A stretch of 24,000 bases of DNA from an uncultured delta proteobacterium (GTDB lineage Bacteria; Desulfobacterota; Desulfomonilia; Desulfomonilales; Desulfomonilaceae). The stretch spans positions 1-24,000 of the forward strand of contig CAVVHK010000021.1 in assembly GCA_963747865.1 (NCBI GenBank), in the 5' to 3' direction. How positions within the stretch are numbered: position 1 is the first letter of the stretch; the number at the start of each line of letters is the position of its first letter. Position numbers and translations under genes: made by a program. Below, in pieces: positions 1 to 24,000 of this stretch. Below the pieces are notes generated by a model. The model ran no database searches and was not told where the DNA came from. It was given only the letters and a program-made list of their open reading frames with translations.

Positions 1-3
1 TTA

Positions 4-348
4 CTACCAAACCCTTAAAACCTTCCAGCCTTGTTTTTTAAGCTTAGCCCTATTGTTCCTGTCGCGCAAAATATTCGACTGGATTTTCCCACCCCGGAAT
101 CTTTTTTAGGCAACCTGCTCTTTGTTTTGTTAAAATCATATCCGTGCCAAAAGTCCCCATCTATAAAAATGGCTATTTTTTCCTTTTGGCAAAGCTATGT
201 CCGGGCTTCCGGCGCACTTCTTATAATGCCTTTGGAAATATACTTTGCGCCTCCTAAGCTCCCTGAAAACCAAGCTTTCAATTTTAGTATTCTTGGAGCG
301 TACTTTAGACATGATGTCGCTCCTTTTTTTCTTGCTGAAAACATCCAT
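4..348 (-). pseudogene. vsr: Very-short-patch repair endonuclease (Vsr), reading frame broken at least twice
   Basis: ORF 136..348 reads KKRSDIMSKVRSKNTKIE...GSPDIALPK, the Vsr N-terminal half. The rest of the family signature appears only after changing frame: IAIFIDGDFWHG (about 176..141) and FRGGKIQSNILRDRNNRAKLKKQGWKVLRVW, then TAG at 4..6. It lies next to a C5 methyltransferase, the classical dcm-vsr pairing. Confidence 0.8.
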
Positions 349-381
349 AAAATGATTTATGCCCTGTGGATAATTACCCGC

Positions 382-411
382 TTGGATATTCGGTTTTTAT
401 TCGGGTATAAT
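382..411 (+). promoter_or_regulatory. Sigma-70-type promoter for the LexA-like gene, with a direct-repeat candidate operator in the spacer
   Basis: TTGGAT (382-387), 18-nt spacer, TATAAT (406-411), about 29 nt upstream of ATG 440. The spacer contains ATTCGG twice (388-393 and 399-404), 11 nt apart. Confidence 0.5.
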
Positions 412-439
412 GAAATAATTATATCATAATAAAAATGCT

Positions 440-1037
440 ATGGAAACATTAACAAAAAAGCAAAAACAAATTTTCGACTTCTTCAACTCATATATAGAAG
501 ACAATGGCATATCCCCTACCTTTAGGAGATAGGAAAAAATTTAAGCTGAAAGCGATATCTACTGTCCATGAACATATCGGGATGATTAAAAAAAAAGGCT
601 ATCTTTTAAAAACCGAACAGCTCTCAAAGAAGTTTCGCGCCAAAAAAAGAAAACAAATCTAGTTATAGAAATACCTATAGTCGGGCGAATCCATGCCGGC
701 CAGCCGATTGAGGCAATTGAAAATATGAGGATACGGTTTCGGTAGTCAATCCGAAAATAAAAAAAGCTAACGGCTATTACGCCCTGCGCGTTGCGGGAAA
801 TAGCATGATCGATGAAGGAATTTTCGACGGCGATATTGTTGTCATCAAAAAACAATCTGTTGCAGACAATGGCCAGACCGTCGTGGCTATCATCGACGAA
901 AATCAGGCCACTCTTAAAAAACTCTATCGGGAGAAAAACAGGATAAGGCTCGAACCGAGGAATCCAAATATGCTTCCAATTTTCAGGAAAGATGTTGAGA
1001 TCAGGGGCGTCGTCGTGCAGGTAATAAGCGATATTAA
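440..1037 (+). pseudogene. LexA-like repressor (winged HTH plus S24 peptidase domain), frame broken about 3 times; C-terminal end uncertain
   Basis: Frame-hopping translation from ATG 440 gives four segments. They are METLTKKQKQIFDFFNSYIEDNGISPTF; then IGKKFKLKAISTVHEHIGMIKKKGYLL (HTH); then IPIVGRIHAGQPIEAIEN (Ala-Gly cleavage-site region); then YYALRVAGNSMIDEGIFDGDIVVIKK...ATLKKLY (S24 Ser and Lys motifs, ORF 805..). Breaks lie near 530, 650 and 725. As written, the last frame runs on into the methyltransferase without a stop. A TAA at 1035-1037 is reachable in another frame. Confidence 0.75.
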
Positions 1038-2013
1038 TGACAAGCCCGAACAAGCTTCAACTAAAAAAACAAAACATGGATTTAAAACGCTGGATCTTTT
1101 TGCCGGAGTAGGCGGAATAAGATTGGGATTTGAAAAGGCCGGATTCAAAACGGTATTTGCAAACGATTTTGACGCGCAGTGCAAGAATACATATGATTTG
1201 AATTTCAAAAAATCAAAGCTTGTCGTAGAAGACATAAGGAAAGTTGGGATCGACGATCTTCCTGAATTTGATTTTTTGCTGGGAGGTTTCCCCTGCCAGG
1301 CTTTTTCCATCGCCGGATACAGGAAGGGCTTTGACGATGAAAAAGGCCGGGGAAATTTATTCTTTGATATTGCAAGAATTTTAGATGCTCGCAAGCCTGA
1401 AGGATTCTTGCTGGAAAATGTGAAAAATTTAAGAAGCCACGACGGAGGAAAACATTTAAAATAATTCAGGAAGCTCTGGAAGGCCTCGGATACCATATTA
1501 AAACAAAAGTTCTGAACAGCATGGAATATGGAAATGTTCCGCAAAATCGCGAGCGCATTTATATCGTGGGATTTAAAAACGCAGAATACCGCGATAAGTT
1601 TGAATTTCCGAATCCATCAAAACTCACAACAAAAATTACAGACCTCCTAGAAAAAAATGTTAATGAAAAATATTATTATAATGGAAAGCCCTTGTTTGAG
1701 AAGCTAAAAAATTTCGTAAAGGACGAAGGAAAAGTCTATCAATGGCGCAGGCAATATGTCCGAGAGAATAAAAGCGGAGTCTGCCCGACTTTACTGCAAA
1801 CATGGGAATGGGAGGCCACAACGTGCCGATTATAAAAGATGGAAACGGCATAAGGAAGCTTACTCCCTTGGAATGCTTTAGAATCCAGGGCTTCCCCGAG
1901 GATTTCCAATTGCCTAAAATATCAGACTCAGCTTTTATAAGCAAGCAGGAAACTCTGTAAGCGTCCCTGTGCTTGAAGCTGTAGCAAAACAAATGATGAG
2001 GGCTATGTCGTAG
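1037..2013 (+). pseudogene. DNA (cytosine-5)-methyltransferase, frame broken at least 3 times
   Basis: The C5-MTase motifs occur in order across three frames. They are DLFAGVGG (I), GGFPCQAFS (IV), ENVKNL (VI), PQNRERIYIVGF (VIII), CPTL(T)ANMGMGGHNVP (IX region) and QAGNSVSVPV (X). The gene ends MMRAMS then TAG at 2011-2013. Breaks lie near 1455 (A-run), 1790 and 1935 (T-run). A candidate ATG at 1037 overlaps a TAA (TAATG) but is in a different frame from the body. Confidence 0.85.
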
Positions 2014-2528
2014 CTACCAGACCTTCACGGATTTTGCCAAAGGTTTTATTCCATATCTCGCAATTATCTCTTTCTTGATGCCAAACCTCGGACGCCTTTT
2101 CTGCTCCTGCTGGTCGGTGAATTTCTCTTTTTTATTAAGGCTTGGTTTTTTATATATTTATTAGGAATCAAATATACGTCGAAATATCCATCGCATTTCC
2201 CATCGTTGTAAAAATCAAGCAAGTACAAATCGTCCCATTTGGATTTCGGCCCGAACGTGGTCAAATCTTTCTCAATGCTGCAAGGCTTAATCTGTTGGGC
2301 TTTCCCTGTTTTTAAATCAAAAGTATCAAATGATCCGGCAATGCCCTTATTCGTTCCCTTGATTTTAAGATATCTCCCCGCCCCGGACCATAAACAAAAA
2401 GCAACTTCGGATAATCCTTCAGGAAAATTCGGCTCCCTGGCTTTATAATCCCTTAAGCCAAGCTTGAGGTTTTTCCAAATATCAAAAATGTCCTTCCATT
2501 TCTTGCCGTCAGTTTTATCAAAATGCAT
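2014..2528 (-). pseudogene. Putative type II restriction endonuclease (PD-(D/E)xK-like), C-terminal frameshift
   Basis: ORF 2064..2537 is convergent with the methyltransferase and meets it tail to tail at 2013/2014. It contains SFDTFD...CSIEKD, compatible with a D...(D/E)xK nuclease motif. After the T/A-run near 2131 a second frame continues KKEKFTDQQEQKRRPRFGIKKEIIARYGIKPLAKSVKVW to a stop at 2014-2016. The first ATG is at 2528; the track start at 2537 is TTG. The assignment rests mainly on context. Confidence 0.5.
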
Positions 2529-2762
2529 TAATTGCAAATTGCATTTCTGGCCGAAAACTTTGGTTCGTGTTCTTGAATTTCCATAAATTGTTTAAAATGA
2601 TTATTAGTTGAATTATCATATTCACTCTATTACTAAAAATGGCCGCTTTCAAGTGCTTTTGAGCTGGCGGGTTTTGAGGCACAGGGTCTGGACTAATAGG
2701 CACAATTGCGTCATTCCTTGTACTTGAGGGGTAAACTATTAACCAACCCTTCAAGCAAAAAC

Positions 2763-4086
2763 ATGGAACAAATAACACAAATAAAAAACAGTCTGCCGTC
2801 CCCTCCTCCTGTGATTATCGGGAAAATAAAGTACTGCCTTTATGCCAGGAAAAGCACAGAATCAGAGGAACGGCAGGTAATGTCGATAGATTCGCAGATA
2901 AAAGAAATGTTGCAGGTCGCAGAACGGGATGGGCTGGAAATCGTGGAAATCCGGCGAGAATCGCACTCTGCTAAAAATTCCAGCGAGAGGCCTGTGTTCA
3001 ATTCAATAGTTGAGGATATTAGATTAGGAAAATTCAACGGCATAATGACATGGGCGCCGGACAGGCTTTCCAGAAACGCTGGAGATTTAGGATCGCTAGT
3101 GGATTTGATGGATCAAAAATTATTGGCAGAGATAAGAACGCATAGCCAGATATTCACAAATAATCCGAATGAAAAATTTCTGCTAATGATATTGGGCAGT
3201 CAGGCAAAACTGGAAAATGATAACAGAGGTATTAACGTAAGGCGTGGCCTTCGTACCCGGTGTGAAATGGGCTTGCGGCCGGGCACAGCGCCAACAGGAT
3301 ATTTGAACGAAAAAAGGATTGATCGAAAATGCCAGGTTGCGCTGGATCTAGAACGAGCCCCGATTATCAAAAAAATGTTTGAAAAAGTGGCATTCGAAAA
3401 TTGGTCTGGCATAAAGCTTTATCACTGGATGAGATTTGAAATTAATTTCCGTACAATACATCAGCACCATCTTTCATTAAGTAATATCTACTTAATTTTA
3501 AGAAATACTTTTTACTACGGCGTTTTTGAATATCCAGAACACAGCGGCAACTGGTACAACGGAAAACACGAACCGATTATTGATAAAGATTTATTTGATA
3601 AGGTTCAACACCAACTAAAAGTAGATTATGTCAGAACAGAAAAGGAATTTGCTTTCACAAAACTTATAACTTGCGGACACTGCGGATCGGGAATTTCGGC
3701 TAGAGAAAAATTCAAAAAATTAAAAAATGGTAAGACATTGAAATTTATTTATTACGGATGCAGTAAAGTCCAGAAATTTACATTGCCACGAAGGCTATCT
3801 TCGGGAAGAGGATTTAATTAAACAACTGATGGATATTATTGATAAAATGGACTGAATGATATTGAAGTAAAACACAAATTCCCAAGAAGAGGTAAAAAGA
3901 TACAATATATTCCAAAAACGTGTATTAAAAAATGGAGATAATGAACAACCGCAAAAAGACGTAGATATTAAGAGTTATATGAAATATTTACTCAAGGAGG
4001 GCAGTATATCAGAAAAACGAGAAATACTTTCCTGCATAAAAAATAAGATTGTGATTAGAAAGAAAATTTTAAGCATAGAACAATAG
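2763..4086 (+). pseudogene. Large serine recombinase (resolvase/invertase catalytic domain, recombinase domain and zinc ribbon), C-terminal third frame-broken
   Basis: ORF 2706..3821 shows YARKSTESEE...SIDSQ (catalytic Ser region), DRLSRN, the recombinase-domain YYGVFEY and a CGHCG...YYGC zinc ribbon. The C-terminus continues in other frames: RNLHCHEGYLREEDLIKQLMDIIDKMD, then LNDIEVKHKF, then QEEVKRYNIFQKRVL...ILSIEQ, with TAG at 4084-4086. The likely start is ATG 2763 (MEQITQIK). Confidence 0.85.
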
Positions 4087-4091
4087 AAAAT

Positions 4092-4120
4092 AAAAACAGA
4101 GTTTTTTGAGCTCTGTTTTT
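4092..4120. terminator. Bidirectional hairpin terminator between the convergent recombinase and maf genes
   Basis: AAAAACAGAG (4092-4101) pairs with CTCTGTTTTT (4111-4120) across a 9-nt loop. The A-run and T-run flanks would serve either strand. Confidence 0.6.
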
Positions 4121-4135
4121 AACTTTTGAACTTGG

Positions 4136-4719
4136 CTACAATTTTTCTAAAACGTTAACACCAAAATTTTTGAGCTCTTCCACTAACGGTAACATTGGCA
4201 GCCCTACAACATTGAAATAATCCCCCTCAATCTTTTCTACAAAAATTCCTCCGCGATGTTGCATGGCATAGGCGCCGGCTTTATTCACGGCTCGCCCAAA
4301 GAAATATAGTCATCAATATCTTTTTCCGAAATATCTGTAATAAAAACTTTTGTTTCTACCGATCTGGTAGCTTGTTTATTTGTTTCCGTATCGATTATTG
4401 TAAATCCAGTAATAACAGAATGCGCTTTTCCGCTGAGTTTATTTAGCATAATTTTAGCATTTTCTTTTGTATGCGGTTTGCCAAGAATTTCCTTATCTAA
4501 AATACAAAAAGTATCGGCTGCAATAATAATGGAATTTTCGTGCCTCTTTGCCACATCTTTTGCCTTTCCCAAAGATAAAAATTCCGCCAATTTACTTGGC
4601 TCCATTTTTAAGGTCATATCTTCTTCGTAATTACTTGGGTCCACTTCAAATTCCAAGCCAATTTGATTTAATAAATCTCTTCTTCCCTGAGAGCCTGACG
4701 CTAAAATTATTTTTTTCAT
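4136..4719 (-). pseudogene. maf: Maf-like nucleoside triphosphate pyrophosphatase, single frameshift near 4285
   Basis: ORF 4285..4719 reads MKKIILASGSQGRRDLLNQIGLEFEV...GKAHSVITGF...DYISLGEP. The conserved C-terminus VNKAGAYAMQHRGGIFVEKIEGDYFNVVGLPMLPLVEEL follows in another frame down to TAG at 4136-4138. Confidence 0.85.
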
Positions 4720-4742
4720 ATTTTATATTTTTAAATTATTTT

Positions 4743-4753
4743 ATTATATCACA
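4743..4753 (-). promoter_or_regulatory. Extended -10 promoter for maf
   Basis: The minus strand reads TGTGATATAAT (TGnTATAAT) about 24 nt upstream of ATG 4719. No Shine-Dalgarno motif lies between them. Confidence 0.45.
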
Positions 4754-4756
4754 AAT

Positions 4757-4783
4757 AAAAAACCCGCGGATAAACCTTGCGGG
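4757..4783 (-). terminator. Rho-independent terminator of the hammerhead-containing operon
   Basis: The minus strand reads CCCGC-aaggtttatcc-GCGGG followed by TTTTTTATTT. It lies about 40 nt after the stop (4821-4823) of the receiver-like gene. Confidence 0.65.
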
Positions 4784-4820
4784 AAGTTGATGAGCTCAAA
4801 CTTCTAAGCTTTTTTTGAAG

Positions 4821-5509
4821 TTATTCAGCGCGATCAACGATGAGTCGCTGGAGAATCCCTCCCCAGTTTTTGCCGCCTTCGATGCGATCGTGCCGCACCA
4901 TGGTGAACTGCCGTATTTTCCTTCCCAGCTTCTGACTCAAGAAAGTATCGGGAATCAGTTCGCCCGTGTGTTCATCCAACCACACAAGGCTGAAGCCGTT
5001 GGTGCAAATCAAGCGAATGCCCTTTGCCTTGCTGGTCCCGGAGAAACAGTACGAGTGCGTCGAACGCACGATGGTCATGGTGACCCATATCCGTTACTAC
5101 GGCAACATTTTTGACGCCAGCATGAATTGCCAACAGGGCAATGATCGCACCCAGGGGCATCTCTTGTCCAGCAAAGCGCTCACCCTTTTCGCCAAGCTTT
5201 GCCGTGATGCGGGCATAAGCAGATACGGTCAAGACGACGTCGAAATTCGGATAAGTCGTGGCCTTCTCCATGCATTCCTGATAGTATTGCATGCGAATCG
5301 GTTTCTCCTGCGAATCCTTGCAGTCATACGGATCGGTGCTTCCGTACTTCTCCTTAAAAAAACGCTTCCGCGCGCTCACGATTCTTTTTCGGCACAAGTG
5401 CCGCCTGCGCTTGATCATAATTGCCGACGATCGTGAGATCGTGACCCTTCAGAGTCAACTCAGCCGACTTGCGGTGGACAGGACTGTCATCAAACACCAA
5501 AATCTTCAT
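4821..5509 (-). pseudogene. CheY-like receiver-fold protein of unknown function, frame broken at least twice
   Basis: ATG 5509 is preceded by AAGGAG. The N-terminus MKILVFDDSPVHRKSAELTLKGHDLTIVGNYDQAQAAL looks like receiver strand beta1 with its acidic pair. The gene continues through ORF 4972..5418 (break in a T7 run near 5355) and ORF 4821..5078 (break near 5050). After NFDVVLT, the receiver-like motif DLLMPAS is readable only one frame off. Confidence 0.55.
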
Positions 5510-5537
5510 CACACTTCTCCTTATTCAGTTTTCCAAA

Positions 5538-5594
5538 GAACCCTGTTTCGTCCTTTCGGACTCATCAGCGAGGATACACATCCGAACAAGACCC
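5538..5594 (-). ncRNA. Hammerhead ribozyme motif, type III topology (copy 1)
   Basis: Minus-strand RNA: GGGUCUUGU-U-CGGAUGUGUAUCCUCG-CUGAUGA-G-UCC-GAAA-GGA-C-GAA-ACAGGGUUC. The CUGAUGA and GAA cores are intact. Stem II is 4 bp closed by a GAAA tetraloop. Stem III is open, formed by GGGUCUUGU with ACAGGGUUC and several G-U pairs. The cleavage triplet is GUU, and stem I is GGAU/AUCC plus a closing C-G with a 2-nt bulge. Confidence 0.8.
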
Positions 5595-5648
5595 ATATCT
5601 TCTTGACATGGGCTGTGATTTTTTAAGTATCACAACTTCTTTCAGTCG

Positions 5649-5804
5649 TCACTTTTTCTTTGGAGTCATCCTCCGAAAGAAATCGCGGACTTGATTCGCC
5701 AGCTCGATGATCTTTTGATCAGTGAGTTCTTTCTTGGGAATCATGAAGACATCAGCAGCGATGCGCGCCAGACGCTTGTCTTCCTTTGTCGGTTTTGCTT
5801 TCAT
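5649..5804 (-). CDS. Small hypothetical protein (51 aa)
   Basis: It is absent from the ORF track because it is under 60 aa. ATG 5804 is preceded by AAGGAG at good spacing. Translation: MKAKPTKEDKRLARIAADVFMIPKKELTDQKIIELANQVRDFFRRMTPKKK, stop at 5649-5651. It lies between the two ribozyme-led genes on the same strand. Confidence 0.45.
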   Translation of the reverse strand: MKAKPTKEDKRLARIAADVFMIPKKELTDQKIIELANQVRDFFRRMTPKKK

Positions 5805-5840
5805 CTAAAGCTCCTTGGTTTGAGTAATTACTGTAATTGG

Positions 5841-6451
5841 TTACGATGCCCGAATGGCCAACAATGTATCGCACCATTGAAGTTGATTCCATTTGTCAGC
5901 CTCACTGAGACCTGCAACAAGACATTTGCATTTGTTGTCACAACCGGTTGCTGGATAATGTACATATCCGGCACCCTGACCAGGCCCCGACCACAAGTTG
6001 CCGAGCGCCTTAACGCTGAACATTTCATCTTTCCAATGTTGAGCGCCGAAAGCCAGGATGCTGATCCCTCGCAGGCCCTAGGCCCATGTGCCACAAGCGC
6101 TTAATCGCCTCATCAATCTTCATGCGCTCTGCATACTCATCGCCGCAGATAATAAGAAAAGCTTCGAATTCGACGATTCCGTTGCCGTTTATCGAAAATT
6201 TCTTGGTGCCGAAATCTTTGTCGACAGAGCTATATCCTCCGGCGGCGATCATCTCTTCAATGGACATGGAGTAATCAATCCTAATTGTGAAGCGCCTCTT
6301 AGTCTTGCGTTCAATCTTCACAATCTGTTCGGCGATGCAGTCCATAACTCCCTTCGCCTTCGAATGAAGAACATTGACGCATATGAGTTCCACCCTTTGC
6401 CTTCACCGAAGCTTCGATCTCAGTCCAAATATTCTTCAATTCTTTTGACAT
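5841..6451 (-). pseudogene. Hypothetical protein (~200 aa) of unknown function, frame broken at least twice
   Basis: ATG 6451 (MSKELKNIWTEIEASVKAKG) joins ORF 6025..6393 (...SIEEMIAAGGYSSVDKDFGTKKFSINGNGIVEFEAFLI...EAIKRLWHMGL). That joins ORF 5841..6023 after a break near 6065 (...ISILAFGAQHWKDEMFSVKALGNLW...LLAIRAS). I do not recognise a named family. Confidence 0.5.
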
Positions 6452-6488
6452 GATTCAAATTCCCCTATAGTTTTTTTCAAAGAACTTT

Positions 6489-6541
6489 TCCTGTTTCGCT
6501 CTTTTGAGCTCATCAGCGAGAGCACGCACTCTCGGACAAGA
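6489..6541 (-). ncRNA. Hammerhead ribozyme motif, type III topology (copy 2)
   Basis: Minus-strand RNA: UCUUGU-C-CGAGAG-UGCGUG-CUCUCG-CUGAUGA-G-CUC-AAAA-GAG-C-GAA-ACAGGA. All invariant core positions are present. Stem I is a perfect 6 bp with a hexaloop, stem II is 4 bp with an AAAA loop, and open stem III is 6 bp. The cleavage triplet is GUC. Confidence 0.88.
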
Positions 6542-6920
6542 GCCCACTCACAAGACAACTCCCGGCGATCCACAGGACCCAAGCGCTATCCATCTCAACC
6601 CAAGGAACCTCTTTTTCGGAGGACGGAATCCGCGCAGGCGCCACTCAAACGCAAGGACACATGGTCGCTCACGCCTGCCCCCGTTCATATAAAGATACGA
6701 AGCTATTTACGAACCGCTCTACTCGTCTCGTGCGTTAGCGAAGGCCTTGCAGGGCTTTCGCCGGTAAATCAATTATGAAGATGGCGCCCAAACGTCGCAT
6801 TTGCGCCCTTTGAAGCGCTCCCGCTTTAAATTTGAAATTGGCCCGAGGGAAGTATTGCAGCCGGCTCGAAGCCGTAATTTCGATATTTCGGGAATTCGCC
6901 CGCGGGTGTTCACACTGCAA

Positions 6921-7526
6921 TTACTTGTTTATTTTCGCCAATTGACCGATCAATTCTTCCAATCTCGGAACTGTATTGATATCGTGAATTTCTATGTACC
7001 TAATTATCCCTTGTTTGTCTATTACGAACAATGCCCTCTCCGCTGTGCCGTCACCTCTAAGCACTCCATAACTCTGAGCTACCGCGCCGTGAGGCGAAAA
7101 GTCGGAGAGCACCGGGAACCAGACGCCGCCCATTTCTTTAGTCCAGGCGAATAGGGTTGGCGCGTTATCAACGGAAATTCCGAGCACCACCGCCTGGTTC
7201 TTTTCAAAATACTCCTTGGCAATGTTGTAGCCCGGCCATTGCTGGGAGCATACAGGGGTCCATGCGGCGGGAACAAACGATAACACAACGTTTTTTTTGC
7301 CCCTGAATTCGCTCAAGCTTACTTTGCCCCCTGAAACTGACGGCAGAGTGAACTGCGGCGCAACGTCGCCCACTTTGGTCTTCAGTTGGCTGTCCGTGGC
7401 TTTGAGCGTCCCCGGATTGAAAATGCGCGGGTCCATTGGACTAGGGCCTTCCGGGTTCGCGGCCGATCCGACAAGACAAATCATGACGAAGACAACCGGC
7501 GACACTATGAATTTGGTTAAGCTCAT
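6921..7526 (-). CDS. Peroxiredoxin (AhpC/TSA family) with N-terminal signal or anchor sequence
   Basis: 201-aa ORF. It has a hydrophobic N-terminus and [36 protein letters not shown], with the peroxidatic Cys in TPVC. The thioredoxin-fold remainder is intact. Confidence 0.9.
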
Positions 7527-7535
7527 GATTAAGCC

Positions 7536-8103
7536 CTAAAAAGATTCGTCGTTGCGGATTCTCTTCAGAAACCCCTCGGTATCCTTAATGCGTCCCAAAT
7601 GAACCCCCTTGACCTCAAAGGCTCCTGAACCGACCTTCTTCAGGGTACAAGAACGTCGGGGTCCGAACATGCTCGGAGAAGGCCTTCTGCACCGCAAATG
7701 AATCATCAGGCAGAAGAGGAAACTTGATGTCGTATTTTTTTCTGAACACGTCCACTTCAAAGGGCGTATTCCCGACTCCTATGCCCAACACTTTCAATTT
7801 GGTTTTTAGACTTTCATCTTTCTCAACCGCTGAGAACAGCTCGTTCACATTCGGCGCTTCCGCTTGACAAATCGGGCAATACATACTGAATATTTCCACG
7901 AGTAGGTAGGCCGCCGGAGCCTCAGAAAGCGTGAAGGACTCTTTCTTCTTCACCTGCAAGTAGGCCTGTTCATCTGCGTTCTTCGGGGCCTGGAAACGAA
8001 TCTTGCTCAGAGCGGTTGTGTCCACTTTAAGGGATGTGGCCATTGCGAAACCGGCGGAAACAGCGAAGGCGCAAATTAACAAAACAATTAAACGGTTACG
8101 CAT
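7536..8103 (-). pseudogene. TlpA/ResA-like thiol-disulfide oxidoreductase (CPIC motif), apparent single frameshift near 7655
   Basis: The real start is ATG 8103 (MRNRLIVLLICAFAVSAGFA, a signal peptide). It has a YCPICQ redox motif and then ...HVRTPTFLYP. The expected last strand and helix (LKKVGSGAFEVKGVHLGRIKDTEGFLKRI) lie in the frame of ORF 7536..7760. Confidence 0.75.
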
Positions 8104-8176
8104 AGCAATTCCCCGACGAACTCCGTCTGTCACGAGAACGCCCCATCCTGCCGAGCCGCGTCTATCGCGCTTACGA

Positions 8177-8365
8177 TCATTTGGCCCCCGGCATGGGAAC
8201 AGGCTTAAACATTTTCTTGGTGGCGCCGCAGATCGGGCATTTCCAGTCATCGGGAAGGTCTTCAAAGGCCGTCCCTTTGGGAATCTTCCCTTTCCTATCC
8301 CCTCTGGAAGAGTCATAAATATATCCGCAATTCACAGTTTGGCACTGATAGAGTTGTTGGCTCAT
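8177..8365 (-). CDS. rub: Rubredoxin
   Basis: 62 aa with [13 protein letters not shown] and [15 protein letters not shown], the two Cys-x-x-Cys knuckles of rubredoxin. Confidence 0.92.
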
Positions 8366-8474
8366 TTGGCGCCCTTGAATCCTTTCAGGTTAGATCTCAG
8401 GTAAATCGGCTCCTCAGATAATTCTGATCGCTTCGGATCGCGCTACTGAACCGTATCCATTCGGTTACGCGGGG

Positions 8475-8559
8475 GAGATTGCTTCGCCCCGCTCGCAATG
8501 ACAAGCCCAAATGTCATTGCGAGGACTGAAATCCCGCGTTCCGGCGGGAAAGCAATCTC
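8475..8559. repeat. Nested inverted-repeat element (REP/MITE-like)
   Basis: The outer arms GAGATTGCTT (8475-8484) and AAGCAATCTC (8550-8559) enclose the perfect inner arms CTCGCAATGACA (8492-8503) and TGTCATTGCGAG (8512-8523). A related half copy lies at 9489-9523. Confidence 0.7.
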
Positions 8560-8743
8560 TGTATTCGCCGCTCATGACTGAATGGTTACAATGAACCAAT
8601 ATACCGATCTTCGAAAGCAGCGGGTCAATGAACGGGCTGCAATAATTATATCTCGTGAAGAGATTCGGGGAAGGCCTTTTTCCAAAGAAGCCCTCCCGCG
8701 TATCTCTTCCAAACACCCTTAGATTTGGCGACTTGCTCTAATA

Positions 8744-9115
8744 TCAGTCCTTCCAAAGTCCGTGCAGGTTACAGTATTCACGCGCCGTCCATTCGCCCTC
8801 CACAGGGAATACGGCTTCAGGAGCCTGGCCAGGTTTTAAGAATTGCTTGTAGGTTTTGTCGCCCGAAATAATCTCCACCCACTCGATAAAATGCTTTTCT
8901 TCCATAGGGTGAGGAACGGAGCCCACCTTCACCTTCAGCCCGCCGGCCACTGTCTCCTTCACCGGGACATGTTTCTCTTTAGCAGCGTCAACAGTGTTTT
9001 CTTTGAACAATTTCATAGCTTGGCCGCAACAAACAAGTTCTCCAACGCCAGTATGTACCATTTCCACAATGTTTCCACAAATTTCACATTTGTAAACCTG
9101 AAGAAGCTCTGTCAT
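8744..9115 (-). CDS. dfx: Desulfoferrodoxin (2Fe superoxide reductase)
   Basis: 123 aa. It has the N-terminal desulforedoxin-like CEICGN...VCCG and the C-terminal SOR centre residues ([23 protein letters not shown]). Confidence 0.93.
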
Positions 9116-9488
9116 AACAACCTCCGAATTCCAGCATTAGAAAGTGTAGATTCAATATCCGAGGAACCAAATCCCCCCTGTGACTCAAAGGCTTCCGGTC
9201 TTTTTTCATCATACAAATTTTTGCTGAGACTTACAATTTGATTACGACGCCGCAAAGAGTCGCCGGTCCCGAACATTCCAGATGGCCGACCTAATAGACG
9301 CAATAATTAAGACTTTGAGCGGATATTTCGGCGGGCCTTTCTCTGAAAGAAGGCCCATCCGGGAGCCTCTCCCCGAAGCTCTTAAAGTCATCCGCATTCA
9401 AAACTCCGGGAACTTCGGAACCGTGCGGAGCCGAATTCTGTCGTTGAGGGGGTTGTAGCCAATGGCAATCTCATCGTCCATAAAACGT

Positions 9489-9523
9489 GAGATCGCTTCG
9501 TGGCTTCGCGCCTCGCAACGACA
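9489..9523. repeat. Partial copy of the 8475-8559 repeat family
   Basis: GAGATCGCTTCGTGGCTTCGCGCCTCGCAACGACA resembles GAGATTGCTTCGCCCCGCTCGCAATGACA at 8475-8503. The second arm is absent. Confidence 0.5.
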
Positions 9524-9576
9524 TATTTGCAGATCAAAGCAATTGAAGCGCTTTTTTACCTATGCGGCGAATCGAT

Positions 9577-9605
9577 AAAAAAATGACTACAGGTTCTGAA
9601 ACCTG
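9577..9605 (-). terminator. Rho-independent terminator after rubrerythrin
   Basis: The minus strand reads CAGGTT-tcag-AACCTG (9605-9590), followed after 6 nt by TTTTTTT (9583-9577), directly after the stop at 9608. Confidence 0.55.
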
Positions 9606-9607
9606 AT

Positions 9608-10183
9608 CTACCAATTTTCAGCCAAAATCTCGAAATACGATTGCGGGTGGGCGCAAGCCGGACAGGCGTCCGGGGCTCCATTTCCTTCATGAAGATAGCC
9701 GCAGTTTATGCATCTCCAAACTACGGGGCTTTCTTTTTTGAAGACCAGGCCCTGCTCCACGTTGCGAAGCAGATGCAAGTAGCGTTTTTCATGCTGTTTT
9801 TCAGCGACGCAAACCGCTTCCCAAATTTTTGCGGCGACATCAAATCCTTCGGCGTAGGCTGTCTTGACGAAACCGGGATAGAGTTCAGTCCACTCAAAAT
9901 GCTCCCCTGCCGCAGCTTCTTTCAAGTTATTCATTGTGGCCGCAATTACGCCCGCGGGAAACGCTGCTTGGATAACCAAATCGCTTCCCTGGAGCTGCTT
10001 AAAAAACCTTTTTGCATGCTCTTTTTCTTGATTGGCGGTTTCTTCGAAAATCTGGGCGATTTGAACAAACCCCTCGTTCTTGGCCTGCGAAGCAAAATAA
10101 GTGTATCGATTGCGAGCCTGGGATTCTCCTGCAAACGAAATCAGAAGGTTCTTTTCGGTTTCGGAACCCTTCCAGTCCACCAT
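9608..10183 (-). CDS. rbr: Rubrerythrin
   Basis: It starts at ATG 10183 (MVDWKGSETEKNL) with AAAGGAGA upstream. It has di-iron four-helix motifs (ESQARNRY, EKEHAK, EKQHEKRY) and a C-terminal rubredoxin-like CINCGY...CPACAHP. Confidence 0.92.
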   Translation of the reverse strand: MVDWKGSETEKNLLISFAGESQARNRYTYFASQAKNEGFVQIAQIFEETANQEKEHAKRFFKQLQGSDLVIQAAFPAGVIAATMNNLKEAAAGEHFEWTELYPGFVKTAYAEGFDVAAKIWEAVCVAEKQHEKRYLHLLRNVEQGLVFKKESPVVWRCINCGYLHEGNGAPDACPACAHPQSYFEILAENW

Positions 10184-10263
10184 TGATGTTCTCCTTTCAT
10201 CGATTAATTTGGCGTTGGTCAAGCGCTTTAAACCGCTTGGCAAAATAGAAATTCCAAAACAGC

Positions 10264-10713
10264 TCAGCATAATTTCCCTTCGGGCCGCCCGCCGGATGCG
10301 AGCTCTCCCTCTTCCAGCTCGGGATGTTTACGTCTGCAATCCGGACACAACCCCATGAACTCCAATTTGTGCCACAGAACTTTATAGTCGCTCACCTGAG
10401 CGAGCGTCTGGTCAATCATGGAAATAGGATCCAGGGGCGCATCATCGACGCGCTGACACTTAACACACCTTATGTGGTAGTGATTGGCCGCTTTCCCGTC
10501 GAACCTCTTCTGCGAGCCCGCCATCTCTAACTTCAAGATGACTCCCATTTCCGAAAGAAGTTCCAGATTCCTGTAAACCGTCCCCAGGCTGATTTTAGGC
10601 AAACGTCGGCGCACCATTTCGTAGACCTCCACGGCGGTAGGGTGTGAATGCACCTTACTGAGCTCTTCGATTATGATGCGACGCTGATTTGTCACCCGCG
10701 GCCGAGCGTTCAA
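10264..10713 (-). CDS. perR: Fur-family transcriptional regulator, PerR-like by context
   Basis: 149 aa with a winged-helix N-terminus (HPTAVEVYEMV...ISLGTVYRNL), HYHIRCVKCQRV and a CPDC Zn-site motif. It lies immediately upstream of rubrerythrin. The start appears to be TTG 10713, with AAAGG upstream. Confidence 0.75.
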   Translation of the reverse strand: MNARPRVTNQRRIIIEELSKVHSHPTAVEVYEMVRRRLPKISLGTVYRNLELLSEMGVILKLEMAGSQKRFDGKAANHYHIRCVKCQRVDDAPLDPISMIDQTLAQVSDYKVLWHKLEFMGLCPDCRRKHPELEEGELASGGRPEGKLC

Positions 10714-10749
10714 TCCGTTTACCTTTCAGTAATAGTAATCAGTCTCATT

Positions 10750-10778
10750 AAGCTACAATCACTCGCTCTGACTGTCAA
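10750..10778 (-). promoter_or_regulatory. Candidate sigma-70 promoter of the perR-rbr unit
   Basis: The minus strand has TTGACA (10778-10773), a 17-nt spacer and TAGCTT (10755-10750). A tandem AGTAAT-AGTAAT (plus strand 10728-10739) lies just downstream in the leader as a candidate operator. Confidence 0.4.
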
Positions 10779-10799
10779 GAGAAACTTTCCCCACTTCGA

Positions 10800-11498
10800 T
10801 TATTTTTGCGCCGGATCGGGAACGCCGACCTCTTCGAACCCTTTTTTTCTTAATATGCAACTATCGCAATGTCCGCATGGCCTCCCGGACGGAGTAGGAT
10901 CGTAGCATGAATGGGTAAGGCCGTAATCCAGCCCCAGTTCCAGGCCTTTCTTAATTATCTCCGCTTTGGTCAGCATTATCAATGGAGTATGAATTGTCAT
11001 CTTGAAGCGGCCTTCCACAGCCTGTTTCGTGGCCAAGTTGGCCATGGCTGCGAACGCTTCGATGTATTCCGGTCTGCAATCGGGATAACCCGAGTAGTCT
11101 ATGGCGTTGACTCCTATGAAGATATCCGCGGCCCTAAGGACTTCGGCCCAAGCCAGAGCAAACGATAGGAATATCGTGTTCCTTGCGGGCACATAGGTTA
11201 TTGGAATCCCGACCTGCATTTCTTCAAGGCTGCGGCTCTTCGGGACTTCCAAATCCGAAGTGAGAGCCGAACCGCCGATTTTGTCCAGCGGCAACTCCAG
11301 AACCAAATGTTCGATGACTCCGGCCGCCTGGGCCACTTTTTGCGCGGCTTCCATTTCCACCCGGTGGCGTTGGTGATAATAGAAACTGATGGCATGTAAT
11401 TGGTAACCTTGAGCTTTTGCAATAGCCAAACATGTGGAGGAATCCACTCCACCGGAAAGCAGCACAACCGCTTTTCCAGGTGATTTCGTCAAATCCAT
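10800..11498 (-). CDS. queC: 7-cyano-7-deazaguanine synthase QueC
   Basis: It starts at ATG 11498 ([21 protein letters not shown], a PP-loop) with AAGGAGA upstream. The C-terminal Zn motif is [14 protein letters not shown]. The 303-aa track ORF is an upstream over-extension. Confidence 0.92.
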
Positions 11499-11665
11499 AT
11501 TGGTCTCCTTGTTCGTAAGCATGCCCAGAGAGAAAACTTTTCTTGTGCAACGGATTGACGCCGACGACCATGGGCTTCTCCCATGGCTACCCATGGGAAC
11601 TCCCCCGCAGGAGGACAAGTGGAGGCCGTCATGACGCCATCTTGGAAGTTCTTGAATCGAGGTCG

Positions 11666-11697
11666 GGAGGGGAACTTCCTTGAAGTAGTTCCCCTCC
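11666..11697 (-). other. Perfect 11-bp hairpin in the arsS-queC spacer
   Basis: GGAGGGGAACT (11666-11676) pairs with AGTTCCCCTCC (11687-11697) across a 10-nt loop. No U-tract follows on either strand. Confidence 0.5.
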
Positions 11698-11733
11698 GGC
11701 AGCTCTCTCATGAGGGCTCTTACCTTAATTCTA

Positions 11734-11749
11734 CGCTCGAACTCAAGCG
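11734..11749 (-). promoter_or_regulatory. Candidate bacterial SECIS hairpin for the arsS-like UGA
   Basis: The minus strand reads CGCUUG-AGUU-CGAGCG, a 6-bp stem including one G-U and a loop containing GU. It starts 14 nt after the UGA. Confidence 0.55.
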
Positions 11750-12723
11750 ACTATGGCGCCCCCTCAGGTGAATCCCGAGCCGGCGGTACATGCGTAACAG
11801 TGATCCGATACCGCAATGTTGGCTCCCGGAGCAGGTGGACGGTCAACCTCAGACACACTGGTCCGAATCCCCCCGGCAGGAATTCCGGCAGCCAAGTTGA
11901 AATCGCAATCATAAAGATAACCGTCCCACGACACCGAAATGAGGCTTCTGCACATCAGGCCGGGGACCGTGCAAGGGTTAAATTGGCCGGCCAATTTCTT
12001 GAGGTAAGATTCGTAGTTGCCGGACGCGAGCAACCAGCTCTTGAATCTGCCCAACGGAACGTTGGCGAAAGTGAAAAGATTGCTGAACTCGATGGCCCAT
12101 TTTTCCTTGAGCTCCCGACGAAACCTGTCTCCGGCCTCCTGCGGGCCGGGCGGCAAAAACGCGCCGGCGGGATTGCTCACAAGGTTGAGTTCCAAACCTG
12201 TCTCAGGGAGCCCATAACCCGCTCGGTTGAGCAGTCTTAACGCTTCGATGGTTTTGTCAAACAAACCGAAACCGCGTTGAGTCTCCAACTGGCGCAGATT
12301 AGTCGAAGGAAAAGAACCGACGATCACTACGCCCAAATTCGCGCATGCTGACACTATTTCATCCGATGGTCGTTCGACCAGGACCGTTAGATTCGAGCGC
12401 AGCATTACGCGTGGGGCCGCATGTGAGGCTTTCTTCAACAAATACAAAAGATTTGGGTTTAACTCCGGGGCGCCTCCGGTTATGTCTATTACCTGAAAGG
12501 CCGATTTTTCGGCAAAGTCCACCACGAGACCCATGGTCTCGCGTGTCATGATTTCCTCCCGATCGGGCCCCGCCTCGAGGTGGCAATGGCGACAAGCCTG
12601 ATTGCAGGCAAACCCGACGTTAACCTGCAAGACGCCTGTTTCCGCGCGCTTTAGATCCAGCCCGTGCTTGGTCAGCGCGCCGTGAAACGGCAGGATTCCC
12701 TCAATTCTGGCTGCGATGGACAT
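11743..12723 (-). CDS. arsS: ArsS-like radical SAM / Cys-rich domain protein, probable selenoprotein (UGA at 11766-11764 read as Sec)
   Basis: It has the radical SAM motif CNQACRHC near the N-terminus and a long Cys-rich C-terminal domain ending [31 protein letters not shown]-like hairpin follows the first TGA. From memory, members of this family carry Cys or Sec at this C-terminal position. Confidence 0.8.
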
Positions 12724-12739
12724 TGCGTCGGCCTACGTC

Positions 12740-13073
12740 TTACAAAGACATCTTTGTCGCAACGTTACGCATCTGGATGCCATGCACGAGCGACGATCCT
12801 CCGCGAATAGCCACGGCCACATGCACAGCTTCAGTCATTTCGTCCAGGTTCGAGCCCTTTTCCAGGCAAGCCTGAGTATATGCGTCAATACAATACGGAC
12901 ACTGCACCGTGTGCGCCACGGCCAGGGCTATCAGCGACTTTTCTCGTTCCGTGAGCGCCCCCGCCTTAAAAACCGTGGCATAATATTCGAAAAACTTCTT
13001 CGCCGGCTCAGGCGCGTCTTCTCCTATCTCGCCGAACTTCAATAGGTCCTTTGGATCGTAGGTACGTTTCCAT
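12740..13073 (-). pseudogene. AhpD-like (carboxymuconolactone decarboxylase family) peroxidase-like protein, apparent 1-nt frameshift at the N-terminus
   Basis: ORF 12740..13042 has ALTEREKSLIALAVAHTVQCPYCIDAYT, the AhpD-type CxxC. Upstream, ATG 13073 gives METY and then, one frame off, YDPKDLLKFGEIGEDAPE joins the ORF. No in-frame ATG or GTG exists otherwise; the track start is TTG. It is adjacent to the ArsS-like gene, a pairing I recall for this family. Confidence 0.75.
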
Positions 13074-13298
13074 TTTTGCCCCTTCGTGGTCGAGCGGTCG
13101 AAAATCTCTCTTGAGTTTGAGAGCGATGTATACTACCCACAATATTAATGGGCTGAGCAACCAAAGCAAAGAGTAATTTGACTTCGCGCCTGTTAAGAAG
13201 TTTTCCGGCCGTTTGCCGGGGCGTGTCTCCTTGGCGCCGTCAAAGTAATTACAGCGATAAACGATCACCATTTCCGAAAAAAGGAATCAAATACAATC

Positions 13299-13955
13299 GT
13301 GGAAGACAGATCTTTCAAGCAGAAAGCCTTTGATTTTGTCACGTTCCCCGTTAGGGCGCTCACGCTTCACGGTGGGATAGACATGTGGGGGATGACCTCA
13401 CTGGCTTCGGAACGGTTCTATTACGTGAGCCAATATGTGGTGGGATACTCCTTGGATGTTGGTTGCGGCAGAGGAAACCGCTTCATCAACGAGTTCCTCG
13501 CCGGTTTTGGCAAGGGCATTGATGTTTATCGCTATGAAGGGCTTACGGACGAAAACATAGTTGACGACATCTCTAAGTTTCCCTTTCCGAACAGGAGTTT
13601 TTCTTCAGTAACATTCATAGCTAATCTGAATCATGTCCCTAAGGACTTGCGTGACACTGAATTAGCCGAATCCTATCGAGTCCTCAAACCCGGCGGCAAC
13701 ATAATCGTGACCATGGGCAGGCCGTTTGTCGAGATTCTAGTCCACAAACTAGTCGCATTCTACGACCGATACTTCCATACCGATTTTGACATCGACAACG
13801 AACGAGGCATGGATGCGGACGAACATTATTTTCTTACGCCTGAGGAAATAAATAATCGTCTGTCCGAAGCGGGTTTCGTTAGACTGGAGAAGAAATTGTT
13901 CTGGACTCAATGGGGGCTGAATCAACTCTTTATCGGTTGGAAGCCGGAGAATTGA
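13299..13955 (+). CDS. Class I SAM-dependent methyltransferase
   Basis: 218 aa with a GTG start. It has the SAM-binding motif I LDVGCGRGNRF and the later LKPGGNIIV motif. The substrate is unknown. Confidence 0.75.
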   Translation: MEDRSFKQKAFDFVTFPVRALTLHGGIDMWGMTSLASERFYYVSQYVVGYSLDVGCGRGNRFINEFLAGFGKGIDVYRYEGLTDENIVDDISKFPFPNRSFSSVTFIANLNHVPKDLRDTELAESYRVLKPGGNIIVTMGRPFVEILVHKLVAFYDRYFHTDFDIDNERGMDADEHYFLTPEEINNRLSEAGFVRLEKKLFWTQWGLNQLFIGWKPEN

Positions 13956-14751
13956 TCTCGCTTGCGGCCTTCTTGAAGCGCAGCCGGTGAGACTGTTCGA
14001 GGCTGCCGTTGCTAACTGCGGCGCGAGTAATAATCGATACTGCGCTCTTTCAGCGCAGCAGATCGGTCGCTACCAACAGGCGGTTCCCGGCGCGCCCTCA
14101 CGAAAGATTGGGAGTTGTGTCAGCGGAGCCTTTTTGGAACGATAGCGTTCCAACGGGTCCCAGGGACCGCTGATTGCCTGGTTTTCGCGCAGCTAACGCT
14201 CGATAATCGCCCCCCATTCCATTGCATGGGTCCAATGGACCCGGCAAGTCTTCCTCGTTCGCCTCACGATGCGCCTCGGTATAGACCGAACTAAATGATA
14301 TCATGGACTAATTATTACCACTTCCTATCCGCAAAATCTGGCCCAATAGTTGCTACACTTTACCTTCTCGGAAAGTTGAGGACGGGCACACGGTTACCTC
14401 ATACCGTTTCGAAGAGTTCAAATTAACTCCTGATTTCTATCTCCTTGGCTGGAGCCTGGGAATAAGCGAGTAGATCACTTCAATTTGCCCTAACTCGGAT
14501 CAGATCGCAGCGGGCAATGATTCAGGGCAAAAGTCCGGCATGGGCGCCGGCGTGTGGAGAAACAGCGATTGCGAACTCCGATGAGGTGGCCAAAGCTGGG
14601 CCATTGAGTGCGTGAAAAGAGAGAGACCGTCGCTTCATAACAAACCATTTCCGGGCATGGAGTAACTTGTGTGAGTCATGAGGGGAGAAGACCAGGTATC
14701 CGTAACTCTTCCAACAACACTATCCCAATTACCACCAAGTGGAGGAAAGCC

Positions 14752-15201
14752 ATGAAGAAGCTAGCTCTGGTTATGCTCGTCCTAGCGTTCGCCGGCCAGG
14801 CGTGTGCGGAGGGAGATGATCAACTCGTCATAGGCCTGGTCGACAAGGCCGTAGAGATTTTCAAAACTCAGGGCAAGGAACAGGCCATCAAGGTGCTCAA
14901 CGCCTCAGCCGGACCTTTGAGGAAAGGCTCGATTTATGCTTTTGCGGTGGACTTCACCGGCCACAACTTGAGCCATCCGGTTCAGGAAGACTTGCGTGGG
15001 AAGGACACCTGGGAGCAGCAGGACGCTAAAGGAAAATTCATTGTTCAGGATTTCATCAAGATAGCGAAGCAACAAGGTCAGGGTTGGAGCGAGTATTGGT
15101 GGCTGAGGGTGAACGAGACCACGCCCACCTTAAAGAAGACGTTTATAAAGAAAGTCCCCGGCGAGGACATCTTGGTCGGCGCAGGATATTACGTTAAATA
15201 G
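14752..15201 (+). CDS. Secreted single Cache_2-type sensor-domain protein
   Basis: It starts at ATG 14752 (MKKLALVMLVLAFAGQACA, a signal peptide) with GGAGGAAA upstream. The pattern GSIYAFAVDFTGHNLSHP...LRGKD...DAKGKF...GQGWSEYWW...VGAGYY matches the Cache_2 / PDC fold pattern as I know it. Confidence 0.75.
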   Translation: MKKLALVMLVLAFAGQACAEGDDQLVIGLVDKAVEIFKTQGKEQAIKVLNASAGPLRKGSIYAFAVDFTGHNLSHPVQEDLRGKDTWEQQDAKGKFIVQDFIKIAKQQGQGWSEYWWLRVNETTPTLKKTFIKKVPGEDILVGAGYYVK

Positions 15202-15208
15202 GTGTAAT

Positions 15209-15255
15209 GGTTCACAGGGAGACCTCTGCTTGGCAAAAGGGTTTCCCGGTGAACC
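15209..15255. terminator. Long imperfect hairpin between convergent genes
   Basis: GGTTCAC (15209-15215) pairs with GTGAACC (15249-15255). Further imperfect pairing inside (GGGAGACC with GGGTTTCCC) extends the stem. Confidence 0.4.
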
Positions 15256-15273
15256 AGGGCCAGGGTTCCAACT

Positions 15274-16128
15274 TCAGAAGGTCTTGAGAAACCTGGCGAG
15301 CGTCTCTTTGTCCTGGGATCCAAGATAGGTTTGTCTGACTTCAGAGTTGTAAAAGACGAAAATCGCGGGGATGCTCCTAACATTAAAGGTGGCGAATAAT
15401 TCCTTTTCCGATTGAGGAACTATACCTACAACCGCTTTTCCAGCTGTATCCGCCGCAAGTTCATCTAAGACGGACTCCATCCGTCTGCACCAGCCTCACC
15501 AATCCGCATGAAACATGACTAGGACAGGCCTTGATCTCGAGGCGCCTTTCACTTCCCTTTCAAAGTTTGCCTTCGTGAAAGTGCGAACCTCTCCGACGGC
15601 CGCTGTGGAAACGCTGGTCAAGTGTTTAGTCGGTTTGTGAAAAGACCATTTGATTATCACTACCCCAACCGTCAAAAGAGCAAAAACGCCGATTATGATA
15701 GCGGGCCACCACTTGGACCCATCTGAATCGTCGTGGTCCTCGTATCTGAAAGAACGCTCATGGGAATAACGTGGCGGACCCATTGAGGCGATTTTGGCCA
15801 CAACAACTCCGCAATGGGGACATTCATCGTAAACCCTGTCTTGAGTCGTGCGGCAAGCTGGACATGTCCAAGTAACCGGGATTTCGTGCTTCGTCAGCTT
15901 GGGCTCCGGTCTTGAAGCGGCTAACCCTGAAACGGGAGCGGGCTGCGCCAACAAACCCATTTCGGTGAGCTTGCGCAGGACCGACCTGTACGCCTTGTCC
16001 GAAAGCTCGAATCTCCGTTGTATTTCCGATTCGTCCACACCGTCTTGAATGGCTTCGAGTATCAGCTTCGCATTTATCTTTCTTTTGGGAGGATCGGACA
16101 TGGAAAGCTTCCCCATTGGTCTACTCAA
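15274..16128 (-). CDS. Membrane-anchored thioredoxin-like selenoprotein (N-terminal zinc ribbon, one TM helix, Trx domain with WUGWC site)
   Basis: Track ORFs 15496..16128 and 15274..15480 are in the same frame, separated only by TGA (15498-15496) plus 5 codons. The joined sequence reads RPVLVMFHADW-U-GWCRRMESVLDELAADTAGKAVVGIV...VRSIPAIFVF. It aligns residue for residue with the thioredoxin WCGPC...cis-Pro pattern, with Sec replacing the first Cys. Upstream are CPACRTTQDRVYDECPHCG and the TM segment WWPAIIIGVFALLTVGVVII. The start is uncertain: TTG 16128, ATG 16116 or ATG 16101. Confidence 0.85.
15468..15486 (-). promoter_or_regulatory. Candidate bacterial SECIS hairpin for the Trx-like UGA
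   Basis: The minus strand reads AGACGGA-UGGAG-UCCGUCU, a perfect 7-bp stem with a G-containing loop, starting 9 nt after the UGA. Confidence 0.65.
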
Positions 16129-16287
16129 GACGTTCGGTCGAAAATCCCGCTTAATTTCATTACCTTAATACTAACACAGTCGACCGCTTGCGGCAATGGC
16201 GTTGGGGCGCAACGTTCAGAAAGGACATTTATTATGTCCTCCGGGAGGAATGCCTCGGCTCTCCGCAAAATTACCGAAAACGTATGC

Positions 16288-16316
16288 TTGACAGAGATTT
16301 CTTAGAACGGTAACGT
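16288..16316 (+). promoter_or_regulatory. Candidate sigma-70 promoter for the DUF1232 gene
   Basis: TTGACA (16288-16293), a 17-nt spacer and TAACGT (16311-16316), about 80 nt upstream of ATG 16395. Confidence 0.35.
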
Positions 16317-16394
16317 TAATTACCCGAAAAGTAATTATTTTTCAAGGACGCTGAAACCCCCACGCTTCCTTGCGAGGGTATAGGTGGAGATGAA

Positions 16395-16790
16395 ATGATC
16401 GAATCGGAATTCGCTAAACAATATTCGGAAGAGGACTTTTGCGAAAAAATAGCAAGGTACGCTCAAGCAGTTGGAAAGGAAGGTATGCGGGACGCCTTGA
16501 TCCTTTACGCGCTGGTCCTTTACTACACGCTCAGAGATCCCGCGAGTCAAACCTCTCGCTGGACTAAAGCCGCTATCGTCGCCGCCCTTGGTTATTTCAT
16601 TTGCCCCCTGGATGTAATTCCGGACATGATTCCAGTCACCGGATTCGCTGATGATTTGGCGATCCTGGCTTCAGTTATGGGTCTCATCGGGGCAAACATC
16701 CCTTCGGAGGCTAAGCGGCGGGCAAATGACAAGATGAAAGAATGGTTTGCGGATGACGCTAAAATAGGGAGCTTTGTTGTCGGAACATGA
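16395..16790 (+). CDS. YkvA/DUF1232-family membrane protein
   Basis: 131 aa with the characteristic ICPLDVIPDMIPVTGFADDLAILASV motif. Confidence 0.8.
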   Translation: MIESEFAKQYSEEDFCEKIARYAQAVGKEGMRDALILYALVLYYTLRDPASQTSRWTKAAIVAALGYFICPLDVIPDMIPVTGFADDLAILASVMGLIGANIPSEAKRRANDKMKEWFADDAKIGSFVVGT

Positions 16791-17157
16791 AAAGCTGGTG
16801 CGTGAATGCGCACGCTACGTTCTAAATAATCGCCGGGAAATCCTTTTTAGTGATGACCCTCGATTTCTTGTTTTCGACAGAATGACTTGACGTCAGACTG
16901 TTGTAACCCGCCGTTGCTAGTATATGAATCGGCCGAGTCTTGGTTGCGGCCGCAGCCCGCGTTTCGCAAAAAGGAGTTTCCTGGAGCTTTCGCCAATAAC
17001 TCCTTATGTATTGGTTGGCTAAATCGTTGTGACCGCGCTTCGAGCAGATCTCTCAGCGTCCGGCTCTGACGCTGGGCTCATAGGCCCTTGGATGACGTAT
17101 TGGCATATGCCCTCGAACCCAAAGACTTTTCCTTATCCGAGAAAACAAGGAAAATGA

Positions 17158-19722
17158 ATGAAAAAGCGTGCCACAAAAGACGGGCCGGCAAAAGGGTTGA
17201 GTCGCCGGGGGCGGTTGGAAACCTTGGAGACCAATCTGGTCATGGCCTCGGCAAGCCGAGAGCTCTCAATTGATATCATTGGCCTTCTGAACAAGCGCAC
17301 CGTAGACATAAGCGTTGTCAGAGAAATTCTAAATCTCATAAGAAAGTTTACGAAATTTGAAGCGGTCGGAATTCGTTTACGCAGCGGTGACGATTTCCCC
17401 TACTGCTTCACCACGGGCTTTTCCGACGACTTCCTAACAACGGAAGGCTCCATTTGCGCAAAAGATAATAGTGGGGAAATAATCCGCGACGCTGAGGGCC
17501 GACCGACACTTGAATGCTTGTGCGGGCTGGTTATCTCCGGTAAGACCGATCCGTCCCGCCCGTATTTCACCCCTGAAGGAAGCTTTTGGACGAACGCCCG
17601 GTCGAAACTCCTGGCGTCCGACCAAGGAAAGAGTATCATTCGCGTTGCCAGAAAACGGTTTGTGTCCCACCGATACGAATCTGTGGCGATCATTCCCCTT
17701 CGCTTAGGGCGCGAAACAATCGGCTTGCTGCAACTCAATGATTCCCGTGAAAATTGCTTTTCGTACGAAATGGTCCACTTCTTCGAGGGCGTAGGCAGTA
17801 TCATTGGTATCGCTCTAGCGAGAATACAAGCGGACGAAGGCCTAAGCCAAGCCGAAAACAAGTTGGAAGAGCGTGTCGAAGAACGAACCGCCGAACTCCT
17901 TGCCGCCACACGATCCCTTGAACAGGAAATTCGAGAACGCAACGCACTCGAACAAGAATTGCTGAGGAGCCAACATCGGTTGGAATTGGCTATGGCGGCC
18001 TCGAATCTGGGCTCATGGGATTGGAAACTCGACACTGATGAAGTCTGTTTCGACAAGCGGTGGGGCGAGATCTTCGGCAACCAACACGATGAACTGGAAT
18101 CGGACGCGAAGACCTGGCAAAACAGGATCCATCGTGACGATAAGCTAGGGGTGCTGAAGAAGTTGAAACGCCACCTCGAAGATCCGGATCAATACTTTGA
18201 AGCCGAATACCGACTCGAAACCAAATCAGGGGAATGGAAATGGATTTTGGACCGAGGCAGAGTGGTGGAAACCGACGAGACCGGTAAACCTACGCGCATG
18301 GCCGGCATTTACCTCGATATTACAGACCGCAAAGTTATGGAAGAAGAGTTGCATGATTCTGCGGAACGGTTTCGGGCCATCTTTGAGAGCGCCAAAGATT
18401 GTATCTTTGTAAAAAATAGGTCTCTACAATACACCCATGTGAACCCGGCGTTCGTGAAAATGATCGGGGTCCCGGAGTCGGACATCATAGGTTGGACGGA
18501 CGAAGATTTGTACGACTCCGATTGCGCTCAGATTTTTCGCGAGGTTGAGCGGCGGGTGTTGGAAGGGGAGTCGGTTGAGCAAGAATATACAAGGGTCATA
18601 AGAAAAATTCCCCGCAGTTTTCTCGACACGAGAGTGCCGATGAGGAACAAGCGTGGCCATATAATAGGCATTGTGGCCATAAGCGTGGAAATGACGGATA
18701 GAAAGCCCTCCCGATCCATTGGGGCATCCGTAGAGCCCGAGTATCGGGCCGAGTCCATGCGCTCGACTCTCCGAGCAGCTCGCTTGGCTGCCGAGACCGA
18801 CACCATAGTGCTGCTCATGGGCGAAAGCGGGGCGGGCAAGGATCACGTCGCCCGATATGTGCACGATCATTCTAAACGCTCAAACGGGCCGTTCTTTTCT
18901 ATCAATTGCGCCGCTGTATCCCCTGAATTGGCTGAATCGGAACTCTTCGGCTATGAGCCGGGCGCATTCACCGGCTCCAGAGGGCTTAAGCGGGGACTGT
19001 TGGAGCTTGCCGAAGGGGGCACGATTCTGCTCAATGAAATAGGCGAGTTATCGCCTCCGCTTCAGGCAAAGCTGCTGACTTTCTTGGACACTCGTCAGTT
19101 TACCAGAGTAGGCGGTGTGAAACTTTTCACGGTAAACGCCCGGTTGATTGCGGCAACTAACAGAGATTTGGAAAAGGAAGTCAAACAAAACCGTTTTCGT
19201 CAAGATCTGTTTTACAGATTAGATGTTTTCACCATAGAGGTGCCGCCCCTTAGGCGCAGGACCGAAGACATCCCTCATCTGGTTAAAATCCTGGTGCGGG
19301 AACTTAGCCCCAAGATGGGATTCGAGTCCGTGCCGCAGGTGGGCCTCGACGTCTTAAAGGTCCTTGCGGACTACCCCTGGCCTGGAAATGTGAGAGAACT
19401 TCGCAACGTGCTGGAGCGCGCATTGATTCTCTGCGACAGAAAGCAGATCAGCATTGAAGACCTTGCAATACACGACAAATCCAAATCTAAAAAGCAGGGG
19501 CAAACGTGGTCCGTCAACATACGCTTCCCTGAGAATGAGACCATAAACGAGGTAACCATGAATTTGAAACGGGCACTGGTAGTCGAAGCCCTTCGCCGAA
19601 CCGGGGGAAGCCGGAAGCGCGCGGCGGATCTCCTTGGAATCAGCCCTGATTCATTGAAGCACTACATGCAGATATTTGACCTGTTCACTGTCTTGCCCTT
19701 CCCATCCAGCCAAACAGGGTAA
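17158..19722 (+). CDS. Sigma-54-dependent transcriptional activator with GAF, coiled-coil and two PAS sensor domains
   Basis: 854 aa. The AAA+ sigma-54 interaction domain shows GESGAGKDHVARYVH (Walker A), ESELFGYEPGAFTGS (GAFTGA loop) and RFRQDLFYRL. The C-terminal Fis-type HTH is RKRAADLLGISPDSLKHYMQ. The N-terminal part has a GAF-like region and two PAS-like modules, each ending in ...DITDRK or ...EMTDRK. Confidence 0.92.
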   Translation: MKKRATKDGPAKGLSRRGRLETLETNLVMASASRELSIDIIGLLNKRTVDISVVREILNLIRKFTKFEAVGIRLRSGDDFPYCFTTGFSDDFLTTEGSICAKDNSGEIIRDAEGRPTLECLCGLVISGKTDPSRPYFTPEGSFWTNARSKLLASDQGKSIIRVARKRFVSHRYESVAIIPLRLGRETIGLLQLNDSRENCFSYEMVHFFEGVGSIIGIALARIQADEGLSQAENKLEERVEERTAELLAATRSLEQEIRERNALEQELLRSQHRLELAMAASNLGSWDWKLDTDEVCFDKRWGEIFGNQHDELESDAKTWQNRIHRDDKLGVLKKLKRHLEDPDQYFEAEYRLETKSGEWKWILDRGRVVETDETGKPTRMAGIYLDITDRKVMEEELHDSAERFRAIFESAKDCIFVKNRSLQYTHVNPAFVKMIGVPESDIIGWTDEDLYDSDCAQIFREVERRVLEGESVEQEYTRVIRKIPRSFLDTRVPMRNKRGHIIGIVAISVEMTDRKPSRSIGASVEPEYRAESMRSTLRAARLAAETDTIVLLMGESGAGKDHVARYVHDHSKRSNGPFFSINCAAVSPELAESELFGYEPGAFTGSRGLKRGLLELAEGGTILLNEIGELSPPLQAKLLTFLDTRQFTRVGGVKLFTVNARLIAATNRDLEKEVKQNRFRQDLFYRLDVFTIEVPPLRRRTEDIPHLVKILVRELSPKMGFESVPQVGLDVLKVLADYPWPGNVRELRNVLERALILCDRKQISIEDLAIHDKSKSKKQGQTWSVNIRFPENETINEVTMNLKRALVVEALRRTGGSRKRAADLLGISPDSLKHYMQIFDLFTVLPFPSSQTG

Positions 19723-19733
19723 TTTTCCGGTCG

Positions 19734-19769
19734 GTGGGGAAAAATTCCCCACTGCTGGAAAAATTTTCC
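19734..19769. promoter_or_regulatory. Two related palindromes: candidate activator binding sites and/or terminator of the activator gene
   Basis: GTGGGGAA-aaa-TTCCCCAC (19734-19752) and GGAAAA-a-TTTTCC (19757-19769). They lie 150-185 bp upstream of the -24/-12 promoter. A further ATTTTCC half-site is at 19722-19728. Confidence 0.45.
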
Positions 19770-19917
19770 CTTAATTTCATCTCCAATTAGCTGAAATCAC
19801 TACAAGCTCTGAAGTAGGTATTTTTTACCTGATTTTACTACCAACCGAACTATCCGACACCTCCGAGTACATACACAGATAACTCCATGATTTCCATTGC
19901 TTGTCCACATAGCCAAA

Positions 19918-19934
19918 CTGGCACGGAACCTGCT
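19918..19934 (+). promoter_or_regulatory. Sigma-54 (-24/-12) promoter
   Basis: CTGGCACGGAACCTGCT has GG at 19920-19921 and GC at 19932-19933, the exact consensus spacing of TGGCAC-N5-TTGC. It lies 47 nt upstream of ATG 19981 and directly downstream of a sigma-54 activator gene. Confidence 0.75.
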
Positions 19935-19980
19935 ACATAGTCGCAGCAGACGCAAACGAATAGAATCGGAGGACTGCAAG

Positions 19981-20313
19981 ATGAGGGACGCAACGACGAT
20001 AGACGGCAACATCGACAGGACTTCCATGATTCTGGGAGCAGCTATGATGCTCGCCTGGACATTTTGGATGGGAATCGGCGGCCTAGTGTTACTGCTGGCG
20101 GTAGCTTACTCTCTCGCAACCCAAAGCCCGACACTGGGGATTGTCTGCTCTTTTCTTCTGCTTGCGCCCCTCATGATGACTATCGTCTGGGGAATCGGCG
20201 CCCTATGCCAAACGGTAAAAGCGATATGGGCTCTAAATTGCAACCTTCGGGGACCGAGCTGGTGGGAACGACGTCAGTCGCACCGTGTGATCTATCAGGC
20301 GTATTACTTCTAA
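19981..20313 (+). CDS. Small integral membrane protein (about 110 aa, about 3 TM segments), function unknown
   Basis: ATG 19981 is preceded by GGAGG. Hydrophobic segments include MILGAAMMLAWTFWMGIGGLVLLLAVAY and LGIVCSFLLLAPLMMTIVWGIGAL. The track ORF starts earlier, at 19897, overlapping the promoter. Confidence 0.6.
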   Translation: MRDATTIDGNIDRTSMILGAAMMLAWTFWMGIGGLVLLLAVAYSLATQSPTLGIVCSFLLLAPLMMTIVWGIGALCQTVKAIWALNCNLRGPSWWERRQSHRVIYQAYYF

Positions 20314-20755
20314 TTGTCTGCAAGGAAAAAATGGGTGGCTTCCTACAGCCGGGGGCAATAAGCGAATCGCCTACCCCGGCTTATCCTTGCCATGCTCTTC
20401 TCTACGTAACCGCTTCTACGCCAAGGATTTCTCGCCGTCCCGTCGCTAAAGTAGCTACAATCTTTACGAGCAGATCCGGCGACTTTAGTGAAGCGTCCCG
20501 AATTCCTATCGCGCCGGGTCGCGCAAACCGGGGCTGCCCTACTTAATTCTTGAGTATACCCGCAAATTGCGTGCGCTTTCCTCGCAACTCCTGTAACCCC
20601 TCCTCGGTCCCCGCCCCTATACCAAAATTCCGATTGACCTCAAAGAAGCGGCGCGTTAAGTTCAAGGCTGGGTGCCAACGGGCTTTTTCATCAACGACAC
20701 GACGGTTCCGTCCATAGGACCATAGTGGTCGTATTTGACTTCAGGGAGCTGGTTC

Positions 20756-20965
20756 ATGCTCAAATGTAGGGACTTCTACGCACAAGATACGACGCCGTTC
20801 TTGGCGCTTTCCCGCAAATACGAACCGATTGAGAGTGTGCTTGATCATGTCAACGTTTGGATCGGCTCAGAGAAAGTTAAGGTTTTCAACGTGGAGACCG
20901 TTGCATCCGCCTGCGCGTTCGACAGCGCACCAGGCTACTGCGTTCGAGTGTGGTATGAAGAATGA
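20756..20965 (+). CDS. Small hypothetical protein (69 aa)
   Basis: ATG 20756 is preceded by AGGGAG. Translation runs MLKCRDFYAQDTTPFLALSRKYEPIESVLDHVNVWIGSEKVKVFNVETV...YCVRVWYEE. I recognise no family. Confidence 0.45.
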   Translation: MLKCRDFYAQDTTPFLALSRKYEPIESVLDHVNVWIGSEKVKVFNVETVASACAFDSAPGYCVRVWYEE

Positions 20966-21015
20966 TTCTTCCTGCTTAGCGTGACCGGGGGAAAGTTGCA
21001 TAATTCTTATTTTTT

Positions 21016-21041
21016 CGCTCCCAGATTCCAGCCTGGGAGCG
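21016..21041. terminator. Perfect 9-bp hairpin between the convergent small ORF and the sulfatase gene
   Basis: CGCTCCCAG (21016-21024) pairs with CTGGGAGCG (21033-21041) across an 8-nt loop. On the plus strand a T-run precedes rather than follows it, so terminator function is uncertain. Confidence 0.4.
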
Positions 21042-21093
21042 ACTATGGAAATTACTTCAATTTGCGCGAAATGGTATTCGTCTCAGCCCGGCG

Positions 21094-23628
<2,535 letters not shown>

Positions 23629-23737
23629 GCCCTCTCTCCTTTCCCTATCAACACTTGCCCAAATGCTTCAAGACTCCACATCTTGACGAAGTCCTATGTT
23701 TACCGGCTGATTGAACGCAAAGTTATTTCTGCCGGTC

Positions 23738-24000
23738 TTATCTCGCTCTGAAAAAAACCACTTCAAAGCTTTGTTGGATTGCGGCCTGAAAATAATTGCC
23801 CTTGAGCTGATCCGTGTTCGGATCATAGGTTAGCGTGTACGTAGATCCGGGGTATCCGGCGTCGAGTAATTCGATGAAAATTTTGGTTGTCGATTCTTGC
23901 CGCGTGGCTTCGGCTTTGGAGACATTAATCGGCCTTGGGTTAAAATAGCCTGTATCCATTTTGCCGCTTGCGTCAACATTCCTTATTTCGATAACATACC
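23738..24000 (-). CDS. Hypothetical protein, 5'-truncated by the window edge
   Basis: The frame of ORF 23738..23959 stays open upstream to position 24000 (...YVIEIRNVDASGKMDTGYFNPRPINV...). I recognise no family. Confidence 0.4.
   Translation of the reverse strand, partial: YVIEIRNVDASGKMDTGYFNPRPINVSKAEATRQESTTKIFIELLDAGYPGSTYTLTYDPNTDQLKGNYFQAAIQQSFEVVFFRAR

What the first reader, a model, noticed from the sequence alone, without database searches (positions are those of the whole stretch)
5510..6541. A repeated ribozyme-leader-SD cassette placed directly in front of two ORFs of one operon
The similarity between the two loci extends beyond the ribozyme into the downstream leader. Copy 1 reads ...CGAAACAGGGTTCTTTGGAAAACTGAATAAGGAGAAGTGTG-ATG. 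Copy 2 reads ...CGAAACAGGAAAAGTTCTTTGAAAAAAACTATAGGGGAATTTGAATC-ATG. Both end 28-37 nt before a start codon. This looks like a portable module of about 85-95 nt that couples self-cleavage to translation initiation of the next cistron. It could uncouple the stability or stoichiometry of individual cistrons. The middle gene (5649-5804) has no such module. The genes served are of unknown function, so the biological purpose is open.
Basis: inference. Interest (0 to 1): 0.65.

Follow-up and report, generated by a model that had tools for sequence, protein, structure and literature searches.

The report
Hammerhead ribozyme cassettes between operon genes
Two self-cutting hammerhead RNAs sit just upstream of two genes of one small minus-strand operon; this arrangement is already described for phage-like operons, and this copy looks partly decayed.

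Summary
Two type III hammerheads lie on the minus strand: HH2 at 6543-6486 and HH1 at 5593-5538. Each ends 38 or 32 nt before a start codon. Both are followed by GTTCTTTG plus an A run.

Comparative data show this layout is common. Among 249 related hammerheads from phage-like and Patescibacteria contigs:
- A stable hairpin usually abuts stem III.
- An ATG-ORF starts 20-30 nt downstream in 35% of cases (about 4% at random positions).
- Copies within one locus share flanks.

The closest ortholog (L310) keeps the leader almost unchanged, while its ribozyme stems differ by compensatory changes.

GTTCTTT is not ribozyme-specific. It is about 10-fold enriched upstream of Shine-Dalgarno sites in related genomes and often follows a plain hairpin. 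The "cassette" is therefore a hammerhead joined to a lineage-typical leader.

The idea of processing polycistronic RNA into separately stable mRNAs was published in 2011 and remains untested.

In this window, HH1 lacks 2 nt of stem I and its ribozyme fold is disfavoured. Both flanking genes carry several frameshifts.

Verdict: a new member of a known kind, of moderate interest.

The parts
6486..6543 (-). HH2, a type III hammerhead. Stem III 5' strand is 6541-6536, C17 is 6535, and predicted cleavage is at 6535|6534. Stem I is CGAGAG/CUCUCG with loop UGCGUG. CUGAUGAG is at 6516-6509. Stem II is CUC-AAAA-GAG. CGAAAC-AGG ends at 6490.
   Evidence: Rfam RF00008 gives 41.1 bits, E 7.7e-7. CM R1 gives 77.0 bits. 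The minimum-energy fold of the 58-mer is the hammerhead fold, at -18.0 kcal/mol.
6452..6489 (-). Leader 2, 38 nt. It consists of an AAAA linker, the motif GTTCTTTGAAAAAAAC (6485-6470), the SD-like AGGGGA (6466-6461), and then ATG 6451.
   Evidence: Sequence, alignment with copy 1 and relatives, and motif position.
5841..6451 (-). ORF A, read in three frames (6451-6311, 6393-6025, 6023-5841). It is an uncharacterised protein with only distant homologs and no Pfam match.
   Evidence: ORF list. The word-based homolog search found only the window's own protein. phmmer against representatives found 69 distant hits of about 200-350 aa. There was no Pfam match for the fragments or for ten of those homologs.
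5649..5804 (-). ORF B, 51 aa, with its own AAGGAG Shine-Dalgarno and no ribozyme in front.
5592..5633 (-). Two hairpins directly 5' of HH1. Hairpin A is GUGAUACUUAAAAAAUCAC (5633-5615). Hairpin B is CCCAUGUC-AAGAA-GAUAUGGG (5612-5592) and abuts stem III.
   Evidence: RNAfold. Homologous double hairpins occur in L311 (3705-3745) and L014. A family-wide excess of an abutting upstream hairpin was measured.
5538..5593 (-). HH1, a type III hammerhead with an intact core. CUGAUGAG is at 5568-5561, stem II is UCC-GAAA-GGA, U17 is 5585, and predicted cleavage is at 5585|5584. The 5' strand of stem I reads CGGA where the family has a 6-nt strand (CGAGGA would match the 3' strand UCCUCG).
   Evidence: Rfam gives 33.1 bits. 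CM R1 gives 64.6 bits. The alignment shows the 2-nt gap. The hammerhead fold is -5.1 kcal/mol against a competing minimum-energy fold of -15.0; restoring AG gives -14.8.
5510..5541 (-). Leader 1, 32 nt. It contains the motif GTTCTTTGGAAAAC (5541-5528) and the SD AAGGAG (5522-5517), and is followed by ATG 5509.
   Evidence: Sequence. The leader in ortholog locus L310 is nearly identical: ACAGGGATTCTTTGAAAACTGAATAAGGAGAATGTGTGATG.
4821..5509 (-). ORF C, a receiver-like (CheY-like) protein family of about 230-250 aa. The window copy changes frame at least five times relative to its homologs.
   Evidence: 105 homologs, nearly all from Patescibacteria MAGs. Supported by the alignment and by tblastn with P0001/P0003, which shows pieces in three frames.
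4757..4783 (-). Terminator-like hairpin CCCGC..GCGGG plus a T6 run, at the end of the operon.
   Evidence: Read from the sequence. The automatic scan missed it because the loop is 11 nt.

Best explanation
The locus is a small minus-strand operon: HH2 - ORF A - ORF B - hairpins - HH1 - ORF C - terminator. Two type III hammerheads are built into the 5' untranslated regions of ORF A and ORF C.

**Proposed mechanism (inferred)**
1. As the RNA is made, each hammerhead folds and cuts itself.
2. The upstream piece ends in one or two stem-loops, then 6-7 nt and a 2',3'-cyclic phosphate. This shields it from 3' exonucleases.
3. The downstream piece begins with a 5'-OH and the compact ribozyme body. A short, mostly unpaired leader, the Shine-Dalgarno site and the start codon follow.
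4. That 5' end cannot be sensed by decay enzymes that depend on a 5'-monophosphate. The ribosome-binding region is also freed from whatever lies upstream.
5. The result is separate mRNAs with their own stabilities and a standardised 5' end, as with the engineered RiboJ insulator.

**The shared leader**
The GUUCUUU(G)AAAA element is a separate, lineage-typical leader element. In related genomes it follows either a plain hairpin or a hammerhead. Its own role is not known; candidates are a binding site for a protein, a ribosome standby site or an RNase site.

**What is shown**
- Ribozyme identity and covariation.
- The positional rules.
- Conservation of the flanks.

**What is inferred**
- Cleavage in vivo.
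- End protection.
- Any effect on expression.

In this window the system is probably degraded, because HH1 is weakened and ORF A and ORF C are frameshifted.
For: **The hammerheads are real**
- Hammerhead identity of both copies rests.
- On 122 family members, 95.7% of cells pair. There are 659 double-sided changes against 186 in shuffles. The covariation score is 0.904 against at most 0.12 for slid controls.

**Positional rules in 249 unique type III hammerheads** from 289 sequence sources (288 fetched loci plus the window)
- The next ATG-ORF starts 20-30 nt after stem III in 76 of 220, against about 9 of 220 at random positions. For 15-60 nt the figures are 56% against 19%.
- A same-strand ORF ends within 200 nt upstream in 162 of 195, with a median stop-to-ribozyme distance of 36 nt.
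- The 36 nt upstream fold to a mean of -10.6 kcal/mol, against -5.6 for control windows and -5.1 for shuffles (p about 1e-24).
- The hairpin abuts stem III with a 0-nt gap in 102 of 143.
- Leaders are A/T-rich.

**Modularity**
- Within-locus flank similarity exceeds between-locus similarity.

**Orthology**
- L310, whose ORF C homolog is 72% identical, has the same hairpin-hammerhead-leader layout.
- Its leader is nearly identical, while its stems I and II and its hairpin differ by compensatory changes.

**GTTCTTT is a separate element**
- It occurs 13 times against 1.3 expected in the 60 nt upstream of SD-bearing ORFs. The peak is at -30 to -20.
- In 14 cases it follows a hairpin and precedes SD plus a start codon, against 4 of 437 for permuted motifs.

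**Published support**
- Perreault 2011 (PMC3088659) showed cleavage of clustered prophage hammerheads in vitro and in vivo.
- RiboJ raises expression of insulated genes (PMC6206723).
Against: - There are no transcript data for this or any related locus. Cleavage, end chemistry and stability effects are not shown.
- The hammerhead fold of HH1 is about 10 kcal/mol worse than a competing fold.
- In the 146-nt context of HH1, the minimum-energy structure (z = -4.5) pairs the cleavage-site strand with the leader, and pairs AUCACA with the start-codon region, instead of forming the ribozyme.
- ORF A and ORF C are frameshifted, so the unit may not function here.
- Only about 8 of 48 genomic loci with an ORF C homolog carry a hammerhead within 3.5 kb. 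Only 2 of 48 carry one directly upstream. The ribozyme is therefore dispensable for these genes.
- No sigma-70-like promoter was found upstream of HH2, so the origin of the transcript is unknown.
Confidence: 0.6

Rival explanations
1. This is a relic. The operon in this window is a decaying, horizontally acquired or mis-assembled piece of Patescibacteria-type DNA. The ribozyme-leader repeats are inherited sequence that no longer does anything here.
For: - ORF C changes frame at least five times relative to P0001/P0003, and ORF A is read in three frames.
- HH1 has a 2-nt deletion and an unfavourable ribozyme fold.
- The whole stretch 1-6700 holds fragmentary genes: an S24 peptidase/C5 methylase fusion ORF, a truncated serine recombinase and a split Maf. 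Genes beyond 6900 are intact.
- GC content jumps from about 38% to about 50% near 4800.
- Homologs of ORF C are nearly all from Patescibacteria, whereas the right half of the window encodes sigma-54 activators, a sulfatase and rubrerythrin.
Against: - HH2 is perfectly canonical and its minimum-energy fold is the ribozyme.
- Both leaders and both SD/start regions are intact.
- The frameshifts could be sequencing errors. One lies in a T7 run and one in an A run.
- This rival concerns present-day function only and does not dispute what the cassette is.
Confidence: 0.35
2. The two cuts release a 950-nt RNA (ORF A plus ORF B) whose ends re-form a complete hammerhead across the junction. The RNA is then ligated into a circular mRNA, by the ribozyme itself or by RtcB, as in retrozymes and viroid-like RNAs.
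For: - The 5' strand of stem III of HH1 pairs over 6 bp with the 3' strand of stem III of HH2.
- Across 33 adjacent hammerhead pairs, such chimeric stems reach at least 4 bp in 82%, against 34% for random between-locus pairs. Median spacing is 904 nt.
- Perreault 2011 raised circular or spliced products as a possibility (PMC3088659).
Against: - Compatibility of adjacent stems is equally expected from simple duplication of cassettes.
- Perreault 2011 looked for circular or spliced products and found none (PMC3088659).
- The strong rule that a start codon follows 20-30 nt after the ribozyme, and the protective hairpin upstream, fit linear mRNA processing.
- HH1 is weakened here.
Confidence: 0.08
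3. The cassette is a regulated switch. The leader, with its GUUCUUU motif, competes with the ribozyme fold or masks the Shine-Dalgarno site, so that cleavage or translation responds to a signal.
For: - GUUCUUU can pair over 7 bp with AAAGRRC (loop II plus the 3' strand of stem II) in both window copies. This is read from the sequence.
- In copy 2, RNAfold pairs AAGUUCUUU with the SD-like GGGGAAUUU.
- In copy 1, the long-context minimum-energy fold is a non-ribozyme structure with z = -4.5.
Against: - Leader-to-ribozyme duplex energy in the 26 motif-bearing cassettes equals that of shuffled leaders (-8.52 against -8.49 kcal/mol).
- The variable positions of the motif do not covary with stem II or loop II types (tabulated).
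- The motif occurs just as well after plain hairpins with no ribozyme.
- The copy 2 context fold is not unusual (z = -1.28).
Confidence: 0.1

Closest known systems
Clustered hammerhead ribozymes flanking genes in prophage and phage operons (Perreault et al. 2011, PMC3088659)
   Same: - Several co-oriented hammerheads lie in intergenic regions and flank single genes or short gene blocks of unknown function.
- The proposed role is processing long transcripts into gene-length mRNAs.
- There is a nearby recombinase.
   Different: - The published examples are mostly type II, or mixed types, in Clostridium, Agrobacterium and Azorhizobium prophages.
- Here both are type III, of a subfamily with loop I UGYGYR and loop II RAAA.
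- The gene set is typical of Patescibacteria.
- The passages I retrieved from that paper by term search, and my searches of the held library, did not mention a regular upstream hairpin, a fixed distance to the start codon, or shared flanks.
Rfam RF00008, Hammerhead_3 (type III hammerhead of viroids, satellites and genomes)
   Same: - Identical catalytic core and three-stem topology, open at stem III.
- Cleavage triplets GUC and GUU.
   Different: - Both copies score below Rfam's gathering threshold (41.1 and 33.1 against 48.5).
- Only 2 hammerhead matches (L032 and L229) reached that threshold across 20 related loci, several of which carry more than one such hammerhead.
- They are embedded in mRNA leaders of a DNA genome, not in a circular RNA replicon.
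RiboJ and related synthetic ribozyme insulators (sTRSV hammerhead plus hairpin placed before an RBS; PMC6206723)
   Same: - This is what it works like. A hammerhead in the 5' UTR removes upstream context and leaves a 5'-OH, a structured 5' end and a defined leader before the RBS.
- In several natural relatives a hairpin follows the ribozyme, as in RiboJ.
   Different: - RiboJ is engineered and is derived from a plant satellite RNA.
- The natural cassettes add an upstream 3'-end hairpin, and they lie between cistrons as well as at the operon start.
Retrozymes and viroid-like circular RNAs with tandem type III hammerheads
   Same: - Two co-oriented type III hammerheads lie about 1 kb apart.
- Their stem III strands are mutually compatible.
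   Different: - Those elements are non-coding or replicon RNAs and are shown to be circular.
- Here the excised segment is an ordinary coding operon segment with SD-led ORFs, and nothing shows circularity.
PeSL (promoter-early stem-loop) regulatory cassettes of T4-type phages (recalled from memory: Arbiol et al. 2010; not read here)
   Same: Short repeated regulatory modules, each a stem-loop plus an expression signal, recur in front of many small ORFs and share sequence within a genome.
   Different: - PeSLs carry a sigma-70 early promoter and no ribozyme.
- No sigma-70-like promoter was found in the leaders here.

Membership tests
Hammerhead ribozyme, type III | Conserved catalytic core: C3 U4 G5 A6 N7 G8 A9, G12 A13 A14, an A15.1-U16.1 pair, and position 17 not G. 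| tested here: met
   Both copies read CUGAUGA...GAAA with G10.1-C11.1 and A15.1-U16.1. Position 17 is C in HH2 and U in HH1. A15.1-U16.1 is invariant in 116 of 116 family members.
Hammerhead ribozyme, type III | Three helices around the core, with stems I and II closed by loops and stem III open, supported by compensatory changes. | tested here: met
   HH2 has stem I of 6 bp, stem II of 4 bp and stem III of 6 bp. On 122 relatives, 14 of 16 pairs show double-sided changes and 95.7% of cells pair. HH1 meets this only partly: its stem I is reduced to 3 bp, a 2-nt bulge and 1 bp.
Hammerhead ribozyme, type III | Score at or above the Rfam RF00008 gathering threshold (48.5 bits). | tested here: not met
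   The scores are 41.1 and 33.1 bits, with E-values of 7.7e-7 and 1.4e-4. The shortfall reflects short loops compared with the viroid-based seed. A family-specific model gives 77.0 and 64.6 bits.
Hammerhead ribozyme, type III | Self-cleavage at the predicted phosphodiester, giving a 2',3'-cyclic phosphate and a 5'-OH. | not testable with these tools
   This needs in vitro transcription or end-specific RNA-seq. Thermodynamics favour the ribozyme fold for HH2 and disfavour it for HH1.
Clustered phage/prophage hammerheads (Perreault 2011) | Two or more hammerheads, co-oriented with the genes, in intergenic regions that flank single genes or short gene blocks. | tested here: met
   HH2 precedes ORF A, and HH1 lies between ORF B and ORF C. 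All are on the minus strand. The same layout occurs in L004, L311, L032 and about 30 other loci.
Clustered phage/prophage hammerheads (Perreault 2011) | A phage, prophage or integrase context. | tested here: inconclusive
   A serine recombinase (2706-3821, truncated) and a C5-methylase fragment lie nearby. The operon proteins match no PHROG family. The hammerhead subtype is abundant in IMG/VR viral contigs, with more than 120 loci. The closest relatives are in Patescibacteria MAG contigs.
RiboJ-like 5' UTR insulator (functional analogy, not homology) | The ribozyme lies immediately upstream of a short leader plus RBS, so that cleavage defines the 5' end of the mRNA. | tested here: met
   The leaders are 38 and 32 nt long. 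Family-wide, start codons peak at 20-30 nt. The effect on expression was not tested.
Retrozyme / viroid-like circular RNA | A unit-length RNA between two hammerheads that is circularised. | not testable with these tools
   Only the prerequisite was tested and met: a compatible chimeric stem III of 6 bp. Non-coding content, another feature of retrozymes, is not met, because ORFs A and B lie between the sites.

The most novel reading that the evidence does not exclude
Hairpin-hammerhead-leader is a widespread, exchangeable intercistronic cassette of phages and Patescibacteria, in effect a natural RiboJ.

- In the Patescibacteria-type lineage, the hammerhead is interchangeable with a plain stem-loop placed in front of a common GUUCUUU leader element.
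- That element would be the recognition site of a still unknown RNA-binding factor or RNase that controls a whole set of small genes.
- Compatible stem III strands of neighbouring cassettes may additionally allow excised mRNAs to circularise.
Probability: 0.25. Interest if true: 0.6.

Novelty: new member of a known kind. Interest (0 to 1): 0.38.

Why it matters
What genomic hammerheads do in bacteria and phages has been an open question since 2011. These loci give concrete anatomical rules: a stem-loop abutting stem III, a start codon 20-30 nt downstream, and flanks shared within a genome. They also give a natural comparison, because the same leader occurs behind either a ribozyme or a plain hairpin. 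Together these turn the "differential mRNA stability" idea into specific reporter and RNA-end-mapping experiments. They also place hammerheads in Patescibacteria-type gene clusters, and I found no paper linking the two. The window copy itself adds little, because it is probably damaged.

Tried and rejected
1. **Leader pairs with stem-loop II (anti-ribozyme switch or pseudoknot).** Duplex energies equal those of shuffles. The motif variants do not covary with stem II types (tabulated).
2. **GUUC extends stem III.** This holds only in the two window copies, not in L014, L030 and the others.
3. **The motif is a sigma-70 or Bacteroidetes-type promoter.** No consistent -10/-35 spacing appears on inspection, and the scan found no minus-strand promoter near either leader.
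4. **Hairpin plus UUCUUU is an intrinsic terminator.** The 3-5-nt spacer and, in the ribozyme case, the weak stem III make this unlikely. I left it as a remark only.
5. **Other RNA families in the flanks.** Rfam found none in the window or in 20 related loci.
6. **Exact cassette pattern in IMG/VR.** There were 0 hits.
   - A looser pattern with TCTTTGA found 21 loci.
   - These turned out to be type I hammerheads, in which TCTTTGA is the cleavage site plus stem I.
   - That resemblance was created by my own search pattern.
7. **ORF C relatives in viral contigs.** None were found.
8. **ORF A homologs by word search.** Only the window's own protein was found.
9. **Pfam and PHROGs on all operon ORFs.** Nothing significant was found.
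10. **Structure of the ORF C family.** The model is confident (pLDDT 94.5), but the PDB gives only weak receiver-domain matches (best E 2e-3, TM about 0.3).
11. **BLAST of cassette 2 against GenBank phages.** The only hit inspected was a weak match lying inside a CDS of a Synechococcus phage, and 46 of the 47 hits were weak matches of this kind.
12. **Locating the window on its 347.8-kb contig through P0106.** The protein is not on record.
Full report
**1. What is in the window**

All the features lie on the minus strand.

- Rfam's type III hammerhead model matches 6542-6488 (41.1 bits, E 7.7e-7) and 5592-5540 (33.1 bits, E 1.4e-4). Both are below the curated threshold of 48.5, so a default Rfam scan reports nothing.
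- The core pattern CTGATGA..GAAA occurs only at these two places, giving 4 nested hits against 0.51 expected.
- HH2 is canonical.
  - Stem III is UCUUGU/ACAGGA and the cleavage triplet is GUC, cutting at 6535|6534.
  - Stem I is CGAGAG/CUCUCG with loop UGCGUG, and stem II is CUC-AAAA-GAG.
  - Its minimum-energy fold is the hammerhead.
- HH1 has an intact core and stem II (UCC-GAAA-GGA) and the triplet GUU, cutting at 5585|5584.
  - The 5' strand of its stem I reads CGGA opposite UCCUCG, a 2-nt deletion relative to every relative.
  - Its ribozyme fold costs -5.1 kcal/mol, against -15.0 for a competing fold. Restoring AG gives -14.8.
- The gene order is HH2, a 38-nt leader, ORF A (ATG 6451), ORF B (5804-5649, with its own SD), two hairpins (5633-5615 and 5612-5592), HH1, a 32-nt leader, ORF C (ATG 5509), and a terminator-like hairpin with a T run (4783-4757).
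- The two leaders share GTTCTTTG followed by an A run directly after stem III.

**2. The hammerheads are genuine and belong to a large subfamily**

- I built a covariance model from nine copies. It finds 13 strong matches in the window plus 48 genomic loci that encode ORF C homologs, all co-oriented with that gene.
- On 122 aligned matches:
  - 95.7% of cells form standard pairs;
  - 14 of 16 pairs show changes on both sides;
  - 659 cells carry such changes, against 186 in shuffles;
  - the covariation score is 0.904, against at most 0.12 when partners are slid.

**3. Anatomy of the cassette across the family**

A simple descriptor found 249 unique type III hammerheads in the 289 sequences held at that point.

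- The next ATG-ORF of at least 40 aa starts 20-30 nt after stem III in 76 of 220 cases, against about 9 of 220 for random positions. For 15-60 nt the figures are 56% against 19%.
- A same-strand ORF ends within 200 nt upstream in 162 of 195 cases. The median distance from stop codon to ribozyme is 36 nt.
- The 36 nt upstream fold to a mean of -10.6 kcal/mol, against -5.6 for control windows and -5.1 for shuffles (p about 1e-24). The hairpin abuts stem III without a gap in 102 of 143 cases.
- Leaders are A/T-rich.
- Cassettes within one locus share both flanks more than cassettes of different loci do (downstream p 6e-10, upstream p 9e-7).
- Distinct flank types exist:
  - a marine-phage type with the hairpin GGTGTCTTCAAAGACACC;
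  - a GGGGGCTTCGGCCCCC type;
  - the Patescibacteria type, to which the window belongs.

The typical unit is therefore: stop codon, hairpin, hammerhead, about 25 nt of leader, start codon.

**4. The window's relatives**

*ORF C.*
- It belongs to a family of about 230-250 aa with no Pfam domain.
- It has 105 homologs, nearly all from Patescibacteria MAGs.

*L310, the closest ortholog* (a 1.27-kb contig; protein 72% identical).
- It has the same layout.
- A different but equivalent hairpin (GGGAGTTCTCAAAAAACTCCC) abuts stem III.
- Stems I and II are compensated (CCAGGG/CCCTG and CCG-AAAA-CGG).
- The leader is nearly identical to copy 1: ACAGGGATTCTTTGAAAACTGAATAAGGAGAATGTGTGATG.

*L311 and L312* (protein 51% identical).
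- One hammerhead is followed by AAGTTCTTTGAAAAAAG, matching window copy 2 over GTTCTTTGAAAAAA. A 21-bp perfect hairpin follows, about 130 nt before the gene.
- A second hammerhead lies after the gene. It is preceded by a double hairpin homologous to the window's hairpins A and B.

**5. What the leader motif is**

- TCTTT lies 7-14 nt after CGAAA in 26 cassettes with different stem III sequences.
- GTTCTTTGA lies within 20 nt 3' of a hammerhead in 7 of its 55 occurrences, where about 0.09 would be expected.
- The motif is not tied to the ribozyme.
  - In the Patescibacteria-type loci, GTTCTTT occurs 13 times against 1.3 expected in the 60 nt upstream of SD-bearing ORFs. It peaks at -30 to -20.
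  - In 14 cases it directly follows a stable hairpin and precedes SD plus a start codon, against 4 of 437 for permuted motifs.
- Locus L030 repeats the module at least eight times with no hammerhead. The module is TTGAAAA..TTTTGAT, a covarying hairpin, three nucleotides, GTTCTTT and SD.
- At the orthologous position upstream of ORF C homologs, a hammerhead is present in only 2 of 48 loci.
- In many cassettes the motif is followed by a long hairpin rather than an ORF.

I conclude that the repeated "cassette" is a composite. A hammerhead occupies the slot that a plain stem-loop holds elsewhere, in front of a lineage-typical leader element whose own function is unknown.

Pairing of the motif with stem-loop II was tested and found to be no better than chance.

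**6. Mechanism**

The best-supported reading is self-cleaving intercistronic and 5'-UTR processing. The hammerhead cuts, the upstream fragment keeps a 3' hairpin, and the downstream mRNA starts with a 5'-OH, the ribozyme body and a defined leader.

- The positional statistics support this, but the chemistry and the consequences are inferred.
- The idea is already published: Perreault 2011 (PMC3088659) and the Weinberg 2019 review (PMC6765202).
- It parallels the engineered RiboJ insulator (PMC6206723).

A circular-RNA alternative cannot be excluded. The stem III strands of adjacent hammerheads are compatible in 82% of pairs, against 34% at random, and over 6 bp in the window. Duplication explains that equally well, and Perreault et al. 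did not detect circles.

**7. State of this copy**

- ORF C changes frame at least five times relative to P0001 and P0003.
- ORF A is split over three frames.
- HH1 is weakened.
- The region 1-6700 holds fragmentary genes and shows a GC jump near 4800, next to intact genes of a different kind of organism.
- Either the stretch is a decaying or foreign island, or it is a poorly polished or chimeric part of the assembly. I could not decide which.

**8. Verdict**

- These are two further members of a known kind, hammerheads flanking genes in phage-like operons. They lie in a little-described lineage context.
- The useful addition is that ribozyme and leader are separable modules.
- Interest is moderate.

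Noticed in passing
window 1-6900: GC content jumps from about 38% (1-4800) to about 50%. The left part holds fragmentary genes: an ORF at 805-1464 that joins the C-terminal half of an S24 peptidase to the first third of a C5 DNA methylase, a serine recombinase at 2706-3821 that ends early, and Maf split into 4719-4285 and 4288-4136. Genes beyond 6900 (AhpC, rubrerythrin, QueC, a sigma-54 activator, a sulfatase) are intact. This is either a decaying foreign island or an assembly or polishing problem.
   Followed up: partly
window 4821-5509 (ORF C) and P0001-P0105: This is a receiver-like protein family of about 230-250 aa with no Pfam domain. It has an N-terminal MKILVFDD, an LTDL acidic site, and a nearly invariant HHxHPASA motif. 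It is found almost only in Patescibacteria MAGs. The AlphaFold model is confident (pLDDT 94.5), but the PDB gives only weak receiver-domain matches (best E 2e-3, TM about 0.3).
   Followed up: partly
L030 900-7050: At least eight genes in a row are each preceded by the same module: TTGAAAA..TTTTGAT, a hairpin whose stem covaries (GGGGAA/TTCCCC, GGGAC/GTCCC, GGAACGA/TCGTTCC), 2-4 nt, GTTCTTT, and then SD and ATG. There is no ribozyme in these copies.
   Followed up: partly
L057, L085, L095, L133, L148, L207, L212, L071 (viral and metagenome contigs): This is a marine-phage subfamily of the same hammerhead. It has a sequence-conserved hairpin, (G)GTGTCTTYAAAGACAC(C), abutting stem III, and an AAACCA... 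leader without an SD before the ATG.
   Followed up: partly
L311 2820-2890; also L032 4460-4530, L243, L258, L261, L264, L266, L268: Near-perfect hairpins of 18-22 bp lie 2-6 nt after the hammerhead plus the GTTCTTTGAAA motif, in place of an immediate ORF. Their role is unknown.
   Followed up: no
L027, L031, L032, L033 (about 70 nt upstream of the ORF C homolog): A conserved, structured 5' UTR reads ...CTGGCAC.TGCCACACCCGCTCCTCGGGG....CTGGGGATGGAG. Its CUCC could pair with the GGAG Shine-Dalgarno site, and it is preceded by GTTCTTT. It may be a translational control element.
   Followed up: no
L289-L309 (IMG/VR contigs): These loci carry type I hammerheads of the form ATCAAA-CTGATGAG-..-CGAAA-hairpin-TC|TTTGAT, placed 16-24 nt before the start codon in most of these loci. 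Cleavage there removes the whole ribozyme and leaves only a roughly 25-nt leader. This is the opposite topology with the same placement.
   Followed up: partly
window 2772-2789 and 4746-4763: An 18-nt direct repeat (ATAWCACAAATAAAAAAC, 94% identical) brackets the serine recombinase and Maf stretch. The second copy overlaps the operon terminator. It is AT-rich and may be a chance match.
   Followed up: no
window 5505-5650, minus strand: The 146-nt context of HH1 folds unusually well (-44.1 kcal/mol, z = -4.5) into a non-ribozyme structure. In it, CUUGUUCGG pairs with CUGAAUAAG of the leader, and AUCACA (5619-5614) pairs with UGUGAU across the GTG/ATG start.
   Followed up: no

What the first reader, a model, noticed from the sequence alone, without database searches (positions are those of the whole stretch)
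5538..5594. Second hammerhead copy whose stem II covaries with the first
The minus strand reads 5'-GGGUCUUGU U CGGAUGUGUAUCCUCG CUGAUGA G UCC GAAA GGA C GAA ACAGGGUUC-3'. The catalytic core is identical to the copy at 6489-6541. Stem II differs by compensatory changes (UCC/GGA versus CUC/GAG) and has a different loop. This is the pattern expected for a conserved RNA structure rather than a chance match. Stem III is longer. The cleavage triplet is GUU, which is allowed but usually slower. Stem I is shorter and bulged: GGAU/AUCC plus a closing C-G with a UC bulge. This copy may therefore be weaker, differently tuned or partly decayed. Indel errors in this region could also distort it.
Basis: partly seen in the sequence, partly recalled or inferred. 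Interest (0 to 1): 0.8.

Follow-up and report, generated by a model that had tools for sequence, protein, structure and literature searches.

The report
Second hammerhead ribozyme, stem-damaged copy
This is a genuine second copy of a self-cleaving hammerhead RNA that sits between genes to cut a multi-gene transcript; the type is already known from bacteria and phages, and this copy is missing two bases in one stem, either from a sequencing error or from real decay.

Summary
Stem II differs from the copy at 6542-6486 by two compensatory pairs.

It is not a chance match. A covariance model built from 125 related type III hammerheads, none from this window, scores copy 2 at 75.4 bits and copy 1 at 51.3 bits (E 3.5e-13). 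Nothing else in the window exceeds 10 bits. The family occurs in 112 viral contigs and in Patescibacteria-type contigs, often as arrays between small genes. Covariation supports all three stems.

Copy 1 is the ortholog of the hammerhead upstream of intact homologs of the downstream gene C.

Copy 1 is the only one of 144 comparable family matches with a broken stem I. Two bases are missing from the 5' strand (CG--GA opposite UCCUCG). The surrounding 6.5 kb has about 1% frame-breaking indels and the rest of the window has none. The lesion may therefore be an assembly error or real decay; I cannot tell which.

Likely role: self-cleavage between cistrons. Clustered hammerheads flanking genes were described in 2011, so this is a new member of a known kind, of modest interest.

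The parts
5538..5594 (-). Hammerhead copy 1 (type III). Layout on the minus strand: stem III 5' strand 5591-5586 (possibly to 5594); U17 at 5585, with cleavage between 5585 and 5584; stem I plus loop 5584-5569; CUGAUGA 5568-5562; stem II plus GAAA loop 5561-5550; GAAA 5549-5546; stem III 3' strand 5545-5538.
   Evidence: Sequence. Rfam RF00008 33.1 bits. Family model R1 51.3 bits, E 3.5e-13.
5569..5584 (-). Defective stem I of copy 1, CGGA-UGUGUA-UCCUCG. Two bases are missing from the 5' strand relative to the family's 6-bp stem. CGAGGA would pair perfectly with UCCUCG.
   Evidence: The R1 alignment places a 2-nt deletion here. The defect is unique among 144 comparable matches. Orthologs have 6-nt strands on both sides: L236 and L234 pair at all six positions, and L233 has a C-C mismatch at the core-adjacent pair.
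6486..6542 (-). Hammerhead copy 2 (type III), intact. GUC triplet, with cleavage after C6535. Stem I 6534-6517, CUGAUGA 6516-6510, stem II 6509-6498, GAAA 6497-6494.
   Evidence: Rfam 41.1 bits. R1 75.4 bits, E 2.4e-20. The hammerhead fold is the minimum-free-energy structure.
5592..5634 (-). Two hairpins immediately upstream of copy 1 (5634-5614 and 5612-5592). They are the likely 3'-end structure of the upstream cleavage product.
   Evidence: MFE -17.2 kcal/mol. Across the family the upstream 47 nt average -15.8 against -6.5 for control windows, p 8e-46.
5513..5541 (-). Leader between copy 1 and gene C. It contains the conserved motif GUUCUUUGGAAAA and a Shine-Dalgarno AAGGAGAA (5522-5515).
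   Evidence: Nearly identical to the leader of ortholog L233. The motif is shared by copy 2 and by L120, L125, L234, L236 and L239. Predicted pairing with the SD.
5841..6451 (-). Gene A, an orphan ORF broken into three frames, between the two ribozymes.
   Evidence: Three-frame translation. The only database hit is the window's own contig.
5649..5804 (-). Gene B, a 51-aa ORF that ends 55 nt upstream of the copy 1 cleavage site.
   Evidence: no family match.
4821..5512 (-). Gene C, a CheY-like family of about 230 aa common in Patescibacteria. Here it is broken by 7 indels, none a multiple of three. Its start (ATG 5509) lies 28 nt after the end of the ribozyme.
   Evidence: 226 homologs; P0004 is 72% identical over 100% of the reconstructed protein. 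tblastn and DNA alignment to L233.
4755..4812 (-). Two hairpins followed by a T-run after gene C, read by eye as a terminator. This is the likely 3' end of the transcription unit.
   Evidence: Read directly from the sequence. Not flagged by the consensus scan, because the loop is longer than 8 nt.

Best explanation
Copy 1 is a true member of a large family of type III hammerhead ribozymes. The family has a 6-bp stem I with loop UGNGUR and a 4-bp stem II with loop RAAA. It is found in phage contigs and in Patescibacteria-type contigs. Copy 1 is the ortholog of the hammerhead that precedes the CheY-like gene C in related genomes.

Proposed mechanism, with shown and inferred steps kept apart:
- Transcript (inferred). 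The minus-strand transcript runs HHR2 - geneA - geneB - HHR1 - geneC - terminator.
- Cleavage (inferred from the hammerhead class; not tested for these copies). Each ribozyme folds as it is made and cuts itself, after C6535 and after U5585. That releases a 950-nt geneA-geneB RNA and a separate geneC mRNA.
- Ends (hairpins and ORF spacing shown; consequence inferred). The upstream product ends in a stable hairpin with a 2',3'-cyclic phosphate. The downstream mRNA starts with a 5'-OH and the folded ribozyme about 25-35 nt ahead of its start codon. Neighbouring cistrons would thus acquire independent stabilities.

As assembled, copy 1 lacks two bases in the 5' strand of stem I. This is either an assembly indel, which I slightly favour, or a recent real lesion. 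In the first case the real ribozyme is intact. In the second it is weakened or dead.
For: Family membership.
- R1, built without the window sequences, scores copy 1 at 51.3 bits (E 3.5e-13) and copy 2 at 75.4 bits.
- Of 88 unique raw pattern matches in viral contigs, taken with no pairing filter, 87 have 6/6 stem I pairs and 87 have 4/4 stem II pairs. All 88 have U16.1 and a non-G at position 17.

Covariation.

Orthology.
- Intact gene C homologs in L233, L234 and L236 each carry this hammerhead upstream.
- The leader is nearly identical to that of L233, while stems I and II differ by compensatory changes.

Intercistronic design.
- 135 of 137 family members have a same-strand ORF starting a median of 20 nt downstream.
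- The 47 nt upstream are strongly structured.
- Arrays of 3-6 copies occur in L120, L125, L236 and L239.

Precedent. Perreault et al. 2011 (PMC3088659) describe multiple hammerheads flanking genes. In vitro cleavage was shown for three tandem arrangements and in vivo cleavage for one.

Indel-error reading.
- Gene C has 7 indels relative to L233, none a multiple of three, one of them a 2-nt deletion.
- Maf and the C5 methylase are also split.
- The 17 kb to the right has intact ORFs of 844 and 854 aa.
Against: - Copy 1 is below Rfam's gathering score (33.1 vs 48.5).
- Its stem I is reduced to one pair, a 2-nt bulge and then 3-4 pairs.
- ViennaRNA puts the hammerhead fold at -9.2 kcal/mol against a competing fold at -15.0, and gives the stems about 0.3 probability.
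- No promoter was found for the unit.
- Nothing here shows transcription or cleavage.
- Gene A has no homologs, and genes A and C are broken as assembled, so the cassette may be non-functional.
Confidence: 0.62

Rival explanations
1. Decayed relic. The 2-nt stem I deletion and the frameshifts are real. The cassette is a dying, horizontally acquired or integrated segment next to a serine-recombinase island, and copy 1 no longer cleaves efficiently.
For: - Copy 1 is the only one of 144 comparable family matches with a stem I strand deletion.
- A misfold is favoured by 5.8 kcal/mol.
- Frame-breaking lesions are confined to the foreign-looking left 6.5 kb. That segment also holds a split methylase, a restriction enzyme and a serine recombinase that looks short at 371 aa by my recollection of the family; this was not tested.
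Against: - The 3' strand of stem I and both loops are untouched and still match the family, so any lesion is very recent.
- Differences from L233 at the start of gene C, read by eye and not counted, look mostly third-codon-position. The sequence otherwise looks selected.
- An indel rate of 1% next to a region with none also fits uneven read coverage or polishing.
Confidence: 0.28
2. Tuned variant. The bulged, shortened stem I is an adaptation that slows or regulates cleavage of this particular junction.
For: - Natural hammerheads tolerate, and sometimes use, bulges in stem I (general knowledge of Schistosoma and sTRSV hammerheads).
- Perreault et al. suggest that slower phage variants may be regulated.
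- The core and the core-adjacent pairs are intact.
Against: - No other family member, and none of the orthologs upstream of gene C, has such an asymmetry.
- The unpaired 3'-strand bases are exactly those that would pair with the missing two. This points to a fresh deletion rather than an evolved architecture.
Confidence: 0.06
3. Chance resemblance. The motif is not a ribozyme at all.
For: - It falls below the Rfam gathering threshold.
- The MFE fold of copy 1 is no better than shuffled sequence, z -0.14.
Against: - Independent family model E 3.5e-13.
- Orthologous copies sit at the same position relative to gene C.
- The flanks are shared with copy 2.
- Family-wide covariation.
Confidence: 0.01
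4. Excision and circularisation module. The two ribozymes exist to release a 950-nt RNA that is then ligated into a circle, as in retrozymes or viroid-like RNAs.
For: - Two same-strand type III hammerheads flank a discrete segment, and the product ends (5'-OH and 2',3'-cyclic phosphate) are substrates for RtcB-type ligases (general knowledge).
- Perreault et al. raise the possibility.
Against: - Perreault et al. looked for spliced or circular products and found none.
- The repeats are limited to the ribozyme and a 13-nt leader motif, with no long terminal repeats.
- The intervening segments are ordinary ORFs with ribosome-binding sites. Array members have variable spacing and end at terminators.
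Confidence: 0.03

Closest known systems
Hammerhead ribozyme type III (Rfam RF00008, clan CL00010)
   Same: Identical catalytic core (CUGAUGA / GAAA), A15.1-U16.1, H17, three-way junction, loops closing stems I and II, open stem III.
   Different: This phage- and Patescibacteria-associated subfamily scores only 28-43 bits against RF00008, below the gathering score of 48.5. Standard annotation therefore misses it. Copy 1 in addition lacks two bases of stem I.
Clustered hammerheads flanking genes in prophages and bacterial operons (Perreault et al. 2011, PMC3088659: Agrobacterium tumefaciens ardA, Clostridium scindens, Azorhizobium caulinodans)
   Same: Several same-strand hammerheads lie within a few kb and bracket single genes or short gene blocks of variable identity. 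A recombinase and restriction-modification or anti-restriction genes are nearby. The proposed role is processing of polycistronic RNA.
   Different: - The relatives here are largely in Patescibacteria-type contigs, where hammerheads also lie next to ordinary cellular genes (BtpA, Maf).
- The subfamily has a conserved UUCUUUGAAAA leader motif.
- No activity data exist for these copies.
HHphage upstream of the helicase gene in haloviruses HF1/HF2 (described in PMC3088659)
   Same: The hammerhead lies a few tens of nucleotides or less upstream of a start codon, so cleavage defines the 5' end of the mRNA.
   Different: HHphage is a structural variant that needs high Mg2+ and lies at the start of a transcript. 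Here the ribozymes are canonical and sit between cistrons.
Retrozymes and viroid-like circular RNAs with type III hammerheads
   Same: Paired type III hammerheads on one strand delimit an RNA of several hundred to about a thousand nucleotides.
   Different: There are no long repeats and no non-coding cargo. The cargo is ORFs with ribosome-binding sites in a DNA genome context, and there is no evidence of circles.

Membership tests
Hammerhead ribozyme, type III | Conserved core C3 U4 G5 A6 N7 G8 A9 and G12 A13 A14 | tested here: met
   CUGAUGA at 5568-5562 and GAAA at 5549-5546, identical to copy 2.
Hammerhead ribozyme, type III | A15.1-U16.1 pair and a non-G nucleotide at position 17 | tested here: met
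   U16.1 is 5586, A15.1 is 5546 and U17 is 5585. GUU recurs in the family: L120 twice, L125, L218, L146, L188, L199.
Hammerhead ribozyme, type III | Watson-Crick pairs adjacent to the core (1.1-2.1, 10.1-11.1), the Perreault 2011 acceptance rule | tested here: met
   C5584-G5569 and G5561-C5550. Rule quoted.
Hammerhead ribozyme, type III | Three intact helices. [quoted passage not shown] | tested here: inconclusive
   Stem II has 4 pairs and stem III at least 6, both intact. Stem I is one pair, a 2-nt bulge, then 3-4 pairs. Restoring two bases gives a perfect 6-bp stem.
Hammerhead ribozyme, type III | Type III topology: stems I and II capped by loops, open ends in stem III | tested here: met
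   Rfam aligns full length, positions 1-54 of RF00008. R1 aligns positions 1-57.
Hammerhead ribozyme, type III | Score at or above the Rfam RF00008 gathering threshold | tested here: not met
   33.1 bits against 48.5. The whole subfamily, including clearly intact copies, scores 28-43 bits, so this threshold does not discriminate here.
Hammerhead ribozyme, type III | Covariation supporting the helices in homologs | tested here: met
   A3: 13 of 16 pairs with double-sided changes, 94.4% paired against at most 41.9% when slid. A5, with orthologs: 12 of 16 pairs, 96% against at most 49.3%.
Hammerhead ribozyme, type III | Loop I - loop II tertiary contact needed for fast cleavage at cellular Mg2+ | not testable with these tools
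   The loop sequences UGUGUA and GAAA are among the common family variants. The shortened stem I would change their geometry.
Hammerhead ribozyme, type III | Site-specific self-cleavage | not testable with these tools
   Needs in vitro transcription or RNA end mapping.
Clustered gene-flanking hammerheads (Perreault 2011) | Two or more same-strand hammerheads within a few kb bracketing genes | tested here: met
   The cleavage sites are 950 nt apart and bracket genes A and B. Gene C follows.
Clustered gene-flanking hammerheads (Perreault 2011) | Prophage or mobile-element context (integrase nearby) | tested here: inconclusive
   A serine recombinase (2706-3821), restriction-modification genes and an S24 peptidase lie 1-4 kb away. 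However, the orthologous gene C loci are in cellular Patescibacteria-type contexts. PHROGs gave no match beyond one weak hit, E 0.038, to a family of unknown function for gene B.
Retrozyme / viroid-like circular RNA | Long direct repeats carrying the ribozymes, non-coding cargo, circular RNA product | tested here: not met
   The only repeats are 31 nt (the ribozyme) and 13 nt (the leader). The cargo is ORFs. Circularity could not be tested.

The most novel reading that the evidence does not exclude
The ribozyme pair, and the longer arrays of the same subfamily in Paceibacterota-type contigs and phages, may do more than cut. Cleavage at 6535 and 5585 would release a 950-nt two-gene RNA with a 5'-OH and a 2',3'-cyclic phosphate. 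An RtcB-type ligase could close this into a circular, translatable mRNA. The conserved UUCUUUGAAAA leader, which can pair with the Shine-Dalgarno sequence, would couple cleavage state to translation. That would be a prokaryotic counterpart of retrozyme circular RNAs.
Probability: 0.04. Interest if true: 0.85.

Novelty: new member of a known kind. Interest (0 to 1): 0.33.

Why it matters
For this window the finding is ordinary: a pair of hammerhead ribozymes of a kind known since 2011. One of them carries a small lesion that may be only an assembly error.

Three by-products are of modest wider use.
- A very uniform type III subfamily falls below Rfam's gathering score, so routine annotation will not find it. 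It has a 6-bp stem I with a UGNGUR loop and a 4-bp stem II with an RAAA loop. It occurs in 112 IMG/VR contigs and several metagenome contigs.
- Arrays of it punctuate gene clusters in Patescibacteria-type contigs, including junctions next to cellular genes such as BtpA and Maf. I found no paper in the searched library linking hammerheads with that group.
- The family shows a consistent layout: upstream hairpin, ribozyme, a leader of about 20 nt, then the start codon. This layout gives a directly testable model of how self-cleavage sets mRNA ends between cistrons.

Tried and rejected
- Rfam at gathering thresholds found nothing in the window. Only the E-value mode showed the two hammerheads.
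- blastn of 4800-6900 against the phage and plasmid collections found no match.
- Gene A homolog search returned only the window's own contig. The exact-protein contig look-up failed.
- tblastn of genes A-C against the first 126 loci gave no hits.
- First viral pattern with the CTCG prefix: 0 hits. The looser pattern gave 116 stretches; by my estimate, not computed, about half would be chance matches.
- My first family pattern was mis-specified, allowing 12 instead of 10 nt between CUGAUGAG and CGAAAC. This wasted one viral scan and the last genome-contig scan, and returned only L127, a Saccharibacteria MAG. The corrected pattern gave 112 viral contigs.
- Possible third hammerhead at 4788-4800 (13-nt exact match to the copy 2 core and stem II on the opposite strand): rejected. 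It has no CUGA and no GAAA, and it lies in a terminator-like hairpin.
- MFE folding does not recover the hammerhead fold for copy 1. I treat this as evidence of weakness, not against family membership.
- A 57-nt family consensus against cultured phages gave only a partial match in Cellulophaga phage phi18:3 (18 bits with R1), an intergenic site near ardA with a different stem I.
- No tRNA and no predicted sigma-70 promoter for the unit.
- Pfam and PHROGs give no function for genes A and B. Gene C has only a weak receiver-domain hint.

Full report
**1. What is in the sequence**

The second motif at 6542-6486 reads CUCUUGU-C-CGAGAGUGCGUGCUCUCG-CUGAUGA-GCUC-AAAA-GAGC-GAAA-CAGGAAAA.

- The two cores are identical.
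- Stem II differs at two pairs by compensatory changes (U-A vs C-G and C-G vs U-A).
- The triplets are GUU and GUC.
- The core pattern CTGATGA-N(6-30)-CGAAA occurs only at these two places, against 0.16 expected from shuffles.
- Cleavage would fall after U5585 and after C6535, 950 nt apart.

**2. Is it more than chance?**

- Rfam at gathering thresholds reports nothing in the window.
- In E-value mode both motifs match Hammerhead_3 (RF00008) over its full length. Copy 2 scores 41.1 bits and copy 1 scores 33.1 bits, against a gathering score of 48.5. Whole-window E-values are 6e-6 and 1.2e-3.
- An independent test is stronger. I built a covariance model (R1) from 125 related sequences, none from this window. 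It scores copy 2 at 75.4 bits (E 2.4e-20) and copy 1 at 51.3 bits (E 3.5e-13). The next best hit in the window is 9.6 bits.

There are exactly two copies, and neither is a chance match.

**3. The family**

A metagenome scan with a pattern taken from the two copies returned ten loci.
- L120 is a 2-kb contig with four hammerheads about 460 nt apart.
- L125 has three.

A corrected family pattern hit 112 IMG/VR viral contigs. The family is strikingly uniform: a 6-bp stem I, loop I UGUGUG/UGAGUG/UGUGUA, a 4-bp stem II, and loop II AAAA (99 of 127) or GAAA (15). The triplet counts are GUC 129, GUA 15 and GUU 4.

To avoid circularity I counted pairing in the 88 unique raw pattern matches, with no pairing filter.
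- 87 have 6/6 stem I pairs.
- 87 have 4/4 stem II pairs.
- All 88 have U16.1, and none has G at position 17. Neither position was specified in the pattern.

Pair counts on the 125-sequence alignment:
- 94.4% of cells are paired, against 67% in shuffles and at most 41.9% when partners are slid.
- 13 of 16 pairs change on both sides.

The members of that alignment were chosen with a pairing filter, so the unfiltered count is the cleaner evidence.

This covers the GUU triplet, the GAAA loop and the UCC/GGA stem II.

**4.

The gene after copy 1 (gene C, 5512-4821) is broken into three frames in the window. A frame-corrected translation finds 226 homologs of about 230 aa, many from Patescibacteria MAGs (Paceibacterota, Parcubacteria and others). 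The best, P0004, is 72% identical over 100% of the reconstructed protein.

The contigs that encode the closest homologs carry the same hammerhead just upstream of the gene:
- L233 at 118-174
- L234 at 2766-2822
- L236 at 5049-5105

L234 and L236 also carry another copy just downstream of the gene.

The leader between ribozyme and start codon is almost identical in the window and in L233 (GAAACAGGG-UUCUUUG-AAAACUGAAUAAGGAGAA-GUGUGAUGAAGAU). The stems differ by compensatory changes: stem II is GUCC/GGAC in the window and GCCG/CGGC in L233.

A MAFFT alignment of 19 subfamily members, including these orthologs, was scored against the canonical hammerhead structure. It gives 96% paired cells and 12 of 16 pairs with double-sided changes, against at most 49% paired when slid.

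**5. What is wrong with copy 1**

R1 aligns copy 1 with a 2-nt deletion in the 5' strand of stem I: CG--GA opposite UCCUCG.
- 146 matches were found in 100 sources. The 144 that score at least 28 bits are comparable; the two 21-bit hits have an unrelated stem I.
- Copy 1 ranks 133rd of the 146. It is the only comparable match with a gap in a stem I strand.
- The orthologs have GCAGGA/UCCUGC (L236), GCGAAG/CUUCGC (L234) and CCAGGG/CCCUGC (L233).
- Restoring CGAGGA gives a perfect 6-bp stem. The 3' strand and the loop are untouched, so the event is recent or artefactual.

Thermodynamics:
- As sequenced, the hammerhead fold is -9.2 kcal/mol against -15.0 for a misfold. In the misfold the 5' part pairs with the stem II region, and the stem probabilities are about 0.3.
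- The restored sequence gives -17.8 for the hammerhead fold, although a competitor at -21.2 remains.
- For copy 2 the hammerhead fold is the MFE.

It also uses GGG 5594-5592, which can instead close the hairpin CCCAU...AUGGG (5612-5592). I would not rely on the extra length.

**6. Artefact or real lesion?**

A DNA alignment of gene C with L233 shows seven indels, none a multiple of three, in about 690 nt. One is a 2-nt deletion and several sit next to homopolymers. There is one more indel in the leader. Maf (4719-4136) and the C5 methylase (805-1835) are also split.

In contrast, the 17 kb to the right has uninterrupted ORFs of 854 and 844 aa with full domain sets, and about ten further intact genes.

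The two sides also differ in affinity.
- Gene C and Maf resemble Patescibacteria-type genes. Maf is 45% identical to the Maf of L236, where the order is geneC-BtpA-Maf.
- The peroxiredoxin at 6921-7526 has its best named relatives in Desulfomonile and Desulfobacteraceae.
- The GC change at about 4770 (38% to 49%) lies inside the Patescibacteria-like part, so it is not the junction.

A quality and taxonomy break between about 6550 and 6920 fits two scenarios:
- a chimeric or unevenly polished assembly, in which case the stem I deletion is probably an error;
- a decaying, horizontally acquired segment, in which case it is real.

I lean slightly to the first, but I cannot decide without reads.

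**7. How it most likely works**

Across the family, 135 of 137 hammerheads are followed on the same strand by an ORF start a median of 20 nt after the model end. The antisense control gives 85 of 137, with a median of 76 nt. The 47 nt upstream fold far more stably than random windows of the same loci (-15.8 vs -6.5 kcal/mol, p 8e-46).

The window copies follow the same layout.
- Hairpins precede both copies (-11.3 and -17.2 kcal/mol).
- The start codon of gene A lies 34 nt after copy 2, and that of gene C lies 25-28 nt after copy 1.
- The unit ends at hairpins with a T-run at 4812-4755, read by eye.

The supported model is co-transcriptional self-cleavage between cistrons.
- The upstream RNA keeps a 3' hairpin and a cyclic phosphate.
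- The downstream mRNA begins with a 5'-OH and the folded ribozyme.
- Neighbouring genes therefore acquire independent stability.

The anatomy is shown. The cleavage and its consequences are inferred from the hammerhead class and from Perreault et al. 2011. That paper described such clustered arrangements, proposed the same role, and demonstrated cleavage for three arrangements in vitro and for one in vivo (PMC3088659).

**8. Comparison with what is known, and novelty**

- The element meets the sequence definition of a type III hammerhead. Stem I is defective, and the score is below the Rfam threshold, which the whole subfamily misses.
- The arrangement matches the clustered gene-flanking hammerheads of 2011.
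- It does not fit retrozymes or viroid-like elements: there are no long repeats and the cargo is coding.

It is therefore a new member of a known kind.

What may be new is the host range. Arrays occur in Paceibacterota-type contigs (six copies each in L239 and L236, two each in L244 and L241), next to cellular genes. They are absent from other gene C loci (L238, L243, L245). The searched literature holds no paper that connects hammerheads with Patescibacteria or the candidate phyla radiation.

**9. Verdict**

- The finding is real but ordinary. Interest is about 0.33.

Noticed in passing
window 1-6500 versus 6900-24000 (junction somewhere in 6550-6920): The left part looks Patescibacteria-like (gene C family, Maf) and carries about 1% frame-breaking indels. 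The right part looks Desulfobacterota-like (peroxiredoxin closest to Desulfomonile/Desulfobacteraceae; rubredoxin, desulfoferrodoxin, rubrerythrin, Fur-family regulator, sigma-54 activator) and has intact long ORFs. This may be a chimeric or unevenly polished assembly, or a decaying foreign segment.
   Followed up: partly
window 1-4770: A low-GC (36-41%) island. It holds an S24 peptidase domain fused to a C5 cytosine methylase that is split at 1464/1521, a Bsp6I-like restriction endonuclease (2064-2537), a serine recombinase (2706-3821) and a frameshifted Maf (4719-4136).
   Followed up: partly
window 5529-5541 and 6473-6485; also L120, L125, L233, L234, L236, L239 just after each hammerhead: A conserved motif (G)UUCUUUGAAAA directly follows stem III in this subfamily. 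In several copies, including both window copies, it is predicted to pair with the Shine-Dalgarno sequence of the next gene. It may be an anti-SD element or another signal.
   Followed up: partly
L120 about 915-860 (minus strand), L234 about 2835-2890, L239 about 490-560: In some array members the hammerhead and its leader motif are followed by a long, near-perfect hairpin of the type GUCGGAGG...CCUCCGAUAAUC (-34 kcal/mol in L120), not directly by an ORF. This may be a ribozyme-released small RNA.
   Followed up: no
window 4788-4800 (+) versus 6503-6515: A 13-nt exact inverted match. The loop of the terminator-like hairpin after gene C is antisense to UGAUGAGCUCAAA of hammerhead copy 2. By my rough estimate the chance is about 0.05, inflated by the GAGCUC palindrome. 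Unexplained.
   Followed up: partly
viral loci, e.g. L205:5606-5662, L157:176-232, L146:63-119 (U/U); L188:11767-11823, L199:6531-6587 (A/A): More than ten otherwise canonical family members have U opposite U, or A opposite A, at the core-adjacent stem II position 10.1/11.1. That position is normally a G-C pair.
   Followed up: no
all family loci: Rfam RF00008 scores clearly intact members of this subfamily at only 28-43 bits, below its gathering score of 48.5. Default annotation misses the whole group.
   Followed up: yes
L232 5969-6024 (Cellulophaga phage phi18:3, NC_021794.1 about 21929-21984): A hammerhead-like element (CUGAAGAG core variant, GUU triplet, long stem I) lies in an unannotated gap between two small early genes, about 1 kb from an ardA anti-restriction gene. 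It scores only 18 bits with R1.
   Followed up: partly
window 14671-15201: An ORF with a Cache sensor domain covers only profile positions 74-183 of 298 and has no output domain after it. It may be a truncated gene or a frameshift on the otherwise clean right side.
   Followed up: no

What the first reader, a model, noticed from the sequence alone, without database searches (positions are those of the whole stretch)
6489..6541. Complete type III hammerhead ribozyme motif in the leader of a minus-strand gene
The minus strand reads 5'-UCUUGU C CGAGAG UGCGUG CUCUCG CUGAUGA G CUC AAAA GAG C GAA ACAGGA-3'. Every invariant hammerhead core position is present: CUGAUGA, GAA, the A15.1-U16.1 pair and a GUC cleavage triplet. 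The three helices sit where the motif requires them. Stem I is a perfect 6-bp hairpin, stem II a 4-bp hairpin, and stem III is open, which is type III topology. The predicted cut falls between 6535 and 6534 on the minus strand. The motif ends 37 nt before ATG 6451, so self-cleavage would detach that gene's mRNA from upstream RNA. It would leave a 5'-OH end capped by the folded ribozyme. Hammerheads are known in bacteria, mostly in phage-like contexts. This instance sits in a non-phage-looking operon next to a redox cluster.
Basis: partly seen in the sequence, partly recalled or inferred. Interest (0 to 1): 0.85.

Follow-up and report, generated by a model that had tools for sequence, protein, structure and literature searches.

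The report
Paired hammerhead ribozymes in mobile element
The sequence is a genuine type III hammerhead self-cleaving ribozyme, one of two flanking a small gene block beside a recombinase gene, an arrangement already known from phage-like elements, so it is a well-formed but ordinary example.

Summary
Window 6541-6489 (minus strand) carries every invariant hammerhead core base, a GUC cleavage triplet, three helices in type III topology, and a predicted cut between 6535 and 6534. Rfam RF00008 matches it end to end at 41.1 bits. That is below the curated cut-off of 48.5, but only 1 of about 30 clear relatives in ten related loci passes that cut-off. A covariance model built only from relatives in viral contigs and two MAGs scores it 71.8 bits (E about 1e-15). 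Across 34 relatives, stems I and II are 98-99% paired with many compensatory changes.

The two enclose 950 nt holding two small genes. The "non-phage operon" reading fails. The pair lies beside a large serine recombinase and a restriction-modification system. Its relatives are multi-hammerhead arrays on viral contigs and recombinase-bearing contigs.

Most likely function, inferred and not shown: cutting a polycistronic transcript into separate mRNAs. In this assembly the genes after both ribozymes are frame-disrupted, so the copy may be vestigial, or the assembly may carry indel errors. This is a new member of a known kind.

The parts
6489..6541 (-). HHR1, a type III hammerhead ribozyme. Stem III is 6541-6536/6494-6489, C17 is 6535, and the cut is between 6535 and 6534. 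Stem I is 6534-6529/6522-6517 with loop 6528-6523. The core CUGAUGA is 6516-6510. Stem II is 6509-6506/6501-6498 with loop AAAA 6505-6502. GAA is 6497-6495.
   Evidence: Sequence. RF00008 41.1 bits, full length. Family model R1 75.4 bits. Leave-out model R2 71.8 bits. Covariation in 34 relatives.
6452..6488 (-). Leader between HHR1 and the start codon. It holds a conserved block GUUCUUUGAAAA (6485-6474) and a Shine-Dalgarno-like AGGGGA (6466-6461).
   Evidence: Sequence. The same block follows the ribozyme in 12 of 19 hammerheads of the closest group.
5841..6451 (-). Gene A, a member of a roughly 205-aa protein family of unknown function. As assembled it is broken into three reading frames by two frameshifts (6451-6311, 6393-6025, 6023-5841).
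   Evidence: ORFs and three-frame translation. 69 remote homologues, typically about 205 aa. Their sequences match all three pieces. No Pfam family.
5649..5804 (-). Gene B, an intact 51-aa ORF of unknown function and the last gene before HHR2.
   Evidence: ORF list. No convincing family match.
5591..5613 (-). Stem-loop directly 5' of HHR2 (GCCCAUGUC..GAUAUGGGU). After cleavage it would lie at the 3' end of the upstream RNA.
   Evidence: Folding, -12.7 kcal/mol. A hairpin at this position occurs in 72% of 53 related hammerheads against 10% of controls. The orthologous hairpin in L046 has a different sequence but the same structure.
5540..5592 (-). HHR2, a second type III hammerhead with a GUU triplet and a cut between 5585 and 5584. 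The core is complete and stems II and III are intact. Stem I is weakened by a 2-nt gap in its 5' strand relative to the family.
   Evidence: RF00008 33.1 bits. R1 57.6 bits. Leave-out R2 48.4 bits, E 7.5e-10. Alignment gap.
4821..5509 (-). Gene C, a CheY-like roughly 229-aa family member directly downstream of HHR2 (leader 5539-5510 with AAGGAG). It is broken by 7 frame-altering indels relative to its closest intact homologue.
   Evidence: 226 homologues covering 97-100% of the reconstructed protein. tblastn in three frames. Indel map against L046. Homologues in L046, L047 and L049 are also preceded by the same hammerhead type.
4757..4783 (-). Terminator-like hairpin with a U-run after gene C. 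The G+C content drops here from about 0.49 to about 0.33.
   Evidence: Sequence. Composition.
2706..4250 (+). Large serine recombinase gene, frame-disrupted, convergent with the hammerhead array.
   Evidence: Pfam Resolvase, Recombinase and Zn_ribbon_recom. Frames. It has a 39-47% identical homologue (intact, 523 aa) placed convergently next to a three-hammerhead array in L116.

Best explanation
HHR1 is a genuine type III hammerhead self-cleaving ribozyme. Together with HHR2 it forms a two-ribozyme array inside an accessory, recombinase-associated gene block that abuts a Desulfobacterota oxidative-stress gene cluster.

The proposed mechanism is as follows. When the minus strand is transcribed, HHR1 folds and cuts after C6535. 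This releases whatever RNA lies upstream. The downstream mRNA is left with a 5'-OH, the compact ribozyme body, an A/U-rich leader and a ribosome-binding site 37 nt before the gene A start codon. HHR2 would do the same 950 nt further on, separating genes A and B from gene C. The upstream piece would then end in a stem-loop plus a 2',3'-cyclic phosphate.

The net effect is intercistronic punctuation and insulation. A polycistronic or read-through transcript is converted into separate mRNAs with defined ends and independent stability or translation.

Shown here: the motif, its family membership, covariation, the array architecture, and the compact intercistronic placement in relatives. Inferred: that the ribozyme cleaves, and what cleavage achieves. 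In this particular copy the genes behind both ribozymes are frame-disrupted, so present-day function is uncertain.
For: Complete core and three helices. Full-length RF00008 match, E 6e-6 over the window. Leave-out family model: 71.8 bits for HHR1 and 48.4 bits for HHR2. In 34 relatives stem I is 99.2% paired with 6 of 7 pairs changed on both sides, and stem II is 98.5% paired with 3 of 4. The covariation score is 0.615 against 0.225 in shuffles, with 0 of 500 shuffles reaching it. Sixteen related loci carry 2 to 6 same-strand hammerheads. Across 55 related hammerheads the ribozyme starts a median 29 nt after the upstream stop codon (where an ORF of 50 aa or more ends within 200 nt, 39 of the 55), and the next start codon lies a median 24 nt after its end. 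A strong hairpin lies immediately 5' of the ribozyme in 72% of cases against 10% of controls, p = 1.4e-10. Gene C homologues in L046, L047 and L049 are preceded by the same ribozyme and the same leader. A homologous serine recombinase lies convergent to a three-hammerhead array in L116. Literature: multiple hammerheads flanking single genes or short gene blocks near integrases in prophages. Three such arrays cleaved in vitro, and processing of long transcripts was proposed (PMC3088659; reviews PMC6765202, and PMC6155905).
Against: No cleavage assay or transcript data exist for this locus. The Rfam score is below the curated cut-off. No promoter-like site was found upstream of HHR1, so transcription is assumed. 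Gene A has 2 frameshifts and gene C has 7 frame-altering indels. The array may therefore be a decaying remnant. HHR1 lacks the strong 5' hairpin typical of the family (-6.9 kcal/mol). With flanks included, thermodynamic folding prefers a competing helix between 6546-6540 and 6511-6505 that would disrupt stem II. HHR2 has a weakened stem I and a GUU triplet. From general knowledge of hammerhead kinetics, GUU is cleaved more slowly than GUC. The biological purpose of such arrays remains unproven in the literature.
Confidence: 0.72

Rival explanations
1. Relic. HHR1 is an intact-looking hammerhead inside a horizontally acquired element that is decaying. It may still cleave if transcribed, but it serves no purpose in this genome.
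For: Frame disruptions in nearly every gene from 800 to 7700: C5 methyltransferase, serine recombinase, Maf, gene C (7 indels), gene A (2) and a TlpA-like gene. HHR2 carries a 2-nt deletion in stem I. No promoter-like site upstream of HHR1.
Against: HHR1 has no defect at any of the 16 modelled pairs or the core positions, and it scores among the better family members. All gene disruptions are indels, with no nonsense substitutions in the aligned frames. Several sit in homopolymers or next to CGAT/GATC-like sites, which fits sequencing or assembly error as well as decay. Trinucleotide composition of 4780-6900 is host-like.
Confidence: 0.3
2. Assembly chimera. The hammerhead-bearing left part of the window (up to about 6900) comes from a different organism than the Desulfobacterota redox cluster, and the adjacency is an artefact.
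For: All similarity to hammerhead-rich contigs is confined to window 2800-6600. Named gene C homologues are mostly Patescibacteria, whereas QueC on the right side is closest to Syntrophobacteraceae, Desulforhabdus and Desulfomonile. Indel density is far higher on the left. G+C falls to about 0.33 left of 4780.
Against: The 4780-6900 segment has host-like G+C (0.49) and a host-like trinucleotide signature (r = 0.87 with 7000-24000). It is unlike the true Patescibacteria loci L003 and L050 (r = 0.2-0.3). One frameshift also lies in the right-hand TlpA-like gene near 7650. A serine-recombinase island inserted in a chromosome explains the same facts.
Confidence: 0.15
3. Circular RNA. The two hammerheads excise the 950-nt RNA 6534-5585, and its 5'-OH and 2',3'-cyclic phosphate ends are joined (by RtcB or by the ribozyme running in reverse) into a circular RNA encoding genes A and B, as in eukaryotic retrozymes.
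For: Two same-strand type III hammerheads lie 950 nt apart with the same stem III (UCUUGU/ACAGG). The 3' end of the excised RNA could therefore re-pair with the HHR1 body with 6 cross pairs.
Against: In related arrays the stem III strands of neighbouring ribozymes are often incompatible. At least five neighbour pairs have 2 or fewer cross pairs despite good pairing within each ribozyme (the rows of that output where a ribozyme's own pairing reads 1 were mis-parsed by my script and are not counted). Ends are therefore not generally designed to meet. Perreault et al. looked for circular or spliced products from bacterial arrays and found none (PMC3088659). HHR2 is weakened.
Confidence: 0.05
4. 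Chance resemblance. The motif is a fortuitous match with no ribozyme ancestry.
For: The Rfam score is below the gathering cut-off.
Against: E 6e-6 over the window. A second copy lies 950 nt away. There are dozens of relatives with compensatory changes. Orthologous placement upstream of gene C homologues.
Confidence: 0.01

Closest known systems
Hammerhead ribozyme type III (Rfam RF00008, clan CL00010)
   Same: The same invariant core (C3 U4 G5 A6 N7 G8 A9, G12 A13 A14, A15.1-U16.1, H17). The same three-helix junction, with stems I and II capped and stem III open. Loop 1 and loop 2 positions are conserved (U and G in loop 1, A residues in loop 2), consistent with loop-loop tertiary contacts.
   Different: The Rfam model scores this bacterial and viral subfamily low. 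HHR1 scores 41.1 and HHR2 33.1 against a cut-off of 48.5, and 1 of about 30 relatives passes. The subfamily has a very uniform minimal design: stem I of 6-7 bp with a 4-6 nt loop, stem II of 4 bp with an NAAA loop, and stem III of 4-6 bp.
Clustered hammerheads flanking genes in prophage-like regions (Perreault et al. 2011, PMC3088659: Clostridium scindens, Azorhizobium caulinodans, Agrobacterium tumefaciens arrays)
   Same: Several same-strand hammerheads flank single genes or short blocks of small, non-conserved genes near an integrase or recombinase. Anti-restriction and other accessory genes are among the cargo. An anti-restriction gene (phrog_7245) precedes one viral relative, and a restriction-modification system lies next to the window array.
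   Different: Here the recombinase is a large serine recombinase. No phage structural genes are visible in the window. The host is a Desulfobacterota-like chromosome. The cargo genes (A and C) belong to families that elsewhere sit in housekeeping contexts without ribozymes. Cleavage was not tested here.
RiboJ-type synthetic insulators (sTRSV hammerhead plus hairpin placed before a ribosome-binding site).
   Same: A type III hammerhead sits just upstream of the ribosome-binding site. It removes variable upstream RNA and gives the mRNA a constant 5' end.
   Different: This is a natural element. The accompanying hairpin lies 5' of the ribozyme, so it stays on the upstream product, not 3' of it. 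An insulating effect here is only inferred.
Retrozymes and viroid-like circular RNAs with paired type III hammerheads
   Same: Two same-polarity type III hammerheads bracket a segment of about 1 kb, with compatible stem III strands.
   Different: The segment is protein-coding bacterial DNA and shows none of the retrozyme hallmarks. Related arrays lack conserved end compatibility. No circular products were found for bacterial arrays.

Membership tests
Hammerhead ribozyme, type III | Invariant catalytic core: CUGANGA, GAA, the A15.1-U16.1 pair, and a non-G residue at position 17 | tested here: met
   HHR1 has CUGAUGA at 6516-6510, GAA at 6497-6495, A6494-U6536 and C17 at 6535. HHR2 has the same core with U17 at 5585.
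Hammerhead ribozyme, type III | Three helices around the core, with stems I and II closed by loops and stem III open, and no mispair next to the core | tested here: met
   HHR1: stem I 6-7 bp, stem II 4 bp, stem III 6 bp, and all pairs adjacent to the core are Watson-Crick. HHR2: stems II and III are intact, and stem I has a 2-nt gap or bulge.
Hammerhead ribozyme, type III | Score at or above the curated Rfam gathering cut-off (48.5 bits) | tested here: not met
   41.1 bits for HHR1 and 33.1 bits for HHR2. The cut-off is also missed by all but one of about 30 obvious relatives in ten loci. This therefore reflects the model's training set. The E-value is still 6e-6 over the window.
Hammerhead ribozyme, type III | Helices supported by compensatory changes in homologues | tested here: met
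   In 34 relatives, 13 of 18 pairs show changes on both sides, and stems I and II are 98-99% paired. Sliding the partner strand drops pairing to 34-44%. Caveat: some relatives were picked by a script that required pairing. However, 26 of 41 viral hits found with a stem-blind pattern already showed perfect stems.
Hammerhead ribozyme, type III | Mg-dependent site-specific self-cleavage yielding 2',3'-cyclic phosphate and 5'-OH ends | not testable with these tools
   This needs in vitro transcription and cleavage assays.
Clustered prophage/mobile-element hammerhead arrays (Perreault 2011) | Two or more same-strand hammerheads flanking single genes or short gene blocks | tested here: met
   HHR1 and HHR2 are both on the minus strand. 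Their cleavage sites are 950 nt apart and enclose genes A and B, with gene C after HHR2. These are the only two in the window with search filters off.
Clustered prophage/mobile-element hammerhead arrays (Perreault 2011) | Proximity to an integrase/recombinase or phage genes | tested here: met
   A large serine recombinase lies at 2706-4250, about 1.3 kb from HHR2. A homologous recombinase lies next to the L116 array. The same ribozyme design occurs on at least 26 IMG/VR contigs. No phage structural gene was identified in the window itself.
Retrozyme-like circular RNA elements | Circular RNA product; end-joining helix conserved between flanking ribozymes | tested here: inconclusive
   The window pair is cross-compatible with 6 pairs, but related arrays often are not. 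Circular RNA cannot be tested here.

The most novel reading that the evidence does not exclude
The two hammerheads share an identical stem III. They could therefore excise the 950-nt RNA 6534-5585 and hold its 5'-OH and 2',3'-cyclic-phosphate ends together for ligation. The product would be a circular bacterial mRNA encoding genes A and B, a prokaryotic counterpart of retrozyme circles. A less radical novel reading is that the recurrent unit of stem-loop, hammerhead and A/U-rich leader is a portable intercistronic cassette. It would build a hairpin-protected 3' end for the upstream mRNA and a standardised 5' end for the downstream one. It may also move between intergenic sites: the HHR2 hairpin and ribozyme resemble the unit found downstream of gene C in L047, while its leader resembles that of L046.
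Probability: 0.06. Interest if true: 0.75.

Novelty: new member of a known kind. Interest (0 to 1): 0.33.

Why it matters
Bacterial and phage hammerheads have been catalogued since 2010-2011, yet their purpose remains an open question (PMC6765202). This locus adds no new principle. It is a clean example from a Desulfobacterota-like genome, and the comparison made here sharpens the picture of one subfamily in three ways. First, the ribozymes sit in a very compact unit: stop codon, about 30-nt stem-loop, 55-nt ribozyme, about 24-nt leader, start codon. Second, the 5' stem-loop is a statistically strong companion. It would become a 3'-terminal protective hairpin after cleavage. I did not find it mentioned in the one discovery paper I searched for it (Perreault et al. 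2011). Third, the Rfam type III model misses almost the whole subfamily at its curated cut-off, so routine annotation under-reports these ribozymes. These points give concrete, testable handles for the mRNA punctuation and insulation hypothesis.

Tried and rejected
- My first genome-collection pattern had the wrong spacer length (12 N instead of 10). Its empty result therefore means nothing. The corrected pattern found 4 loci, of which 2 are true hammerheads.
- Exact look-ups of window proteins did not recover the source contig or its organism name.
- The cluster look-up showed only that the source is a 347,808-nt NCBI/ENA contig.
- No similarity to the region was found in plasmids or annotated phages. 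The single Pelagibacter phage hit has a hammerhead-like core but scores only about 19 bits on the type III family model, so it does not belong to this subfamily.
- Pfam, PHROGs and PADLOC gave nothing convincing for genes A, B and C.
- An AlphaFold model of the gene C family is confident (pLDDT 93.7). It has no PDB match at E <= 1e-3, only a weak receiver-domain resemblance.
- The metagenome scan for "ribozyme 3' end plus leader" returned 69 loci, of which only 5 hold hammerheads. The rest are chance matches.
- Gene A homologues fetched from two contigs have no hammerhead nearby. The ribozyme is therefore not tied to that gene family.
- I tested whether the roughly 330-aa ORFs preceding many viral hammerheads are capsid genes, which would have suggested differential expression of an abundant protein. 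They are not.
- I looked for pairing of the conserved UUCUUUGAAAA leader with the ribozyme or the ribosome-binding site by eye and by folding. I found nothing consistent across relatives.
- Promoter and terminator scans were no better than shuffled sequence.
- A tRNA-like sequence next to a hammerhead in L049 is not called as a tRNA.

Full report
**1. The observation**

The minus strand of window 6541-6489 reads UCUUGU-C-CGAGAG-UGCGUG-CUCUCG-CUGAUGA-GCUC-AAAA-GAGC-GAA-ACAGGA.
- Stem III: 6541-6536 with 6494-6489, 6 bp including one U-G.
- C17 at 6535, with the scissile bond between 6535 and 6534.
- Stem I: 6534-6529 with 6522-6517.
- Core CUGAUGA at 6516-6510.
- Stem II: 6509-6506 with 6501-6498, loop AAAA.
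- GAA at 6497-6495.
- 37 nt between the motif and ATG 6451.

Rfam at curated thresholds reports nothing in the window. With E-value reporting, RF00008 (Hammerhead_3) matches end to end at 41.1 bits against a cut-off of 48.5. The E-value is 1.3e-7 for the 501-nt region and 6.1e-6 for the whole window against all 4227 families. The bare pattern CTGATGA N8-30 GAAA occurs at two loci, where 0.47 matches are expected from shuffles. This is not a chance match.

**2.

The whole-window scan found a second RF00008 match on the same strand at 5592-5540, scoring 33.1 bits. It reads GUCUUGU-U-CGGAUGUGUAUCCUCG-CUGAUGA-GUCC-GAAA-GGAC-GAA-ACAGGG.
- The core is complete, and stems II and III are intact. Stem III is the same as in HHR1.
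- The triplet is GUU.
- Stem I aligns to the family with a 2-nt gap in its 5' strand, which leaves a bulge.
- The two predicted cuts (6535|6534 and 5585|5584) enclose 950 nt.
- A search with filters off, using a family model, finds only these two in the 24 kb.

**3. Relatives and family membership**

A stem-blind pattern (CTGATGAG N10 CGAAACAGG) found 41 viral contigs. Twenty-six of them carry a full type III hammerhead of the same minimal design. A related pattern found two MAG loci, one Acidobacteriota and one Saccharibacteria, with near-identical ribozymes.

I aligned 34 distinct relatives and counted pairs:

| Helix | Cells paired | Pairs changed on both sides |
|---|---|---|
| Stem I | 99.2% | 6 of 7 |
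| Stem II | 98.5% | 3 of 4 |
| Stem III, inner 5 pairs | mostly paired (the innermost 4 in every sequence, the 5th in 24 of 34) | not listed separately |

The covariation score is 0.615 against 0.225 in shuffles (0 of 500 reach it). Sliding the partner strand drops pairing to 34-44%. Caveat: part of the set was selected by a script that demanded pairing. The stem-blind viral hits show the same result.

A covariance model built without the window and without its closest relatives (A3, R2) scores HHR1 at 71.8 bits (E 1e-15) and HHR2 at 48.4 bits (E 7.5e-10). In ten related loci holding about 30 such ribozymes, only one reaches the Rfam cut-off. The sub-threshold Rfam score is therefore a property of the Rfam model and not a mark against this sequence.

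**4. What surrounds it**

*Gene A.* The ORF that starts at ATG 6451 is only 46 codons long as assembled. Three-frame translation shows a roughly 207-aa protein split over three frames. An exhaustive HMMER search with the middle piece finds 69 remote homologues, typically about 205 aa. Their sequences match all three pieces, including the N-terminus that begins at 6451. The family has no Pfam annotation.

*Gene B.* A 51-aa ORF at 5804-5649 follows gene A, and then comes HHR2.

*Gene C.* This gene starts at ATG 5509, after HHR2. It is a CheY-like protein with 226 homologues of about 230 aa covering 97-100% of my reconstruction. In the window it is split over three frames. It carries 7 frame-altering indels relative to L046, which is 78.6% identical at the DNA level.

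*Further left.* Beyond gene C lie a terminator-like hairpin, a sharp G+C drop (0.49 to 0.33 at about 4780), a frameshifted Maf gene and a frameshifted large serine recombinase. Beyond those lies a type II restriction-modification pair: a Bsp6I-like endonuclease and a split C5 methyltransferase with an S24-peptidase-like N-terminus.

*To the right of 6921.* Here lie peroxiredoxin, a TlpA-like gene (one frameshift), desulfoferrodoxin, rubrerythrin, a Fur/PerR-like regulator and QueC. I called these by eye from the ORF translations, except peroxiredoxin and the TlpA-like gene (Pfam), desulfoferrodoxin (Pfam) and QueC. The closest named relatives of QueC are Desulforhabdus, Syntrophobacteraceae and Desulfomonile at about 70-73% identity.

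HHR1 lies 380 nt beyond the peroxiredoxin stop codon. No convincing promoter or terminator was found in between.

**5. The array is a recurring architecture**

Gene C homologues in L046, L047/L048 and L049 are directly preceded by the same type of hammerhead, with a near-identical leader. In L046 the orthologous ribozyme and its upstream hairpin have different stem sequences but the same structure.
- L049 carries six same-strand hammerheads in 10 kb.
- L009 carries five, and L023 and L027 four each.
- Many other loci carry two or three.

L116 has three hammerheads and a convergent, intact 523-aa serine recombinase 39-47% identical to the window's, in the same relative arrangement as the window. 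The genes upstream of that array include SAVED-TM-like and Csx20-like proteins.

Across 55 related hammerheads, the ribozyme starts a median 29 nt after the stop codon of the upstream ORF (measured where an ORF of 50 aa or more ends within 200 nt, 39 of the 55). The next start codon lies a median 24 nt after the ribozyme. The 32 nt immediately upstream fold at -8 kcal/mol or better in 72% of cases, against 10% for windows 150 nt further upstream. The median is -11.2 against -3.5 kcal/mol, Mann-Whitney p = 1.4e-10. HHR2 has this hairpin (-12.7 kcal/mol). HHR1 has only a weak one (-6.9 kcal/mol).

ORFs preceding the viral examples include an anti-restriction protein and other "moron/host takeover" genes, not capsid genes.

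Gene A and gene C homologues also occur without any ribozyme in housekeeping neighbourhoods. The association is therefore with the element and not with a particular gene family.

This matches what Perreault et al. described in 2011. They reported multiple hammerheads flanking individual genes or short blocks near integrases in prophages, with varying gene identities, and cleavage shown in vitro for three arrays. They proposed processing of long transcripts into gene-length mRNAs, and they looked for circular or spliced products and found none (PMC3088659). Later reviews still list the function as open (PMC6765202; PMC6155905).

**6. How it most likely works**

*Shown:* a complete type III hammerhead of a covarying family, placed intercistronically in a two-member array within a recombinase-associated accessory block.

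*Inferred:*
- On transcription of the minus strand, HHR1 cleaves after C6535.
- The upstream RNA leaves with a 2',3'-cyclic phosphate.
- The downstream mRNA starts with a 5'-OH, the folded stems I and II, an A/U-rich leader and the ribosome-binding site.
- HHR2 repeats this before gene C. There the upstream product would end in a stem-loop, the position where an intrinsic terminator hairpin would protect a 3' end.

The unit would thus punctuate and insulate cistrons, giving each its own ends and potentially its own stability and translation. I give this 0.72 overall. I am about 0.95 confident that it is a true hammerhead, about 0.85 that it cleaves in vitro, and roughly 0.5 that it serves a purpose in this genome as assembled.

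**7. Caveats and rivals**

*Frame disruptions.* They are dense from about 800 to 7700 and absent from the long ORFs further right. All are indels. Several lie in homopolymers or next to CGAT/GATC-like sites. That pattern fits long-read consensus errors as well as decay. If they are errors, the HHR2 stem I gap may be one too. If they are real, the array is a relic.

*Chimeric assembly.* A chimeric join between 6542 and 6921 cannot be excluded. However, the 4780-6900 segment has a host-like trinucleotide signature (r = 0.87). It resembles L049 and L116 but not the true Patescibacteria loci, which favours an integrated island.

*Competing fold.* With flanks included, thermodynamic folding prefers a helix between 6546-6540 and 6511-6505 that competes with stem II. 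This may be noise or may attenuate activity.

*Circular RNA.* This reading rests only on the identical stem III of the two ribozymes. In related arrays neighbouring stem III strands are often incompatible (where the rows whose own-pairing value reads 1 were mis-parsed and are ignored).

**8. Verdict**

It is wrong on context, because this is not a lone ribozyme in a host redox operon. It is a new member of a known kind.

The by-products of the comparison are of modest specialist interest but do not change the category. They are the tight stop-hairpin-ribozyme-leader-start unit, the strong 5' hairpin association, a conserved UUCUUUGRAAAA block after the ribozyme in the closest group, and the near-total failure of the Rfam cut-off on this subfamily.

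Noticed in passing
window 5540-5592 (minus strand): A second type III hammerhead on the same strand, 950 nt downstream of the first.
   Followed up: yes
window 800-7700: Almost every gene in this stretch is frame-disrupted: C5 methyltransferase 805-1835, serine recombinase 2706-4250, Maf 4719-4145, gene C (7 indels), gene A (2) and the TlpA-like gene near 7650. The 844- and 854-aa ORFs further right are intact. All the disruptions are indels, several in homopolymers or next to CGAT/GATC-like sites. This is either decay of an island or assembly error.
   Followed up: partly
window 4757-4783 and leftwards: G+C falls from about 0.49 to about 0.33 exactly at a terminator-like hairpin after gene C. 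The low-GC part holds Maf, a large serine recombinase, a Bsp6I-like restriction endonuclease (2064-2537) and a C5 methyltransferase with an S24 peptidase-like N-terminal domain.
   Followed up: partly
window 6474-6485 and 5529-5540; L046, L047, L049, L070, L089, L103, L116: A conserved block (G)UUCUUUGRAAAA follows stem III within 0-5 nt in 12 of 19 hammerheads of the closest group, whatever the distance to the next start codon. I found no consistent pairing partner, and its role is unexplained.
   Followed up: partly
53 related hammerheads (loci L001-L116); window 5591-5613: A strong stem-loop with no U-tract sits immediately 5' of the ribozyme in 72% of cases against 10% of controls. Its sequence differs between orthologues while the structure is kept. 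After cleavage it would be the 3'-terminal structure of the upstream RNA.
   Followed up: yes
ten related loci (L049, L047, L046, L001, L003, L009, L027, L023, L014, L012): Only 1 of about 30 clear type III hammerheads reaches the Rfam RF00008 gathering score. Standard annotation would therefore miss nearly the whole subfamily.
   Followed up: yes
window 6540-6546 with 6505-6511 (minus strand): With flanks included, the minimum-energy fold pairs UGGGCUC upstream of HHR1 with GAGCUCA (core and stem II 5' strand). This alternative would block the active fold. Its significance is unknown.
   Followed up: no
L049 8430-8461 and 7495-8461: A tRNA-like T-arm and acceptor sequence (GGTTCAAATCCGACCCCACA) abuts a hammerhead, yet ARAGORN calls no tRNA and Rfam finds nothing in the preceding 1 kb of non-coding DNA.
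   Followed up: partly
L089 5870-6460 (minus strand): Two hammerheads 339 nt apart bracket an apparently non-coding segment. The second is followed by a long perfect hairpin and a 36-aa strongly hydrophobic ORF, reminiscent of a small toxin-like peptide.
   Followed up: no
L116 239-1580 and 5260-6831: A three-hammerhead array is preceded by Csx20-like and SAVED-TM-like genes, which are defence-system components. It is faced by an intact 523-aa serine recombinase homologous to the window's.
   Followed up: partly
L047, L049, L003: A TrmB-family regulator gene lies next to hammerhead-bearing operons in three independent loci. The gene order gene C, hammerhead, BtpA, Maf in L047 and L049 parallels gene C, terminator, Maf in the window.
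   Followed up: no
gene C family (P0003 and 41 homologues): The AlphaFold model is very confident (pLDDT 93.7, pTM 0.88). It has no PDB match at E <= 1e-3, only a faint receiver-domain likeness. Invariant residues include a DD pair, a TD..P motif and HH.HP. This is a conserved family of unknown function, common in Patescibacteria.
   Followed up: partly
L128 (Pelagibacter phage HTVC168P) 483-523 and 1252-1305: Hammerhead-like cores lie in intergenic gaps of the early region of a cultured pelagiphage. They score only about 19 bits on the type III family model and may belong to another hammerhead type.
   Followed up: no
window 6921-10713: A compact oxidative-stress cluster on the minus strand: peroxiredoxin, a TlpA-like thiol-disulfide protein, desulfoferrodoxin, rubrerythrin and a Fur/PerR-like regulator. 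This is typical of anaerobic Desulfobacterota.
   Followed up: no

What the first reader, a model, noticed from the sequence alone, without database searches (positions are those of the whole stretch)
15274..16128. Split ORF is one membrane-anchored thioredoxin-like selenoprotein with a WUGWC active site
The two track ORFs are in frame, separated only by TGA and five codons. Reading TGA as selenocysteine gives VLVMFHADW-U-GWC...SIPA. This is a complete thioredoxin fold in which Sec replaces the nucleophilic Cys. A perfect 7-bp hairpin with a G-containing pentaloop starts 9 nt after the UGA, where a bacterial SECIS belongs. The architecture is distinctive. It has an N-terminal helix-rich region, a CPAC...CPHC zinc ribbon, a single TM helix and then the Trx domain. 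That suggests a redox module tethered to a cytoplasmic nucleic-acid- or protein-binding part. Trx-like selenoproteins are known in deltaproteobacteria, but I do not recognise this domain combination.
Basis: partly seen in the sequence, partly recalled or inferred. Interest (0 to 1): 0.7.

Follow-up and report, generated by a model that had tools for sequence, protein, structure and literature searches.

The report
Membrane-anchored selenocysteine thioredoxin, split by annotation
The two adjacent reading frames are one gene for a membrane-anchored thioredoxin whose catalytic cysteine is replaced by selenocysteine (encoded by UGA), and it belongs to a widespread family with an undescribed domain layout that gene callers cut in two.

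Summary
Window 16101..15274 (- strand) is one 275-codon gene with an in-frame TGA at 15498..15496. The Pfam thioredoxin model matches continuously across the TGA (E = 6e-19). The TGA aligns with the first Cys of WCGPC in solved thioredoxins. All 12 family members whose DNA I could read, down to about 30% identity and including Desulfomonile tiedjei DSM 6799, have TGA at this codon. All continue with C-R/K-R-M-x-S and the rest of the Trx domain. All keep a hairpin GRCGGA-UGGNN-UCCGYC that starts 9-10 nt after the UGA. That hairpin meets all four published bacterial SECIS criteria. It pairs in 72 of 72 cells, shows two compensatory changes, and freezes synonymous sites. All 49 protein clusters with this architecture end exactly one residue before the Sec site, and no Cys version was found. 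The architecture is a three-helix HTH-like module, a Cys4 zinc ribbon, one TM helix, a variable linker, and a UxxC thioredoxin domain. No Pfam or NCBIfam model describes this family. Topology and physiological role are inferred only, with the Trx domain probably periplasmic. The Sec machinery of the source genome could not be checked. Verdict: a real selenoprotein and a new architectural variant of the known Sec-thioredoxin kind.

The parts
15274..16101 (-). Complete selenoprotein gene. It has 275 codons plus the terminal TGA stop at 15276..15274. The start ATG at 16101 is inferred from orthologue N-termini. The mechanical ORF starts at TTG 16128, and the database call P0001 starts at ATG 16116.
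15952..16089 (-). N-terminal three-helix HTH-like module, residues ~5-50. Its sequence is PKRKINAKLILEAIQDGVDESEIQRRFELSDKAYRSVLRKLTEMGLL.
   Evidence: AF2 pLDDT is 92-95 with three helices. Foldseek PDB hits are all HTH DNA-binding domains, but each is weak (E >= 0.66). Pfam gives only weak hits to HTH_27, wHTH-PRTase_assc, DUF433 and HTH_45. The module occurs in 943 representative proteins of many architectures.
15793..15876 (-). Cys4 zinc ribbon, W-x-CPxC...(10)...ECPxCG, with C80, C83, C94 and C97.
   Evidence: The four Cys and G98 are invariant in 37 family members. pLDDT is ~90. Pfam zinc-ribbon, rubredoxin and HypA hits are weak.
15640..15708 (-). Single transmembrane helix, residues ~132-154, followed by the conserved W-S-x-H-[KR] motif.
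   Evidence: Hydropathy maximum is 2.6 over 19 residues, and a helix is present in every one of 37 members. AF2 predicts a helix at 137-159 in P0001 numbering.
15283..15588 (-). Thioredoxin domain (PF00085), residues ~172-273. Its active site is W-U-G-W-C and its cis-Pro loop is R-S-I-P-A.
15496..15498 (-). In-frame UGA, the selenocysteine codon (Sec202). It aligns with the N-terminal nucleophilic Cys of the CxxC motif.
15468..15486 (-). SECIS-type hairpin. The 5' arm is 15486-15480, the loop UGGAG is 15479-15475 and the 3' arm is 15474-15468. It is preceded by a 9-nt spacer at 15495-15487.

Best explanation
Window 16101..15274 (- strand) encodes one 275-residue selenoprotein.

During translation, the UGA at 15498..15496 is recoded to selenocysteine. 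The recoding signal is the hairpin GACGGA-UGGAG-UCCGUC that begins 9-10 nt downstream. In the standard bacterial mechanism this hairpin recruits SelB-GTP-Sec-tRNA(Sec) to the ribosome. That step is inferred from the established mechanism and was not shown here.

The product has these parts in order:
- a three-helix HTH-like module;
- a Cys4 zinc ribbon;
- one transmembrane helix;
- a linker, which is short here and up to ~100 residues, acidic and Pro-rich, in relatives;
- a classical thioredoxin domain with active site U-x-x-C.

By analogy with thioredoxins and with the experimentally verified Sec-thioredoxin class, the selenolate of Sec202 attacks a substrate disulfide (or sulfenate or selenenyl species). 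Cys205 then resolves the mixed selenenylsulfide.

The most likely topology is N-in/C-out, which I put at about 70-75%. The HTH and zinc ribbon would be cytoplasmic and the Sec-Trx domain would be tethered on the periplasmic face. This would make the protein a membrane-anchored extracytoplasmic thiol/selenol-disulfide oxidoreductase, with the cytoplasmic module coupling it to a partner (DNA or protein).

Shown: one gene, a conserved UGA, a SECIS-like hairpin, the Trx fold and the domain order. Inferred: SelB dependence, the chemistry, the topology and the role of the N-terminal module.
For: **Trx continuity and the Sec/Cys alignment**
- The Trx profile is continuous across the TGA: PF00085 E = 6e-19, profile positions 2-102 of 103.
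- The TGA aligns with the first Cys of WCGPC, and RSIPAIFVF aligns with the cis-Pro loop VRSIPTLLMF of solved thioredoxin 6ckp_A (E = 1e-15).

**UGA conserved in relatives**
- All 12 loci with DNA have TGA at the same codon followed by C-[RK]-R-M-x-S and the rest of the domain.
- These loci are the window, L002, L017, L018, L019, L003, L035, L036, L037, L038 (D. tiedjei CP003360), L040 and L042. Their identity to the window protein is 30-60%.
- Synonymous codon variation continues after the TGA.

**No Cys form found**
- 41 of the top 150 representative clusters, plus 8 more clusters, have the full architecture. All end exactly one residue before the Sec site and none continues with Cys.
- A local HMM of the post-Sec part finds it in no protein that carries the N-terminal module.

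**SECIS hairpin**
- The published bacterial model (PMC13188914) requires a 3-9 nt loop, a 4-16 bp stem, a G in the first two loop positions, 16-37 nt from UGA to loop, and MFE <= -7.5 kcal/mol.
- The window element has a 5-nt loop UGGAG, a 7-bp stem, 16 nt from UGA to loop, and -10.4 kcal/mol.
- Across the 12 sequences, 72 of 72 stem cells pair and two pairs show compensatory double changes (G-C to A-U; A-U to G-U to G-C). Only 13 of 500 shuffles reach this.
- Among 27 columns with an invariant amino acid and at least 4-fold codon degeneracy, only the two stem codons CGG (Arg) and TCC (Ser) are codon-invariant.

**UGA is not reassigned genome-wide**
- TGA is the ordinary stop of 7 of 17 Pfam-supported genes in the window, including this gene's own terminal stop.

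**At least one host decodes Sec**
- D. tiedjei has a selD gene with a Sec codon (PMC5389517) and a selenoprotein of the SO_0444 family (bioRxiv 10.1101/2022.07.06.499078).
- In its record, a 93-aa gene is already called in frame through this TGA.

**Topology**
- The N-terminal module also occurs alone in ~100-aa proteins with no signal peptide (L020-L022).
- The N-terminal region carries about 20 Lys/Arg.
- The nearest Trx relatives sharing VMFHADW[C/U] are exported: lipoprotein (L005), signal peptide (L010, L028) or signal anchor (L008, L011, L030).
Against: - The source genome's selA, selB, selC and selD could not be examined. No tRNA or sel gene lies in the window, and the 347-kb contig could not be fetched.
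- No Rfam family matches the hairpin. This is expected for bacterial SECIS elements and so is not informative.
- The covariation support rests on only two compensatory events in related sequences. The stem also overlaps the conserved peptide R-R-M-x-S-V.
- The flank charges of the TM helix point the other way for topology. The C-terminal flank has a mean of 2.7 K+R and 1.0 D+E. The N-terminal flank has 1.9 and 2.1. The C-flank is the more positive in 23 of 37 members.
- Gene neighbourhood is not conserved, so no redox partner such as CcdA/DsbD or thioredoxin reductase, and no substrate, can be named.
- The HTH assignment rests on weak hits.
Confidence: 0.82

Rival explanations
1. UGA is an ordinary stop. 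On this reading the locus holds two separate genes or a broken one: a 201-aa membrane protein ending in a Trx stub, plus a 68-aa fragment. The break could come from mutation or assembly error.
For: - Gene callers and public databases treat the two parts as separate proteins (P0001 and P0004).
- The window does contain at least one frameshifted gene, Maf at 4136-4719.
- TGA is a normal stop elsewhere in the window.
Against: - The same TGA at the same codon appears in 12 of 12 loci at 30-60% identity. Purifying selection and synonymous variation continue downstream.
- Neither half is a complete fold. The Trx profile needs both.
- The SECIS-type hairpin is conserved, with compensatory changes.
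- The 68-aa ORF has no start context of its own. Its ATG is the Met of the conserved C-R-R-M motif.
Confidence: 0.03
2. The UGA is read through, but not as selenocysteine. It could be read as Cys by a selC*-type tRNA-Cys(UCA), as described in some Deltaproteobacteria, or by near-cognate suppression. The product would then be an ordinary CxxC thioredoxin.
For: PMC5389517 reports UGA-reading tRNA-Cys variants in relatives of these organisms and shows opal-to-Cys translation in a reporter. The source genome's tRNA set is unknown.
Against: - A hairpin meeting all four bacterial SECIS criteria is strictly conserved at the SelB-appropriate distance. A simple suppressor tRNA would not require it.
- If Cys were acceptable, TGC/TGT forms should occur, yet none was found among 49 clusters.
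- D. tiedjei is a documented Sec user.
Confidence: 0.05
3. The protein is the same but the topology is opposite (N-out/C-in). The Sec-Trx domain would be a cytoplasmic thioredoxin held at the inner face of the membrane, and the HTH/zinc-ribbon module would be outside.
For: - The positive-inside count favours the C-terminal flank: 2.7 against 1.9 K+R, with fewer acidic residues, and the C-flank is the more positive in 23 of 37 members.
- The domain is a classical PF00085 thioredoxin. Its best NCBIfam and PDB matches are cytoplasmic TrxA/TrxC types, and its nearest Cys hits are Trx-TPR proteins.
Against: - An N-terminal region of about 130 residues with ~20 Lys/Arg, a folded Cys4 zinc site and no signal peptide is very unlikely to be exported.
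- The same module occurs in soluble proteins with no signal peptide (L020-L022).
- The Trx relatives sharing the VMFHADW[C/U] motif are lipoproteins, signal-peptide proteins or signal-anchored proteins.
Confidence: 0.22
4. The protein is a sensor rather than an enzyme. On this reading it is a ToxR/CadC-style membrane-bound one-component regulator or an anti-sigma-like factor. The redox state of the periplasmic U-x-x-C domain would control the cytoplasmic HTH/zinc-ribbon output.
For: - The layout HTH-like domain, TM helix, then periplasmic redox-active domain mirrors ToxR/CadC. That resemblance rests on my own knowledge of those families.
- Fold hits of the N-terminal module are all DNA-binding HTH domains.
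- A sigma-54 activator gene lies next to the gene in the window (17158-19722) and in L003.
Against: - The HTH hits are weak (E >= 0.66).
- There is no match to OmpR/ToxR-type Trans_reg_C or to anti-sigma domains.
- The N-terminal module also occurs in tandem arrays and fused to ankyrin or TPR repeats. That fits a protein-binding adaptor better than a specific DNA binder.
- Neighbourhoods are not conserved and no shared upstream motif was seen.
Confidence: 0.15

Closest known systems
Sec-containing thioredoxin (selenoprotein family 'Thioredoxin (Trx)', PF00085, UxxC). It is listed as experimentally verified in the 2026 prokaryotic selenoproteome review PMC13188914, with example WP_010956703.1.
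   Same: - The Pfam domain is the same, and Sec sits at the N-terminal nucleophilic position of the CxxC motif (U-x-x-C).
- The SECIS hairpin lies immediately downstream inside the coding region.
- The expected chemistry is the same: a selenenylsulfide in place of a disulfide.
   Different: - Known Sec-thioredoxins are small soluble proteins of about 100 aa that have abundant Cys homologues.
- This protein carries about 170 extra N-terminal residues (HTH-like module, zinc ribbon, TM helix, linker).
- It scores below the TIGR01068 thioredoxin cut-off (59 against 96.8 bits).
- The dipeptide between U and C is variable (GW, GG, GA, VW, PP, PY, GP, LP) rather than GP.
- No Cys form of the architecture was found.
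[quoted passage not shown]
   Same: A single TM helix tethers a Trx-fold domain that is probably on the outer face of the membrane. Sec variants of such proteins are known.
   Different: - Those families use a short N-terminal signal anchor and belong to the AhpC-TSA/Redoxin branch.
- Here the anchor is internal, after a ~130-residue cytoplasmic module, and the domain is classical PF00085.
- The AhpC-TSA, Thioredoxin_8 and DsbE models score below their cut-offs.
Anaerolineae signal-anchored W-U-P-[VT]-C thioredoxin selenoproteins, found here (L008, L011, L030) with a Cys counterpart (L007)
   Same: - They share the VMFHADW-U motif.
- They are membrane-tethered Trx domains with an in-frame TGA and a downstream hairpin candidate.
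   Different: - They have only a Lys-rich N-terminus and a TM signal anchor, with no HTH or zinc ribbon.
- The sequence after the CxxC motif differs (QRAMPEV), and so does the hairpin.
- A Cys homologue exists.
ToxR/CadC-type membrane-bound one-component regulators
   Same: The order of parts is the same: a cytoplasmic N-terminal HTH-type domain, one TM helix, and a periplasmic domain with redox-active Cys/Sec.
   Different: There is no sequence or profile similarity to the OmpR-type winged helix. The periplasmic domain here is a complete catalytic thioredoxin. A regulatory role is untested.

Membership tests
Bacterial selenoprotein (UGA-Sec with bSECIS) | The in-frame UGA aligns with a Cys of homologous proteins (a Sec/Cys pair). 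| tested here: met
   The TGA aligns with the first Cys of WCGPC in Cys-containing relatives L004-L006, L013, L015 and L023 and in solved thioredoxins.
Bacterial selenoprotein (UGA-Sec with bSECIS) | The UGA is conserved in orthologues from other organisms, and coding conservation continues downstream. | tested here: met
   12 of 12 loci have TGA at the same codon. The downstream region is 50-70% identical at protein level, with synonymous codon variation.
Bacterial selenoprotein (UGA-Sec with bSECIS) | The bSECIS model as in PMC13188914 Fig. 2A: loop 3-9 nt, stem 4-16 bp, G in the first two loop positions, 16-37 nt from UGA to loop, MFE <= -7.5 kcal/mol. | tested here: met
   - Window: loop UGGAG, 7-bp stem, 16 nt from UGA to loop, -10.4 kcal/mol.
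- 11 of 12 relatives also reach <= -7.5 for the core hairpin. L042 gives -6.6.
- Pairing is 72 of 72 cells, with two compensatory pairs.
Bacterial selenoprotein (UGA-Sec with bSECIS) | selA, selB, selC and selD are present in the same genome. | not testable with these tools
   - Only 24 kb of the source genome is available, and it holds no sel gene or tRNA.
- For the family member in D. tiedjei, the literature documents a selD with a Sec codon and other selenoproteins.
Bacterial selenoprotein (UGA-Sec with bSECIS) | Selenium is demonstrated in the protein. | not testable with these tools
   This needs 75Se labelling or mass spectrometry.
Thioredoxin family (Pfam PF00085) | The profile score is above the Pfam gathering threshold over the whole domain. 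| tested here: met
   68.4 bits against a cut-off of 23.5, covering profile positions 2-102 of 103.
Thioredoxin family (Pfam PF00085) | A C/U-x-x-C motif at the start of helix 1 and the cis-Pro loop. | tested here: met
   W-U-G-W-C aligns with WCGPC, and RSIPAIFVF aligns with RSIPTLLMF of 6ckp_A.
Canonical thioredoxin TrxA/TrxC (NCBIfam equivalogs TIGR01068, NF006898, NF008229) | The score is above the curated equivalog cut-off. | tested here: not met
   59.2 against 96.8, 45.0 against 138, and 47.8 against 125. It is a Trx-fold domain of the PF00085 family but not a TrxA/TrxC equivalog.
Named Trx-like selenoprotein families with their own NCBIfam models (for example PDO_seleno_TRX TIGR02187, TsoB NF045694, zinc-ribbon (seleno)protein DG NF049953) | The score is above the model's cut-off. 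| tested here: not met
   Only far-sub-threshold hits appear: TsoB 19.5 against 805, TIGR02187 16.3 against 185, DG 13.2 against 130. No other selenoprotein model appears in the list.
TlpA/ResA/DsbE membrane-anchored periplasmic oxidoreductases | A Redoxin/AhpC-TSA-type domain with an N-terminal signal anchor. | tested here: not met
   AhpC-TSA scores 17.6 against 26, dsbE 23.9 against 123 and ResA 14.6 against 170. The TM helix is internal, at residues ~132-154.
ToxR/CadC-like membrane-bound transcription regulators | An OmpR-type winged-helix DNA-binding domain at the N-terminus. | tested here: not met
   There is no Trans_reg_C hit. The N-terminal module is a three-helix HTH-like bundle with only weak fold matches.
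ToxR/CadC-like membrane-bound transcription regulators | N-in/C-out single-pass topology with a periplasmic sensor domain. | tested here: inconclusive
   Domain logic and exported relatives favour N-in/C-out. The flank charges favour the opposite orientation.

The most novel reading that the evidence does not exclude
This would be an obligately selenium-dependent, membrane-spanning redox signalling protein. A periplasmic Sec-thioredoxin domain would act as the sensor, or as a catalytic relay. Its selenenylsulfide/selenol state would be transmitted through one TM helix to a cytoplasmic HTH-plus-zinc-ribbon output module. That output module is itself a widespread, undescribed signalling adaptor, with 943 representative proteins, tandem arrays, and fusions to ankyrin, TPR and PrsW domains. 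No Cys version of the family would exist, so its synthesis would also report selenium availability.
Probability: 0.12. Interest if true: 0.75.

Novelty: new variant of a known kind. Interest (0 to 1): 0.5.

Why it matters
- **Annotation.** A whole family, at least 49 clusters at 50-90% identity and including the complete genome of Desulfomonile tiedjei, is split in public databases. One piece is a 'hypothetical protein' that ends at the active site. The other is an orphan ~70-aa fragment, or in D. tiedjei a 93-aa Sec-Trx stub. A profile plus the conserved motif U-x-x-C-R-R-M and its hairpin would repair these calls.
- **Selenium biology.** Reviews stress that nearly all selenoproteins have more abundant Cys homologues. 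No Cys form of this architecture was found, which makes it a useful case for asking why Sec is retained.
- **Overlapping codes.** The SECIS here is locked to a conserved peptide (C-R-R-M-x-S-V). It is a compact example of an RNA code and a protein code overlapping.
- **New module and function.** The N-terminal HTH-like module plus zinc ribbon is a common, unnamed domain pair. Its fusion across the membrane to a Sec-thioredoxin suggests an untested link between envelope redox chemistry and a cytoplasmic partner in anaerobes.

Tried and rejected
- **Rfam.** Scans of the whole window at gathering thresholds, and of 15350-15600 at E <= 10, found no SECIS or other relevant family, only chance hits. 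tRNA-Sec was not found in the window.
- **Whole-segment folding.** The 71-nt segment does not fold better than shuffles (z = -0.02). Only the local hairpin carries signal.
- **Source contig.** The look-up of P0001 found no record. P0004 returned only a 1-kb Logan contig. So the source organism and its Sec machinery remain unknown. The listing of cluster members gave no names.
- **Full-length structure prediction.** Only the N-terminal 206 aa was modelled.
- **Foldseek against PDB.** No hit had E <= 0.001. I treat the HTH reading as a consistent but weak indication.
- **Other selenoprotein genes in the window.** A scan for TGA-bridged ORFs found none besides the target. The truncated Maf gene is a frameshift, not a read-through.
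- **Conserved neighbourhood or partner.** The contexts in the window, L003, L035, L038/L040 and L042/L043 differ. The sigma-54 activator adjacency (window and L003) was not backed by any conserved sigma-54-type promoter upstream.
- **Cys-containing full-architecture homologues.** I searched three ways: the representative library, the word-indexed profile search with the N-terminal alignment, and the same with the full-length alignment. None was found.
- **Genome-wide UGA reassignment.** Rejected, because TGA terminates 7 of 17 supported genes in the window.
Full report
**1. What is in the sequence**

On the minus strand, ORF 16128..15496 ends in TGA at 15498..15496. Five codons later (GGC TGG TGC AGA CGG), the ATG of ORF 15480..15274 follows in the same frame. 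Read-through gives ...SRPVLVMFHADW-U-GWCRRMESVLDELAADTAGKAVVGIVPQSEKELFATFNVRSIPAIFVFYNSEVRQTYLGSQDKETLARFLKTF.

With Cys placed at the TGA, Pfam Thioredoxin (PF00085) matches residues 181-282 continuously. It covers profile positions 2-102 of 103, with E = 6e-19 and 68.4 bits against a cut-off of 23.5. Against solved structures, the domain aligns end to end with true thioredoxins (6ckp_A, E = 1e-15). The TGA falls on the first Cys of WCGPC, and RSIPAIFVF falls on the cis-Pro loop. Neither ORF alone is a complete fold.

A scan of all six frames for TGA-bridged ORF pairs found no other convincing case in the 24 kb. TGA is the ordinary stop of 7 of 17 Pfam-supported genes in the window, including the terminal stop of this gene. 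So UGA is not reassigned genome-wide.

**2. Relatives all have the same UGA**

The first protein search returned only three proteins. All of them end at ...VLVMFHADW. Their DNA, and loci from the genome and metagenome scans, show why: the gene callers stopped at a conserved TGA. I could read DNA for 12 members:
- the window;
- L002, L017, L018 and L019, at 50-60% identity;
- L003, L035, L036, L037, L040 and L042, at 30-40% identity;
- L038, which is Desulfomonile tiedjei DSM 6799, CP003360.1.

All 12 have TGA at this codon, followed by x-x-C-[RK]-R-M-x-S-[VA]-[LM] and the rest of the thioredoxin domain down to a normal stop. Codons downstream of the TGA vary synonymously while the protein is conserved. 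That is the signature of translation continuing past the UGA.

In the D. tiedjei record, a 93-residue gene (L038:10751-11032) is called in frame through the TGA, while the upstream 267 residues are a separate 'hypothetical protein'. So the Sec-Trx stub has been noticed there, but not the fusion.

**3. No Cys form**

A profile of the part before the Sec site, searched against 1.84 billion representatives, gave 943 hits. Of the best 150, 41 have the full architecture. Every one of those ends exactly one residue before the Sec position (...FHADW, FYADW, FYSDT, FYSHT and similar), and none continues with Cys.

Two further profile searches added eight more such clusters and again no Cys form. A local HMM of the post-Sec part of the domain hits only the window's own downstream ORF and an unrelated Trx-TPR outgroup.

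The 2026 selenoproteome review states that nearly all selenoproteins have more abundant Cys homologues (PMC13188914). At the level of this architecture, that is not what I see.

**4. The hairpin behaves as a SECIS**

In the window the element is AGACGGA-UGGAG-UCCGUCU at 15486..15468, 9 nt after the UGA. Its free energy is -10.4 kcal/mol. The table compares it with the published bacterial model (PMC13188914 Fig. 2A legend).

| Criterion | Model requires | Window element |
|---|---|---|
| Loop length | 3-9 nt | 5 nt (UGGAG) |
| Stem length | 4-16 bp | 7 bp |
| G in first two loop positions | yes | G at loop position 2, followed by G |
| UGA to loop | 16-37 nt | 16 nt |
| MFE | <= -7.5 kcal/mol | -10.4 kcal/mol |

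All four criteria are met, the spacing exactly at the lower bound.

In the 12-sequence alignment, the six-pair core pairs in 72 of 72 cells. Two pairs carry compensatory double changes: G-C to A-U in L042, and A-U through G-U to G-C in L017 and L018. Sliding the 3' arm destroys pairing, and only 13 of 500 column shuffles reach the observed values.

The stem overlaps the conserved peptide R-R-M-x-S-V, so I checked synonymous sites. Among 27 columns with an invariant amino acid and at least 4-fold codon degeneracy in six orthologues, only two are codon-invariant. Both lie in the stem: CGG for Arg and TCC for Ser. If two such columns fell at random among the 27, both would land among the three qualifying stem codons with probability about 0.009. 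That figure is my arithmetic.

Caveats:
- The sample is small and the sequences are related.
- Rfam has no matching model.
- The 71-nt region as a whole folds no better than shuffles.

**5. Architecture**

Orthologue N-termini (M-[SP]-D-[PA]-P-K-R) place the start at ATG 16101. An AG-rich stretch lies 8-13 nt upstream of it. This gives 275 residues with Sec at position 202.

An AlphaFold2 model of the pre-Sec part, built on a 37-sequence alignment, shows these features:
- a confident three-helix bundle, pLDDT 92-95;
- a confident zinc-ribbon-like knuckle pair around the four invariant Cys;
- a 23-residue helix that is the only hydrophobic segment.

Foldseek against the PDB returns almost only HTH DNA-binding domains (paired domain, NarL/LuxR, MarR, Lrp/AsnC, resolvase). 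Every hit is individually insignificant, with E >= 0.66. Pfam gives only sub-threshold HTH_27, HTH_45, DUF433 and wHTH hits. I therefore call the module 'HTH-like' and leave DNA binding open.

The module plus ribbon is promiscuous. It occurs alone (about 100 aa, L020-L022), with a TM helix but no Trx (L025), in tandem arrays, and fused to ankyrin, TPR, PrsW and Yip1 domains.

The linker between the TM helix and the Trx domain is about 20 residues here. In relatives it reaches about 100 residues and is acidic and rich in Pro, Ser and Glu.

**6. Topology**

The evidence is mixed, and I state it as such.

Flank charges point to the C-terminal side being cytoplasmic. The C-flank averages 2.7 K+R and 1.0 D+E. 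The N-flank averages 1.9 and 2.1. The C-flank is the more positive in 23 of 37 members.

Three observations point the other way:
- The N-terminal region is about 130 residues with around 20 Lys/Arg, has no signal peptide, and has a Cys4 metal site.
- The same module exists in soluble proteins that lack a signal peptide.
- The Trx domains that share the VMFHADW[C/U] motif are exported. One is a lipoprotein (LLGC lipobox in Haloferula, L005). Others have signal peptides (L010; L028, which is followed by a CcdA/DsbD-like membrane ORF). Others have a Lys-rich signal anchor (L008, L011, L030).

I put N-in/Trx-out at about 70-75%.

**7. Context and function**

The window is 48.9% G+C. It carries anaerobe oxidative-stress genes: rubredoxin, two peroxiredoxin-type ORFs, rubrerythrin and a Fur/PerR-type regulator. 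It also has QueC, a radical-SAM DUF3641 gene with an AhpD-like gene, a methyltransferase and a Cache-domain protein. The target follows, then DUF1232, a GAF-PAS sigma-54 activator and a sulfatase.

Contexts of relatives differ. No shared upstream motif was found. No partner or substrate can therefore be named.

The mechanism I commit to is the generic one for a U-x-x-C thioredoxin. The selenolate attacks an oxidised substrate and Cys205 resolves the intermediate. The enzyme is held at the membrane, probably on the periplasmic face. The cytoplasmic HTH and zinc-ribbon module would serve as an adaptor or an output. A ToxR/CadC-like sensor role is possible, at about 15%.

**8. Comparison with what is known**

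Sec-containing thioredoxin (PF00085, UxxC) is a listed, experimentally verified selenoprotein family. Sec forms of membrane-tethered TlpA-like oxidoreductases are also listed (PMC13188914).

This gene passes the tests for 'selenoprotein gene' that can be run in silico, and for 'PF00085 domain'. It fails the cut-offs for TrxA/TrxC equivalogs, for TlpA/ResA/DsbE, and for every selenoprotein-specific NCBIfam model that appeared in the scan. I found no paper describing the HTH, zinc ribbon, TM helix and Sec-Trx fusion.

I therefore file it as a new architectural variant of a known kind, not a new kind.

**9. What remains open**

- The Sec machinery of the source genome is unknown. For D. tiedjei, Sec use is documented in the literature.
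- It is unconfirmed that the residue inserted is Sec rather than Cys from a UGA-reading tRNA-Cys (PMC5389517).
- The topology, the redox partner and the role of the N-terminal module are all undetermined.

Noticed in passing
L008:~2412-2825, L011:~464-757, L030:~6001-6480 (Anaerolineae MAGs and metagenome contigs): A second, differently built family of membrane-tethered thioredoxin selenoproteins. It has a Lys-rich N-terminus and a signal-anchor TM helix, followed by ...TLVMFHADW-TGA-P-[VT]-C-QRAMPEV... A candidate hairpin (GAGGU-CGUGA-ACCU[CU]) lies about 29 nt after the UGA. L007 is a Cys counterpart (HADWCHVCQ).
   Followed up: partly
L038:10001-11032 (Desulfomonile tiedjei DSM 6799, CP003360.1, within 2379248-2400051, reversed): In this complete genome, the family member is annotated as a 267-aa hypothetical protein plus an overlapping 93-aa gene called in frame through the TGA. 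The correct product is one 343-aa protein with motif T-U-G-P-C.
   Followed up: yes
L020:~1369-1700, L021:~686-1000, L022:96-383, L025:1773-2300; also P0034-P0172: The N-terminal HTH-like module plus CPxC...CPxCG zinc ribbon is a widespread pair with no Pfam model, found in 943 representative proteins. It occurs alone (in L020 and L021 just downstream of an ORF that looks like a Ser/Thr kinase C-terminus). It also occurs in tandem arrays of up to 7 copies, and fused to ankyrin, TPR, PrsW-protease and Yip1 domains.
   Followed up: partly
window 4136-4719 (-): The Maf-like gene is split by a frameshift. ORF 4285-4719 covers Pfam Maf profile positions 1-144 of 187. The remaining C-terminus (NKAGAYAMQ...) is in another frame at 4136-4288. 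This is either a pseudogene or an assembly error.
   Followed up: partly
window 805-3821: A likely mobile or restriction-modification island. ORF 805-1464 joins an S24 peptidase C-terminus to only the first 123 of 324 positions of a C5 DNA methylase, so it is truncated. A Bsp6I-like restriction endonuclease lies at 2064-2537 and a large serine recombinase at 2706-3821.
   Followed up: no
window ~6921-10713 (-): An anaerobe oxidative-stress cluster on the same strand as the target. It holds a rubredoxin (about 8177-8365) and a peroxiredoxin with an N-terminal hydrophobic leader (6921-7526). It also holds a second ORF with a partial AhpC-TSA match (7615-8316), rubrerythrin (9608-10270) and a Fur/PerR-type regulator (10264-10713).
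   Followed up: no
window 11764-13955: A radical-SAM protein with DUF3641 (11764-12723) is followed by a 100-aa AhpD/CMD-like protein with CPYC (12740-13042). A divergent SAM methyltransferase lies at 13299-13955. From memory, this pairing resembles arsenosugar-biosynthesis gene pairs. The CMD family has known Sec forms, but this copy uses Cys.
   Followed up: no
window 17158-19722 (+) and L003:17-1075: A sigma-54-dependent activator lies next to the selenoprotein gene in two unrelated contexts: divergent in the window (GAF-PAS-PAS-AAA+-Fis) and immediately upstream on the same strand in L003. No sigma-54-type promoter was found upstream of the selenoprotein genes, and other contexts lack the activator. 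It is probably coincidence.
   Followed up: partly
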